From a virus (taxonomy: Duplodnaviria; Heunggongvirae; Uroviricota; Caudoviricetes), in IMG/VR virus record IMGVR_UViG_2850773344_000009: a stretch of DNA of 64,000 nucleotides. One strand, written 5' to 3'. Below, in pieces: positions 1-64,000 of this stretch (positions are counted from its first letter, which is position 1; every line of letters starts with the position of its first letter). Made by a program: the position numbers and the translations under genes. The notes below the pieces were generated by a model that was given only the letters and a program-made list of their open reading frames with translations, was not told the origin of the DNA and did not search any database.

Positions 1-398
1 TTGATGCCAGCGAGGTACAACCATCCCTCCTGTGTGGCAACATACGTCAGGTCCGCCACCCAGACCTGATTTGGTGCTGTAGGAGCGAACGTCTGGTTCA
101 GCAGATTTGGCGCAACTGGCAGATTGTGGTTCGGGTTCGTAGTCGCTCTGAACTTGCGTTTCTGCTTACAGCGTAGCCTCAGCTCCTTACGAAGACGTGC
201 CAGTCGGTCACGACCAACGATGATGCCATTCTCTGCCAGCTCCGTCTGGAGCCGCCGGGTTCCATATGTTTCGCGAGTGCGGATATGTGCCACCTTAATC
301 TCCAGTTTTAGCCGCTCATCACTTTGTTTTCTGTCTGAGGGTTCATGCTGTACCCAGTTGTAATAACCGCTCCTGGATACACCAAATACCTGACACAT
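1..398 (-). CDS. IS600 transposase OrfB, 5' part (continues beyond window edge)
   Basis: Mirror of the orfB reading frame seen at 41817..42254; no stop inside window. Confidence 0.7.
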   Translation of the reverse strand, partial: MCQVFGVSRSGYYNWVQHEPSDRKQSDERLKLEIKVAHIRTRETYGTRRLQTELAENGIIVGRDRLARLRKELRLRCKQKRKFRATTNPNHNLPVAPNLLNQTFAPTAPNQVWVADLTYVATQEGWLYLAGI

Positions 399-433
399 CG
401 CTTCAATGGGAAATTGTTGTCGCCATTGTTCGA

Positions 434-736
434 TTAACGCGTATTTTTCAGCGACTCCTGTGCAAAATACGCTGTTGCTTTTTTTAATATATCTCGCTCA
501 AGGCGAGCTTCATTTAACGCCTTACGCAGTTGCAGAATTTCAGATTCCAGTTCAGCCACCGTGCGGGAACCAGGAGTACCGAGCCCTTTTCTGGCGGCGG
601 TAACCCATTGTCCTAAAGTGCCTTCAGGAAGAGATAATCGGGAAGCGCCTTCACTGATCGAAAGTTGATTTTCAAGAACCGTTCTGACAGCTTCGGCTTT
701 GAACTCTTTAGAGTAACGTTGGGTTTTTCTGCTCAT
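434..736 (-). CDS. IS600 OrfA (HTH subunit of IS3-family transposase)
   Basis: 100-aa ORF MSRKTQRYSKEFKAEAVRTVLENQ..., identical to ORF at 41479..41781. Confidence 0.9.
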   Translation of the reverse strand: MSRKTQRYSKEFKAEAVRTVLENQLSISEGASRLSLPEGTLGQWVTAARKGLGTPGSRTVAELESEILQLRKALNEARLERDILKKATAYFAQESLKNTR

Positions 737-1252
737 TATTAGCTCCTTCTGATGCCATTCTATTTCAGGAAGGAGTGTCCGTTAAACTCAGGCTACCTCA
801 TTTATCCGTTAAAAGGGATATCAGTTAAGATATCCCGTGTAGGGTATAAGCCATTATCAAAGCCACTCTGTAGGGAATGGCTTTTGTGATGGCATCACTT
901 ACTCTTTACGCTGCTATCCCACTCATCCCGGAATTTTGATGGGTTATTGAAACCTTCTGCTGACATAACAACTTCTTCAATGTTTGGCTGAAATTAGGAT
1001 GTCTTTCCATCAGTCCGCCACCACAAAGAATCTTTTTTGCCATAAGGCAGGAGGTTCATCTTTCAGTGGCTGCCAGTGTTATTTCCCCACTTACTGGCTT
1101 GGGTTGTTTCGCGGTACTGCCGTAACTGGTTGCCCAGAATAAATTCCGGTTTCATTATCAAGCTCACCCATTGATGGGCTTTGTAATGGATAGCTGTTGC
1201 TCAGTTCTCGTAATGCTTTGATTTTTCCGATAACGCAGTTTTGCGTTTGCCA

Positions 1253-1774
1253 TCAGCAAGCGATATCGAGAGTCAACTGCAGTTGCTCGCGCCAGTACTC
1301 GACATTTGCTTCAATAACCGGCTTATCCCATCGCCAGCGAGCCATCTCTCTTGCCCCATTGCTGGCTTTTGATTTCCGGTCATCGCGAATGCGACATGCT
1401 TGCTCATATTTCTGCTGCTCAGTCAGTTCACCGCGAAGCAGACTATCAATGTGCAGGTCGCACCACACAGCAAAACGAGCATCACACCAACGGGCAAATG
1501 CAACTGAAAGTTTTGGATGTAGCCACGTACCACCACCCCTGTCCTTTCGTGCCTTGCTGGTTTTTACATACCTCGATTGTGAGGGATGTAAAATTTGAGA
1601 TTCTTTCCCGGTCAACGCTTCGTCTAAAGCACGAACGTATTCAAGCGTTTCTGCCAAACTCATCCAGTTATCAATGCGTTTCCCAAATCTCTCAGCAACA
1701 CCTGTGACGTTGATCCAACCATCAGTGTTGAAACTGACAATTTCACCTTTGTAATTAAGTGGCACGATATTCAT
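1253..1774 (-). CDS. KilA-N domain phage protein
   Basis: 173-aa ORF with GTWLHPKLSVAFARWCDARFAVW motif typical of KilA-N domains; lies just downstream of the lysis cassette. Confidence 0.6.
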   Translation of the reverse strand: MNIVPLNYKGEIVSFNTDGWINVTGVAERFGKRIDNWMSLAETLEYVRALDEALTGKESQILHPSQSRYVKTSKARKDRGGGTWLHPKLSVAFARWCDARFAVWCDLHIDSLLRGELTEQQKYEQACRIRDDRKSKASNGAREMARWRWDKPVIEANVEYWREQLQLTLDIAC

Positions 1775-1975
1775 AACGTTTACCTACCATTTGAAATGAA
1801 CCTTTGCCGCACAGAAAACCAGCCCACCGAGGCTCGCCAGCACTAACTGGTATCCTCAAAGGCCCATTCCAAAGGGGCAGGTTCGGTGTAAAAAACATGC
1901 GTTGCGGTACGCATTTATTGCAAAAAGCCCCGCATCGTGAGGCTCATTAAATGGACTTTGTGATTTGCAAAAAAA

Positions 1976-2413
1976 TTATTTCAGGCATTGCGTCCTGATG
2001 TATTCCTGCAGGTAGTTAACCTGCGCGGTTATCTTGTCGATTCCACTTCGGAGACGGTAATAATTGAGTTCAGCATCTGCTGTAAGTCCTGGGCTTTCTC
2101 CATCGCCCATGCCGCTGGCTCCGGTCTTTGACTTTGCACATGAGGCGGCGACTTGCAGCCGCTTACGCCCAGCAGAAACATCATCACGGAGACTTTCGAT
2201 AGTCGCGTTAGCATCAGCAAGCTCCTTTGTGTATCTGGCGTCAAGTTCTGCTACATCACGTTGACGCTTCTGCATGTCAGCGATTGTGGATGCGGCCTTA
2301 TCGCGCTGCTCTTTGTAGGTCATGGCGTTATCACGGTAATGATTAACCGCCCATGACAGACAGACGATGATGCAGATAACCAGAGCGGAGATAATCGCGG
2401 TTACTCTGCTCAT
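1976..2413 (-). CDS. Rz: Rz i-spanin (lambda-type)
   Basis: 145-aa [33 protein letters not shown]..., N-terminal TM segment, follows endolysin. Confidence 0.9.
2029..2214 (-). CDS. Rz1: Rz1 o-spanin lipoprotein embedded in +1 frame of Rz
   Basis: Embedded ORF with lipobox LLGVSGC and proline-rich tail; ATG confirmed at 2214 (plus-strand cat 2212..2214). Confidence 0.8.
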
Positions 2414-2887
2414 ACCTCAATCTCTCTGACCGTTCCGCCTGCTTCTTTGAATTTTGCAATCAGGCTGTCAGCCTTATGCTCGAACTGACCATAACCAGCA
2501 CCCGGCAGTGAAGCCCAGATATTGCTGCAACGGTCGATTGCCTGACGGATATCACCGCGATCAATCATCGGCCAAAGCGCCACGTTCCTTAATCTGCTGC
2601 AGCGCAACAGCGTCTTGGCTTTTGGGAGAGAAGTCTTTCAGGCCAAGCTGCTTACGATAGGCATCCCACCAACGGGAAAGAAGCTGGTAACGTCCTGCTG
2701 CTGTTGATTTGAGTTTTGGGTTTAGCGTGACAAGTTTGCGAGGGTGATCGGAGTAATCGGTAAATAGCTCTCCGCCAACAATGACGTCATAACCATGATT
2801 TCTGGTTTTCTGACGTCCGTTATCAGTTCCCTCTGACCACGCCAGCATATCGAGGAACGCCTTACGTTGATTATTGATTTCCACCAT
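2410..2887 (-). pseudogene. R: Lambda-type endolysin R (lytic transglycosylase) split by a 1-bp frameshift near 2563..2566
   Basis: Two ORFs (2561..2887 and 2410..2607) together match lambda R; frame breaks between ...IKERGAL and PMIDRGD... where window reads ttggccgatg instead of expected ttgccgatg-like sequence. Confidence 0.8.
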
Positions 2888-3194
2888 CTTCTACTCCGGC
2901 TTTTTTAGCAGCGAAGCGTTTGATAAGCGAACCAATCGAGTCAGTACCGATGTAGCCGATGAACACGCTCGTTATATAAGCGAGATTGCTACTTAGTCCG
3001 GCGAAGTCGAGAAGGTCACGAATGAACCAGGCGATAATGGCGCACATCGTTGCGTCGATTACTGTTTTTGTAAACGCACCGCCATTATATCTGCCGCGAA
3101 GGTACGCCATTGCAAACGCAAGGATTGCCCCGATGCCTTGTTCCTTTGCCGCGAGAATGGCGGCTAACAGGTCATGTTTTTCTGGCATCTTCAT
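2871..3194 (-). CDS. S: Holin S (lambda S107/S105 dual-start holin)
   Basis: 107-aa [39 protein letters not shown]... recognised as lambda S; Met1-Lys2-Met3 dual start. Confidence 0.95.
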
Positions 3195-3590
3195 GTCTTA
3201 CCCCCAATAAGGGGATTTGCTCTATTTAATTAGGAATAAGGTCGATTACTGATAGAACAAATCCAGGCTACTGTGTTTAGTAATCAGATTTGTTCGTGAC
3301 CGATATGCACGGGCAAAACGGCAGGAGGTTGTTAGCGCAACCTCTTGCCACCCGCTTTCACGAAGGTCATGTGTAGAAGGCCGCAGCGTAACTATTACTG
3401 ATGAATTCAGGATAGCCAGTGGCTACGGCTCAGTTTGGGTTGTGCTGTTGCTGGGCGGCGATGACGCCTGTACGCATTTGTTGATCCGGTTCTGCTTCCG
3501 GTATTCGCTTAATTCAGCACAACGGAAAGAGCACTCGGTGCATTTAAGCCAAGCCCCATAAGGGAGAATGCTCTTACCTGTTACACAGAT

Positions 3591-3657
3591 ATAAAAAATC
3601 CCGAAACCGTTATGCAGGCTCTAACTATTACCTGCGAACTGTTTCGGGATTGCATTT
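3591..3657 (-). terminator. tR' late terminator (end of 6S leader RNA)
   Basis: Minus-strand hairpin atcccgaaac...gtttcgggat followed by a T-run; region matches remembered lambda pR'-tR' sequence. Confidence 0.7.
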
Positions 3658-3754
3658 TGCAGACCTCTCAGCCTGCGATGGTTGGAGTTCCAGACGATAC
3701 GTCGAAGTGACCAACTAGGCGGAATCGGTAGTAAGCGCCGCCTCTTTTCATCTC

Positions 3755-3800
3755 ACTACCACAACGAGCGAATTAACCCATCGTTGGGTCAAATTTACCC
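3755..3800 (-). promoter_or_regulatory. Late promoter pR' / qut region downstream of Q
   Basis: Minus strand reads aaatttgacccaacgatgggttaattcgctcgttg, near-identical to remembered lambda pR' region (TTGACT in lambda). Confidence 0.55.
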
Positions 3801-3862
3801 AACTTTATTCAAAAAGTCAATATCATGCCGTTAATATGTTGCCATCCGTGGCAATCATGCTG

Positions 3863-4486
3863 CTAACGTGTGACCGCATTCAAAATGTTGTCTGCGATTG
3901 ACTCTTCTTTGTGGCATTGCACCACCAGAGCGTCATACAGCGGCTTAACAGTGCGTGACCAGGTGGGTTGGGTAAGATTTGGGATTAGCATCGTCACAGC
4001 GCGATATGCGGCGCTTGCTGGCATCCTTGAATAGCCGACACCTTTGCATCTTCCGCATTCTTTCTCAACAACTCTCCCCCACTGCTCTGTTTTTGCTATA
4101 TCAACCGCACGGCCTGTACCGTGACAATCTCTGCATCTTGCGCCAGGCGTCGCGGCACTACGGCAATAATCCGCATAAGCGAATGTTGCGAGCACTTGCA
4201 GTACCTTTGCCTTAGTATTTCCTTCGAGCTTTGCCACACCACGGTATTTCCCCGATACCTTGTGTGCAAATTGCATCAGATAGTTGATAGCCTTTTGTTT
4301 GTCGTTCTGGCTGAGTTCGTGCTTACCACAGAATGCAGCCATTCCGAATCCGGCTTGTGATTGCGCCATCCCCATAGCAGCCATCACATCAGTACCGGAA
4401 AGAGAGTCAGAAGCCGTAGCCCGTGGTGAGTCGCTCATCATCGGGCTTTTTGGCGAATGAAATTTAGCTACACTTTCGAGTCTCAT
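3863..4486 (-). CDS. Q: Late antiterminator Q (lambda-type)
   Basis: 207-aa ORF MRLESVAKFHSPKSPMMSDSPRATASDSLSG... recognised as lambda Q. Confidence 0.95.
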   Translation of the reverse strand: MRLESVAKFHSPKSPMMSDSPRATASDSLSGTDVMAAMGMAQSQAGFGMAAFCGKHELSQNDKQKAINYLMQFAHKVSGKYRGVAKLEGNTKAKVLQVLATFAYADYCRSAATPGARCRDCHGTGRAVDIAKTEQWGRVVEKECGRCKGVGYSRMPASAAYRAVTMLIPNLTQPTWSRTVKPLYDALVVQCHKEESIADNILNAVTR

Positions 4487-4671
4487 GGTCTACCCCTCTT
4501 GCCCTGTTTGACCATCAGGACGCCGTTAACTATTACGTGACGCTCACCTTTGCTGTCTCGGTTGTACTTGAGCACTGTTCCTCTTGCACAGGAAAGCATC
4601 CTCGCCACTTCGGTCTGATTGCCTCGTGTCTGGATAAGAAGCTCTGGTATCGTTTGAATTGTGGCGTTCAT
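4483..4671 (-). CDS. NinH-like protein
   Basis: 62-aa ORF with GNQTEVARML.C.RGTV.KY motif resembling lambda NinH; position just upstream of Q. Confidence 0.6.
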   Translation of the reverse strand: MNATIQTIPELLIQTRGNQTEVARMLSCARGTVLKYNRDSKGERHVIVNGVLMVKQGKRGRP

Positions 4672-5030
4672 ACGTTCTCCAGTTCGGTGATTTTTATTCC
4701 AAGCCGTCCGCCTGGTACTTTCACACCACGAATTACGCGAATGTCATCGAATTGCTCGTCGTCTTCCGCAAATCCGGCGTGGATAAGGGAGTCGAGTAAA
4801 CCTTTCAGGATGTTATCGAGGTCGCGGCGGCGGGAGTCTGGAACGTCTGCGATGACTTTGATGCGGAGTCGTGATTTGGTGAAAATGTCTAACTTAAGTT
4901 GGCGGATGATTTGCTGAACGTCTTTTCGGTATTTCTGACCTTTATCGCTGATGTAATATTGGCTTCCCCGTCTTCGCCAGTAGGTATTCACCGACGGCGG
5001 GTATGGAAGCACAAACCGATATTCATTCAT
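4668..5030 (-). CDS. rusA: RusA-family Holliday junction resolvase
   Basis: 120-aa ORF with PDSRRRDLDN catalytic motif and overall RusA-like layout. Confidence 0.85.
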   Translation of the reverse strand: MNEYRFVLPYPPSVNTYWRRRGSQYYISDKGQKYRKDVQQIIRQLKLDIFTKSRLRIKVIADVPDSRRRDLDNILKGLLDSLIHAGFAEDDEQFDDIRVIRGVKVPGGRLGIKITELENV

Positions 5031-5317
5031 GACTTAACCTTCCCCTCCTTCAGCAATACCGCCTGCGTCCTGATTACGCCTTCGAGGTGGTAAAGTCTGG
5101 CGTCTTTGTTGTCGATATTATGGGTGCGTCGGTCGATTTCATCGTGACACGCGCTACAAGCCCATGCGCCGATCATGTCGTCAGGCTTCATTCCCGTTCC
5201 GCAAATTCCAGCCATCCGGTAATGTGCCAGAACTGTAGTTTCAGGATTACCATTGCATACGCCGTAAATACGTACCTGGCATTCTCTGCCGCGTGCTTCT
5301 TTGCGTAGATTAGCCAT
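5027..5317 (-). CDS. Cys/His-rich phage protein of nin region (DUF1364-like)
   Basis: 96-aa ORF with CxxC...HxxxC...CxxCH pattern; family assignment from memory only. Confidence 0.45.
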   Translation of the reverse strand: MANLRKEARGRECQVRIYGVCNGNPETTVLAHYRMAGICGTGMKPDDMIGAWACSACHDEIDRRTHNIDNKDARLYHLEGVIRTQAVLLKEGKVKS

Positions 5318-6039
5318 TAAGCAGCCTCCCCTGTTACTTTCAGCATTCCGTTATCGAGCAGCTTTCTGGTCAGCCACTGTTGACCACGCCCGGTGATTTT
5401 TGTGGTGAACGATATCTGTATTCCGTGATTTGTGTTGACCGCTGTTTCTTTCACTGTGAAATAGCCGCGATCCATATATTCCTGCATTGGCACATTGCGC
5501 CGGGTACCTGAAGCAATAAGGATTTTGTGATCGCGCATCCACGCAAACAGTTTGTTTGGACCAATACCGACAACCTTTGCAAAGTTTCCAATCAAAATTC
5601 CGCTGGCCTCGCCAACGCGATCGGCAAACTCAACTTTAGGTGCGGCAATTGCGAGCTGGTTTTCCAGTTGCATTTTCTGCTCAGCAAGGTCAGCAGCAAG
5701 GCGCAACGCTTCTGGTAGCGTTTTTGGGATATTAACCGCAGATTCTTCAAGCTCTCGCCAACGGTCAACAAGACGAGCGGTGAATTCCGGCGACAACTGG
5801 GCTACAACGACAATACTGTCTCGCTTTCCTTGTTCGCCTTCGAATACATACACACAAAAACTTTGATTTAAGCCTAACCCATTGATTCTTCCACAATCCT
5901 CAATTTGAGGAAGCCGGATAACACCATTTTTAGCCAGCGTTTCGATGGTACGTTTCACATTGTCATGACGCTTACCCACCAACTCAGCGATTTCAATGCT
6001 TGTCATTTTGATGACATTGCCATTTATTAACTCATTCAT
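5317..6039 (-). CDS. Phage antirepressor (Rha-like N-terminus, KilAC-like C-terminus)
   Basis: 240-aa ORF; N-terminal MTSIEIAELVGKRHDNVKRTIETL pattern typical of Rha/Ant proteins. Confidence 0.65.
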   Translation of the reverse strand: MNELINGNVIKMTSIEIAELVGKRHDNVKRTIETLAKNGVIRLPQIEDCGRINGLGLNQSFCVYVFEGEQGKRDSIVVVAQLSPEFTARLVDRWRELEESAVNIPKTLPEALRLAADLAEQKMQLENQLAIAAPKVEFADRVGEASGILIGNFAKVVGIGPNKLFAWMRDHKILIASGTRRNVPMQEYMDRGYFTVKETAVNTNHGIQISFTTKITGRGQQWLTRKLLDNGMLKVTGEAA

Positions 6040-6208
6040 CGTCTTCTTCCTCGTACATTGAGCTATTCGGATCGCTCATCAGTTCTGTACAGCAGTGCTC
6101 ACACACGTGAACTTCCAGCACATGCAGCTTCTGACCGCAGTTAGCGCACGTTAAAGCCCGCTCGACGCTTTCTTTCTGGTATTGAATGGATTGGGATGGG
6201 CTAAGCAT
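6032..6208 (-). CDS. ninF: NinF
   Basis: From internal ATG (plus cat 6206..6208): [40 protein letters not shown]..., recognised as lambda NinF. Confidence 0.8.
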   Translation of the reverse strand: MLSPSQSIQYQKESVERALTCANCGQKLHVLEVHVCEHCCTELMSDPNSSMYEEEDDE

Positions 6209-6644
6209 GGCTTTCACCATTAAAAAGTCGCTTGTAAGCATCAATGTCTCGTTTTGCTTCACCGAGCTTTCGTCTTAATTCCATGTTTTCTGATTCAAGC
6301 TTTTCCATGTCTTGTTGGTATCGATCGCGGTGTTCTTTCCATGCTTTTTGATACGCCTTTATGTATGTCAGGTTGGCCTTTCTCTTTGCCTGACGAACTG
6401 CGTGGTGGTTTTTCACAAACCAGTCAGGGTCGTTAAATGCTGCTCTGGCGCATGTATACCAATAATTTGTTGCCTCCCTGTTTAGCCAATAAATACTGAT
6501 AAATGGCAACCGGATAGACACCATTTTTCGTTGTGACTCTTTCTCGCCAAACATGTGGCCTTTTTTGATGCTAAGTCCAAATCCAGGTTGAATTAAAAGC
6601 ATTGTCATTTCCTCGCACGATGTCTTAGCCACCGGATATCCCAC
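6201..6644 (-). CDS. Hypothetical nin-region protein (occupies the ninX position between ninE and ninF)
   Basis: 147-aa ORF, true start uncertain; basic/coiled-coil C-terminus; no domain recognised. Confidence 0.4.
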
Positions 6645-6781
6645 AGGTGAGCCGTGTAGTTGAAGGTTTTTACGTCAGATTCTTTTGGGATTGGCTTGCG
6701 TTTATTTCTGGAGCGTTTCGTTGGAAGGTATTTGCAGTTTTCGCAGATTATGTCGGTGATGCTTCGTCGCTGTCGTCTCAT
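6605..6781 (-). CDS. ninE: NinE
   Basis: From internal ATG (plus cat 6779..6781): [27 protein letters not shown]..., recognised as lambda NinE. Confidence 0.8.
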
Positions 6782-7218
6782 GCCGCCCTGTCTCCCCATC
6801 TTGCTTTCCACTCCAGAGCCAGTCGCGCTTCGTCTGACCACTTAACGCCACGCTCTGTACCGAATGCCTGTATAAGCTCTAATAGCTCCGCAAATTCGCT
6901 TACACGCATCCTGCTGGTTGACTGGCCTATTACCACAAAGCCATTCCCGGCAAGGTTAGGAACAACGTCCTGCTGCTTTAATGCTGCGGTAAACACACAC
7001 TTCCAGCTTTCTGCATCCAGCCAGCGACCATGCCATTCAACCTGACGAGAGACGTCACCAAGGCAAGCCCAAAGCTTCCGATTTTGGTCTAAGCTGCGGT
7101 TGCGTTCCTGAATGGTTACTACGATTGGTTTGGTTGGGTCTGGAAGGATTTGCTGTACTGCGTGAATAGCGTTTTGCTGATGTGCTGGAGATCGAATTTC
7201 AAAGGTTAGTTTTTTCAT
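6778..7218 (-). CDS. ninB: NinB (Orf-family recombination mediator)
   Basis: [50 protein letters not shown]... recognised as lambda NinB; ATG at 7218. Confidence 0.9.
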
Positions 7219-7294
7219 GACTTCCCTCTCCCCCAAATAAAAAGGCCTGCTATTACCAGCAGGCCTGTTACAAGCTCAGTGATGTAGATGGTCA

Positions 7295-8746
7295 TCAGAA
7301 TCCTCCTTTCTTCTTGGACTGCGGTTCCTCGCGTTCACGGCGGCGCATTTCAGCAGACTGTTGGTCTGTGTCATAAATAGCGCCATTTGCCTGAATGCAA
7401 TACACCGTGCCGGTATTGCCATGACGATTGAGACGAAGGATTAGTTCGGTTTCACCAGGAGGAACGCTGTCATCAAAAGCACCTTCCCGATGGATCCCAA
7501 CCCAATAATCGCAATCCTGTTCAATCTGCCCTGTATCTCGTGAGTCACTTGGTAATGGGCGTTTATTGGTTCGGCTTTCCAGTGCGCGGTTAAGCTGTGT
7601 CAGAAGCACAACAACGCAATCAAGCTCTTTGGCAAGGTTCTTCAGTCCTTTGGTGATCATGCCGTAAGCAAGGTCGTTGCGATCGGCCTTCTCAGCGGTC
7701 ATTAGTGTCAGGTAATCGACCAGAATCATGCCAACACATCCTTTTTCTCGCTTGATTCGACGGCTTTCGCTGACGATTTGAGCCAGAGATAATCCCGGCG
7801 TGTCGTCGATGTAAAGCAGGTCGATTTCACTCAAGCGATTGGCTGTTTCGATCGCCCTGTTGAAGTCACCATCGTAATCACCCTGATAGCCGTCATCAGC
7901 GTCATTTGTCGCCGGAAGGTAAAAAATATTCGGGTTAACACCAGACTTCTGCCCTACCAGTTTTTCCAGTATCTGGTCACCTGGCATTTCAAGGCTGAAC
8001 ATAAGAGCGGGCTTTTTCTCATGCACTGCGCAGTTGATTGCCATCTGGCTGTATAGCGTCGTTTTCCCCATCTTAGGGCGAGCGCCAATGACAAACAGAG
8101 AGCCTTTCACCAGACCTTTCGGTGACAGCATCCTGTCCAGCGATGGGATCCCTGTGCTCATTCCTCGTTGTTCACCTGACGGGTCAAATCGCTTCTCAAG
8201 GTCGCTAACCCAGTCTTCCATGACCTCACCAAATGAGCGAAGGCCGCGACGCGATCCGGTTTTTGCATGGTCTGTCAGTTGCGTGAAAATCGCCTGAATA
8301 GCTTCGTACTTCTGCGTTGCAGTCATTCCGTTGCGGGAATAGAGCAATTCCGTCGCTTCAGTCATGCGGTTGATGGCGTAGCGTTCCATTGCGGTTTCAC
8401 GAACCTGCATTGCATAGGCAACGATATTTGCTGCGCTTGGCGTGTTCTTTGCGATCTCAGCGATATAAGCAAAACCGCCAACAGAAGCCGTTAACGATTT
8501 ACGCTCCAGTTCATCGAAAAGCGTCAGGCCATCTACTGGCTTTTGCTCACGGTGCATTCTGGTTATTTCTTCGAAAATGATTTTGTGTGGTCGGCTGTAA
8601 AATGAATCAGGCTTCAGCATCGCCAGAACTTTCTGGACGCGCTCACTGCTGTCATCATCCAGAAGCAATCCACCAATCACCGCCTGCTCTGCCTCGATGC
8701 TATGGGGCGGCGCATAAAAATTATCGGTCATCGTGTTCACCCTCAC
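7295..8746 (-). CDS. Replicative DNA helicase (DnaB family; P22 gene 12-like)
   Basis: 483-aa ORF with DnaB-like N-terminal domain and RecA-like ATPase motifs (GARPKMGKT Walker A). Confidence 0.9.
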   Translation of the reverse strand: MRVNTMTDNFYAPPHSIEAEQAVIGGLLLDDDSSERVQKVLAMLKPDSFYSRPHKIIFEEITRMHREQKPVDGLTLFDELERKSLTASVGGFAYIAEIAKNTPSAANIVAYAMQVRETAMERYAINRMTEATELLYSRNGMTATQKYEAIQAIFTQLTDHAKTGSRRGLRSFGEVMEDWVSDLEKRFDPSGEQRGMSTGIPSLDRMLSPKGLVKGSLFVIGARPKMGKTTLYSQMAINCAVHEKKPALMFSLEMPGDQILEKLVGQKSGVNPNIFYLPATNDADDGYQGDYDGDFNRAIETANRLSEIDLLYIDDTPGLSLAQIVSESRRIKREKGCVGMILVDYLTLMTAEKADRNDLAYGMITKGLKNLAKELDCVVVLLTQLNRALESRTNKRPLPSDSRDTGQIEQDCDYWVGIHREGAFDDSVPPGETELILRLNRHGNTGTVYCIQANGAIYDTDQQSAEMRRREREEPQSKKKGGF

Positions 8747-9545
8747 GAACTTTCAGGTAGGTATTATCGTTAAGCAGGAAATCAAATCCCTTTTTGTGCC
8801 AGACAGTTCCGCGTTGATGGTTTGGACGCTCTTCGAACATCCATCGACAATTTTCGCCTACGTAGCTCAAATAATTTCTCCAGTCCTGCATCGTGAACCC
8901 ATGTCCGTCAAGCTGGCGGGTTATCACTCCGGCTTTGCGCCAGAACGTTCGGATCTGGTTTTTACGCTTGTCATTCAGTGCGCGGATTCTTGGCGCTTCA
9001 GGAAGGATTTCGTGGTAAGCATCGACAACATCCTGACAGCTGACGGAAGGTTTTTTCTTGTTAGACTTTTTGTCTGCTGTGGCACTCTCTAATACGTCAG
9101 TATTAGAGATATTATTTATATTATTGTTTATGGACAACCGTTGGACAACCGTTGGACAATTTTTTGCCTGAAAATCGTCATATTTAACGATTGTAAACAG
9201 GCTAAATTTCTTCCCCATCGAGCAAATATTAAGCATCCCTTTCGACTCAAAAGTCCGTAATAAGCTCCGAACTTTGTTGTCGGGGATGAATGTTTCTCTG
9301 ACCAGCGACGGGCGTCCAGTTATCATCTGACCGCGATCAACAGTTATCGGACCGATATCCGTATTGACGACAGTAGATTCGTGATTAGCCTTGAGGATTA
9401 AGTGAAGCCAAAGATGTACTGCCTGAGAGTCCTTATAGAGCCTGCTGTCCATAAACTGGCGGTGTATAGAGACATACCCCATACTGGATGCCTCCTGATG
9501 TTGTACAGGGTTATGCCTGTAATCAGCTAACTTAACGACGCCCAT
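8721..9545 (-). CDS. Replication initiator (lambda O / P22 gene 18 functional analogue) containing ori iterons
   Basis: 274-aa ORF immediately upstream of helicase gene; iterons and AT-rich tract inside the coding sequence. Confidence 0.65.
   Translation of the reverse strand: MGVVKLADYRHNPVQHQEASSMGYVSIHRQFMDSRLYKDSQAVHLWLHLILKANHESTVVNTDIGPITVDRGQMITGRPSLVRETFIPDNKVRSLLRTFESKGMLNICSMGKKFSLFTIVKYDDFQAKNCPTVVQRLSINNNINNISNTDVLESATADKKSNKKKPSVSCQDVVDAYHEILPEAPRIRALNDKRKNQIRTFWRKAGVITRQLDGHGFTMQDWRNYLSYVGENCRWMFEERPNHQRGTVWHKKGFDFLLNDNTYLKVREGEHDDR
9131..9160. repeat. Putative phage origin iterons: tggacaaccgt x2 plus tggacaat, flanked by AT-rich tract 9100..9130
   Basis: Direct tandem repeats read in sequence inside the O-like gene, as in lambda ori. 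Confidence 0.6.
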
Positions 9546-9727
9546 GTTTCACTCCTGCTTTGGCTAGTCTGTAAACACCAACAAGGCGCTCTGCGAACGC
9601 CCTGTTATTTGCTGCGGCTACCACTAATCCCTCAGGTGAATCAGGGTGTCGAATCTCTTCTTTTTCCTGGTATTTCTTACGACGTTTTGTCATAATTACT
9701 CCCGTGGATTGATCCAGTCTTTCTACA

Positions 9728-20915: not shown

Positions 20916-21005
20916 CCACAGCCTCATACTCGATGAGGCCTGTTCATTGCTCAATGATATCCAGACCTACCGCAATAATACCAATCCAATAAATGGAGAT
21001 TCCAG

Positions 21006-21353
21006 GTGGAAGAAGAAATCTTCACTCGTGAAGAGGCAGCGTCGTATCTGAAGGTAGACAAAGGCACTATCACGCAGTGGATACGAAGTGGACGACTTCA
21101 GGCCGCAAAGATAAATCCAGATAAACCTAAAAGCCCATATCGCATTTGCAAGTCAGACTGCATTGCGGCGCTTAAGTCTGTGAGACACAATAGCGCGGTG
21201 AATGCGGTTGATGTGCAGGAGGTTAAAGCATGTCAATCAAACTACGCGGTGGCACGTGGCACTGCGATTTCGTCGCGCCAGATGGATCAAGAGTTAGACG
21301 CTCTCTTGAAACATCGGACAAAAGGCAAGCGCAAGAACTTCACGATCGTCTGA
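21006..21353 (+). CDS. xis: Excisionase-like DNA-binding protein
   Basis: 115-aa ORF (GTG start) with HTH-like segment, immediately upstream of and overlapping int. Confidence 0.6.
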   Translation: MEEEIFTREEAASYLKVDKGTITQWIRSGRLQAAKINPDKPKSPYRICKSDCIAALKSVRHNSAVNAVDVQEVKACQSNYAVARGTAISSRQMDQELDALLKHRTKGKRKNFTIV

Positions 21354-22390
21354 AAGCAGAAGCGTGGAGAGTAAAAAATCTCGGGGAATCACCGAAAAAG
21401 CTATTCAAGGAAGCCTGCATACGGTGGCTGCGTGAGAAATCGGATAAGAAGTCCATTGATGATGACAAGAGCATTATATCGTTCTGGATGTTGCACTTCA
21501 GAGAAGCCATTCTCTCTGACATAACAACAGAAAAAATAATGGAGGCGGTAGACGGGATGGAAAACCGCCGCCATCGCCTGAACTGGGAGATGAGCCGGGA
21601 CAGGTGTTTGCGACTTGGCAATCCGGTGCCGGAGTATAAACCAAAGCTTGCAAGCAAAGGAACGAAGACGAGGCATCTGGCAATACTTCGCGCCATTCTC
21701 AATATGGCTGTTGAATGGGGATGGCTTGACAGGGCACCCAAAATATCAACACCACGCGTTAAGAATGGACGCATCAGATGGCTTACAGAGGAGGAATCGA
21801 AGCGCCTGTTTGCAGAAATTGCTCCTCACTTCTTCCCTGTGGTCATGTTTGCAATCACGACAGGCCTTCGCCGTTCCAACGTTACAGACCTTGAGTGGTC
21901 ACAGGTCGATCTGGATAAGAAAATGGCATGGATGCACCCTGATGAAACAAAAGCTGGCAATGCGATCGGAGTTCCTCTTAACGAAACCGCATGCCAGATA
22001 TTAAGAAAACAGCAGGGGCTCCATAAGAGATGGGTATTTGTCCACACCAAACCTGCCTACCGAAGCGACGGAACAAAAACAGCAGCGGTAAGGAAGATGA
22101 GAACCGACAGCAACAAGGCATGGAAGGGAGCGTTAAAGCGGGCAGGCATTAGCAACTTCCGCTTCCATGATCTGAGGCATACCTGGGCAAGCTGGCTGGT
22201 TCAGTCCGGTGTCTCTCTTCTTGCACTTAAAGAGATGGGAGGATGGGAAACTCTCGAAATGGTTCAAAGATACGCCCACCTTTCAGCCGGGCATCTCACC
22301 GAGCACGCAAGCAAAATCGATGCGATTATAAGTCGCAATGGCACAAATACGGCACAAGAGGAGAACGTGGTTTACTTAAATGCGAGGTAA
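21230..22390 (+). CDS. int: Tyrosine integrase (P22/SfV-like)
   Basis: 386-aa ORF with aggagg RBS; C-terminal R...HDLRHTWAS...Y motifs of tyrosine recombinases; stop 15 nt before tRNA-derived core. Confidence 0.9.
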   Translation: MSIKLRGGTWHCDFVAPDGSRVRRSLETSDKRQAQELHDRLKAEAWRVKNLGESPKKLFKEACIRWLREKSDKKSIDDDKSIISFWMLHFREAILSDITTEKIMEAVDGMENRRHRLNWEMSRDRCLRLGNPVPEYKPKLASKGTKTRHLAILRAILNMAVEWGWLDRAPKISTPRVKNGRIRWLTEEESKRLFAEIAPHFFPVVMFAITTGLRRSNVTDLEWSQVDLDKKMAWMHPDETKAGNAIGVPLNETACQILRKQQGLHKRWVFVHTKPAYRSDGTKTAAVRKMRTDSNKAWKGALKRAGISNFRFHDLRHTWASWLVQSGVSLLALKEMGGWETLEMVQRYAHLSAGHLTEHASKIDAIISRNGTNTAQEENVVYLNAR

Positions 22391-22404
22391 CTTATTGATT
22401 TAAA

Positions 22405-22450
22405 TGGTGCCGATAATAGGAGTCGAACCTACGACCTTCGCATTACGAAT
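22405..22450 (-). other. attP-like core: 3' terminal 46 nt of tRNA-Thr(CGU) (thrW type), not a complete tRNA
   Basis: Minus strand reads attcgtaatgcgaaggtcgtaggttcgactcctattatcggcacca (anticodon loop CGT through CCA); upstream tRNA half absent. Confidence 0.85.
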
Positions 22451-22651
22451 TATAAGAATCCGCTTGTAATTCAAAGGATTATCCCATCAACACTGCGCTC
22501 ACACGTCCCACCACATCAAAACATGTAAAGCCTTGCAAGCCATTGTGAGGCCTTATGTGTCTCAGTTTTGTCTCATCAGACATAGCAAGTATCGATCAAT
22601 TGAGACTTGGATGATAGACTTCATGCCTTTCAGAGCTCATTGATTAAATAA

Positions 22652-23014
22652 ATGTTAAAGTTATTTGTAAAGTACACATCTATAGGTGTGCTGAACACAC
22701 TTATACACTGGGTGGTTTTTGGTGTATGTATCTATGCCGCACATACCAGTCAGGCTCTGGCAAACTTCACAGGTTTCGTAGTGGCTGTGAGCTTTAGCTT
22801 CTTCGCGAATGCAAGATTCACATTCAAAGCATCGACTACAGCGATGCGCTACATGTTATACGTGGGATTTATGGGAATATTGAGTGTGATTGTTGGTTGG
22901 GCAGCTGATAAATGCTCACTTCCTCCAATAGTCACTCTTATCACCTTCTCCGCCATCAGTCTGGTGTGCGGTTTCGTCTATTCAAAGTTCATTGTCTTTA
23001 GGGATGCGAAATGA
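22652..23014 (+). CDS. gtrA: GtrA (bactoprenol-glucose flippase)
   Basis: 120-aa four-[25 protein letters not shown]..., first gene of gtr operon. Confidence 0.9.
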
Positions 23015-23934
23015 AAATATCTCTTGTCGTTCCTGTCTTCAATGAAGAAGAAGCGATACCTGTTTTCTATAAAACGGTACGTGAATTCCAAGAGTTGAAG
23101 CCATATGAAGTAGAAATTGTATTCATAAATGACGGAAGTAAAGATGCCACAGAGTCAATTATTAACGCGCTGGCTGTTTCAGACCCGCTAGTTGTTCCGC
23201 TGTCATTTACACGCAACTTTGGTAAAGAACCAGCCTTATTTGCAGGGTTAGACCATGCAAGCGGCGATGCTGTAATTCCTATTGATGTCGACCTGCAAGA
23301 CCCAATTGAGGTTATCCCTCATCTTATTGAAAAGTGGCAGGCAGGTGCTGACATGGTGCTTGCTAAACGTTCAGACCGCTCAACTGATGGACGACTGAAA
23401 CGTAAGACAGCTGAGTGGTTCTATAAATTACACAACAAAATAAGCACCCCAAAGATCGAGGAAAATGTCGGAGATTTTCGACTCATGTCTCGTGAGGTTG
23501 TGGAGAACATTAAACTGTTGCCTGAGCGCAATCTTTTCATGAAAGGCATACTGAGCTGGGTGGGTGGTCAGACGGATGTCGTTGAATATGTACGCGCAGA
23601 GCGTGTTGCTGGCATCTCAAAATTTAATGGCTGGAAATTATGGAATCTGGCACTGGAAGGTATCACAAGTTTTTCAACCTTTCCTCTTCGCGTATGGACT
23701 TATATAGGCTTGTTTGTTGCAAGCATTTCATTTTTATATGGTGCATGGATGATTATAGACACCCTTGTCTTTGGTAACCCAGTACGCGGGTATCCCTCCC
23801 TGCTTGTATCAATACTTTTCTTGGGTGGAGTGCAGCTGATCGGGATTGGTGTTCTCGGTGAATATATAGGCAGAATCTATATTGAAAGCAAACATCGTCC
23901 CAAATACATCATCAAAAATGAGAAACAAAAATGA
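23011..23934 (+). CDS. gtrB: GtrB (bactoprenol glucosyltransferase, GT2 family)
   Basis: 307-aa ORF with N-terminal GT2 domain (VVPVFNEEE..., DxD) and C-terminal TM helices. Confidence 0.9.
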
Positions 23935-25184
23935 AAAGCCTTAAAACATCATATGTAAAAAAACTATTTTTCTTAATTGCTGTATTTTTCATTGCGGTTA
24001 TTTTGATGTATTTGCGCCGTCCTGATATAATCAGAACACCGCAGTTTTGGGCAGAAGATGGTCATGTATGGTATGCTATGGCATACAATAATGGCATATT
24101 CACATCAATGATATTCCCTCAAAATGGATATTATCAAACCATATCAAAACTTATTGCCTCCATATCATTAAATTTTAATTTAATGTATGCCCCTTTAATT
24201 TTTAACATCTCCGCAATTATTGTTAGGGCATTGCTTGTGTCTTTCATACTCTCTGGAAGATTTAGTTACGTAAACATAACACCAAGAATATTTACTGCTT
24301 TGTTTATTATAATAATGCCGGAAGTATCAGAAGTGCACGCCAATGTTACTAATGATCATTGGTATTTATCACTATATTTACTTCTTGTTATGTTAGCTCC
24401 AAAGCCTACAAATAATTATCAAAAAGCACACGATTATATAGCGATAATCATATGTGGACTAAGTGGTCCATTTATAGTATTCATGGCTCCAATGGTAGGG
24501 ATAAATATACTTATACAAAAACGCTTATCTACAAAAAAAATAACCACTCACGAATACGTTTTCATTGCTATTTGTTTTATTCAATTTATTTCTATTATCA
24601 TGACATCCTCTGAGACCAGAGTTGATATGGCTCTTGGAGCAAATTTCGCAACACTTTGCAAAATATTAACAACAAAGGTTTTTCTGGGTTTATGGGCTAA
24701 TGGTGACTTTTTATCACCTTTATGGAATCATGATTCAATTTGCATTGCAATTACAATGATTTGTCTTTCCATCACTATTTTTACATTTATTGTTTCCAAT
24801 TACCCCATGCGCTCGGCAATAGTTTTCGCAATACTAACATTAACGTTTTCACTAGCAAAACCAATGCTTTCGTCTACAAGTGAGCAATGGCCATTATTAA
24901 TTCATGGCGGAGGAAGATATTCTGTCATACCAACAATTATATGGTACTCTGTATTGGTTTACTTCTTAAACTATATTTCCCACTTGCACTTTAAATTCCT
25001 ACCATGGATGTTATATACAACATCGTTAATCTCATGTTTATATTTTTTCAATCTTACCCCACTCCCAGATTACGGGTGGAAAGAGCAAGTTAAAAAATTT
25101 GAAAGTTTAGCACCAGGAGAATCGTATTCTTTCAAGTTCAACCCTGCAGGATGGACGATGACATTAATAAAAAAACAGCCTTAA
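23931..25184 (+). CDS. Type-specific O-antigen glucosyltransferase Gtr(type) (polytopic membrane protein; serotype identity not resolved)
   Basis: 417-aa multi-TM ORF in strongly AT-rich DNA directly after gtrB. Confidence 0.8.
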
Positions 25185-25236
25185 TGTTGAATGGTAGTTA
25201 CTTAATGTTATTGATCTAAGTTTTGCATCAATAAAT

Positions 25237-25257
25237 CCCCCCCGAAACTTAGGGGGG
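25237..25257. terminator. Bidirectional hairpin terminator between convergent gtr operon and tail genes
   Basis: ccccccc-gaaactta-gggggg stem-loop. Confidence 0.5.
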
Positions 25258-25305
25258 CATCTGCAGTTATAATTAACGGCCTCTTTCTTCATCCGATAAC
25301 GCCCC

Positions 25306-25713
25306 TTATTTATTTTCCTCTGGTTTTTTCGGCCACTCTATATTTTTTATATCAACACGCATCAATAGCACCCGATATTTTTTCCATGCCAGTAACAGTT
25401 TCGTTTCATCATCTGTTGCCATATCTAAATCAACCGCATCCTGAAGCGGCGCTATTACATTCGTTGCCTCTGCTATCAGTGCAGATTTCTTTTCATTATT
25501 TATTAAGGCTAATTGTTCTGGTGTTGGAGAAGGACGGTCAACAATGACAGGGTGACCATTCTCACCACAGGTAATCATTTTTGTTACACTCTGCGAATTA
25601 ATCAGTGTTTTCCACTCTGATTCCGAGATTTCCACTGCATCATCAGGAATATTGGTGCCGTGAAATTCAGTCGAATAAAATCCGTTTGTCGATGCAGAAT
25701 AAAAATATGACAT
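25306..25713 (-). CDS. Tail fiber assembly protein (Tfa)
   Basis: C-terminal [15 protein letters not shown]...IEWP motif typical of Tfa chaperones; ATG at 25713. Confidence 0.75.
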
Positions 25714-25717
25714 TTCG

Positions 25718-26368
25718 TTAATATCCCATTGCAATGTAATACGCATCAGCAGATGAACCATATCCTGAACCGGGCGACACTGTAATATCAAATCCAGTGT
25801 TATGGACATTTGTCGCCGATACAGTCGGCTGCCCTGACGCGCCAGTAACTTTTAATGTAACTACGACAGCAATGACTCTTGAGAACGTCATCGGAAACTT
25901 CATCCCGTATGTTGAAGATACATTCGGGGCACCATTCAACTGACCACACTGTAAAATTAATCCAGACGGAAATTTTTGCGCAGCAGCCGTTACGGTATTA
26001 ATTGACGCGAACAGGCTCATATCAGGTATCTGATTCGCCCCTGTACCTACATTCCTTTTAGCTGCTTCTCCCAAACCAAGGTTTTCGAGAGCCGTTTTCA
26101 CCGTGCCATCCGATTTGATATCGCCAAACGGATTCTTGCGGCTTAACAGCAGCGCGCGAAGTGCGGTAAGCAACTGATCGTGCCGCCCCTTCTCCAGGCT
26201 GGCACCGGATGCCTCCACCACGCTGCAAAGCTCCTCCTGCAACATGTCAAAGTAGTCATCATCCAGATCGGTGGCAGGCGTGCCAGTCTGGGGGTTACCA
26301 CGGGTAAAACCGTTCTTACCCGCGCCGAACTTATCCTTCTGCGCGGTTTTCGTGTCTATACGATGCAT
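25718..26368 (-). CDS. Tail fiber protein
   Basis: 216-aa ORF immediately upstream of tfa, downstream of baseplate genes. Confidence 0.55.
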
Positions 26369-26371
26369 GGA

Positions 26372-26956
26372 TTACTCCGGATATTTAAAAATCACATAGG
26401 TATGCGACGGGCAGAGTTTGTTAAGCACACATTCGACAACGGTGTCGCCCCAGATACGCAGCGCGGAATCACAGGGATCGCCACATGTCATCCAGGTGGT
26501 GTTTGTGGCGGCTGGCATGTTGACCTGCCAGTAATACCGCCATTCCGGCACATTCACCGCGTCAGTACAGGCCGATGAGCAGGTGAACGTGCTTTTGTCG
26601 TATCGCGTGATGGTAGCGTCTGGTCTGCCCAGGGCAGCAAGCTGTGCAAGATAAAAATTCTCATTGATGCCGCCCGCCAGGTTAACCTTCGCATCCAGCC
26701 GTTGCTGACGCTGGCGAAGGGTCTGTGTCCCTGCGGGAATACATTCATCCGGCAGACCGCACAGACGCTCCCAGCGGTTTATCAGTTCAGTGGTGGTGCG
26801 CGGATCCAGCTCCCGCATCAGGGCATCCGCACGCTGATGAACGCGGGTTAATGACGGTGCCGCACCGGCAATCGACGGATCGCTGGCTGACCACGCCGGA
26901 CCGGGGGGCAACAGTGCCGACAACAGACGGATGTAATCATCGTTTGTCACGTCCAT
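26372..26956 (-). CDS. Mu gp48-like baseplate/tail protein
   Basis: 194-aa ORF, position after baseplate J homolog. Confidence 0.55.
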
Positions 26957-28005
26957 GAAATCGTCCCCAGAACCGCCAGTTCATTTTTCGCAATGGAGAT
27001 ATTGTCTGCCGGTGCAAGCAACTGATGGCTGTATTCCCCGTTCGCACCGGAAATCGCCTCACTGATACGCGATACCTTCAGTTTTCCCTGCGGATAACCA
27101 TCACGCAGCAGGAACGAACGCAACTCGGCGGTGATGGCAGCACGTATTTCGGGTGTGTCCGGCGTCACGCGAATATGAAAATCCACCATATGCGCCACCG
27201 GCCTGAACACATACAAATCAGAGCCTGCCACCGGGGCCAGTGGCTCAATGTGTTGTCTTGCCGCCGTTTCCGTTGATTCTTCCGGAATGGGATTAATCAG
27301 GTCACTGCTGGCAATCATCACACCGACAGTTCCCGTTCCCATCCAGTGACGGTATGTCCATGCGCGGGTAATGCCGGGCACTTCTTTAGCCCAGACGACA
27401 TAGTCCCCGTCAGCCCCGCCCTGAGGCGTCCAGTAATACCGCTCAATGACGCGGGCGCGCCACGTTTCCAGCTCTTCAGTATCAAATCCGCCTGTAAGGG
27501 TGTCAGCCACACCGGAAGACGGCAGACCATTCACCGGCGTGACCAGGATTAATGCCGTACCGTCGTCAGCGTTACCGACCGCACCTGCACTTGAGCAGGC
27601 GATCGGCACGCGCAGGACACCACCGGTGCTGGTTGCATCGTCAGTTGTCGTGTACTGCACCAGGTCATCGCGCTGAATAACACTCCCGGCGGTCACCTTC
27701 AGGCCATCGCTGACACCTTCCCAGCGCATATACCCGCTGGCAGCCGTGGCCCCCTTGCGCGGACACCGTTTCATCGCAGCATGTCGCGCCAGCCAGGACT
27801 CATCGCACAGGTCAGGCAGCATGTTCATTGCCAGATAATCGATGTAACCGTAAACCGTATGCAGCGCCGCCGCATACACCTTTGCCCGCACGTCTTCATC
27901 CATGCGCCGGAGAGTGTCGCTGACGTCCAGCCTGGCGAATAAATCGTTACGGAGCATACTGATATTTTCTGCCAGCGTCGGGCGCTGAAATTCACTGTCC
28001 GCCAT
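26947..28005 (-). CDS. Baseplate J-like protein (Mu gp47-like)
   Basis: 352-aa ORF in conserved Mu-like baseplate gene order. Confidence 0.7.
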
Positions 28006-28420
28006 GCGTTATCGCACTCCACAGATCATCAAAAGAAATCATTACCGGTCCGTCACGACGCCAGAGAGTGATACTGTTACCCAGTTCATTAATCCCGGTG
28101 CGGCGGATATCCAGATCAATACGGGACACCACGCCGTCATCAATCATCCATTGCAGGCATTCGCGGATATACCCCCTTACCGTCTGCACCAGCTGATTGG
28201 TCAGTTTGCTGCGCTGAAGCAGCCACAGTCGGGAGCCGTAACGGTCATTCTGTACCGCAGGCCAGGTATCCCCCCACCATCCCATCGGGACATCGGCGTT
28301 GTCATCAGGCTCCGCCCGCCGCCAGGTAAACAGGGAAATCACCACGGCGCGGGTCAGCGGATCCAGCTGTGCGCTGGCGCAGGTGCGTTTACCGTTCACC
28401 GTCAGCCACAGTTCCATCAT
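27992..28420 (-). CDS. Mu gp46-like baseplate protein
   Basis: 142-aa ORF, synteny. Confidence 0.55.
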   Translation of the reverse strand: MMELWLTVNGKRTCASAQLDPLTRAVVISLFTWRRAEPDDNADVPMGWWGDTWPAVQNDRYGSRLWLLQRSKLTNQLVQTVRGYIRECLQWMIDDGVVSRIDLDIRRTGINELGNSITLWRRDGPVMISFDDLWSAITHGGQ

Positions 28421-28965
28421 GCCTCCATCGCTTTATCAGGTTTGTCGGTGTTACTGCCCTGACCGTTCTCTCTGTGACGATGCCCGTTATAGGCAAGCCG
28501 CATCGCTGACATGGTGGTACCGCCGGAGTCGCACAGGTCTTTCACCTGTCCGGTCACTTCCAGGTCCATTTCAAAACGTGCTCTGGGCGCATTGCGAAAC
28601 GTGATCGTTTTACCTGCACCGTCCACCACGATCCCCTCCCGGGTCAGCGTCACAGACTGCCCCCGATCGTCATAGACAGCCACCTCACCCGTCTGCAGCC
28701 CTTTCAGGCGGTAGCGCCGGTCCGACACCGTAACAACCACCGCATGAGAACGGTCGCCATCCGGAAACAACACCACCGCTTCCGCACCGCTGTTTGCCCT
28801 TGCGGTAAAACCGTAGGGTTCAAGATGTTCAATCCCGGCTTTGGGTTCACCGGCAATCAGGGACACATCCACGGTCTGACATTTCGTGGCGGCACTGATG
28901 CTTTTCACCACTGCCCGCCCAATCAGGCCGAGGAGTTGTCGCTGCATGGCTTCAATCGTCCTCAT
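28417..28965 (-). CDS. Baseplate assembly protein V / spike (Mu gp45-like)
   Basis: 182-aa ORF, synteny and size. Confidence 0.6.
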   Translation of the reverse strand: MRTIEAMQRQLLGLIGRAVVKSISAATKCQTVDVSLIAGEPKAGIEHLEPYGFTARANSGAEAVVLFPDGDRSHAVVVTVSDRRYRLKGLQTGEVAVYDDRGQSVTLTREGIVVDGAGKTITFRNAPRARFEMDLEVTGQVKDLCDSGGTTMSAMRLAYNGHRHRENGQGSNTDKPDKAMEA

Positions 28966-30044
28966 CAGAACGGGTCCTCCTGTACTCTGGCTTTTTTCTT
29001 TTTCCGCGCGCCGGGGGCTTCGGGTTCAGGCAGATAAGCATCAGGCGGGCCGACACGGATTTCCGTCAGGGTGCCGTTCTGGTCCTGAGTAAACGTGACT
29101 TCCGAAACAAGCAGTTCGGTATTGTCGAAACCACAGACCGGATCAAAGACAATCACCCGCTGGTTGGGCTGCCACAGCGTACCGTTACCCTGTCGCCAGC
29201 CCTGCACCACATAGGTGGTTTCATCCGTCCGCGCCGCCCGTTGCCGGGCTTCAAAGTCAGCACGCGCAATACAGCCTGCCCCCGTAGCCTGCCCTGTCTG
29301 CCTGATATACATCGGACGGTAACGGTCAATAAATGCGTCCTCTGTGCGGGCCCGCAGCGCGGTGGTGGTGGCCTCACCGAAATCATCGTCGTTTCCGGCA
29401 CGCTGCCCCGCCACCTGGTAAACAGAAAATCGCTCCCGGATACTCTTCTCCGTATCGCAGGAAAGGATGTTTTCCCCGAGTACCAGCGCAGTATGTGCCC
29501 GCGTTGAGCCAATACCGCCAATCACCAGCCTGCCGTGCGGGTCGTCGTAAGCCAGTGCCTGCTGCTGACCGAGTATTTTGTTGATTACCTCAATCACCGT
29601 TTCACCGTGATCAGGCTGAACATCAGGAATAACACCCGACGGCGCACCGCTGTTCACCACCTCAATGCCGAAAGGCGCAGCAAGCGCCTGCGCAATCTGT
29701 ACCAGCGATCGTCCGTTAAACTGTGTCGGTTCGGCTGCACAGTCAATCAGGTCAGCGGTCAGACTGCGTCCGGCAATACCGGTGCTGACCGAACGGGCAT
29801 CGTAACGAACGGGCGTCGCCTCCACCCAGCCGGTGATCACCAGCTCATCACCAATCAGCACCTCCACTTTTGAACCGTTTTTAATGCGCGGCTGAAGCGT
29901 GGTAATACCCTCATCTCCCGGCCACTGGCGGGTGATCTCCACACTGAAATCCCGCGCCAGCCGTTCAATACCGACACCGATGCGCACCGATGTCCAGCCA
30001 TTCCACTCCCGGCCATTTACCCGTAGCGTGACATTGTCGTTCAT
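28965..30044 (-). CDS. Baseplate hub protein (Mu P-like)
   Basis: 359-aa ORF, synteny. Confidence 0.6.
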   Translation of the reverse strand: MNDNVTLRVNGREWNGWTSVRIGVGIERLARDFSVEITRQWPGDEGITTLQPRIKNGSKVEVLIGDELVITGWVEATPVRYDARSVSTGIAGRSLTADLIDCAAEPTQFNGRSLVQIAQALAAPFGIEVVNSGAPSGVIPDVQPDHGETVIEVINKILGQQQALAYDDPHGRLVIGGIGSTRAHTALVLGENILSCDTEKSIRERFSVYQVAGQRAGNDDDFGEATTTALRARTEDAFIDRYRPMYIRQTGQATGAGCIARADFEARQRAARTDETTYVVQGWRQGNGTLWQPNQRVIVFDPVCGFDNTELLVSEVTFTQDQNGTLTEIRVGPPDAYLPEPEAPGARKKKKARVQEDPF

Positions 30045-31411
30045 TGCACTGGCACCTTCAGAGGGATCACCGGCACAAAGCCGGGATGCGTAATGGCATT
30101 ACGCCGGATAATGTCCGCGTCACGCGCCGCGTTATCAAACCAGGTCGCCGCCAGCACCAGCGCGGGTAAAACCTCATCCGGTGTGCGCTGAATGATCCGT
30201 GCAGACTGTTCAAGGCGCGTGTTGATATCCGCATTCAGATCTGCTTTCACCCGGCGCAGCGCCAGAAACAGCGCATCGCTGGTTGTACGGGACAACTCCT
30301 TATCAATTGCCGTATTCAGTGTGTCGCGAATGTCAGTCAGTTCTTCCCACGTCGGCAGGTCAACCGTGTTTTTCACCGCCGGTGCATTGTTCAGTGCCGG
30401 ATGCGTGACGGAAGGCCAGCCAGTGCTCTGCGCGGGTGTTGTTGCCTGCCCCACTGCGGCATTCTGCATCACCGCGGAAGTTGTTGGCGCAGGCAATCGG
30501 GTGACGGCATACGCCGCTTCGCTGATTGCGGTCGTACGAAGGGTGCTGGCAACCATGTTACGCTGCTGCGTCGCCGTGGCGGTGGTTTTACTGTCCGTTT
30601 TCCAGACGCCGCGCGGTTGCAGATCGCTGCCGAGGCTGACACCGGAAAGCGTTTTGATCATGGTGACCAGGTCGCTGGCGTTACCATAAAGGCGTTTCCC
30701 GGTACGCCACATTTTCTGCACCTGCTCAACGAAATTTTTGCCTGACGATGGCGGCGGCAGAAGTACCGAGATATCCCCCTGCAACAGCCTGGCGGCATCC
30801 GATACGGCAGAATCCACCACTTTCATCGCATCAGAAACATACCCAAGCATTGTGCTGGCATTACCGACGACGTCGTTCTGCACAAAATCTGCCACGCCAT
30901 CGATACTGAAACCACTGAAGCTATCACTGATGCAGTCATCCAGTGCAGAACAGGATGACATCAGCGTCTGCGCCGTCGCCGCACCTGAAGTGGGGTAAGA
31001 GAGTTCTCCCGCTTCGACAAACTTCAGGTCAAAGCGGACAATACGCCCTTCACTCTTCGATGTGCTGACCCGAACTTCCCCGTCAACACAGACTTTCAGC
31101 TCACCATAAGTCGGATGGACAAGCGTGCCAGGACCGGGTTTATTCAGCGCGTCAATCAGGCGATCGCGCTGGTCAAAGCAGTCATCTCCCACCACATAAG
31201 CTGTGATGGACGGGCGAAAAGTGATTTTCCCCAGGTCTTCGGTATAGGGTTTGTCGCGGTTCGGGTATTCGTGCGTTTCCACACGGCGACCGGTTCCCGC
31301 ACTTTCTTCTTCAACCTTAAACGGCACACCGCGAAATGACGCGTCCTGAAGTCTGTCTTTCCACGTCATATAAACTCCGTACATAAAAAATCCCACCGGA
31401 GTGGGACTCAT
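30041..31411 (-). CDS. DNA circulation protein (Mu N-like); start possibly at internal Met
   Basis: 456-aa ORF directly downstream of tape measure gene. Confidence 0.6.
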   Translation of the reverse strand: MSPTPVGFFMYGVYMTWKDRLQDASFRGVPFKVEEESAGTGRRVETHEYPNRDKPYTEDLGKITFRPSITAYVVGDDCFDQRDRLIDALNKPGPGTLVHPTYGELKVCVDGEVRVSTSKSEGRIVRFDLKFVEAGELSYPTSGAATAQTLMSSCSALDDCISDSFSGFSIDGVADFVQNDVVGNASTMLGYVSDAMKVVDSAVSDAARLLQGDISVLLPPPSSGKNFVEQVQKMWRTGKRLYGNASDLVTMIKTLSGVSLGSDLQPRGVWKTDSKTTATATQQRNMVASTLRTTAISEAAYAVTRLPAPTTSAVMQNAAVGQATTPAQSTGWPSVTHPALNNAPAVKNTVDLPTWEELTDIRDTLNTAIDKELSRTTSDALFLALRRVKADLNADINTRLEQSARIIQRTPDEVLPALVLAATWFDNAARDADIIRRNAITHPGFVPVIPLKVPVQ

Positions 31412-31429
31412 TAACAGATTAATTTTTCA

Positions 31430-33265
31430 TTACCTGCCAAAGCGCGTATAGCCAACATCATGGCTGACATCAAAACCGCTGGATCGCGTTTCCATAACCC
31501 GCATACCCGGAGGCGAATTCACAAAAGAGACCTTGATCTCACCATCAACTTTTGGCGCAGAAGCTTTGTTAATCATGAAGGGATTCGGGCCTGTGGCATC
31601 GGAGGCGTTGTTTGACTGAGCCGGATCTACCGCCTGATAAGGTGTGTATCCCCGTGCCGGTATTCCCGTCCCATAAGCATCATAAGCACCCGCGCCCCAC
31701 TGCGCCGAGTTAATGGCATCGACCGTGTCACCGGAACTATCGGTAAACCATTCAATAATCGGCTTCAGCTTATCCCACATATCCTGAAACCACTTAACAA
31801 CCGGTCCCCAGTTATTGATCACCATCCCCAGCGGCGACCAGGCAAAAACCTTCTTCAGAAGTTCCCAGCCAGCCTCAAAATAAGGACTAATGGTTTCCCA
31901 GAGTTTCTTAAAATAAGGTCCGACAACATCCCAGTTAGTGATAATTAATCCCGCAGCCAGGGCAATCGCCGTCGCAATCATGCCAATCGGCGTCATCGAC
32001 ATGATCCTGCTGACGATACTGATGGCACTGCCCACGCCCATCAATCCCAGTTTCAGAATCGCAAGACCGGCAGCAAGCCCGACGACACCGCGAATAACCC
32101 GGGGATTTTCATCCGCAAACTTCGTGAATTTTTCCCCTAACTCCCCCAGCCATTGCGTGATATTTTTGGCGTCACCAGAAAATGCGCCGCCAATAGCCGC
32201 AAGGCCGTTAGTTGCGGTCCCCGTCATTGCCTCCCACAGGTTGGACAGCGTACCAAGCTGGGCCTGAACACGTTTATTCAGACTGGCCTGTTTATTCATC
32301 TTCTGCTGGATCTGATCGTAACCATCCTTTCCTTTATCGATCAGAGCATTTACCACCTGAAGGGTTTCGGCATCATCACCAAATATTGCCTTAAGTACAC
32401 CTGTTCGCTTAACGTCGGTCAGTTTTCGCAGCTTTGCCAGTTGTTTAAACATGTTATCAAGACCGCCAAAACTCCCTTTGCCGTCAGTAAAATCGAGCTG
32501 TACCCCGAGTTTCTGGCGGGCCATAACTTTATTGACGTCCCTGATTTTCTTAACGCTTAATCCGGACTGGATAACTTTTCGCAGGGCATTACCTGCCGAC
32601 TCCCCGTTCATCCCCATCTGATCCATCATGACGCTGATGGGGGCAAGGCTCTGTGCAGCCTGAAGACCGTCCTTGTTCACCATCTTCAGAACAGAACTGG
32701 TTTTAGTGAAGAAGGACAACATGTTGGTATCGTCAACGCCCAGATAAAACGCCTTCTGGATAGTGTCGAACAGCCCCATCATGTCTTCTGACGCCGTTCC
32801 GGTAGCATCCTGCATCTTTGCAGCAAACTCAGCAGCCGCTTCCGGTGTTTTTTTCAGTTGTACCGCAAGATAAGCTGTCGCTTTACCCACACCGCCAAGA
32901 ATGTTTTCTGCCTGGATCCCCTGACGCACCAGCATCTGCATCATGTTCTGGAAATCAGCCGTTGTACCGGGTAGCTGGTTACCCAGGCCAATAGCCAGTT
33001 TATTGATGTCCTGAAAGCTCTTTCCAACCTCGCCGTTCGCATCCATCATGGCGACTTTCAGCCCGGTGGCGGCGTTTTCCTGATCGGCATAAGATTTCAG
33101 GGAAAGCGTCAGACCCGCAGCCAGTCCGCCACCAAGCGCCAGCCCACCCTGTGACGCTTCTTCCGCCTGGCGTTTAAATCCCCGGATTTTCTTTTGCATT
33201 TTCGACAGCGCGGGAGAAAGCCTGTCGACACCGGTGATCAACGCCTTAAGCTCAAATTCAGCCAT
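31430..33265 (-). CDS. Tail tape measure protein
   Basis: 611-aa ORF, Gly/Ala-rich with hydrophobic segments, downstream of chaperone with frameshift. Confidence 0.8.
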   Translation of the reverse strand: MAEFELKALITGVDRLSPALSKMQKKIRGFKRQAEEASQGGLALGGGLAAGLTLSLKSYADQENAATGLKVAMMDANGEVGKSFQDINKLAIGLGNQLPGTTADFQNMMQMLVRQGIQAENILGGVGKATAYLAVQLKKTPEAAAEFAAKMQDATGTASEDMMGLFDTIQKAFYLGVDDTNMLSFFTKTSSVLKMVNKDGLQAAQSLAPISVMMDQMGMNGESAGNALRKVIQSGLSVKKIRDVNKVMARQKLGVQLDFTDGKGSFGGLDNMFKQLAKLRKLTDVKRTGVLKAIFGDDAETLQVVNALIDKGKDGYDQIQQKMNKQASLNKRVQAQLGTLSNLWEAMTGTATNGLAAIGGAFSGDAKNITQWLGELGEKFTKFADENPRVIRGVVGLAAGLAILKLGLMGVGSAISIVSRIMSMTPIGMIATAIALAAGLIITNWDVVGPYFKKLWETISPYFEAGWELLKKVFAWSPLGMVINNWGPVVKWFQDMWDKLKPIIEWFTDSSGDTVDAINSAQWGAGAYDAYGTGIPARGYTPYQAVDPAQSNNASDATGPNPFMINKASAPKVDGEIKVSFVNSPPGMRVMETRSSGFDVSHDVGYTRFGR

Positions 33266-33406
33266 GTGTGCGTTTCTCCTGCTCTATCCTGTTTGCCTGA
33301 CTGACCAGTAAGGGAATTTCACTGATCGGCATATTCAGCAATTCGAAAGGATTAATGCGCCAGTAGCTGGCGCAGTCAAAGAAGCGATCAGTGAGGTATT
33401 CAGCCG

Positions 33407-33676
33407 TCAGGCCTGGAGGAAAAAACCAGCCACAAGCCACGCCGCTGCATTCAGGTCTGCCGGAGACATCTGGTCGACAGAGCTTTGCGGCACTTTCGCC
33501 AGCCGCACAATGTATTTCGACACCACATGCGCCAGAAGTCTGACTGACTCATCCTGATTCATCTGGTAGGGATACCCCAGCTCGCGGACATCCTTCCCGG
33601 TGGGCTCATCAAACTCCAGTACGGAGAGTGTCTCGCCATGAGCAGTAATCGGTTTCTTTAACTCAAGCTCTTTCAT
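33407..33676 (-). CDS. Tail assembly chaperone (G-like); -1 frameshift extension continues to 33258
   Basis: 89-aa ORF ending in slippery ttttttc; overlapping -1 frame ORF 33258..33440. Confidence 0.65.
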   Translation of the reverse strand: MKELELKKPITAHGETLSVLEFDEPTGKDVRELGYPYQMNQDESVRLLAHVVSKYIVRLAKVPQSSVDQMSPADLNAAAWLVAGFFLQA

Positions 33677-34032
33677 TACTGGTAATCCCCTTCTTCACCG
33701 TGGAACTCAAGATCAACCGTGCCTTCTTCGGCATTATGGTTCGCTTCGCCGTGCAGCCAGGCAGACGACAGTACATAGACCTGACCGTTCGCCAACTCGG
33801 CAGTGATTGTCATCTCATCAGACGAGGTGATTTTGTTCACCGGAAAATTCTTCGGCACCTTGAAGGTCCCTTTGACATAAGGCGCACGGTGAGTTTCCTT
33901 GCGGTCCACTGAACCGTCCAGGCCGATGATGTCATCATTGACCGTCCTGTTCATGGGCACCTCAATGCCGCCGGTCAGCGATAGCTGCTGACCGTCAATT
34001 TTGAAATAACAGGTTCCCCCGATACGGGCCAT
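33676..34032 (-). CDS. Tail tube protein
   Basis: 118-aa ORF between sheath and chaperone. Confidence 0.7.
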   Translation of the reverse strand: MARIGGTCYFKIDGQQLSLTGGIEVPMNRTVNDDIIGLDGSVDRKETHRAPYVKGTFKVPKNFPVNKITSSDEMTITAELANGQVYVLSSAWLHGEANHNAEEGTVDLEFHGEEGDYQ

Positions 34033-35528
34033 TATGCAGACTCCTCTGAATACTGAAGACGGAACTGATTAACCACGGCAAAGACACGCAGCTGGTTAAC
34101 ATAGTCAGGCGGGAACAGCGTGTTAAGGCGGTTCGGATCGCTGGCATCACGCTCCACAACCAGGTACTGCTTAAACAGTTCGTAGTTTTCCACGATCCCC
34201 GCACGCTCAAGCTGACGGTAGGTTGCCAGCAGTTCCCCTTTGATCACCGCCGGGGTGACAATCGCCTGACCGGGACCAAAGCGGGTACCGTCACTGGCAA
34301 GCTTGTGACGCCCGTACTTACTGGTAATGACGGATTTCAGTTTGCGCAGTACATACGCGCTGGTATGCAGCGTCTCACTGTCGAGGTAACTGTTATCCGC
34401 AACCCCGTAAGCATTTTTCCTGTACGTGGTGACATCACGCTGAATGCGCAGCACCCCGCTTTCGACATACGCCGTTGCCACGCCATGAGACAGCAGGGTC
34501 TGCTGCTCGGTCATCGTGAACCGTTTCCCCTTCGGCGCAGGCAGCATACCCACCAGCTCACCGGTCTGCGTGGGACGTGCCGGATCGTTGCGGATAAACA
34601 CCGCTGCGCGGGCGGTACGGCTTGCCGCCAGCTCGTCGGCAGGCGTCTGGGTCTCTTTTTCGTACCCCGCCAGGGTGATGTGCTGCTGGTTAAACTGGTC
34701 ACCTGCGTTCACCAGTTCTGACAGTGTGCCGGTCTTTGCCGTATACACATGACCATACAGCTGACGCGCATAGCTCCAGCGACCGCTGGTATCGTTCATC
34801 TCGGTCACCAGCGTGTTAACGGAGGCCGTGTCGTTGAACGGCAGACCGATATAATCAAACGGCTCATCCGCCATTGCAGCCACCGCGCCGGTGAGAACCG
34901 GAGCGCCCGTTCCGGCGGTCCCCGTCGCCACGGCAATCTGTACGCCCGCTGGCAGCACTTCGCCCCCACCGAAGCCGTAGTAATTGAGGCTGACAGGAAT
35001 TTCATTCCCGCAAAGCCCCTTATGACGCGCGGTCAGCGTGACAACACCAGCCGAAGATGAAGCTGTAAACGGCAGAGTCGGAACGGCATTGATGGCATCT
35101 TTGATACTGCTGGCAATCGTCGTGACGTTATCGCCGTTGGTCACCGGAGCCTGCACGCGGGTACGTCCCACATAGACATTCACCGTGCCGCTTTCGGTTG
35201 CTTCCCCGGTCACCGTCAGCGTAACCGTTGCCGCCGCGCCTGTGGCTTCCGGAACGGCAATCACATACAGCTCACCAAACGGGTCGGTCTGGCGATAAGC
35301 CTCGACCATACGCGCCAGCTGACTTCCCGCACCACAAATCTGGCGTGCATAGTCTGCCGACGGCATCAGCACCAGACTGTTGGCAACAATCTCTGCACCG
35401 TTATTGGCATGACCAATCAGCAGCGATGCTCCGCTGTCCTGTGCAGTATTCGCAGCCTGGTTATCCATTTCCGCATAAAACAGCGGAACCAGCGTATTCG
35501 ACGGAATGGTGTTAAAGCTTATCGTCAT
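34032..35528 (-). CDS. Contractile tail sheath protein
   Basis: 498-aa ORF, size and synteny of Mu L-type sheath. Confidence 0.8.
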   Translation of the reverse strand: MTISFNTIPSNTLVPLFYAEMDNQAANTAQDSGASLLIGHANNGAEIVANSLVLMPSADYARQICGAGSQLARMVEAYRQTDPFGELYVIAVPEATGAAATVTLTVTGEATESGTVNVYVGRTRVQAPVTNGDNVTTIASSIKDAINAVPTLPFTASSSAGVVTLTARHKGLCGNEIPVSLNYYGFGGGEVLPAGVQIAVATGTAGTGAPVLTGAVAAMADEPFDYIGLPFNDTASVNTLVTEMNDTSGRWSYARQLYGHVYTAKTGTLSELVNAGDQFNQQHITLAGYEKETQTPADELAASRTARAAVFIRNDPARPTQTGELVGMLPAPKGKRFTMTEQQTLLSHGVATAYVESGVLRIQRDVTTYRKNAYGVADNSYLDSETLHTSAYVLRKLKSVITSKYGRHKLASDGTRFGPGQAIVTPAVIKGELLATYRQLERAGIVENYELFKQYLVVERDASDPNRLNTLFPPDYVNQLRVFAVVNQFRLQYSEESA

Positions 35529-35682
35529 CGGTGTTCACCTTTTTATTCACGCGCCGGATATCACCCGCTGCTTCACGGCGCAGCCAGTAGTTGTTCTCAT
35601 CAACATTTCGCCCTTCGGCGGGCAAAAGGTCGCCGCGGGCAGGGTCAGGCACTGACCGCCCTTTAACAGGTTTGACAAACAT
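35512..35682 (-). CDS. Small conserved tail-region protein
   Basis: 56-aa ORF MFVKPVKGRSVPDPARGDLLPAEGRNVDENNYWLRREAAGD..., hand-translated. Confidence 0.4.
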   Translation of the reverse strand: MFVKPVKGRSVPDPARGDLLPAEGRNVDENNYWLRREAAGDIRRVNKKVNTDDDKL

Positions 35683-35690
35683 GAGGATCC

Positions 35691-36251
35691 TCAGGAAGGA
35701 AGGGTTATTTCGGTGTGATGTTCTATATCGCCGTCAGGCCCGTTACCGGGCTCGAGATAATCAACATCAATCGCCAGCGTTTGCAGTTCATCCAGACTGT
35801 TCAGATCATCCTGCTGGCGGGTATCGTCTTCAGTCAGCTCGCTGATGACCGAAAAATCGAACTGATAAATCAGCTCATGACGATTCAGATCCAGCAGCGT
35901 GCCGCCGTCATAGGTAATCGGGTTACCGCACGCCTCCGGGTTCCAGCCCAGCAGAGCCTTAAAGAGCATCTGCCGGACATCGTCCACCACATCATACGAG
36001 GCAAACTGACCGCGCTCATCACGCCCGTTACTCAGTATGACAACCACGGAGAAACCCTCTTTCAGCTCCTGCCAGTAGTCGGTCTGGCTTTTGTTTTCTC
36101 CCGGAGAATCATCACCCGGTACAACATATGCCGCCGGGAGTTTCAGCTTTCCGACCTCCGGCAGATTTTTGAACTGGGCCGCGCCTGCAACCCGGTTTTC
36201 AAAATACGGACAGCGGGCACGCAGTGCAGCAATAACAGGCGTCAGTTTCAT
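35691..36251 (-). CDS. Putative tail completion/neck protein
   Basis: 186-aa ORF between head-tail joining genes and sheath. Confidence 0.4.
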   Translation of the reverse strand: MKLTPVIAALRARCPYFENRVAGAAQFKNLPEVGKLKLPAAYVVPGDDSPGENKSQTDYWQELKEGFSVVVILSNGRDERGQFASYDVVDDVRQMLFKALLGWNPEACGNPITYDGGTLLDLNRHELIYQFDFSVISELTEDDTRQQDDLNSLDELQTLAIDVDYLEPGNGPDGDIEHHTEITLPS

Positions 36252-36754
36252 CTGTGTCGTCGCTCCGGCTTCAGTGATTTACGCAATTCCCGCGCCAGAA
36301 AATAGCGTGTCCAGCTGCGGTTCTTTTCAAGCGTTTCCACCATGAAGTTATTACGTGGAGCCAGTCGCCAGCCGCTGCCACCGGATGCACCACGATGATG
36401 GCTGCGACGACGCTTTGCCCCTCGCCTCACGCCATAGAACAAAAAAGCCGGATAAAAATCACCGGTGATACGGCGGTTTCCCTCTCCATTACGCTGGTTA
36501 GGGGCTATACGTGCCATAAAACCAGGGCGATGTTTACTGGCTCTGGGTACCATGTAACCAATCGAACGAGCCAGGCGTCCGGTCTGATAACCGGGGTTTT
36601 CACCCGGTGCCGACCGCGCACGGCGCATCACCAGCCGACGGGCATCACGCATATGACGCTGACCAATCGTGACAAACGCCCGCCGGACACGGGCGCGGTT
36701 AAAGCGCATCTCCGCGGGCTGCTGAAAATCAACGTGCAAAAAGGAAGTCGCCAT
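36248..36754 (-). CDS. Virion morphogenesis / head-tail joining protein
   Basis: 168-aa Arg-rich ORF, synteny. Confidence 0.45.
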   Translation of the reverse strand: MATSFLHVDFQQPAEMRFNRARVRRAFVTIGQRHMRDARRLVMRRARSAPGENPGYQTGRLARSIGYMVPRASKHRPGFMARIAPNQRNGEGNRRITGDFYPAFLFYGVRRGAKRRRSHHRGASGGSGWRLAPRNNFMVETLEKNRSWTRYFLARELRKSLKPERRHR

Positions 36755-37139
36755 TGCTGCCTCCGTGACTCTGCGTAAATTCGCCCAGCTCCGTACACTC
36801 CAGCAGCAGAAAGCGCCGCGCCCCGTTCAGATCGCGCTGACGTTTCACCCGGTACACACTGTCACCGCAGACCACCTCATAATCAGCGGTGATCCCCCTG
36901 CGGTAACGAATGGTGATGTAATGGGTGATGGCGTCCCCGGTCTGCGCGGTTTCCTGCCAGGTGGTGGCACTGGTCTGGATAACCTTCGCCCATGTCCGGA
37001 ACGTAACCGGATATTGAGGCTCCACGCCAAAGTTATCCGCGGGCATATCCACCCGCTGGCGGATCAGGACGCGTTTATTCAGTTCGCCGGGGTCCGGCAG
37101 AATGTAGGTTGCGCTGGTCTGCGCCTGACGAATTTTCAT
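36729..37139 (-). CDS. Head-tail adaptor protein
   Basis: 136-aa ORF, synteny. Confidence 0.45.
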   Translation of the reverse strand: MKIRQAQTSATYILPDPGELNKRVLIRQRVDMPADNFGVEPQYPVTFRTWAKVIQTSATTWQETAQTGDAITHYITIRYRRGITADYEVVCGDSVYRVKRQRDLNGARRFLLLECTELGEFTQSHGGSNGDFLFAR

Positions 37140-37459
37140 TGCGGAAAGTACCTGTACGGGCCAACAAGCCAGCCAAAACTCTGCGGCATGTCGAGTTTCT
37201 CCACTTCCGTAACCGACGAGCGGTTTTCGTAAAAATGGCTGATAAGCATCAGCATCCCCAGACGAATATCATCCGGCAGGTGTAGCCCGTCCGGGTCGCT
37301 GTCCGGAATGGTTTCATCCGGTGCATAGAGCTTCCGGTTCAGATACGTTTCCGTCCGCTTTTGCGCCGCACAGGCCAGCAGTTGCAGATGGCGGTCATCA
37401 ACATCGAAATCCTCATCCAGCCGGAGTTGGGCTTTAATCTCTTCCATTGTCAGAAGCAT
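37136..37459 (-). CDS. Head-tail connector (gp6-like) protein
   Basis: 107-aa ORF directly after capsid region. Confidence 0.5.
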   Translation of the reverse strand: MLLTMEEIKAQLRLDEDFDVDDRHLQLLACAAQKRTETYLNRKLYAPDETIPDSDPDGLHLPDDIRLGMLMLISHFYENRSSVTEVEKLDMPQSFGWLVGPYRYFPQ

Positions 37460-37461
37460 AC

Positions 37462-37662
37462 TCAGCCCTCTTTACTGGTCGTGGCTTTTTTCTCTTTTGC
37501 CGCTTTACTGCTTTTTGCACTGATTCCGCGCTCTGCTAACCCGGCCTGAAGTGCAATCTCCTGCACCCGGGCAGGAAGCGCCCCGTCGTCATACTCACCG
37601 GCCCGAATGACCTCAACACGCATACCGTCCGGTGACCATTTCAGATCTTGTTTCAGGATCAT
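37462..37662 (-). CDS. Small hypothetical head-region protein
   Basis: 66-aa ORF, Lys-rich C-terminus. Confidence 0.3.
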   Translation of the reverse strand: MILKQDLKWSPDGMRVEVIRAGEYDDGALPARVQEIALQAGLAERGISAKSSKAAKEKKATTSKEG

Positions 37663-37711
37663 GATTCTTCACCCGTCAGAACAGGGGGCGCGGTTCCGCG
37701 CCCCTGAATGA

Positions 37712-38917
37712 TTACGCCGCTGCAATCTTCAGCAGTTTGATGGCCTGCGAATCGACCAGCATCCCGCCGGTGCGCTTGGTGGTATAAAAACCGACAAACG
37801 GTTTATTGGTGTACGGATCACGCAGAATGCGGGTGCCGATACGGTCAACGATGGTGTAACCCCGTTTGAAGTTACCAAATGCAATGGCTTTCGCATCAGC
37901 GGCGATATCCGGCATCTGTTCGTTTTCAGCGATACCGTAACCCGCCAGAGAGGACGGCTGCCCCAGTTCCAGCCCCGGACGCCACAGATAGTTACCCTCG
38001 GTGTCTTTCAGCAGACGGATGGCAAACAGGCTGTTGTTGTTCATCATGAACTTCGCGCCAGTGCGGTGTGCCTTTCGCAGCGTGTAAATCAGTTTGATAA
38101 TGGCGTCTGCGGTCACCGCAGTCGCGTCGCCGGATACAATATGCTGAAGTTTGCCGAACGCCCGGACCTTGTCGGTTTCATCCGTGGATTCATACGCCAG
38201 GAACCCTTTCGGCTTCTTGGTACCATCGCCGGTGGTAAAGGCTATTTCTTCCTGTTCGGCAAATTCGGTTGCCAGCTCGCTGTTGATCCAGGCCTCCACG
38301 TTGAAAAAGGCATCATCCAGCATTTTCTGGGTGGCCTGCGGGTTACCGTAGATTTCCCCCATGAAAGGTTCAATCAGCCCCAGTTTTGAGGTGGCAGTCT
38401 GGGAACGCGCGTCAGTCTCGCCAACCCATCCGGAAGCCGTGCCGCCCAGATTCACCAGTTTTTTGTAGTCGGAACCGCCAACGGTGATCACCGTGGCTTC
38501 CTGGCGCATCACCACTTCATCTTTCAGCAGGGTCAGAATGTTGCGATCCAGCGCTTCCGGCACGGCGTAGCCACCGTCTTCATCGGTGCCCACCTGTAAT
38601 GCCTTGCGCTCCAGATCGCGCAGACCATCTTCACGGCCTTTACGCAGGAAGCCCACAAACGCTTCTTTATGCTCGGTGGCCAGTTTATTTTGCGCACCAC
38701 CTGCCGGACGTTTCAGCTCAAGCAGCTCTTTTTCAAGATCGCTTTTGAGGTTTTCCAGCTCGCTGAGTTTCCCGTTCAGGGTTTCCACCTGCCCGGCAAG
38801 TTTGCCTTTTTCCTGCTCAATCGCATCCACGCGCTTGTCGTTCTTTGCTTTGAAGTCGTCAAACTTCTGCTGCAGCTCCTGCGCGACCTGTTCGACATCT
38901 TTAATATCAACCGCCAT
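37712..38917 (-). CDS. Major capsid protein (HK97 fold family)
   Basis: 401-aa ORF with long N-terminal coiled-coil delta domain, directly after prohead protease. Confidence 0.8.
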   Translation of the reverse strand: MAVDIKDVEQVAQELQQKFDDFKAKNDKRVDAIEQEKGKLAGQVETLNGKLSELENLKSDLEKELLELKRPAGGAQNKLATEHKEAFVGFLRKGREDGLRDLERKALQVGTDEDGGYAVPEALDRNILTLLKDEVVMRQEATVITVGGSDYKKLVNLGGTASGWVGETDARSQTATSKLGLIEPFMGEIYGNPQATQKMLDDAFFNVEAWINSELATEFAEQEEIAFTTGDGTKKPKGFLAYESTDETDKVRAFGKLQHIVSGDATAVTADAIIKLIYTLRKAHRTGAKFMMNNNSLFAIRLLKDTEGNYLWRPGLELGQPSSLAGYGIAENEQMPDIAADAKAIAFGNFKRGYTIVDRIGTRILRDPYTNKPFVGFYTTKRTGGMLVDSQAIKLLKIAAA

Positions 38918-38931
38918 CGTATTTCTCCTGA

Positions 38932-39618
38932 TTAGAAGTTCAGATTTTTCAGTGCATCCAGTGCAGAGCCCACATCCTCAGCGTCGCGCAGGGACAGTGC
39001 GCCATAGCCCCCGGCCATGAATGCTTTGGCCTGGGTACGGGAGAGTCCGACATCACGCAGGACTCTTTCGATTTTTTTCTGTTCGGGGATTTCCCCGCGG
39101 GCCAGTGCGTTCTTGACGTCGCTGATCCGCGCCTCGTCGTTAGACGGGAACGTCACCAGGCTGACTTCCCAGAGGTCGATTTCTTTCAGCAGAAAGGCTT
39201 CTTTCGTCCGGTCGTATTCCCAGTCCTTCAGGACGTACCCAATAGAAAGGCCGGTTAACGAACCGGCCTTCATGTGTGCATGTGCGCGTTTTGCCAGGGG
39301 ATCATCATCAATGAGCAACCGCCCCCTGACGTAAAGCCCGACATCGTCTTCCTTCATTTCGGTGTAAACACCGATGGGTTCATCCATGCGGTGCTGCCAG
39401 AGCAGCGCAGGTAACGCTTTTCGGTCACTCCACGCCCGCAGGGAAGCAGCAAATGCCCCGGACATCACCACATCATCGTGGCTGTCCTTTACACCAAAGA
39501 CGGAGCCATACCCTTCAAACTCACCGGAGTCACTGACAGATTTCAGACTCAGCGGTACATCAAGACGTTGTTTCGTCTGCATTGGCGTTATCCTTCTGCT
39601 TACCGGCTTTACTGCCAT
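38932..39618 (-). CDS. Prohead protease (HK97 family)
   Basis: 228-aa ORF between portal and capsid. Confidence 0.75.
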   Translation of the reverse strand: MAVKPVSRRITPMQTKQRLDVPLSLKSVSDSGEFEGYGSVFGVKDSHDDVVMSGAFAASLRAWSDRKALPALLWQHRMDEPIGVYTEMKEDDVGLYVRGRLLIDDDPLAKRAHAHMKAGSLTGLSIGYVLKDWEYDRTKEAFLLKEIDLWEVSLVTFPSNDEARISDVKNALARGEIPEQKKIERVLRDVGLSRTQAKAFMAGGYGALSLRDAEDVGSALDALKNLNF

Positions 39619-40801
39619 CGGAGGGTTTCGTGGTCATGTTCATCGGTGTGAGATAGACATTCCCACCGGGACGCGGATTCATATCTTCCAGGTCGCGGCA
39701 GTCATTGGGAGAGTAAATTCCCCAGTTAATCCCGGTGGCGTAGGCTTCAAAACGGGACTTCATATCCCCGCGCAGTAACGCCCCGGCGTTAAATTTGGCG
39801 TAATAAACGCCCTGCTTACTTTTTCGTACCAGTCCGGTGTTGATCCGCTGTTCGATGCGGGTCAGATACGGCACCAGTGAATAGTTGATAAATCCGAGCC
39901 CCAGTTCTTCGATATTGTTGAAGGTGGCGCGATCGGTGTTCTGCACCATGTGCAATGGCACCCGGAACAGACGACAGATTTCTTCAAGCTGAAACTTGCG
40001 GGTTTCCAGGAACTGGCTGTCCTCTGCGTTCAACGCCATCGACTTCCAGTCCCGCCCCATCTCAAGGATCATCGGGCGGTGAGCATTGCCAAGCCCGGTG
40101 TGACGCTCCTCAAAATCTTTCTTCAGGCGCTCATAAGCCTGATCCGACAGCGTCTGCTCTGTACGCAACACACCCGACGTCACCGCGCCATTGCTGAACA
40201 GTCTGGCCCCGTGCTCTTCGGTCGCTGCCGCCAGCGATATTGCCTCGCGGGCATAGGCGATGGGATTCAGTCCCACCAGACCGTCCAGCGTCAGCGTGCG
40301 CACATGCCAGATATCTTCCTGGCTCAGTACATCCGTGGAGCCATCCGGAAATGTGACCTGGTAAACCGGTTCCCAGCTACTGTTAAGCTTCGGTACCACA
40401 CAACCGGGATCGACGGGCAGCAGTTCAGCCACTTCGCCAAATGCTTTCACTTTGTAGGCGTAAAAATTTCCCCTCAGACACAGACAGGTGACCACCAGCT
40501 CCCATAACTCCTGCGGCGTCATATAGCTATTGGGATGCGTGGAGATCAGTTTATGCAGACGTTCGCCGGTGGCTCTCTGCTTCAGGCTGCCGTTCAGGTG
40601 ATACAGATTGCAGGGCAACATCCCGACCGACTCTGCCAGCACTCTGACGCAGGAAAAAACCGCCGTCAGTCGCATGGCTCGCTGACTGCTGATCTGCTTT
40701 CCGGTATAGGTGTCGTAGGACAACCCGATGGCATCCGCCAGCTCTGCTGGCGTGGTCACCGGTGCGTCACTTTTTCGTTGAAATAATCCCGAAAAGAACA
40801 C
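39560..40801 (-). CDS. Portal protein (HK97 family)
   Basis: 413-aa ORF downstream of terminase remnant. Confidence 0.8.
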   Translation of the reverse strand: MFFSGLFQRKSDAPVTTPAELADAIGLSYDTYTGKQISSQRAMRLTAVFSCVRVLAESVGMLPCNLYHLNGSLKQRATGERLHKLISTHPNSYMTPQELWELVVTCLCLRGNFYAYKVKAFGEVAELLPVDPGCVVPKLNSSWEPVYQVTFPDGSTDVLSQEDIWHVRTLTLDGLVGLNPIAYAREAISLAAATEEHGARLFSNGAVTSGVLRTEQTLSDQAYERLKKDFEERHTGLGNAHRPMILEMGRDWKSMALNAEDSQFLETRKFQLEEICRLFRVPLHMVQNTDRATFNNIEELGLGFINYSLVPYLTRIEQRINTGLVRKSKQGVYYAKFNAGALLRGDMKSRFEAYATGINWGIYSPNDCRDLEDMNPRPGGNVYLTPMNMTTKPSDGSKAGKQKDNANADETTS

Positions 40802-40983
40802 TATTTACCTCCACCAACAGACAGCTGTGTACGGTCGAGATATCGCACCACCAGCCACGACCAGAACAGGCACAACGCCCCGGCAACAACAAACCCCGCC
40901 GGGGGATAAATCAGCCAGGCACCATACGCCAGCAAAAGCGCCCCCAGCACGCCCACCAGAGGCGCGAGAATCAGCATGATCAT
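40801..40983 (-). CDS. Small membrane protein between terminase and portal
   Basis: 60-aa two-TM ORF. Confidence 0.3.
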
Positions 40984-40994
40984 AATTACCTCAG

Positions 40995-41414
40995 TTAAAG
41001 CGAGCGGATCCCATAGGACTCAATGTAGTCAGACAACGTGTCTTCTTTCTCGTACAGCATGGCTCTGCCAACCGCCATAATCAGCGCAACTGCACCATCG
41101 ATTTTGTTTTCCGCCTGCTCTTTGACGGGCTTCACCACATCATCGTTACCCGGAATGGTTTTGCCGACCACGTTGCCGATACACCAGGTCATGATGGGAT
41201 TGCCATCATGATGAAAGCGCCCCGATTCAATTGCCGCTTCCAGCTCTTTCATCGGGTCGGACATGTTGGTGTAGTTCTGAATGATAGTGATGGGGTTCAG
41301 GTCTTCATCAGCAAGGTCATGTGACAACCCGGTCGCCCCGAAGGGGTCGATGGGTGACTCACTGACCGGGCTGATTTTGTTCGCCGCTTTGGCCTCCTCG
41401 AGGATGTAGCGATA
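40995..41414 (-). pseudogene. Large terminase subunit, C-terminal ~140 codons only; 5' portion removed at IS600 junction
   Basis: Reading frame runs to the IS600 end at 41415; nuclease-domain-like C-terminus; no small terminase nearby. Confidence 0.6.
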
Positions 41415-42250
41415 TGAGGTAGCCTGAGTTTAACGGACACTCCTTCCTGAAATAGAATGGCATCAGAAGGAGCTAATAATGAGCAGAAAAACCCAACGTT
41501 ACTCTAAAGAGTTCAAAGCCGAAGCTGTCAGAACGGTTCTTGAAAATCAACTTTCAATCAGTGAAGGCGCTTCCCGATTATCCCTTCCTGAAGGCACTTT
41601 AGGACAATGGGTTACCGCCGCCAGAAAAGGGCTCGGTACTCCTGGTTCCCGCACGGTGGCTGAACTGGAATCTGAAATTCTGCAACTGCGTAAGGCGTTA
41701 AATGAAGCTCGCCTTGAGCGAGATATATTAAAAAAAGCAACAGCGTATTTTGCACAGGAGTCGCTGAAAAATACGCGTTAATCGAACAATGGCGACAACA
41801 ATTTCCCATTGAAGCGATGTGTCAGGTATTTGGTGTATCCAGGAGCGGTTATTACAACTGGGTACAGCATGAACCCTCAGACAGAAAACAAAGTGATGAG
41901 CGGCTAAAACTGGAGGTTAAGGTGGCACATATCCGCACTCGCGAAACATATGGAACCCGGCGGCTCCAGACGGAGCTGGCAGAGAATGGCATCATCGTTG
42001 GTCGTGACCGACTGGCACGTCTTCGTAAGGAGCTGAGGCTACGCTGTAAGCAGAAACGCAAGTTCAGAGCGACTACGAACCCGAACCACAATCTGCCAGT
42101 TGCGCCAAATCTGCTGAACCAGACGTTCGCTCCTACAGCACCAAATCAGGTCTGGGTGGCGGACCTGACGTATGTTGCCACACAGGAGGGATGGTTGTAC
42201 CTCGCTGGCATCAAAGATGTTTATACGTGCGAAATTGTCGGCTACGCCAT
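41415..42250 (+). mobile_element. IS600 second copy, 5' ~836 bp only
   Basis: Identical to reverse complement of 1..800; orfB reading frame ends prematurely at the breakpoint. Confidence 0.9.
41479..41781 (+). CDS. IS600 OrfA
   Basis: Identical 100-aa ORF to 434..736. Confidence 0.9.
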   Translation: MSRKTQRYSKEFKAEAVRTVLENQLSISEGASRLSLPEGTLGQWVTAARKGLGTPGSRTVAELESEILQLRKALNEARLERDILKKATAYFAQESLKNTR

Positions 42251-42254
42251 GTAA
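41817..42254 (+). pseudogene. IS600 OrfB truncated (145 codons) at junction with IS629
   Basis: Frame ends ...GYAM then stop from junction sequence. Confidence 0.8.
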
Positions 42255-42299
42255 CGTTGAACCGCCCCGGGTTTCCTGGAGAGTGTTTTATCTGTGAAC

Positions 42300-43182
<883 letters not shown>

Positions 43183-43186
<4 letters not shown>

Positions 43187-43509
43187 TTTTTCCAGAGGCG
43201 GTCGAACTCCGCCTTCGCAAAATAAGCGGAAGCCTGGCGAAGGATATCGTTACTGCGGCGCAGTTCACGATTTTCACGTTCCGGCTCTTTCAGACGCTGA
43301 CGTTCAGCGGTGGTGAGCCCTCCATCACCGCCCCCGGTATCCCGCTCATGCTGGCGAACCCAGACACGCAGAGTCTCCGGCGTACAGCCAATCTTTGGGG
43401 CAATGGAACAAATTGTCGCCCATTGTGAGTCATATTCGCCCTGACTTTCCAGAACCATACGGACTGCCCGTTGACGGACTTCGGGGGAAAAACGAGTATT
43501 TTTAGTCAT
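43183..43509 (-). CDS. IS629-like OrfA
   Basis: 108-aa [44 protein letters not shown]... Confidence 0.85.
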
Positions 43510-43563
43510 CCTGTTTACCTCTTTCTCAGGAAGTTTAGTCTCCAGGATTCCCGGGGCGGTTCA

Positions 43564-43647
43564 CGTTGGGTTTTTCTGCTCATTATTAGCTCCTTCTGAT
43601 GCCATTCTATTTCAGGAAGGAGTGTCCGTTAAACTCAGGCTACCTCA
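43564..43647 (-). mobile_element. IS600 fragment: left terminal 84 bp in minus orientation
   Basis: Matches 717..800; terminus at 43647 abuts the gp16-like gene. Confidence 0.85.
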
Positions 43648-45365
43648 ACTCTCTTTTCAATAGGGTCAAGGTTTTTCATCCCGCCAAGATCTTCTTCCAC
43701 CTGTTTGAGCATTGACCTTGTTGATGGCGCATCAATTTTTGCACCTGCAGGCATCGCCTTTTCAACATTGCGATAAAGCTGGTCGCTTCGTTTCATCAGC
43801 GCAGACATTCTTCCATTGACCGTATCAATAAACTTGTCGCTCATACCAAGAGCATCTTTTGCACCGGAAACGCGATCAATTATCTCACCCGCGCCCTGTG
43901 CTAGCTGCCTGATTGCTTCATTTTCCTGCACCTGTAGAGCAGAACCCGCACGGGACTTGATTGCTTGCTCAACTGCCTTGTATTGCTCGTTCCCGGAAAA
44001 GTGTGAAGGGAGTAATGAATCAACATTAAGCCTTTCAGCAGACTCCAGAACTTCAGCCTGAGGATTGATATCTAGTTCATCAAGCGATGAAGCGAGATTT
44101 GGCCTTTTTTGTGCTGCTACTGTGCGAACGACTTCCTCTGGGTTCTTCGTCGCAGGCGTCATTGGTACACCTTGTGCTACTCTTGCCTCTGCGGCATGAA
44201 CCGCAGGATTTGTTGCTGCAGCGGCATCACCGGAGAATGGTGATGTTTCTGTTGGCGCAGTGGTCGCTCTCTGTGCAGATGTTTTATTGCCACTAATTAT
44301 ATTTGATGCACCACGAACACCACGGGTAACGCCATTTATCAGGCCATGCGTAGCAATGCTAAGTCCGGCATTAATAGCGGCATTTTCGGCAAAATCACCC
44401 CGTTGATTCGCCGCGTCAGCGAGAGAACCAATGACCATGTTTCCAGCTACACCTGCTCCAGGAACAAGATAACCGCCTATTGACTCTCCAGCTTGCGCGT
44501 AGGGGTCTGTCGGTCTGTCTACTGGACGATAAACATCATCCAATACTTTTGGCCCCCCAAGCCCCTGACTGATTGCATTAATCAGACTTGCGCCACCCTG
44601 CAATACGTCAAATGGTATGTTTACCAGACCACGACCAGCCTGTTCTGCAATTTGCCCTGCACTTTGACCACCAGTGAGCCAATCGCCAGCTTGTTGCATC
44701 AATGATGGTTCTTCCCGTGTTGGTGCATTATTGGCCTGATTAACTGTTTGTTGCTGAACAGGTTTCGGTGCGACAGAACTTACGGGTTGAGGTGGCTGCT
44801 GACTGGCTGCCTGCTGCTCAATCTGAGCAAATGGATTATTTGGGTCTGACTGCACACCTGATGCCGATACTTGTTCGGATGACTGTACTTCCAGTTGTGC
44901 AAACGGGTTGTTAGGGTCTTGCTGAGGATGTACCTTTGCAGAGGTGGCGCGCTGTTCGACTGTTGAGTCTGTCACCGGGTCACCCGCCCATTGAGCAAAG
45001 CGATCATCAACGTAACCGCGGCCTTCAGGTCCTGGCGTATATTCACCACGCTTTGCCTTCATAACGTTGCCGGGACCGTCGTGATAAGCCTGAAGAGCGT
45101 CACGCCAGTTACCAAACTGCTGGTACATCTTTGCCAGATAGCGCGCGCCAGCGTCAGCCTGATATTCGGGGTTTTGCATTTGCTCATCGGTATAACCCAT
45201 ATCACGCCATGTCCCAGGCATGACCTGAGTCAATCCTACAGCCCCGGCGGAGCTTACTGCGGCAGGGTTGTAAGAAGACTCCTTGGCACCCAGTGCAGTC
45301 ATCAACCCTTCTGGCACACCGTAACGTGCGCCAGCCTGCTCTAACAAATCACGGTAATTAGCCAT
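43635..45365 (-). CDS. P22 gp16-like ejection protein with N-terminal lytic transglycosylase domain; 3' end replaced by IS600
   Basis: 576-aa ORF; last four codons and stop lie in IS600 terminus. Confidence 0.7.
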
Positions 45366-46697
45366 TTACTGCCCCAAAGATGGAAGATATCCGTAGCGAT
45401 TAATGAAGTCGATTGACAGCTCGGGGTGCTGCTTCAGGTAATCTATAGAAGCCTGAGGCGCTTCCACTCGCTTGATACCGTTTTGCTGAACGTACTTACC
45501 AACCGCCTCATTACGCTTCTGGTTGAGCGTGTTCAGGATGACGCCAGCGTTGCGACGAAAGGACTCCTCGCTCTGCGAGTTCTGCAGCGAACCAACAGCC
45601 TGGTCGAGCTTTTTGCCCTCGGCATCAGAAAGTGCGCCCATGCCTCGCATGGCCTGAACCGCTGTCAGGTATGCTTGGGATTTAAAGGTATCAAGTCGTG
45701 CCTGAGTGTCTGCAGCCTGTGAGCCTGGAACGTTGGGGATTACTCCACGTAAGCCTGTAATGCTCTTAAGTGAAGGAGAACTAACGATATCGTTCAGAGT
45801 GAACATGCTGGTTGTGAGGGTGTTGATGCCGTCTTTGTAGCCATCATTTAGCGCTTGCTGCTTCTGCTGCAACTGCTGATTGTTGGCTGCTATGCGGCTC
45901 TGTATTTCCTGGCGCTTCAGGTCGTTAGTTTCTGCTGATAGCATCCGGTCAAGGCGCTTATTTTCGTTGTTAATGCGGTTTGTTTCTGCGTCCAGATTAA
46001 TGCGCTGCTGACCTAAATTCGCCTGGATATCTTGCCCGCGCATTGTGATTGCCTGATTCCGAGCGGCGGTTTGCGAATCCAGGTCCTGACCGCGCATGGT
46101 AACTTGGCGACCCTGCATTTTATCCTGTAGGTCAAAGTATTTTTCGGGCCCGAGACTGTTCATCCCCAGGTGATCGACAAATTCGCCGAACTGCCGCGGG
46201 TTCTGTTGGTACATCTGAGCGACGTCCTGAGGATTAACGCCAACACGAGCTAACTCACCGGCGTTGTTTTGCAGCCATGATTGCATTGCTTCTGGAGACG
46301 ATGACGCAAGGCGTGCGCCAGCCGCTAAGGTGCCGATAGAATTACGCTGGTCTTCATCAATGAATCCCATGCCTTTACGAACGGATTCAATCTGGTCTGG
46401 ATATTGAGTAGCCAACTGACGCAAAGCACCGCGATCACCAGACGCATAAGCATTAGCGTACGCCTGCTGAAATTCTTTCTGCCGCTGAGCCTGCTTTTCC
46501 TGCTGAAAAACACCCGCAATACCTGAAAGACCTTGCAAAGCAGTCAGCCCAACATTGTTAGCGCCTGAACGCTCAATATCATTGTTCTGCCTGATAAGCT
46601 GAAGCGTATTGCCGATGTCATTTACGTTCGGAGCGTTTGAGTTGACGCCGCCGATACCAGCCAATAATCCGCCATTTGATCCTTGCCAAGTAGCCAT
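45366..46697 (-). CDS. P22 gp20-like ejection protein
   Basis: 443-aa Gln-rich ORF, synteny. Confidence 0.6.
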   Translation of the reverse strand: MATWQGSNGGLLAGIGGVNSNAPNVNDIGNTLQLIRQNNDIERSGANNVGLTALQGLSGIAGVFQQEKQAQRQKEFQQAYANAYASGDRGALRQLATQYPDQIESVRKGMGFIDEDQRNSIGTLAAGARLASSSPEAMQSWLQNNAGELARVGVNPQDVAQMYQQNPRQFGEFVDHLGMNSLGPEKYFDLQDKMQGRQVTMRGQDLDSQTAARNQAITMRGQDIQANLGQQRINLDAETNRINNENKRLDRMLSAETNDLKRQEIQSRIAANNQQLQQKQQALNDGYKDGINTLTTSMFTLNDIVSSPSLKSITGLRGVIPNVPGSQAADTQARLDTFKSQAYLTAVQAMRGMGALSDAEGKKLDQAVGSLQNSQSEESFRRNAGVILNTLNQKRNEAVGKYVQQNGIKRVEAPQASIDYLKQHPELSIDFINRYGYLPSLGQ

Positions 46698-46706
46698 GAT
46701 TACCCC

Positions 46707-47399
46707 TTAAAACAACGAGCCAAGCAATCCGATACCAGCACCAATGCCAGCGCCCCAAGGTGTTGATGTTCCCAAAAGGCTGGCAAGACCTGCACCGGCA
46801 ATCGCACCAGACGTTCCGCCACTAATTGCTGTCTGAAGACTTGATGGTTTGTTGGCATTAGCAGCGGCAAGAGCTGCGCTTTGCTGTGCAATGCTGCTCA
46901 TGTTGTTGGCGTATGTCTGCCCGGCGTTTGCCTGACCTTGCAGCGCACCAAGCCCAACGTTTGCCAGATTGTTGTAATTGCTCATCTGATTTGATAACCA
47001 AGACTGACCGAGTGTCGGCGCGATCGTAGCCAGTTGATTGCTTGTGGCTGTCGAACCAAGTCCACCCGTCGCCTCCGCAGCAGCAAGACTCTGGTAACGA
47101 GCCTGACCTGCAAGGTCTTTATACTGCTGAGAGTTGTAATACTGATTAAGTGCCTGCCCCTGACCTTCTAAACTGGAAAGGTTCTGAAGCTGGTTAACAT
47201 ACTGCTCCGCAAGAGGCGTGAACGGAGCAAGGTTTTTCATGATCGTCTGCCACTGCTGATTTTGCAGGTCTGCGGCATACTTCTGAGCTTCTGCTGCATA
47301 CTTTGCGCTTTTATCAGAGCTGCCACCTTTCCCGCCTTTTTCAGGGCAATAAGGTTCCTCGCCGCGCAGTTTTCTGCCCAGCTTAAATGCATATAACAT
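46707..47399 (-). CDS. P22 gp7-like ejection protein
   Basis: 230-aa ORF with Gly/Ala-rich C-terminus, synteny. Confidence 0.6.
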   Translation of the reverse strand: MLYAFKLGRKLRGEEPYCPEKGGKGGSSDKSAKYAAEAQKYAADLQNQQWQTIMKNLAPFTPLAEQYVNQLQNLSSLEGQGQALNQYYNSQQYKDLAGQARYQSLAAAEATGGLGSTATSNQLATIAPTLGQSWLSNQMSNYNNLANVGLGALQGQANAGQTYANNMSSIAQQSAALAAANANKPSSLQTAISGGTSGAIAGAGLASLLGTSTPWGAGIGAGIGLLGSLF

Positions 47400-47401
47400 G
47401 G

Positions 47402-47857
47402 CTATCTCCCGTGATTCAGGAAGTCGATTAGTTCTTCGCGTGTGGCGCTGTAAAACGTCACGTCATCCACGCCTTTGAAGTATTTCTTGATGGTTCCTAC
47501 ACGCTTAAGGCCAACCATTGCGCAGTACATCTGACCGTGGCGGAATTTGCGTGCAGCGAACGATGTGACGCACTGAACGGTGGTGTTAGTCAGAATGTAT
47601 CGCCAGAACGACAGCCCGATTTCCTTGCTGAAGCCGCGAATCTCTGGCAGGTACATGGCGTGGCAATCGAATGCCAGCGGCTGAATTTCCTGATAGTAAA
47701 CAATGCCGCCGAACTGCCCGTGCACGTTCACCTCAAAGTAACGGCAATCAGGTTTGTAGTCGTATCCATCACCGTTGTTGCTCCCGGCGATAATGTCAGG
47801 GTGATTTCCTACTGCTTCGATCAGGTCGATGTTTCGCGTTGGTTTGAACTGAATCAT
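47402..47857 (-). CDS. P22 gp14-like protein
   Basis: 151-aa ORF, synteny. Confidence 0.5.
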   Translation of the reverse strand: MIQFKPTRNIDLIEAVGNHPDIIAGSNNGDGYDYKPDCRYFEVNVHGQFGGIVYYQEIQPLAFDCHAMYLPEIRGFSKEIGLSFWRYILTNTTVQCVTSFAARKFRHGQMYCAMVGLKRVGTIKKYFKGVDDVTFYSATREELIDFLNHGR

Positions 47858-48705
47858 TACTGCTCCGCGATTATCTTGATGGTTGTGGCAGTAAACGCCG
47901 CACCATTTGACTGAATGGTTAACGTGCTGCCATTTGCGGCAAGAAATCCGTCTTTATCCACGCTGAAGAACGTAGCTAACAGGATGTTATCGGTTGTTGT
48001 CGCCGAGTTGCGACTGCTTACCAGCGTGTCAGGAACAGCGCCGGAAAAGGTTAGCTGCATTGACCTGTTGGCGGTTCCGCTGGGCCACGTCCCGACAATC
48101 GACAGCTTGAAGAACAGGGTTTTGTTCTCGTTGAACACAACCATCTTGTTGTTAACGGTGTCGAAGAATGGTGTCAACGAGCCGGATGACGGCGTGAGCG
48201 TTTTCAGCAGGCTAACAAGGTTGGTCGGCGCTGTCGGGATGGTTACTGATACGCCAGAGTAAACAACCTCTGACTTCTTGCGAGTAGTGGCATACTCCAG
48301 AGCATCGATGCGCGTTTCATGGTCTGAAACCTGCGATTCCAGCGACTGAACTCTGGTATCAAGCGACGCAATATCGCTTTCATTCTGAGCGATTCGCGTT
48401 TCATGTTCCTGAAGAGTTGATTCTGCCTGGCTGATTCGCTCCTCATGATTAACAAGCGTTGCTTCCGCAGCAGAAATTCGCTGCTCATGGTCAGCGAGAA
48501 TCACATCCTGCTCATCGTTCCTGACCTGTGCATCATAAGCGCCCTGTCCGGCCTCGTTGGCCTTGTTAGCCACATTACCAACATCAGTGCCCTGTGCGAT
48601 AACGTAAAGCAGATACGACTGCGAGAAGATATTGCGTGGAAGGACTGATGTGTCGAGCCGTGTGGCCTGAATGATTACCGGCACATTGAGATTCGAATCC
48701 GCCAT
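47857..48705 (-). CDS. Tail needle (P22 gp26-like) with extended C-terminal domain
   Basis: 282-aa ORF with heptad coiled-coil core ([29 protein letters not shown]...). Confidence 0.7.
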
Positions 48706-50123
48706 TACTCAATCCTTATCTGAGCGCCAGACAGAGTGACAGGTGACTTAGTGATAACACGCAATTTGAAGCCGACATTTTTCCTGATGCGCCCGACACG
48801 CTTCCACAAAACGCGTTTGTCGTAAACGAACGGTTCATTCTGCTCAATCATCTGCTCACGCCCGTAATTTATGCCGTCAGTGGTTGCAGAGAGAAAAAGG
48901 CGGTCAGCATACTGCGCAACGCCAGTTGACGATTCAACCTCAAGGTCGAACACTCTGGCGTTATCCGCTTTGAACAGTGGAGTAAACAGCAGGTGTTCCT
49001 GTTGCTTGTCGTACTGGCTGCTGATGTCGAATTGCAATTTCCCGGTCACGGACTCCAGCTTATCGCCGCACGTTATCTGATTGCCTTCGTAAATGAAGTC
49101 GATAGCGCGGTACACATCGTCATACAGGCCTGTTTTCAGCACACACCATTGCGGACCATTGGCGCTTGAAGATGCGTCGTACACGAGAACATGGCGCGCA
49201 AGATGGATAATCAGCAATTCATGAGCATCAAACCGCAACGATTCCATCACGCCATCAGCCAGTTCATCAGCGGTGTAGGAGCGGAGGATTTTCTCAATGC
49301 TCGCGCTGGCGATTGGTGATACCTGACCGGAGCCGATGATATATACAGACGGCGCACCTGTTGCCGGATTGCTGATGAACGCATAAGAATCAGCGAATGG
49401 CGTTTTGCAGTAAGTCCCGGCAATGCCTTTCTGCACCATCAGCGATGGCTGTGCGACATACAAAGCGGCACCAACGGTGGTTGCACCCGTCAGGGAGAAA
49501 TATTCAATCGTCGATGAGCCAAAGCAGACGATGAAGTCTCGCCATGTTCCGATGCCGATGATGCCGTCCGGCTGAGATTCTGCGCGATATTGTGCGCTGT
49601 AACGGTCAGGATGCGATTCGTCTTCAAGGTCAGTGATAAACCATGAATCAGTGCCGTCTTTTGACCACGCATAACGCCCACGTAAGCGTGTAATGTCGCG
49701 GACTGAACCTAACTCATACTGAGTAAATCCACTGTCTGCAGGCCAGTTTGAGACGGTTTTAACCGTGCCATCATAGCGATACTCGACCAGTTGACCATTA
49801 ACGCCTACCGCCTGAGATGTTCGACCATGCGCCATTGATACGCGACCACTTCCGGCAACATCACCGACTTCACTTTCGCCTTTGTACAGCTTGCCACCAC
49901 ACACGCGATAAACAGCATTTTGTGCCATGTTGTACTCGACGCCGCGAGATACACCGTTCACATCAGAGCGTTTGGCAATGCCAGGGAATGAGCGAAGATA
50001 TCCGCTGCTGTTCAGGATTTCTTTGGGTGTAGCCAGCATATTCACTGGCAGATAGTCGATATAGTCAGCGTTTCGAAAGTCTTTGCCGACACCTTTCATA
50101 AGCGGAAGTTGCTGAATCGGCAT
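48705..50123 (-). CDS. Tail accessory factor (P22 gp10-like)
   Basis: 472-aa ORF closely resembling remembered P22 gp10. Confidence 0.8.
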
Positions 50124-50687
50124 TTATTCGCTCCCGTTATCGCAAGGTTCCTTCCGGTGGAAGTAATTCCAACCGTTCCACTTCGCCAACTGATTACCGC
50201 TACCAACAGGCATACGGTTTGGATAACCGGACTTACATTTAGCTGCTTTTGCCCTGTCCATTGCAGACAGTTTGACGAGTCGCTCTTTCCCGTATCTGGC
50301 AGTGGTTATAAGTTTTGCAGACGCTTCCAGCGCATAATCCGGAGCAATTCGGCAGGCAAGGTTGAAAATGACGGCATTGATAGCGTTATTTGATAAACCG
50401 TGCTCATCGCCCGGATCCGGAGCAACATCTGCATCAGCAAAAATGTAGCCAACGTTGATACCAGGTGACGCATCACCGCCAAGCCATTCAGCCATCATCA
50501 TTTCAAGGTCGTTGACGCCGTCTTCCATAGACTGCGGTTCGACATCGGTTAACGTGGCATTTGATGCAACACCGAGCTTACGTAATGCCGCAAGAACTAA
50601 ATCACCCTTCGTTGTCAGGTTCATCTGCTGCCGCCTTAGGTTTTCGACCAGGCTTTTTACGCTGTTTTTCTTCTGGCTCTGCAACAT
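50124..50687 (-). CDS. Tail accessory factor (P22 gp4-like)
   Basis: 187-aa [18 protein letters not shown]...LTDVEPQSM motif resembles P22 gp4. Confidence 0.7.
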
Positions 50688-50874
50688 CCTTCAAAAGGTC
50701 ATCAGGATGTGAAAACCAGCCAGCATCCAGATATTCCTGAAGCTCTTCGGCTTTCACGATTTCAAAGTCGTAGCCAACGCCTTTCCACTTCTTCATGTCG
50801 CCATGACGAAAGATCATGTGTGTCATGCTTGTCTCCAGATAAAAACGGGAGCCGAAGCTCCCTCTGGTTATCAC
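50602..50874 (-). CDS. Small ORF overlapping gp4 start (uncertain)
   Basis: 90-aa ORF between coat and gp4; may be spurious. Confidence 0.25.
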
Positions 50875-52166
50875 GCGGTCTGGTTAGGCAGACCAACACC
50901 AATTGCCTCTGGTCGTACAGCACATGCTGAATACCACACAGCAATACGGCACTTACCAGACAGAGTGTTGATATCACCCTGCGTTGCGAAGATGCCGTTA
51001 ACACCAATACCTGGAATGCTGAAGGAAGACGTTTTCATGCCAGCAAACAGTTCATGGGTTACCGGGATCGGCTGAGACAGCAGGCGGATTGAGTCATCAG
51101 CCCAGAACACGTTAGCGGTGGTTGTTGCCACGTTCAGAACGTTTACCGGAGTGGTATCAGCAAGAGAGGTGTTTACGTTAGCGTAAGCCTTCTCTTCTTT
51201 TGTCAGTGACGCGTCATCCAGCGCAATCGGCTTCGGCGTGATTTCGATGTGAGTACCATCGATCACACGGGTGATTGAGAAAGTCGCGTCATCAGTCAGC
51301 ACATTCTTCGCCATCTGAGACAGGAACTTCACACCAGTGAAGCTGATTTTGTCGCCGCGCTTAAATCCGGTGGTGGAGGATACGGTCACCGTTGCAACAC
51401 GGTTGTCGACGTTCTCTTTGTTACCATCGGTATCAAGGGTGTATGCCTGCGGCTTAAACTTCTGCGCACCAGAAACAGTTACACCAGTCGCGGTTGACTT
51501 GGTAACTGCCGGAAGTTTCGGTGAGCGAAGAATTTCATCAAAGCCAGCAATCTGACGCTGAATAGTACCGTTTCGATATGCTTCTTCAGGAACGCGCCCG
51601 AAGATGTCACCATCTACCAGGTTGCGGCCTGCTTTGCGGTAATCGTCAGGGTTCAGGAAGTAACTGATGCCCATGTCGCGGTTTAGCTCACGGGAGAACA
51701 TCAGTCGCTCTGCATCAGACACAAAATCCCAGCCAGGCAGGCCAGTCGATGGACCAATTGCGCGGGTATCGTGAACAACAAGCGAGCCCATTTCAGTTGC
51801 CTGTTTGGCAATCGCTGACTCAATGTTATTCGCCAGTTTTTTGGCGGATGCCTGGATGCGGCGACGGTAAGAACGCTCATCACGCAGGTCATCTGCACGA
51901 AGCTCGAAGAAATCGTTATCCGGATCGCCCATGTTGCACTTCACGGAGAGTTCCAGAATCCCGGTTGCGTTGCCAGTTAAATCCCAGCCAGTCTGGGTTG
52001 GCGCTTCCTGCTCAACAGGCATCCACACGGTGTTGCTTGAACGCTGCATGGATTCTGCCGGAGGGGTGTATTTTGTCACTTTTGACGCCATTGGCGTCAG
52101 GTTCTGGACGGTTTCGATGATTTCATCCAGAGCATACGTGACCAGTTGACCTTCATTTAATGCCAT
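50871..52166 (-). CDS. Coat protein (P22 gp5-like)
   Basis: 431-aa [32 protein letters not shown]... closely resembles remembered P22 coat protein. Confidence 0.9.
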
Positions 52167-53077
52167 TATCGAATTCCTTTATTCAGTTGCGCCTTGAGCT
52201 TGCGGTACGTCTCTACATCCCCTTTGTTTGCTGCCGCCTCCATCTGCTTTTCAATCGCAGAGATATTTGCAGCAACAGCATGTCCCTGAATGGGTTCATC
52301 AGGTAACGGGGCTTCTGAAACAGGCTTGGCTCGAGGCTTGAGAGTTAAACGTTCTGACAGTCGAGTGAGTTCAATCAGCGCGGATTGCCCGTCCATCGCC
52401 AGCAACTGGCGTGTTTTCTCAGGATTAGCACCAAGGTGATACATGAGAGCGGCGGATTTCTCCGGGAAGAGGCGCATGATGTCGGCACCGACTGCTGGCG
52501 GCACCAGTTGCATGAATGCATCCTCTTTCTCCTGATAGTCAGGGATATTGAGCTTTTCCGCTGCGTCGTAGTGCTTACGGGCCGCCTCGACGTATTGCGC
52601 TGATTGCTGGGTGAACTCCTGAGTTTTGCGACCCTGCTCGGCGACAGCCTGGCTTCGTGCGTCCATAGCCTTGATCTGCCATTCACTGTTTGCCTGCTGG
52701 AAGGCAGCCAGTGCGCGGCTCTGGTCATAGTCGTACTTAGCCAGTGCATCTTCGGAAAGATAATCGTTAGGGTCTGGTTGTTTTGGTAACTCAGGGTTCA
52801 CCCGCAGGTGCTCCGGCAACTCTCCACGCTTAACCGCTTCCATCTGCTGCTCAAGCTCACGCTGGCGTTTGCGTTCGATGCGGCGACGGGCAAATTCAGC
52901 ATTAGTTGCCGGGTCTTGTTTTGGTTTCTCATCGTCTTTCAGGACAATCTCAAAGCCTTCTTCCTGACCTGCGCTGTCGTTGGCATTATCGACAACTAAG
53001 CCATCAGCAGATGCCGCTGCATGATTGCCGGGCAGGGTTAATTCTTCAGAAGCCTGAATGTCGGTGGTTTGGTCCAT
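52166..53077 (-). CDS. Scaffolding protein (P22 gp8-like)
   Basis: 303-aa ORF, acidic, helical; resembles remembered P22 scaffold. Confidence 0.85.
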
Positions 53078-53090
53078 GATTAACTCTCTC

Positions 53091-55256
53091 TTATTGAGGT
53101 GTCTCGGCTACTCCGCCGGAGGGGATTTGAACTTGACGCATAAGATTCGCGAAATCCATGCGTTGTGAATGAGTCTGGTCTGCATCTTTAAGAAGCAGCT
53201 CAGCGTTAGCACGAGCATCTTTGCTGCGCTGTTGCTGGAATTGACCTACGAGCCTGAGGTACTCACGCAGTTCTGCCTGCTTGTCGAGGTCCATATTGTT
53301 GAATATTTCTGCAATCTTCGCGGCGTTGAGTTGGTTTTGGGCTTCAACCTTGGCAGCTTCAACCTGAATCTGCGCCTGTTGGTTCTCTGCCTTGAGCAAT
53401 TCAGCCTGACCTTGCAGAAGGATACCCTGCGCCTGAATTTGCTCTGCTGATGGCTGCTGCGGCTGTTGTTGTGCCTGCTGCACCATCTCCATCTCTTCAG
53501 GTGTTTCTGGTTTCTTCAGCCCCATCATCACCAGTTGCTTGTTCGCGTACTCTCGCATCATCTCGACGCCTTTACCGTCAAGCAGCGTGAAGTATTGCAG
53601 CATCAGCATCTGGAACTCTGGAGTACCTTGCGGAACCTTGGTGAGCAACTCCTGAATCTCTGCGCGGTTCTGTTCCTTCATACTCTGGAAGGATGGCCCA
53701 ACGTCTGTATAGCACTCATATCGACCGCGAATGTCGTTGAGTGTGACCACATTGCCGGACTGGTAATCGACAACTTGCGCATAGAGTTGAACGTCTTTCT
53801 CGCTTCCATCTTCAAGTGTCAGCGTTACATGACGAGGAACGTCATAAATATCGTTGACCATTGAGGCATAAATCTCGCCATCACGTCGCATTGCGGTAGC
53901 CAGGTTATCCTGAAACACGTATGTCTCAAGGTCTGCCCGCATGTTCAGTTGATTGACGGTATCAAAAGCGACCTGACCATTTGCCGCCTGCGCATCCACG
54001 CCAAGACTAGCCACTTCTTTCACTGCGTTGGTGGCAGCCTCAAGCATGTAAGCGTTGGCTTGCGGCACTTCAGGGTTTTCCATGTAGGAGATTGGACCAA
54101 TCGGCAGGTCGTTACCGTTTTCATCGGTCCTGTTCTGCAGATAGTACGGATAGTCATCATTTCCGCCGTACATGTATTCGTAGCCTTCGATTTGCTCAGG
54201 GAAGAAGGTCGGTTTCTTCTTCGGTGACCGAGCAACAATATCGGCGTTGAACGACATAATCATGTTACGAAGGCGTTGACCGTCTTTCGTCAGCCTTACC
54301 ACACCCTCGTAGCACTCCTTGTCACCAGCGAATGACCATTCGCCATACACTGGAACGATTGGAATATGCTCTCCGGCTATCTTCTCGCGGTCTTTCAGTA
54401 TCTGCGTACAGGTGATGATCGACTTATACACACGCCGACGCTTCACCTTGCGCTCTGCTACCTTAATGAATCCACGATTAGCCAGGTCGTCGATGACGTC
54501 TTTGATATCCTGCTGGTAATAGCTGACCGGCTCACCTGTCAGCGGGTCGCGGTAGATGAAGACCTTCTCCTTCTCCTCTTCTACCTCGTAATACTCAGCG
54601 ACGTAGACGACATCATTCGACACCCACGGGAATAGCCATGTATCGTTAGGATTCTGGAAAGATGGCAGGGTATCCGGGTCAATACCGTAATCCTCTGCGA
54701 ACTCTTTCCAGCCATTGCGCGACAAGGCGTTAATCACCGTGCAGTGCTTAGCGTCGCTCTTATCCATCTGCTTGCTGTTGGCGTCCCATATGACGTGTGA
54801 GCAGGCTTCATGGATTGGCAGGCGTCGGATTACCTGATTGTTGCTTGTTGGATCGTTGTCTTCGTACTGCGTGACCAGACGCCATGCACCAACGCCTGAC
54901 TCTATCTGCTCACGAACGCCAACGTTAACGGCAATCTTTGCCGTGTTATGGCGCATATCAGTACGATACATCCCCATCAATACATCGGCTGCATCAGGAT
55001 TAGCGCCGTCTTTGGGTCGGAAGAGAACGTCGACAGGGTTCCGGCGCATCTCTGCGACCAGTTTCCTGACCTCCGGGCGAACAACATCGAATTGTCCGCG
55101 ATATTGCAGGGTAGTGTAGTTTGATAGCCAGTCATCCCATTGCGACACTCGGCTAAAATACAGGTCATTTGTCGCCTCGGTTCTGGCTTCATCGCTCGCC
55201 ATCCAGTCTGCGTCAAACTTACACAGAATGGAATTGAGTCTGTTTTCGTCGGCCAT
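53091..55256 (-). CDS. Portal protein (P22 gp1-like)
   Basis: 721-aa [21 protein letters not shown]... with long C-terminal Gln-rich barrel tail; resembles remembered P22 portal. Confidence 0.9.

Positions 55257-64000: not shown

Follow-up and report, generated by a model that had tools for sequence, protein, structure and literature searches.

Probable pseudogenization of the lambda-type endolysin gene R by a one-base insertion in a cryptic prophage remnant of the Shigella flexneri serotype 5 lineage

In the model for host cell lysis by phage lambda, the S105 holin makes lethal holes in the inner membrane; these let out the endolysin, which destroys the peptidoglycan (PMC6116005). The spanins Rz and Rz1 are released only after the peptidoglycan has been destroyed, and then fuse the inner and outer membranes (PMC6116005). 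In Shigella flexneri, the prophages at proA-adrA have undergone massive loss of genes and are described as cryptic (PMC5596473). The literature provided general statements of this kind on cryptic S. flexneri prophages and on lambda lysis, and nothing on the specific locus described here. This locus lies in a stretch of 64,000 nucleotides from an IMG/VR record of a tailed phage (IMGVR_UViG_2850773344_000009), which we refer to as the window. The window is a patchwork of prophage pieces of the S. flexneri 8401/M90T lineage, separated by insertion sequences (IS). Near one of its ends, a gene related to lambda R is split between two reading frames. We suggest, with a probability of about 90%, that this break is a genuine, lineage-specific one-base insertion, and that R is a pseudogene in a cryptic lambdoid prophage remnant of the S. 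flexneri serotype 5 lineage (strains 8401 and M90T).

The split gene belongs to a lambda-type late-gene block that spans 1976..4486 on the minus strand, with the gene order Q, S, R and Rz with embedded Rz1. Its features are as follows.

1976..2413, minus strand: i-spanin gene Rz, 145 aa, uninterrupted (Pfam Phage_lysis, 7.4e-35)
2029..2214, minus strand: o-spanin gene Rz1, 61 aa, in the +1 frame of Rz, uninterrupted, with the lipobox LLGVSGC (VSGC)
2410..2568, minus strand: C-terminal remnant of R, residues Met107-Val158 in the shifted frame, 52-aa product (PMIDRGD...REIEV*)
2561..2887, minus strand: N-terminal fragment of R (R'), 108 aa, consisting of residues 1-105 and the out-of-frame ADD, followed by TGA
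2572..2573, minus strand: site of the one-base insertion, GG on the coding strand versus a single G in relatives (CTTTGGCCG versus CTTTGCCG)
2871..3194, minus strand: holin/antiholin gene S, 107 aa, intact, with the dual start Met1-Lys2-Met3 (Pfam Phage_holin_3_1, 2.4e-30)
3195..3862, minus strand: late regulatory region between Q and S, a 668-base spacer with pR' (~3791..3820), qut and tR' (~3589..3648)
3863..4486, minus strand: late antiterminator gene Q, 207 aa, intact (Pfam Antiterm, 1.3e-57)

The genes surrounding R are highly similar to those of known phages. With the stop codon counted, Q is identical to lambda Q at 207/208 aligned positions and to Q of phage HK446 at 208/208, and S is identical to lambda S at 107/108, with one residue differing; the exact Q protein and the exact S protein are each found on at least 1000 contigs. 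S, which begins with MKM and overlaps the start of R by 17 nt, is a class I holin with a dual start. Upstream of the lysis genes, Q is accompanied by pR', qut and tR', as in a lambda-type cassette; in a three-way alignment with lambda and HK446, the Q-S spacer hardly differs from lambda in its first 275 and last 250 columns, and pR' is annotated at the homologous place in HK446. Directly downstream of R lies Rz, with Rz1 in its +1 frame. Rz is as long as the other full-length proteins listed for its cluster, and its exact sequence was seen only on about 13-16 contigs of the S. flexneri type. We compared the translation of the Rz1 frame with the Rz1 proteins of HK446 and lambda; relatives of 61 aa are named "Lipoprotein Rz1". 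At the level of the sequence, the uninterrupted reading frames, the Pfam matches and the lipobox thus bear out the claim of the initial annotation that S, Rz and Rz1 are intact.

Lambda R, by comparison, is reproduced only jointly, by the two overlapping minus-strand ORFs 2561..2887 and 2410..2568. This had been proposed in the initial annotation, and it holds for both the ORF list and the alignment with R of HK446, which contains exactly one indel in 478 columns (window GCTTTGGCCGATG, HK446 GCTTTGCCGATG). Around the lesion, the window reads CTTTGGCCGATG and its relatives CTTTGCCGATG. The insertion adds a G to the coding strand, i.e. one of the two Cs at plus-strand positions 2572/2573. As a consequence of the duplication of this G after codon 105, the frame closes three codons on, at codon 109, and the 108-aa fragment ends with ...IKERGALADD*, the premature TGA being at 2561..2563. 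The native Met107 ATG of R at 2566..2568 overlaps the end of the frame of the N-terminal fragment (ATGATTGA), and the R stop at 2410..2412 overlaps the start of Rz. The initial annotation had given the join between IKERGAL and PMIDRGD exactly and had correctly attributed it to an extra G/C; the place it named, 2563..2566, marks the premature TGA and the Met107 ATG instead and is ~7-10 nt off the insertion. Its wording of a homopolymer is also inapt, as the change is from G to GG beside CC, a run that grows from one to two bases only.

The length of the cassette points in the same direction. Our cassette query comprises 1219 bases versus 1218 bases in all 61 full-length phage matches listed and in the best E. 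coli matches, which fits a one-base insertion specific to the window. While an endolysin of the lambda R type has one continuous frame of ~158 codons, residues 107-158 are here in the other frame. Thus, with its frame ending at codon 109, this R is a pseudogene of the lambda R-type family and not a functional member of it. The N-terminal fragment retains the conserved Glu19 (WSEGT, with E at position 19), which we take to be the catalytic residue of lambda-type R.

The initial annotation had offered two alternatives for the break, a true inactivating mutation or a homopolymer sequencing error. In the latter case, the true genome would have a continuous R, and the extra base would be an artefact of sequencing or assembly that has to be corrected. 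Indels of a single base are the most frequent kind of error in assemblies, and the base calls at this site are known here from assemblies alone. The same allele, however, recurs across different projects. The exact 108-aa fragment has been deposited as a "putative endolysin" from S. flexneri 5 str. 8401 (ABF02555.1, Q0T7S1) and S. flexneri 5a M90T (EID60881.1) and a third time as NCBI SUI54378.1, and the 52-aa C-terminal product is present in the protein collection. At the DNA level, the frameshift allele is in three NCBI assemblies (GCA_026013175.1, GCA_900457185.1 and GCA_017179675.1), in the assemblies of four SRA runs (SRR14227215, SRR14227213, SRR5018380 and SRR1811686) and in the JGI contig 3300001148 More10kbN_1001754 (L002), which extends to proA/proB. 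The comparison with sibling strains, for which the initial annotation had asked, agrees with these records: every locus that we fetched has the allele, the allele-bearing loci (L002-L006 and L009-L013) are 99.98-100% identical to the window where compared, and there is no sibling with an intact R among them. In two newer NCBI assemblies (L010 and L013), R is uncalled as a gene. Moreover, among the contexts in which this exact Rz adjoins a lambda-type R, none has an intact R.

The support for the allele thus consists of agreement among assemblies and deposited records, which stands in for a read pile-up. Several of the SRA runs may be from the same laboratory strain (M90T), and the independent natural isolates are fewer than the records. 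Because independently produced records share the identical allele, we reject the homopolymer sequencing error, for which the run at the site, only two bases long, is in addition a poor substrate; the true inactivating mutation is supported by the same recurrence in assemblies and proteins. As would suit an artefact, scans of the species-representative genomes (one genome per species) and of the metagenome contigs with a frameshift 40-mer and then with a 21-mer gave zero matches. The metagenome result carries little weight, because the JGI contig L002 carries the 21-mer and yet was not returned. Taking both sides together, we assign a negligible probability to an error of sequencing or assembly. 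Outside S. flexneri, we searched 5426 complete E. coli genomes, of which 1466 have sequence homologous to the segment, at 1579 places in total. The insertion is missing from all of these places; the best of them match across the site at 70/71 with one gap, and none reaches 99% identity.

Removal of the extra G gives an R of 158 aa, which is 156/158 identical to lambda lysozyme (PDB 1AM7; residues 1-158 versus 1-158, E = 2.6e-105) and is an exact match to a protein found on at least 1000 contigs, mostly from E. coli. Relative to R of HK446, the window has 16 substitutions, all of them synonymous, and the frame-corrected proteins are identical; relative to lambda R, there are 23 substitutions, 20 synonymous and 3 non-synonymous. 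The frameshift is therefore the sole lesion in R and is evolutionarily recent. No Pfam model matches lambda-type R, intact or split, and a single-sequence AlphaFold model of the frame-corrected R, addressed to the question of whether the break lies in a loop, has a mean pLDDT of 37, too low to support a structural argument.

Many E. coli assemblies have gene calls for short C-terminal fragments of R, 52-85 aa in length. Examples from the cluster of the 52-aa fragment are P0016, on 130 contigs, and P0018, on 88 contigs, and the sources name such fragments, e.g., "hypothetical protein" or "muramidase (phage lysozyme)". These calls point to other, independent truncations of lambda-type R in E. 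coli prophages.

Could the two halves of R in the window still yield an active enzyme? This would be the case if a +1 ribosomal frameshift or transcriptional slippage occurred at UUG-G, or if translation reinitiated at the Met107 ATG (ATGATTGA) and the fragments reassembled. Skipping of the extra G would restore the exact wild-type ALPMID. Likewise, the Met107 ATG precedes the premature TGA by 5 nt, many assemblies have a gene call for the 52-aa product and, in principle, the C-terminal fragment can be made from this ATG, which overlaps the frame that ends at the premature stop. By contrast, GCU UUG GCC GAU contains no known slippery motif, no rare or stop codon and no long homopolymer, the nearest Shine-Dalgarno-like AAGGA is 17 nt upstream of the Met107 ATG, and lambda lysozyme fragments are not known to complement each other. 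Also, neither the listed phage relatives nor the E. coli places found show the two-frame state. We consider residual function by recoding or by a split enzyme extremely unlikely. Specifically, we rejected a programmed frameshifting or recoding site: the listed phage relatives and the best E. coli places have R in a single frame, and an arrangement that is missing in the listed relatives is not a conserved recoding site. On a more speculative note, reinitiation at Met107 might give a weakly active split endolysin composed of the 108-aa and 52-aa products, or the endolysin-less holin-spanin module might have been selected in Shigella as a device for non-lytic death or release; we give these two ideas very little credence.

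The element around the cassette bears on what the loss of R means for the prophage. The features concerned, including all IS copies in the window, are listed below.

1..800, minus strand: IS3-family element (orfA 434..736; Pfam HTH_Tnp_1), which ends the phage DNA ~1.2 kb past Rz
9728..10066, minus strand: cII, named from a reading of the sequence
10138..11484, plus strand: IS4 transposase gene, between cro and cII (Pfam Nterm_IS4 and DDE_Tnp_1)
11565..11912, minus strand: cro, named from a reading of the sequence
11884..12516: cI repressor gene, intact
13132..13545: N-like ORF, called N from a reading of the sequence, for its arginine-rich N-terminus
~14782..15479: IS1 copy in the early-left region
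41414..42254: IS3-family copy (inverted copy of the first element, 41414..42251)
42300..43509: IS copy
56315..57519: IS copy
62772..64000: IS copy

Altogether, at least seven IS copies lie in the 64 kb, and they comprise the IS3 family (including an inverted pair), IS4, IS1 and IS2. The inverted copy of the first IS3-family element, at about 41414..42254, is itself truncated by another IS.

Downstream of Rz, phage homology continues through an intact 173-aa KilA-N gene up to window position 801. We considered whether this gene had been truncated by the IS and rejected this idea, as 173 aa is the length of nearly all listed cluster members and the homology extends to 801. Beyond the IS3-family element, L002 contains a fragment of the 3' end of an integrase gene with att, followed by proA/proB. 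Terminase, head and tail genes are missing after the lysis cassette. On the other side of the late-gene block, IS4 is positioned inside the rightward early operon whose transcription yields Q. The R frameshift occurs together with IS4, IS1, an IS after the cassette and a lack of adjoining morphogenesis genes, as expected for a pseudogene in a cryptic prophage.

The remainder of the window contains pieces of other prophages and a second lysis cassette.

21230..22390: integrase gene, directly abutting the att region and gtrA-gtrB-gtrV (together 21230..25184)
22387..37246, minus strand: SfV-like O-antigen-conversion (gtrV) and myovirus tail/head block, 97.6% identical to SfV 5793-20655
41073..41414, minus strand: SfV-like piece of the large terminase gene, 342 bases, 93%
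about 43635..56321, minus strand: P22-like head and DNA-injection module, 96-97% identical to APC_JM3.2, Dewey and IME10
60622..62209, plus strand: second lysis cassette, of a different type
60622..60837, plus strand: class II holin gene of the second cassette, 71 aa, followed by a 104-aa ORF
61212..61745, plus strand: lysozyme gene of the second cassette, signal-anchor type, 177 aa, intact

The order integrase-att-gtr is the arrangement of attP in a free phage and differs from a simple prophage end. Beside proA, just outside the window (L002 9352..9770), there is another integrase 3' end with att, which is 98.8% identical to 22032..22450. From this duplicate, we suggest that tandem integration took place at the proA-side att site and that IS copies then mediated a rearrangement. 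In the SfV-like part, the IS3-family copy at 41414 cuts the large terminase gene, and there is no small terminase gene; thus, the SfV-like serotype-converting prophage is also defective. The P22-like module is bounded by IS elements, and its terminase-side end is shortened. The S-R-Rz cassette likewise has Dewey and IME10 among its closest matches, so it may share an origin with the P22-like module; the two may represent one P22-like prophage that was split by rearrangement. In the second lysis cassette, Rz has a GTG start (61742) and TGA as its codon 3 (61748..61750), while a relative (L014) reads ATG AGC AGA. As a consequence of this stop codon, the second cassette has lost the i-spanin and not the endolysin.

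Based on the lambda model, the consequences of the R lesion can be predicted. Because it is without the last third of the R fold, the 108-aa product is likely devoid of useful cell-wall-cutting activity, i.e. inactive as a peptidoglycan-cleaving enzyme. Expression of Q and the late operon would still let the S holin permeabilize and kill the cell, while the cell wall would stay intact and the Rz/Rz1 spanins would be trapped rather than released. Firing of the late operon would, therefore, be expected to result in death without lysis. Such expression is, however, doubtful, given the IS4 copy that breaks the operon between cro and cII.

The initial annotation had regarded an inactivating mutation as consistent with a domesticated prophage. 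Selection would then have removed the endolysin, either because accidental lysis was avoided or because a holin-only module was kept for another use. In line with such a scenario, R alone is damaged in the cassette with S, Q, Rz, Rz1 and pR'-qut-tR' all intact, and the second cassette also has a single point lesion. However, R makes up 39% of the 1219-base cassette, and a single random lesion in it is, therefore, unremarkable. Since the frame-corrected R has no amino-acid change relative to HK446, the lesion is also young, and the other genes have had no time to decay. Moreover, a holin without an endolysin remains lethal, and loss of R alone thus gives the host no protection from death, while the early promoter is already separated from Q by IS4. 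The two single lesions affect different lysis genes and suggest general erosion, two cases being no test of this. Overall, adaptive inactivation seems to us improbable, and domestication is more than the evidence shows: the prophage remnant is decaying and broken up by IS, and gives no sign that selection kept or removed any lysis gene. Neutral decay is most simply the default reading and does not require adaptation, even if the two cannot be told apart with one lesion. The R lesion would then represent one more neutral hit in a prophage with three IS insertions and no adjacent morphogenesis genes.

The split R gene is already present in public annotation, and it is a case of ordinary gene decay. 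It would best be annotated as one frameshifted R pseudogene instead of a 108-aa "putative endolysin", and it should not be "corrected" as a sequencing error. As such, it adds a further example to the well-documented decay of prophages in the IS-rich S. flexneri genome. In addition, the insertion could serve as a mark of the 8401/M90T (serotype 5) clade. Had the lesion been selected, it would bear on how hosts disarm the lysis modules of prophages; the present evidence gives no indication of this.

Compared to lambda, for which structures of R are available (PDB 1AM7 and 3D3D), the locus has S, R and Rz/Rz1 in the same order, with the overlaps of starts and stops, the position of Rz1 inside Rz and pR'-qut-tR' all preserved. 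It differs from lambda in that R is split by the +1 insertion after codon 105, and in that Rz/Rz1 is of the HK97/HK446 type (145 aa) rather than of the lambda type (153 aa), with 91 identities between the two. The closest relatives of the 1219-base cassette, with 96-97.7% DNA identity, are the temperate coliphages HK446, HK75, mEp234, IME10, Dewey and epsilon34, and E. coli prophages. Unlike the window, these coliphages and prophages have the single G and a continuous R of 158 codons. The deposited proteins of 8401 (ABF02555.1/Q0T7S1) and M90T (EID60881.1) match the 108-aa fragment of the window without any difference and represent the same locus, and the neighbouring Rz (ABF02556.1) and KilA-N protein (ABF02557.1) of 8401 are also exact matches. 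With the cryptic serotype-converting prophages at proA-adrA (thrW) of S. flexneri, i.e. the SfV, SfI and SfII remnants, the window shares the adjoining proA/proB and an SfV-like block, and heavy IS-mediated loss has similarly affected the proA-adrA prophages of other strains (PMC5596473). A simple reading in which the cassette is part of the SfV-like prophage was rejected: the identity to R of the SfV reference is only 84.5% over 393 bases, and the other parts of the SfV lysis cassette give no DNA match. Instead, the cassette resembles those of HK446- and IME10-type phages.

Follow-up and report, generated by a model that had tools for sequence, protein, structure and literature searches.

Prophages of the thrW family ordinarily carry their integrase gene and their gtr operon at opposite ends, as stated in PMC3306764 and as we see in the normal SfV-like lysogen of E. 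coli YZ22MPE54. In the 64,000-nt stretch of DNA analysed here (the window), an intact integrase gene and a gtr operon instead stand side by side across a short piece of a tRNA-Thr gene, which raises the question of how a junction with the look of a phage attachment site came to lie within a chromosome. A first-pass annotation, which rightly took opposite ends to be the normal arrangement, had read the junction as the unrecombined attP of a single element in phage-like permutation, residing either at the internal junction of a tandem double lysogen or in a genome captured by recombination between insertion sequences (IS).

By its sequence identity, the window is the region of the SHI-O serotype-conversion island of Shigella flexneri, as found in the serotype 5 lineage (8401/M90T). 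Across the stretches compared, it is 99.94–100% identical to the serotype 5 chromosomes CP000266.1 (Sf8401), CM001474.1 (M90T), UGYR01 and JANXIZ01, the value for CP000266.1 being 99.94–99.96%. In S. flexneri 5b strain 8401, Nie et al. (2006, BMC Genomics 7:173, PMC1550401) reported that SHI-O carries gtrA, gtrB and gtrV together with some 15 kb of SfV DNA; the passages of that genome paper that we consulted contain no treatment of an att junction, a second int or an IS600 inversion.

The window is a patchwork of phage modules and IS elements (Table 1). Between 801 and 22450, the minus strand encodes KilA-N, Rz, holin, Q, nin, replication, cII/cro/cI and N functions, and the plus strand encodes recombination genes, xis and int. 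Positions 22387–37252, which span gtrABV and the tail fibre, baseplate and tail genes, are colinear with SfV 20655–5787 at 97.6% identity, and positions 41076–41414 correspond to SfV terL 2211–1873; the breakpoints on the SfV map, 2211 and 5787–5793, agree with those tabulated for SfI (PMC3636060). The locus holds two sets of virion genes, one of an SfV-like myovirus and one of a P22-like podovirus, and it contains IS600, IS629, IS911, IS4, IS1 and IS2. Fragments of no fewer than three phages are present: an SfX-type int with its lambdoid early region, an SfV-like late region with gtrV, and a P22-like late region. The single element of the first-pass annotation therefore does not hold as a unit, given these pieces and an older int remnant at thrW described below.

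Table 1. Features of the window, with positions counted from its first base.
Feature	Position	Strand	Basis or remark
IS600 copy (a), IS600 positions 465–1264	1..800	+	full copy extends 464 bp further left, beyond base 1
Lambdoid region (early, replication, nin, Q and lysis genes, KilA-N), running on into xis-int_2	801..21005	-	HK542-like
IS4-family element inside the lambdoid early region	10138–11484		
IS1 inside the lambdoid early region	14763–15535		
xis, excisionase, 115 aa, HTH_17	21006..21353	+	ORF list; Pfam PF12728 on the identical CP000266.1 gene
int_2, intact SfX/HK542-type tyrosine integrase, 386 aa, P arm	21230..22390	+	ORF list, homology
46-nt att core, 3' end of tRNA-Thr(CGU) thrW, anticodon loop to CCA	22405..22450	-	thrW alignment, published core
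P' arm and gtr upstream region, SfV/SfI/SfII type	22451..22651	+	alignment; att sequences of Sun et al. 2011
gtrA	22652..23014	+	ORF list, Pfam
gtrB	23011..23934	+	ORF list, Pfam
gtrV, gtr(type), 417 aa	23931..25184	+	ORF list, Pfam
SfV/SfI-like myovirus late module, tail fibre assembly to 3' piece of terL	25306..41414	-	IS600 at its end
Portal-protease-capsid stretch	37253–41075		divergent from SfV
IS600 copy (b), inverted relative to (a)	41415–42251		cut at IS600 position 428
6-bp IS600 piece between IS600 copy (b) and IS629	within 41415..43647		
IS629	42258–43562		CGT on both sides
Terminal IS600 piece, IS600 positions 1180–1264	43563–43647		
P22-like podovirus late genes, gp16 back to truncated terL	43635..56306	-	terL cut by IS911
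IS911	56307–57555		
Portion of a third phage with a lysis cassette	about 58–62.7 kb		
IS2	from 62760		

At the junction itself, the int stop codon at 22390 is followed after a gap of 14 nt by a core that begins at 22405 and reads TGGTGCCGATAATAGGAGTCGAACCTACGACCTTCGCATTACGAAT. Its reverse complement is the 46-nt attP/thrW core published for SfI, SfII, SfV, SfX and P22, ATTCGTAATGCGAAGGTCGTAGGTTCGACTCCTATTATCGGCACCA (PMC3636060). The 46-mer occurs once in the window and has no match in 100 shuffles. Alignment with a genuine thrW, a check that the first-pass annotation had proposed, gives 46 nt identical to the 3' end of thrW, after which the two diverge, thrW continuing into its own 5' half and the window into the arm upstream of gtr. 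A search with ARAGORN gives no tRNA gene in the window, and Rfam returns only a sub-threshold match to the T-arm and acceptor of a tRNA 3' end; the window holds no complete tRNA-Thr cloverleaf, and the intact thrW lies outside it. Each coordinate given in the annotation is thus correct (the int stop, the thrW 3' fragment on the minus strand and the start of gtrA, with no 5' half of the tRNA), and homology bears out its statement that phage genes form both flanks of the core. No host DNA of the kind that marks attL or attR, whether the thrW 5' half with proA or yagP/paoD/yaiC, stands beside the internal core.

The annotation had held that its reading would fall if host DNA abutted the core or if the int–gtrA linkage were an artefact. 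The flanks are phage DNA, and five independent records (CP000266.1, JANXIZ010000001.1, UGYR01000001.1, CP026799.1 and a JGI metagenome contig) carry an identical int–core–gtrA junction; it is therefore no product of assembly. The locus is IS-rich, but we found nothing in favour of a linkage created by repeats: long reads across 21000–25500 are already part of the public assemblies, the five records derive from different technologies and include the finished Sf8401 genome, CP026799.1 combines the same junction with a different left context, and the core is unique in the window. We give misassembly practically no weight.

The two arms of the site have different affinities. On the P side, xis overlaps the start of int_2 and is 98% identical to the xis of SfX and HK542, and int_2 is 98.6–98.7% identical to the integrase genes of the same two phages, its last 419 bp being identical to SfX U82084. 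In contrast, int_2 shares only 69% DNA identity with the int of SfV and of SfV-like E. coli prophages. Homology to SfX/HK542 covers window positions 1922–22450 and stops exactly at 22450. The native SfX attP matches the window over the end of int and the core only (79 nt), and its own P' arm is of the HK542 type (95.9% identical to HK542). The exact Int_2 protein was found in 824 collection blocks; in the long contigs from other strains that we read, its gene lies beside thrW–proA, and homology to the window again stops at 22450. One carrier of the exact protein, E. coli CS18F, has a decayed array with a vat island and without gtr genes, and so has no bearing on whether one phage carries both arms.

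On the P' side, the arm differs from the one native to SfX or HK542. Here homology to SfV, SfI and SfII begins at 22387–22405, the match between the window and the native SfI attP is limited to the core and P' arm, and the same gtr arm occurs in E. coli at attR, adjoining yagP'/paoD. The genes that follow, gtrA-gtrB-gtrV (22652..25184), form a type V O-antigen glucosylation operon that is 98.4% identical to gtrABV of SfV. Among SfI, SfII and SfV, gtrA and gtrB are 98–99% conserved; those of the window are slightly nearer to SfI/SfII (99.2%) than to SfV (98.4%), a sign of mosaicism. A promoter scan found no consensus sigma-70 promoter in the spacer upstream of gtrA.

On the homology of its arms, then, the junction is classed as an attP in architecture (P-O-P') but a hybrid in composition, P(SfX-type int) - thrW core - P'(SfV/SfI-type gtr). 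Like a native attP, it has a 46-bp core identical to the 3' end of thrW, directly flanked by the genes for a tyrosine integrase and an excisionase (P side) and by the gtr operon (P' side). Unlike one, it joins arms that are not a pair known from any characterised phage, and it is chromosomal, 23 kb from proA–thrW in an IS-interrupted array, rather than part of a free or excised genome. An SfX-type int contiguous with this gtr arm was found in none of 50,697 phage records and none of 5,426 complete E. coli genomes. Because the P and P' arms are those of different phages, we read the site as a product of att x att recombination and not as a native attP. The phage-like permutation seen by the first-pass annotation thus stands in that the site is configured as an attP and is no current integration junction; the word 'unrecombined' does not.

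The switch of affinity is confined to a short interval, as the SfX-side and SfV-side homologies overlap by 64 bp (22387–22450), the core plus a short conserved flank. Such a junction could also have arisen by RecA-dependent homologous recombination between prophages or phages, without integrase, either in this identical region of about 60 bp or in the conserved gtrAB; the core and the adjacent 14 nt are identical in all phages compared, and the conservation of gtrA/gtrB and the mosaic gtrAB of the window would suit such exchange. The overlap, however, is the known crossover region of Int, the architecture of the product is identical to that of an Int-made junction, and RecA would find a far better substrate in the kilobases of homology outside it than in 60 bp. 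We therefore regard the RecA route as very improbable.

The first-pass annotation had advised locating the real thrW/proA locus in the genome. This locus is not at some distant place but just outside the window, about 0.84 kb to the left, in the order gpt-frsA-crl-phoE-IS1-proB-proA-thrW, core, int_1', IS600 copy (a), the left end of this IS600 adjoining the int_1' remnant and thrW. The core of thrW falls at about -882..-837 in window coordinates on the plus strand (roughly 0.84–0.88 kb left of base 1). This is the second copy of the 46-nt core for which the annotation had advised a search; proA–thrW lies on one side of it and int_1' on the other. The two cores are 23.2 kb apart and inverted in orientation. 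The remnant int_1' is what is left of a second SfX-type int, 374 bp from its 3' end, reading toward thrW and cut by IS600, and it differs from int_2 at 5 of 419 positions, which makes it a separate allele and not a duplicate of int_2. In the serotype 1a strain 0228, the same int_1'/IS600 junction with the same SNPs is fused to core–gtrA as an attR-type junction. The remnant is therefore older, and later phages integrated beside it; the junction of strain 0228 further implies that integration beside a resident int remnant recurs at thrW. At attR sites in E. coli thrW, an int remnant of about 70 bp lies outside the core.

Relative to this genuine site, the internal junction has several traits of the boundary between tandem prophages: one arm per phage is joined at the core, a separate att site with its own int lies at the genuine thrW, and two phage remnants flank the core (SfX-like early genes on one side; SfV-like late genes on the other, with P22-like late genes further right). 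It departs from such a boundary in that the internal core is not co-oriented with thrW and the prophages do not both lie between the tRNA and a distal att site.

In CP026799.1, thrW–int_1'/IS600 is joined straight to window position 21222, showing an IS600-adjacent deletion of 801–21221 and an IS600 that is actively remodelling the locus. The first-pass annotation was also correct in placing IS600 junctions at 800 and 41415. The IS600 ends have 3-bp flanks (CCC, TTT, TAT and ACT) that do not pair and are not target-site duplications, so they neither favour nor rule out any order of events; IS629 alone shows a clean target duplication, CGT. In a gp16 look-up for an 'empty' ancestral site in other serotypes, the exact gp16 protein was present only in the serotype 5 lineage.

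We consider it likely that the junction was made by integrase-mediated att recombination of two thrW phages, one SfX-like and one SfV-like, with heterologous tandem lysogeny as the simplest route and IS600 rearrangement coming later. One donor, an SfX-like lambdoid/P22-like phage, would have supplied xis, int_2 and the early region; the other, an SfV-like myovirus, would have supplied gtrABV and the tail genes. One of them would have entered the att site of a prophage resident at thrW, so that the resulting internal junction, gtrA(phage 1) - core - int(phage 2), would take on the look of an attP. IS600 and other IS elements would later have removed some parts of the array and turned others round, with at least one inversion through IS600, and deletions, after the junction had formed. 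In the present state, the junction lies 23 kb from thrW in inverted orientation, excision of the array as a unit is impossible and gtrABV has become a fixed part of the chromosome. In this scheme, the anatomy, the mismatch of the arms, the second int and core at thrW, the two sets of virion genes and the IS junctions are observed, and we infer the order of integration and the order of the IS events.

Two donors are supported by the two kinds of virion gene in the locus, together with the company that the early region keeps in other genomes: individual E. coli prophages combine the replication/nin/Q type of the window with its P22-like late set, at 96–99% identity. This pairing suggests that the donors were an SfX-like podovirus and an SfV-like myovirus. 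The sequence downstream of KilA-N, tried as another way to pair the early region with a late module, is uninformative owing to mosaicism, as in E. coli it runs into HK97-type packaging genes.

A rival reading dispenses with the second donor and takes the site as the true attP of one mosaic phage, with SfV-like late genes, gtrV, an SfX-type int and a lambdoid early region, that came to rest in phage-like permutation, either because the excised circle was captured through the resident IS600 or because an IS600 inversion had set attL and attR in opposite orientation, so that Int/Xis 'excision' inverted the DNA and restored an attB-like thrW and an attP. The 40.6-kb block 801–41414 is of phage size, has IS600 at both ends and is colinear with a circularly permuted genome lacking about 2.5–3 kb at cos/terS; thrW–core–int_1'/IS600 is configured like an unoccupied site, with the same remnant in strain 0228; int_2 and xis are intact; and mosaicism is on record for Sf phages, SfI among them (PMC3636060). 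The two IS600 copies that flank the block lie in inverted orientation, however, whereas Campbell-type capture through IS homology would leave direct repeats, and for this reason the IS-mediated capture proposed in the first-pass annotation, although possible, is the less supported of its two suggestions. The flanks of the block (downstream of KilA and inside terL) are adjacent in no phage genome and call for extra deletions, this int and this gtr arm occur together in no sequenced phage or E. coli prophage searched, and in the eight contexts read the early-region type was found with P22-like or HK97-like late genes and never with SfV-like ones. Even in such a phage, the mismatched arms would imply an earlier inter-phage att recombination. 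A single mosaic phage thus seems to us unlikely, albeit with a chance worth keeping in view.

Returning to att recombination between two phages, the locus is no pristine tandem: the internal core is inverted and thrW–core–int_1'/IS600 resembles an unoccupied site. This reading accordingly requires one or more IS600 inversions and probably one more att x att or IS event. In the sequence examined, we saw neither an SfV-type int nor gtrX, so each of the two postulated phages is incomplete. A simple tandem model followed by a single inversion between IS600 copies (a) and (b) was dropped, since int_1'/IS600 is shared with the serotype 1a strain 0228; int_1' is thus left over from an earlier time and does not represent the integrase of the SfV-like phage, and more steps than a single inversion are needed. 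Two histories are conceivable. The junction may be the original internal junction of the tandem, or a subsequent attL x attR reaction, at sites turned round by IS600, may have re-created it, which would also explain the empty-looking thrW. In the form in which the attP-like site and the 'empty-looking' thrW–core–int_1' are the two products of Int/Xis attL x attR excision after an IS600 inversion, with the 23-kb inversion trapping the hybrid attP, the second history strikes us as rather doubtful. If it were true, the 23 kb that separate the inverted cores could still change orientation, since int_2 and xis are intact.

The hybrid site today probably has no roles other than those of an upstream region for gtrABV and a possible substrate of the intact Int and Xis. 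Its history illustrates how serotype-conversion genes can become fixed in Shigella: successive phages accumulate at thrW, their att sites recombine to hybrids, and IS600 deletions and inversions split int/xis and att sites from their partners, so that gtrABV can no longer leave. The junction also offers a marker with which the past of the serotype 5 lineage (M90T, 8401) can be retraced. It reveals no new mechanism and will be instructive but unsurprising to a specialist: a junction of this kind has already been made and sequenced in the laboratory, the locus is published as SHI-O, and serotype 1a and E. coli have similar junctions of an int remnant, the core and gtrA. What appears to be new is a natural SfX/SfV-type hybrid with intact int/xis, inverted and 23 kb from an empty-looking thrW, which we did not find spelled out in the parts of the literature searched.

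Among known systems, the closest is the tandem lysogen S. flexneri 036_1d, in which integration of SfI, a serotype-converting phage of the myovirus type, into the attL of a resident SfX was shown experimentally (Sun et al. 2011, BMC Microbiol 11:269, PMC3306764). Its SfI/SfX junction (Additional file 1F of that paper) aligns end to end with window 22376–22663, at 98.3% identity over 292 nt, and has the same parts: the end of an SfX-type int, the 46-bp thrW core, an SfI/SfV-type P' arm and gtrA. The tandem-lysogen origin put forward in the first-pass annotation fits. The junction in the window is a natural counterpart of the laboratory SfI/SfX tandem lysogen, from which it differs in carrying gtrV in place of gtrI and in being natural, old and inverted relative to thrW, with both prophages trimmed by IS600 and other IS elements. 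The native attP of the SfX/HK542 type resembles the window in int and xis (98.6–100%) and has the same 46-bp core, but continues into its own HK542-type P' arm of about 190 bp before the gtrX upstream region. The native attP of SfV, SfI and SfII (and of P22), conversely, shares the core, the P' arm and the order int-attP-gtrA-gtrB-gtr(type), but its integrase belongs to the other allele family, at 69% DNA identity to int_2. The attR junctions at thrW in strain 0228 (serotype 1a) and in E. coli likewise bring the 3' end of an int together with the core and with a gtr arm, because a phage integrated there beside an older int remnant. In those junctions, the int is a remnant of 70 bp to 420 bp at what looks like a functional attR of one prophage, whereas in the window int and xis are complete and are accompanied by a whole early region.

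Adjacency of an integrase gene to the gtr genes also occurs outside thrW. In one E. coli contig (L004 7412-11254, yfdC side), the exact GtrV protein is encoded directly 3′ of a different integrase, a 385-aa protein with an Arm-DNA-bind_3 domain, and the pair adjoins fadL-mlaA-yfdC, which we take to be the argW/CPS-53 site. This adjacency sits in an integrated prophage at an attachment site other than thrW, and int-gtr contiguity alone is therefore no proof of phage-like permutation. The first-pass annotation had deduced such a permutation from the contiguous int and gtr genes in the window.

In E. coli lysogens carrying gtr phages at thrW, the attR core is separated from the yagP′ pseudogene by a roughly 70-bp remnant of the 3′ end of an SfX-type int. 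The remnant, aligned together with the core, shows 91% identity across 115 bp with a 1-bp deletion, and is a fossil from a previous occupant of the thrW site. At the locus of the window itself, the 3′ 419 bp of int plus core (the 46-nt thrW 3′ end) is present in inverted copies that are 98.8% identical and 23 kb apart. These repeats could support RecA- or Int-mediated inversion of the segment containing IS600 and the whole early region; the orientation of this segment is identical in all five assemblies seen.

Coordinates of the features discussed
Feature	Location	Remarks
attR at thrW with int remnant, E. coli	L022 6001-6114; L021 3001-3114	
Inverted repeat pair, int 3′ end and core	about -836 to -464 (left of window); window 22032-22450	
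IS4-family transposase gene	window 10138-11484	448 aa; between cro and cII
IS1 copy	window 14763-15535	within leftward early operon of lambdoid region
IS911	window 56307-57555	cuts P22-like terL at 56306
Third lambdoid phage, partial	window about 58000-62715	DUF6971 protein, holin region, lysozyme, Rz

The prophage bearing int_2, the intact SfX/HK542-type integrase, is defective, because it carries the IS4-family and IS1 insertions and ends at an IS600 boundary past KilA-N. The sole ORF at the endolysin position of its lysis cassette (window 2561-2887) encodes 108 aa with no match in Pfam, as against a 158-aa gene in related prophages; it probably represents a lysin gene that has been truncated or frameshifted.

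Window 41415-43647 is a composite IS scar. An inverted IS600, cut off at its position 428, abuts 6 bp of IS600 (positions 1177-1182), followed by an IS629 with CGT on either side and then by IS600 positions 1180-1264, which adjoin the P22-like gp16. The head-to-head 428/1177 IS600 junction has no simple transposition explanation. Farther right, S. flexneri CP026765.1 has terL cut at the identical point, with IS911 in reverse orientation relative to the window. IS2 comes after the third-phage segment, and the T6SS genes and dnaQ-rnhA past the right end of the window indicate that a large segment is inverted compared with E. coli K-12.

Within the SfV-like module, the portal-protease-capsid stretch (window 37253-41075) has no SfV match at megablast level. 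Its breakpoints (SfV 2211 and 5787) match the ones listed in a published table comparing phage SfI with SfV, and the myovirus module is accordingly SfI/e14-like over this stretch.

Follow-up and report, generated by a model that had tools for sequence, protein, structure and literature searches.

The gtrA-gtrB-gtrV operon of phage SfV, very probably retained at the SHI-O locus of a Shigella flexneri serotype 5 chromosome

In the accepted model, glucosylation of the O-antigen is a three-step pathway consisting of synthesis of the lipid-linked glucose by GtrB, flipping by GtrA, and periplasmic transfer by a type-specific Gtr protein, Gtr(type) (PMC3259042). Lysogeny by phage SfV converts S. flexneri serotype Y to 5a (PMC3851460), while the SHI-O locus in the chromosome of the serotype 5b strain 8401 carries gtrA, gtrB, and gtrV, with a mean G+C content of 42.71% for gtrA plus gtrB and 32.99% for gtrV, together with "another 15 kb segment of bacteriophage SfV" (PMC1550401). 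Neither the operon nor the locus considered here is new, as both have been described, in phage SfV and in the S. flexneri 5b genome. The gtrA-gtrB-gtrV records of SfV are those of Huan et al. 1997 and Allison et al. 2002. Serotypes of S. flexneri are defined by the O-antigen, which is also the protective antigen, so that serotype 5 is determined by gtrV; the gene is routinely targeted in PCR and genomic serotyping.

The DNA that we analyzed, referred to here as the window, is a 64,000-nucleotide stretch from a Caudoviricetes virus record (IMGVR_UViG_2850773344_000009). Its list of open reading frames (ORFs) contains three co-directional ORFs at 22652-25184, all on the plus strand and of 120, 307, and 417 codons, which had been read from the sequence alone as an O-antigen glucosylation operon with a type-specific third gene (the original prediction). 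The operon and its immediate surroundings comprise the following features:

21230-22390, plus strand: int, a mosaic tyrosine integrase gene (386 aa; PF00589, E 9.5e-35)
22405-22450, plus strand: attP core of 46 bp, intact and located between int and gtrA; it is the reverse complement of the thrW (tRNA-Thr) 3' end
22530-22564, plus strand: hairpins that resemble terminators, located after int and attP and before gtrA
22583-22651, plus strand: conserved leader of gtrA and probable promoter region (putative role)
22652-23014, plus strand: gtrA, encoding a small membrane protein of the GtrA/DPMS type, 120 aa long (PF04138, E 1.9e-14, 54.3 bits against a cut-off of 26.1)
23011-23934, plus strand: gtrB, encoding a GT2 family protein of 307 aa (PF00535, E 7.4e-31, 107.8 bits)
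23931-25184, plus strand: gtrV, encoding a polytopic membrane protein of 417 aa, the type V-specific O-antigen glucosyltransferase, with a predicted GT-C fold
25237-25257, between the stop codons of gtrV and the tail gene: G+C-rich hairpin, a putative terminator and the one found there
25306-25809, minus strand: tail fibre assembly gene, corresponding to SfV orf22 (PF02413, E 1.4e-28; the SfV annotation agrees)

The three gtr genes are tightly packed. The anticipated four-nucleotide overlap of gtrA and gtrB, followed by a gene of 417 codons, was borne out, and gtrB and gtrV are joined by a second four-nucleotide overlap that had previously gone unmentioned. Both junctions consist of ATGA, and these two overlaps suggest that translation of the three genes may be coupled. 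The convergent tail fibre assembly gene is likewise present, on the minus strand, as had been expected.

We searched nucleotides 22400-25300 by megablast against 50,697 phage records, and the segment was found to match the gtrA/gtrB/gtrV region of SfV (U82619.2 / NC_003444.1) with 98.6% DNA identity over 100% of its length; in the same search, SfI, SfII, and SfIV matched in the gtrAB half only. The SfV match is annotated as encoding a putative flippase (gtrA), a bactoprenol glucosyltransferase (gtrB), and a serotype-specific glucosyl transferase (gtrV), together with a terminator. At the protein level, identity to SfV is complete for GtrA (120/120) and GtrB (307/307) and amounts to 406/417 residues (97.4%) for GtrV, in each case over the full length with no gaps or frameshift, and the GtrV of the window falls into the same 90% cluster as AAB72132.1. 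Because of the 406/417 identity the third gene can be named gtrV, and the proposal that it is a type-specific gtr gene proved correct: far from lacking similarity to the Gtr proteins, its product is 97% identical to SfV GtrV over the full length. SfV shares with the window not only these genes, but also their order, their overlaps, their attP-proximal position, and the convergent tail fibre assembly gene. It differs in that only ~15.5 kb of the window (21924-37460) is SfV-like DNA, the remaining prophage being different or broken. We found nothing that speaks against the gene identity, and we conclude with near certainty that 22652-25184 is the SfV gtrA-gtrB-gtrV operon kept in SHI-O of a S. 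flexneri serotype 5 chromosome.

The exact GtrV protein of the window is encoded on 71 contigs, including ABF02532.1 from strain 8401 and the UniRef entry of the serotype 5a strain M90T, the GtrV of which is identical to that of the window. The GtrV allele of the SfV GenBank record was seen in the phage record alone among the members of the cluster listing. The correspondence also extends well beyond the operon, as 21 kb of the window (13932-35183) recurs with the same gene order and 99.96-99.99% identity in four assemblies, among them that of S. flexneri 5 strain 8401 (CP000266.1, 264667-285920). The latter is 99.96% identical over the 21 kb, with 5 mismatches and 3 gaps, an identical GtrV, and no difference of substance, while GCA_026013175.1 has 0 mismatches and 2 gaps over 21 kb. 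Furthermore, the published G+C contents of strain 8401 and its ~15 kb SfV remnant match the values in the window, which are 42.71% for gtrA plus gtrB, 32.93% for gtrV, and 15.5 kb for the SfV-like block. The serotype, which the original prediction had left unassigned, is type V (5a/5b), because the exact GtrV protein is encoded by both 8401 and M90T and because SfV converts Y to 5a (PMC3851460). Recognition of gtrV marks the window as the SHI-O region of serotype 5 S. flexneri, and no new biology follows from it; what the present analysis adds is a predicted fold and an E-D-G motif for a family with no Pfam model, as well as a comparison in which the SfV record appears as an outlier. It should be noted that gtrV had no match in 5,426 complete RefSeq E. 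coli genomes, and that members of the GtrV cluster occur in some draft genomes labelled E. coli.

As a comparison set for the other serotype-specific proteins, we took GtrI (SfI), GtrII (SfII), GtrIV (SfIV), GtrX (SfX), and the P22-like GtrC (SPN9CC) from annotated phage records. An alignment of the 417-aa protein to proteins of this kind had been proposed together with the original prediction, and its outcome was divided: in addition to the 97.4% identity to GtrV, there was 34.6% identity to GtrX, over 413 residues (E 1.7e-71) of proteins similar in length, and there was no similarity to GtrI, GtrII, GtrIV, or the P22-like GtrC (blastp E > 2 for all). Similarly, a tblastn search with GtrV among the 50,697 phage records returned SfV and SfX alone, with no GtrI, GtrII, GtrIV, or P22-type GtrC at E <= 1. 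Apart from GtrV itself, GtrX of SfX (L05001.1; group 7,8 antigen glucosyltransferase) alone among the characterised Gtr(type) proteins shows detectable homology, and both belong to a GtrV/GtrX family; the acceptor sugar and antigen of GtrX differ, however, and 34.6% is far below the identity to GtrV. At this level of identity, the window protein is a homologue rather than a member of GtrX, and we rejected it as a GtrX. Its placement in the GtrI, GtrII, GtrIV, or P22 GtrC families was also rejected, based upon the blastp results and upon the lack of any Pfam or NCBIfam match for the 417-aa protein. All four of these proteins are encoded in the same slot after near-identical gtrAB genes, and all are polytopic membrane proteins, longer than GtrV at 437-506 aa.

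The third gene had also been described as markedly more AT-rich than its neighbors, and this is indeed the case, as the G+C content is 32.93% in gtrV versus 42.71% in gtrA plus gtrB (43.0% and 42.5%, respectively) and 50.0% in the whole window; int and the tail genes stand at 49.4% and 55.8%, respectively. An AT-richness as high as that of gtrV is found in only 0.2% of 1254-nt windows, and the lowest one overlaps gtrV. The AT run originally quoted as an illustration, ttaattttaatttaatg, is absent verbatim through what was a transcription slip, the actual run within gtrV being TTAAATTTTAATTTAATG at 24168-24185, which has one more A. The G+C contents of gtrI, gtrII, gtrIV, gtrX, and the P22-like gtrC are all 32-33%, and since this holds for every type gene compared, a low G+C content is typical of the third cassette position in general. 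Such AT-richness could conceivably reflect the composition of a hydrophobic membrane protein rich in Ile, Leu, Phe, Asn, and Lys, rather than a foreign origin. GtrV is indeed rich in I, L, F, Y, N, and K, and gtrA and gtrB, which encode membrane proteins too, are also below the mean G+C content of the window. However, the synonymous positions of gtrV are AT-rich as well, with a GC3 of 28% compared to 47% in gtrA and 39% in gtrB; the non-homologous gtrI, gtrII, gtrIV, and P22-like gtrC have the same 32-33% beside near-identical gtrAB genes; and the tail fibre assembly gene, a non-membrane neighbor, is low too, at 38.9%. On account of these three observations, the AT-rich gtrV is better explained as a separately acquired module, and we regard a purely compositional origin as improbable.

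The operon is also found outside of the SfV background. At least three further prophage backbones, located at other chromosomal sites, have the identical GtrV protein, with DNA of 97-98% identity: one lies by fadI/mlaA and has a different integrase, one has the eut genes and a PBP5-like gene as neighbors, and one is flanked by bioA-ybhB and ybhC. In all three of these contexts, both the neighbors and the tail modules differ from those of the window. Homology to them always begins at 22527, just after attP, and ends at 25443-26082, with the right-hand boundary of the cassette located either inside the tail fibre assembly gene or inside the next (tail fibre) gene. From this distribution, we lean slightly toward gtrABV being a self-contained, transplantable cassette, rather than a fixed part of SfV. 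If true, the capacity for type V conversion would be circulating on non-SfV phages, including those of isolates labelled E. coli.

By blastn, a continuous block of SfV DNA links window positions 21924-37460 to SfV positions 21118-5579. The integrase gene is SfV-like (96%) from 21924 onward, but not in its 5' third, which resembles HK542-type lambdoid phages, with the HK542 match extending to 22000. In the early region (about 800-22000), the resemblance is to lambdoid phages of the HK542/mEpX2 type. From 37460 onward, the head genes belong to a different HK97 type, 99.5% identical to E. coli prophages. An IS3-family element (41414-42214) truncates the SfV-like large terminase gene at 41414; an inverted copy of the element lies at 1-801 and an 85-bp end fragment of it at 43563-43647, and a P22-like structural module occupies 43635-57154. 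In CP026799.1, the same IS adjoins position 21222, and proA-thrW is just beyond. The host prophage is a defective, IS-disrupted composite remnant, not an intact SfV lysogen.

The attP core lies 201 nt upstream of gtrA and is identical to that annotated in SfI; the window contains no second copy at <=3 mismatches and no tRNA genes. The int-attP-gtrA order is a phage-type junction; in a simple lysogen, int would lie at one end and gtrA at the other. A comparable int-attP-gtrA arrangement within a chromosome has been noted in type IV strains (PMC3851460). We considered one inversion event involving the IS copies at 1-801 and 41414-42214, which are inverted relative to each other, and rejected it, because the IS-adjacent sequences do not match a simple inversion within one canonical prophage. 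The arrangement probably arose by tandem lysogeny, or by recombination with a resident prophage, with later deletions mediated by IS elements.

According to the original prediction, a lysogen should carry a glucosyl modification of its O-antigen. The part of this claim that concerns the operon stands, since gtrABV is intact, whereas the lysogen itself has to be replaced by a defective prophage remnant that is not intact SfV (PMC1550401). In such a remnant, gtrABV might be a silent relic that is neither expressed nor active, and its host would then be without the type V antigen. The cut large terminase gene and an early region and head genes that are not SfV-like would all be compatible with decay of this sort, as would a sigma-70 consensus scan of the 261-bp leader, which detected no promoter upstream of gtrA; a search by eye for -35/-10 hexamers in 22590-22630 likewise gave no convincing pair. 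Nevertheless, all three ORFs are full-length and intact, GtrA and GtrB match their counterparts in the functional phage SfV residue for residue, the leader is 99% identical to those of the inducible converting phages SfI, SfII, and SfIV, the invariant family residues and D380 of GtrV are kept, and the identical protein and context are present in the typed serotype 5 strains 8401 and M90T (PMC1550401). We therefore judge a silent relic to be very unlikely.

The int-gtrA spacer is 99% conserved among SfV, SfII, SfI, and SfIV, and 46 nt of it (22585-22630) is near-invariant, with one variable position, even across the three unrelated prophage contexts; the conservation of this block upstream of gtrA suggests that it may be a regulatory region. 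In Salmonella, the region ahead of gtrA in the phase-variable gtr operons controlled by the Dam/OxyR switch contains several GATC sites, arranged in pairs within OxyR half-sites. The 261-bp int-gtrA spacer has one GATC site only, at 22594. An Rfam scan of 21000-26500 yielded nothing above the gathering score.

A search of 5.8 billion proteins for homologues of GtrV returned 55, of which 48 were aligned. With this profile of 48 homologues, no solved relative of the GtrV/GtrX family was found by sequence, and since there is no match to Pfam, NCBIfam, or a solved structure, the family assignment of GtrV rests upon its identity to SfV GtrV together with the predicted fold. The residues E42, D43, G44, Y67, R110, W144, S178-G179-P180, Q218, and R329-Y330 are invariant in the 48-homologue alignment, with E42, D43, and the adjoining G44, just after TM1, being invariant in 47 homologues. 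An AlphaFold2 model of GtrV built upon the homologue alignment had a mean pLDDT of 95 and a pTM of 0.93, and the GtrV/GtrX family is confidently predicted to adopt a GT-C fold in which TM1 is followed by an invariant E-D-G motif. In this model, E42-D43 would occupy the place of the catalytic acidic residues of GT-C enzymes. PMC3259042, citing Korres and Verma 2006, describes D380 as important for GtrV function; D380 is present in the window GtrV, and the E42/D43 acidic pair in periplasmic loop 2 is also kept. The GT-C transferases ALG12, ArnT, PglB/STT3, Pmt, and AftA/B, which use polyprenyl-phosphate- or polyprenyl-diphosphate-linked donors, have 8-13% sequence identity to GtrV, which is smaller than these enzymes and has a soluble C-terminal beta hairpin domain that is short. 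GtrB aligns over its full length with the solved homologue sll0501 (PDB 5EKP; E 1.8e-88) and more weakly with ArnC and DPMS.

The same alignment also bears upon the differences between the window and the SfV record, which number 41 nt in 2.9 kb: 21 in gtrV, 11 in gtrB, 2 in the leader, and 7 downstream. All 11 of the gtrB differences are silent, while those in gtrV affect 11 codons non-synonymously and 10 synonymously. At residue 44, the window GtrV has the G that is invariant in 47 homologues and the SfV record has an A, and at both leader differences the window agrees with SfI, SfII, and SfIV, leaving the SfV record as the outlier. The other eight GtrV substitutions checked are at variable columns of the family and point neither way. 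At G44 and the two leader positions, then, it is the 1997 SfV GenBank record that is the outlier. The chromosomal GtrV allele looks like the typical one, because it is found on 71 contigs and the allele of the SfV record only in the phage record. Nothing in these comparisons points to a change in specificity. Another specificity for the third gene, GtrX-like or of a new type and directed at another sugar or linkage, is extremely unlikely: the 11 amino acid differences from the SfV GtrV record compared to none in GtrA and GtrB, the ratio of 11 non-synonymous to 10 synonymous codons, and the homology of GtrV and GtrX could be cited for it, but the protein is 97.4% identical to GtrV versus 34.6% to GtrX, its allele is the common one (71 contigs) and that of the serotype 5 strains, and at the conserved position G44 it has the invariant residue.

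If the operon encodes type V conversion, as we conclude, its products would act as follows. GtrB is, from its sequence, a predicted bactoprenol (undecaprenyl-phosphate) glucosyltransferase of the GT2 family with a C-terminal membrane anchor, and at the cytoplasmic face it would move glucose from UDP-glucose onto undecaprenyl phosphate. GtrA, the proposed flippase for undecaprenyl-phosphate-glucose (Und-P-glucose), would flip this intermediate to the periplasmic face, where GtrV would use it as the donor to put one glucosyl side branch on the growing O-antigen repeat (GlcNAc-RhaI-RhaII-RhaIII). In type V, the glucose is reportedly attached in alpha-1,3 linkage to rhamnose II. The product would be the type V antigen, with conversion of Y to 5a or of X to 5b. 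All three genes would be carried on one transcript, which may begin past attP, within the conserved leader, and terminate at the 25237-25257 hairpin. The analysis shows which genes these are and which fold is predicted for GtrV; the chemistry, the promoter, and the termination we infer.

The operon had been predicted to end at a bidirectional terminator shared with the convergent tail fibre assembly gene. A hairpin is indeed present between the convergent genes, at 25237-25257, but the terminator scan found a T-rich tail on the minus strand (the tail-gene side) only, and on the gtr strand the stem is followed by CATCTGCAG instead of a T tail. Folding is also stronger on the minus strand, at -18.9 kcal/mol (z -2.8) versus -15.0 kcal/mol (z -1.7) on the plus strand. 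Bidirectional termination at this site is plausible, but the sequence backs only half of it, the terminator being clearly intrinsic-like on just one strand. SfV has a rho-independent terminator annotated at the corresponding place. At the other end of the operon, a putative rho-independent terminator is annotated in SfII at the position matching the hairpins at 22530-22564.

Three other prophage or chromosome contexts, L003, L004 and L005 (8597 to about 12100), were found to hold the gtrABV cassette. All three encode a GtrV protein identical to that of the window, and their cassette DNA is 97-98% identical to window positions 22527-25443/26082. The surroundings of the cassette differ among these loci as follows:

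a different integrase, with the cassette located near mlaA/fadI
a PBP5-like gene and eut genes adjoining the cassette
bioA-ybhB on one side of the cassette and ybhC on the other

The left homology boundary falls at window position 22527 in each of the three loci, and the gtrABV cassette seems to be exchanged among phage backbones. On the right, the low-G+C tract of gtrV continues into the tail fibre assembly gene (25306-25809; 38.9% G+C), beyond which the tail fibre and baseplate genes reach 50-56% G+C. The end of this tract agrees with the right-hand cassette boundary in the other contexts. The tail fibre assembly CDS also contains a sub-threshold match (25343-25540, minus strand) to the candidate E. 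coli small RNA IS009 of Rfam, which scored 50.9 bits (E 9e-10) vs. a gathering score of 117. This match probably does not mark a separate RNA gene and stems from homologous tail fibre assembly sequence of prophages included in the Rfam seed.

The DNA around int, attP, and gtrA is clearly chromosomal and IS-rich. The features relevant to its organization are:

22405-22450, intact attP core of 46 bp, between int (21230-22390) and gtrA (start at 22652)
1-801 and 41414-42214, an IS3-family element present twice in inverted orientation, the copies being 99.6% identical and bracketing 802-41413
43635-57154, minus strand, a second structural module, P22-like, encoding terminase, a 721-aa portal, scaffold, coat, and ejection proteins
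after the P22-like module, further IS elements and a lysis cassette (lysozyme, 61212-61745)

The window contains the attP core once and lacks any tRNA gene. Because int and gtrA would be apart in a simple thrW lysogen, the int-attP-gtrA junction suggests either tandem lysogeny or an insertion into a resident prophage via homologous recombination.

The SfV-like block is mosaic at both of its ends (int and 37460-41414). Over its first ~700 nt, int lacks SfV-like sequence (69% in a short segment) and resembles HK542-type phages, while the head, portal, and protease genes past 37460 are not those of SfV, but are 99.5% identical to prophages of several E. coli genomes. The SfV-like large terminase gene is cut at 41414 by the right-hand IS3-family copy, and an 85-bp piece of the same IS end is found at 43563-43647, immediately ahead of the P22-like genes. 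The P22-like module directly adjoins the broken SfV-like module and shares about 97% identity with the Escherichia phages APC_JM3.2, Dewey, and IME10. A canonical prophage is not recovered when a simple inversion between the two IS3-family copies is assumed.

In another S. flexneri genome (CP026799.1, 5609-7295), the same IS (window 1-804) adjoins the position matching window 21222, just upstream of int, while on its other flank lie proA-thrW and a second copy of int, which is truncated. This strain has none of the window's lambdoid early region (about 805-21221); a deletion adjacent to the IS would be consistent with this absence.

The SfV record (U82619.2) is the outlier at three positions at which it differs from the window. 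At 24061 (GtrV residue 44), it encodes A, whereas all 47 homologues have G, and at the leader positions 22496 and 22596 the window matches SfI, SfII, and SfIV, whereas the SfV record differs. The 1997 record probably carries sequencing errors or private variants at these three positions.
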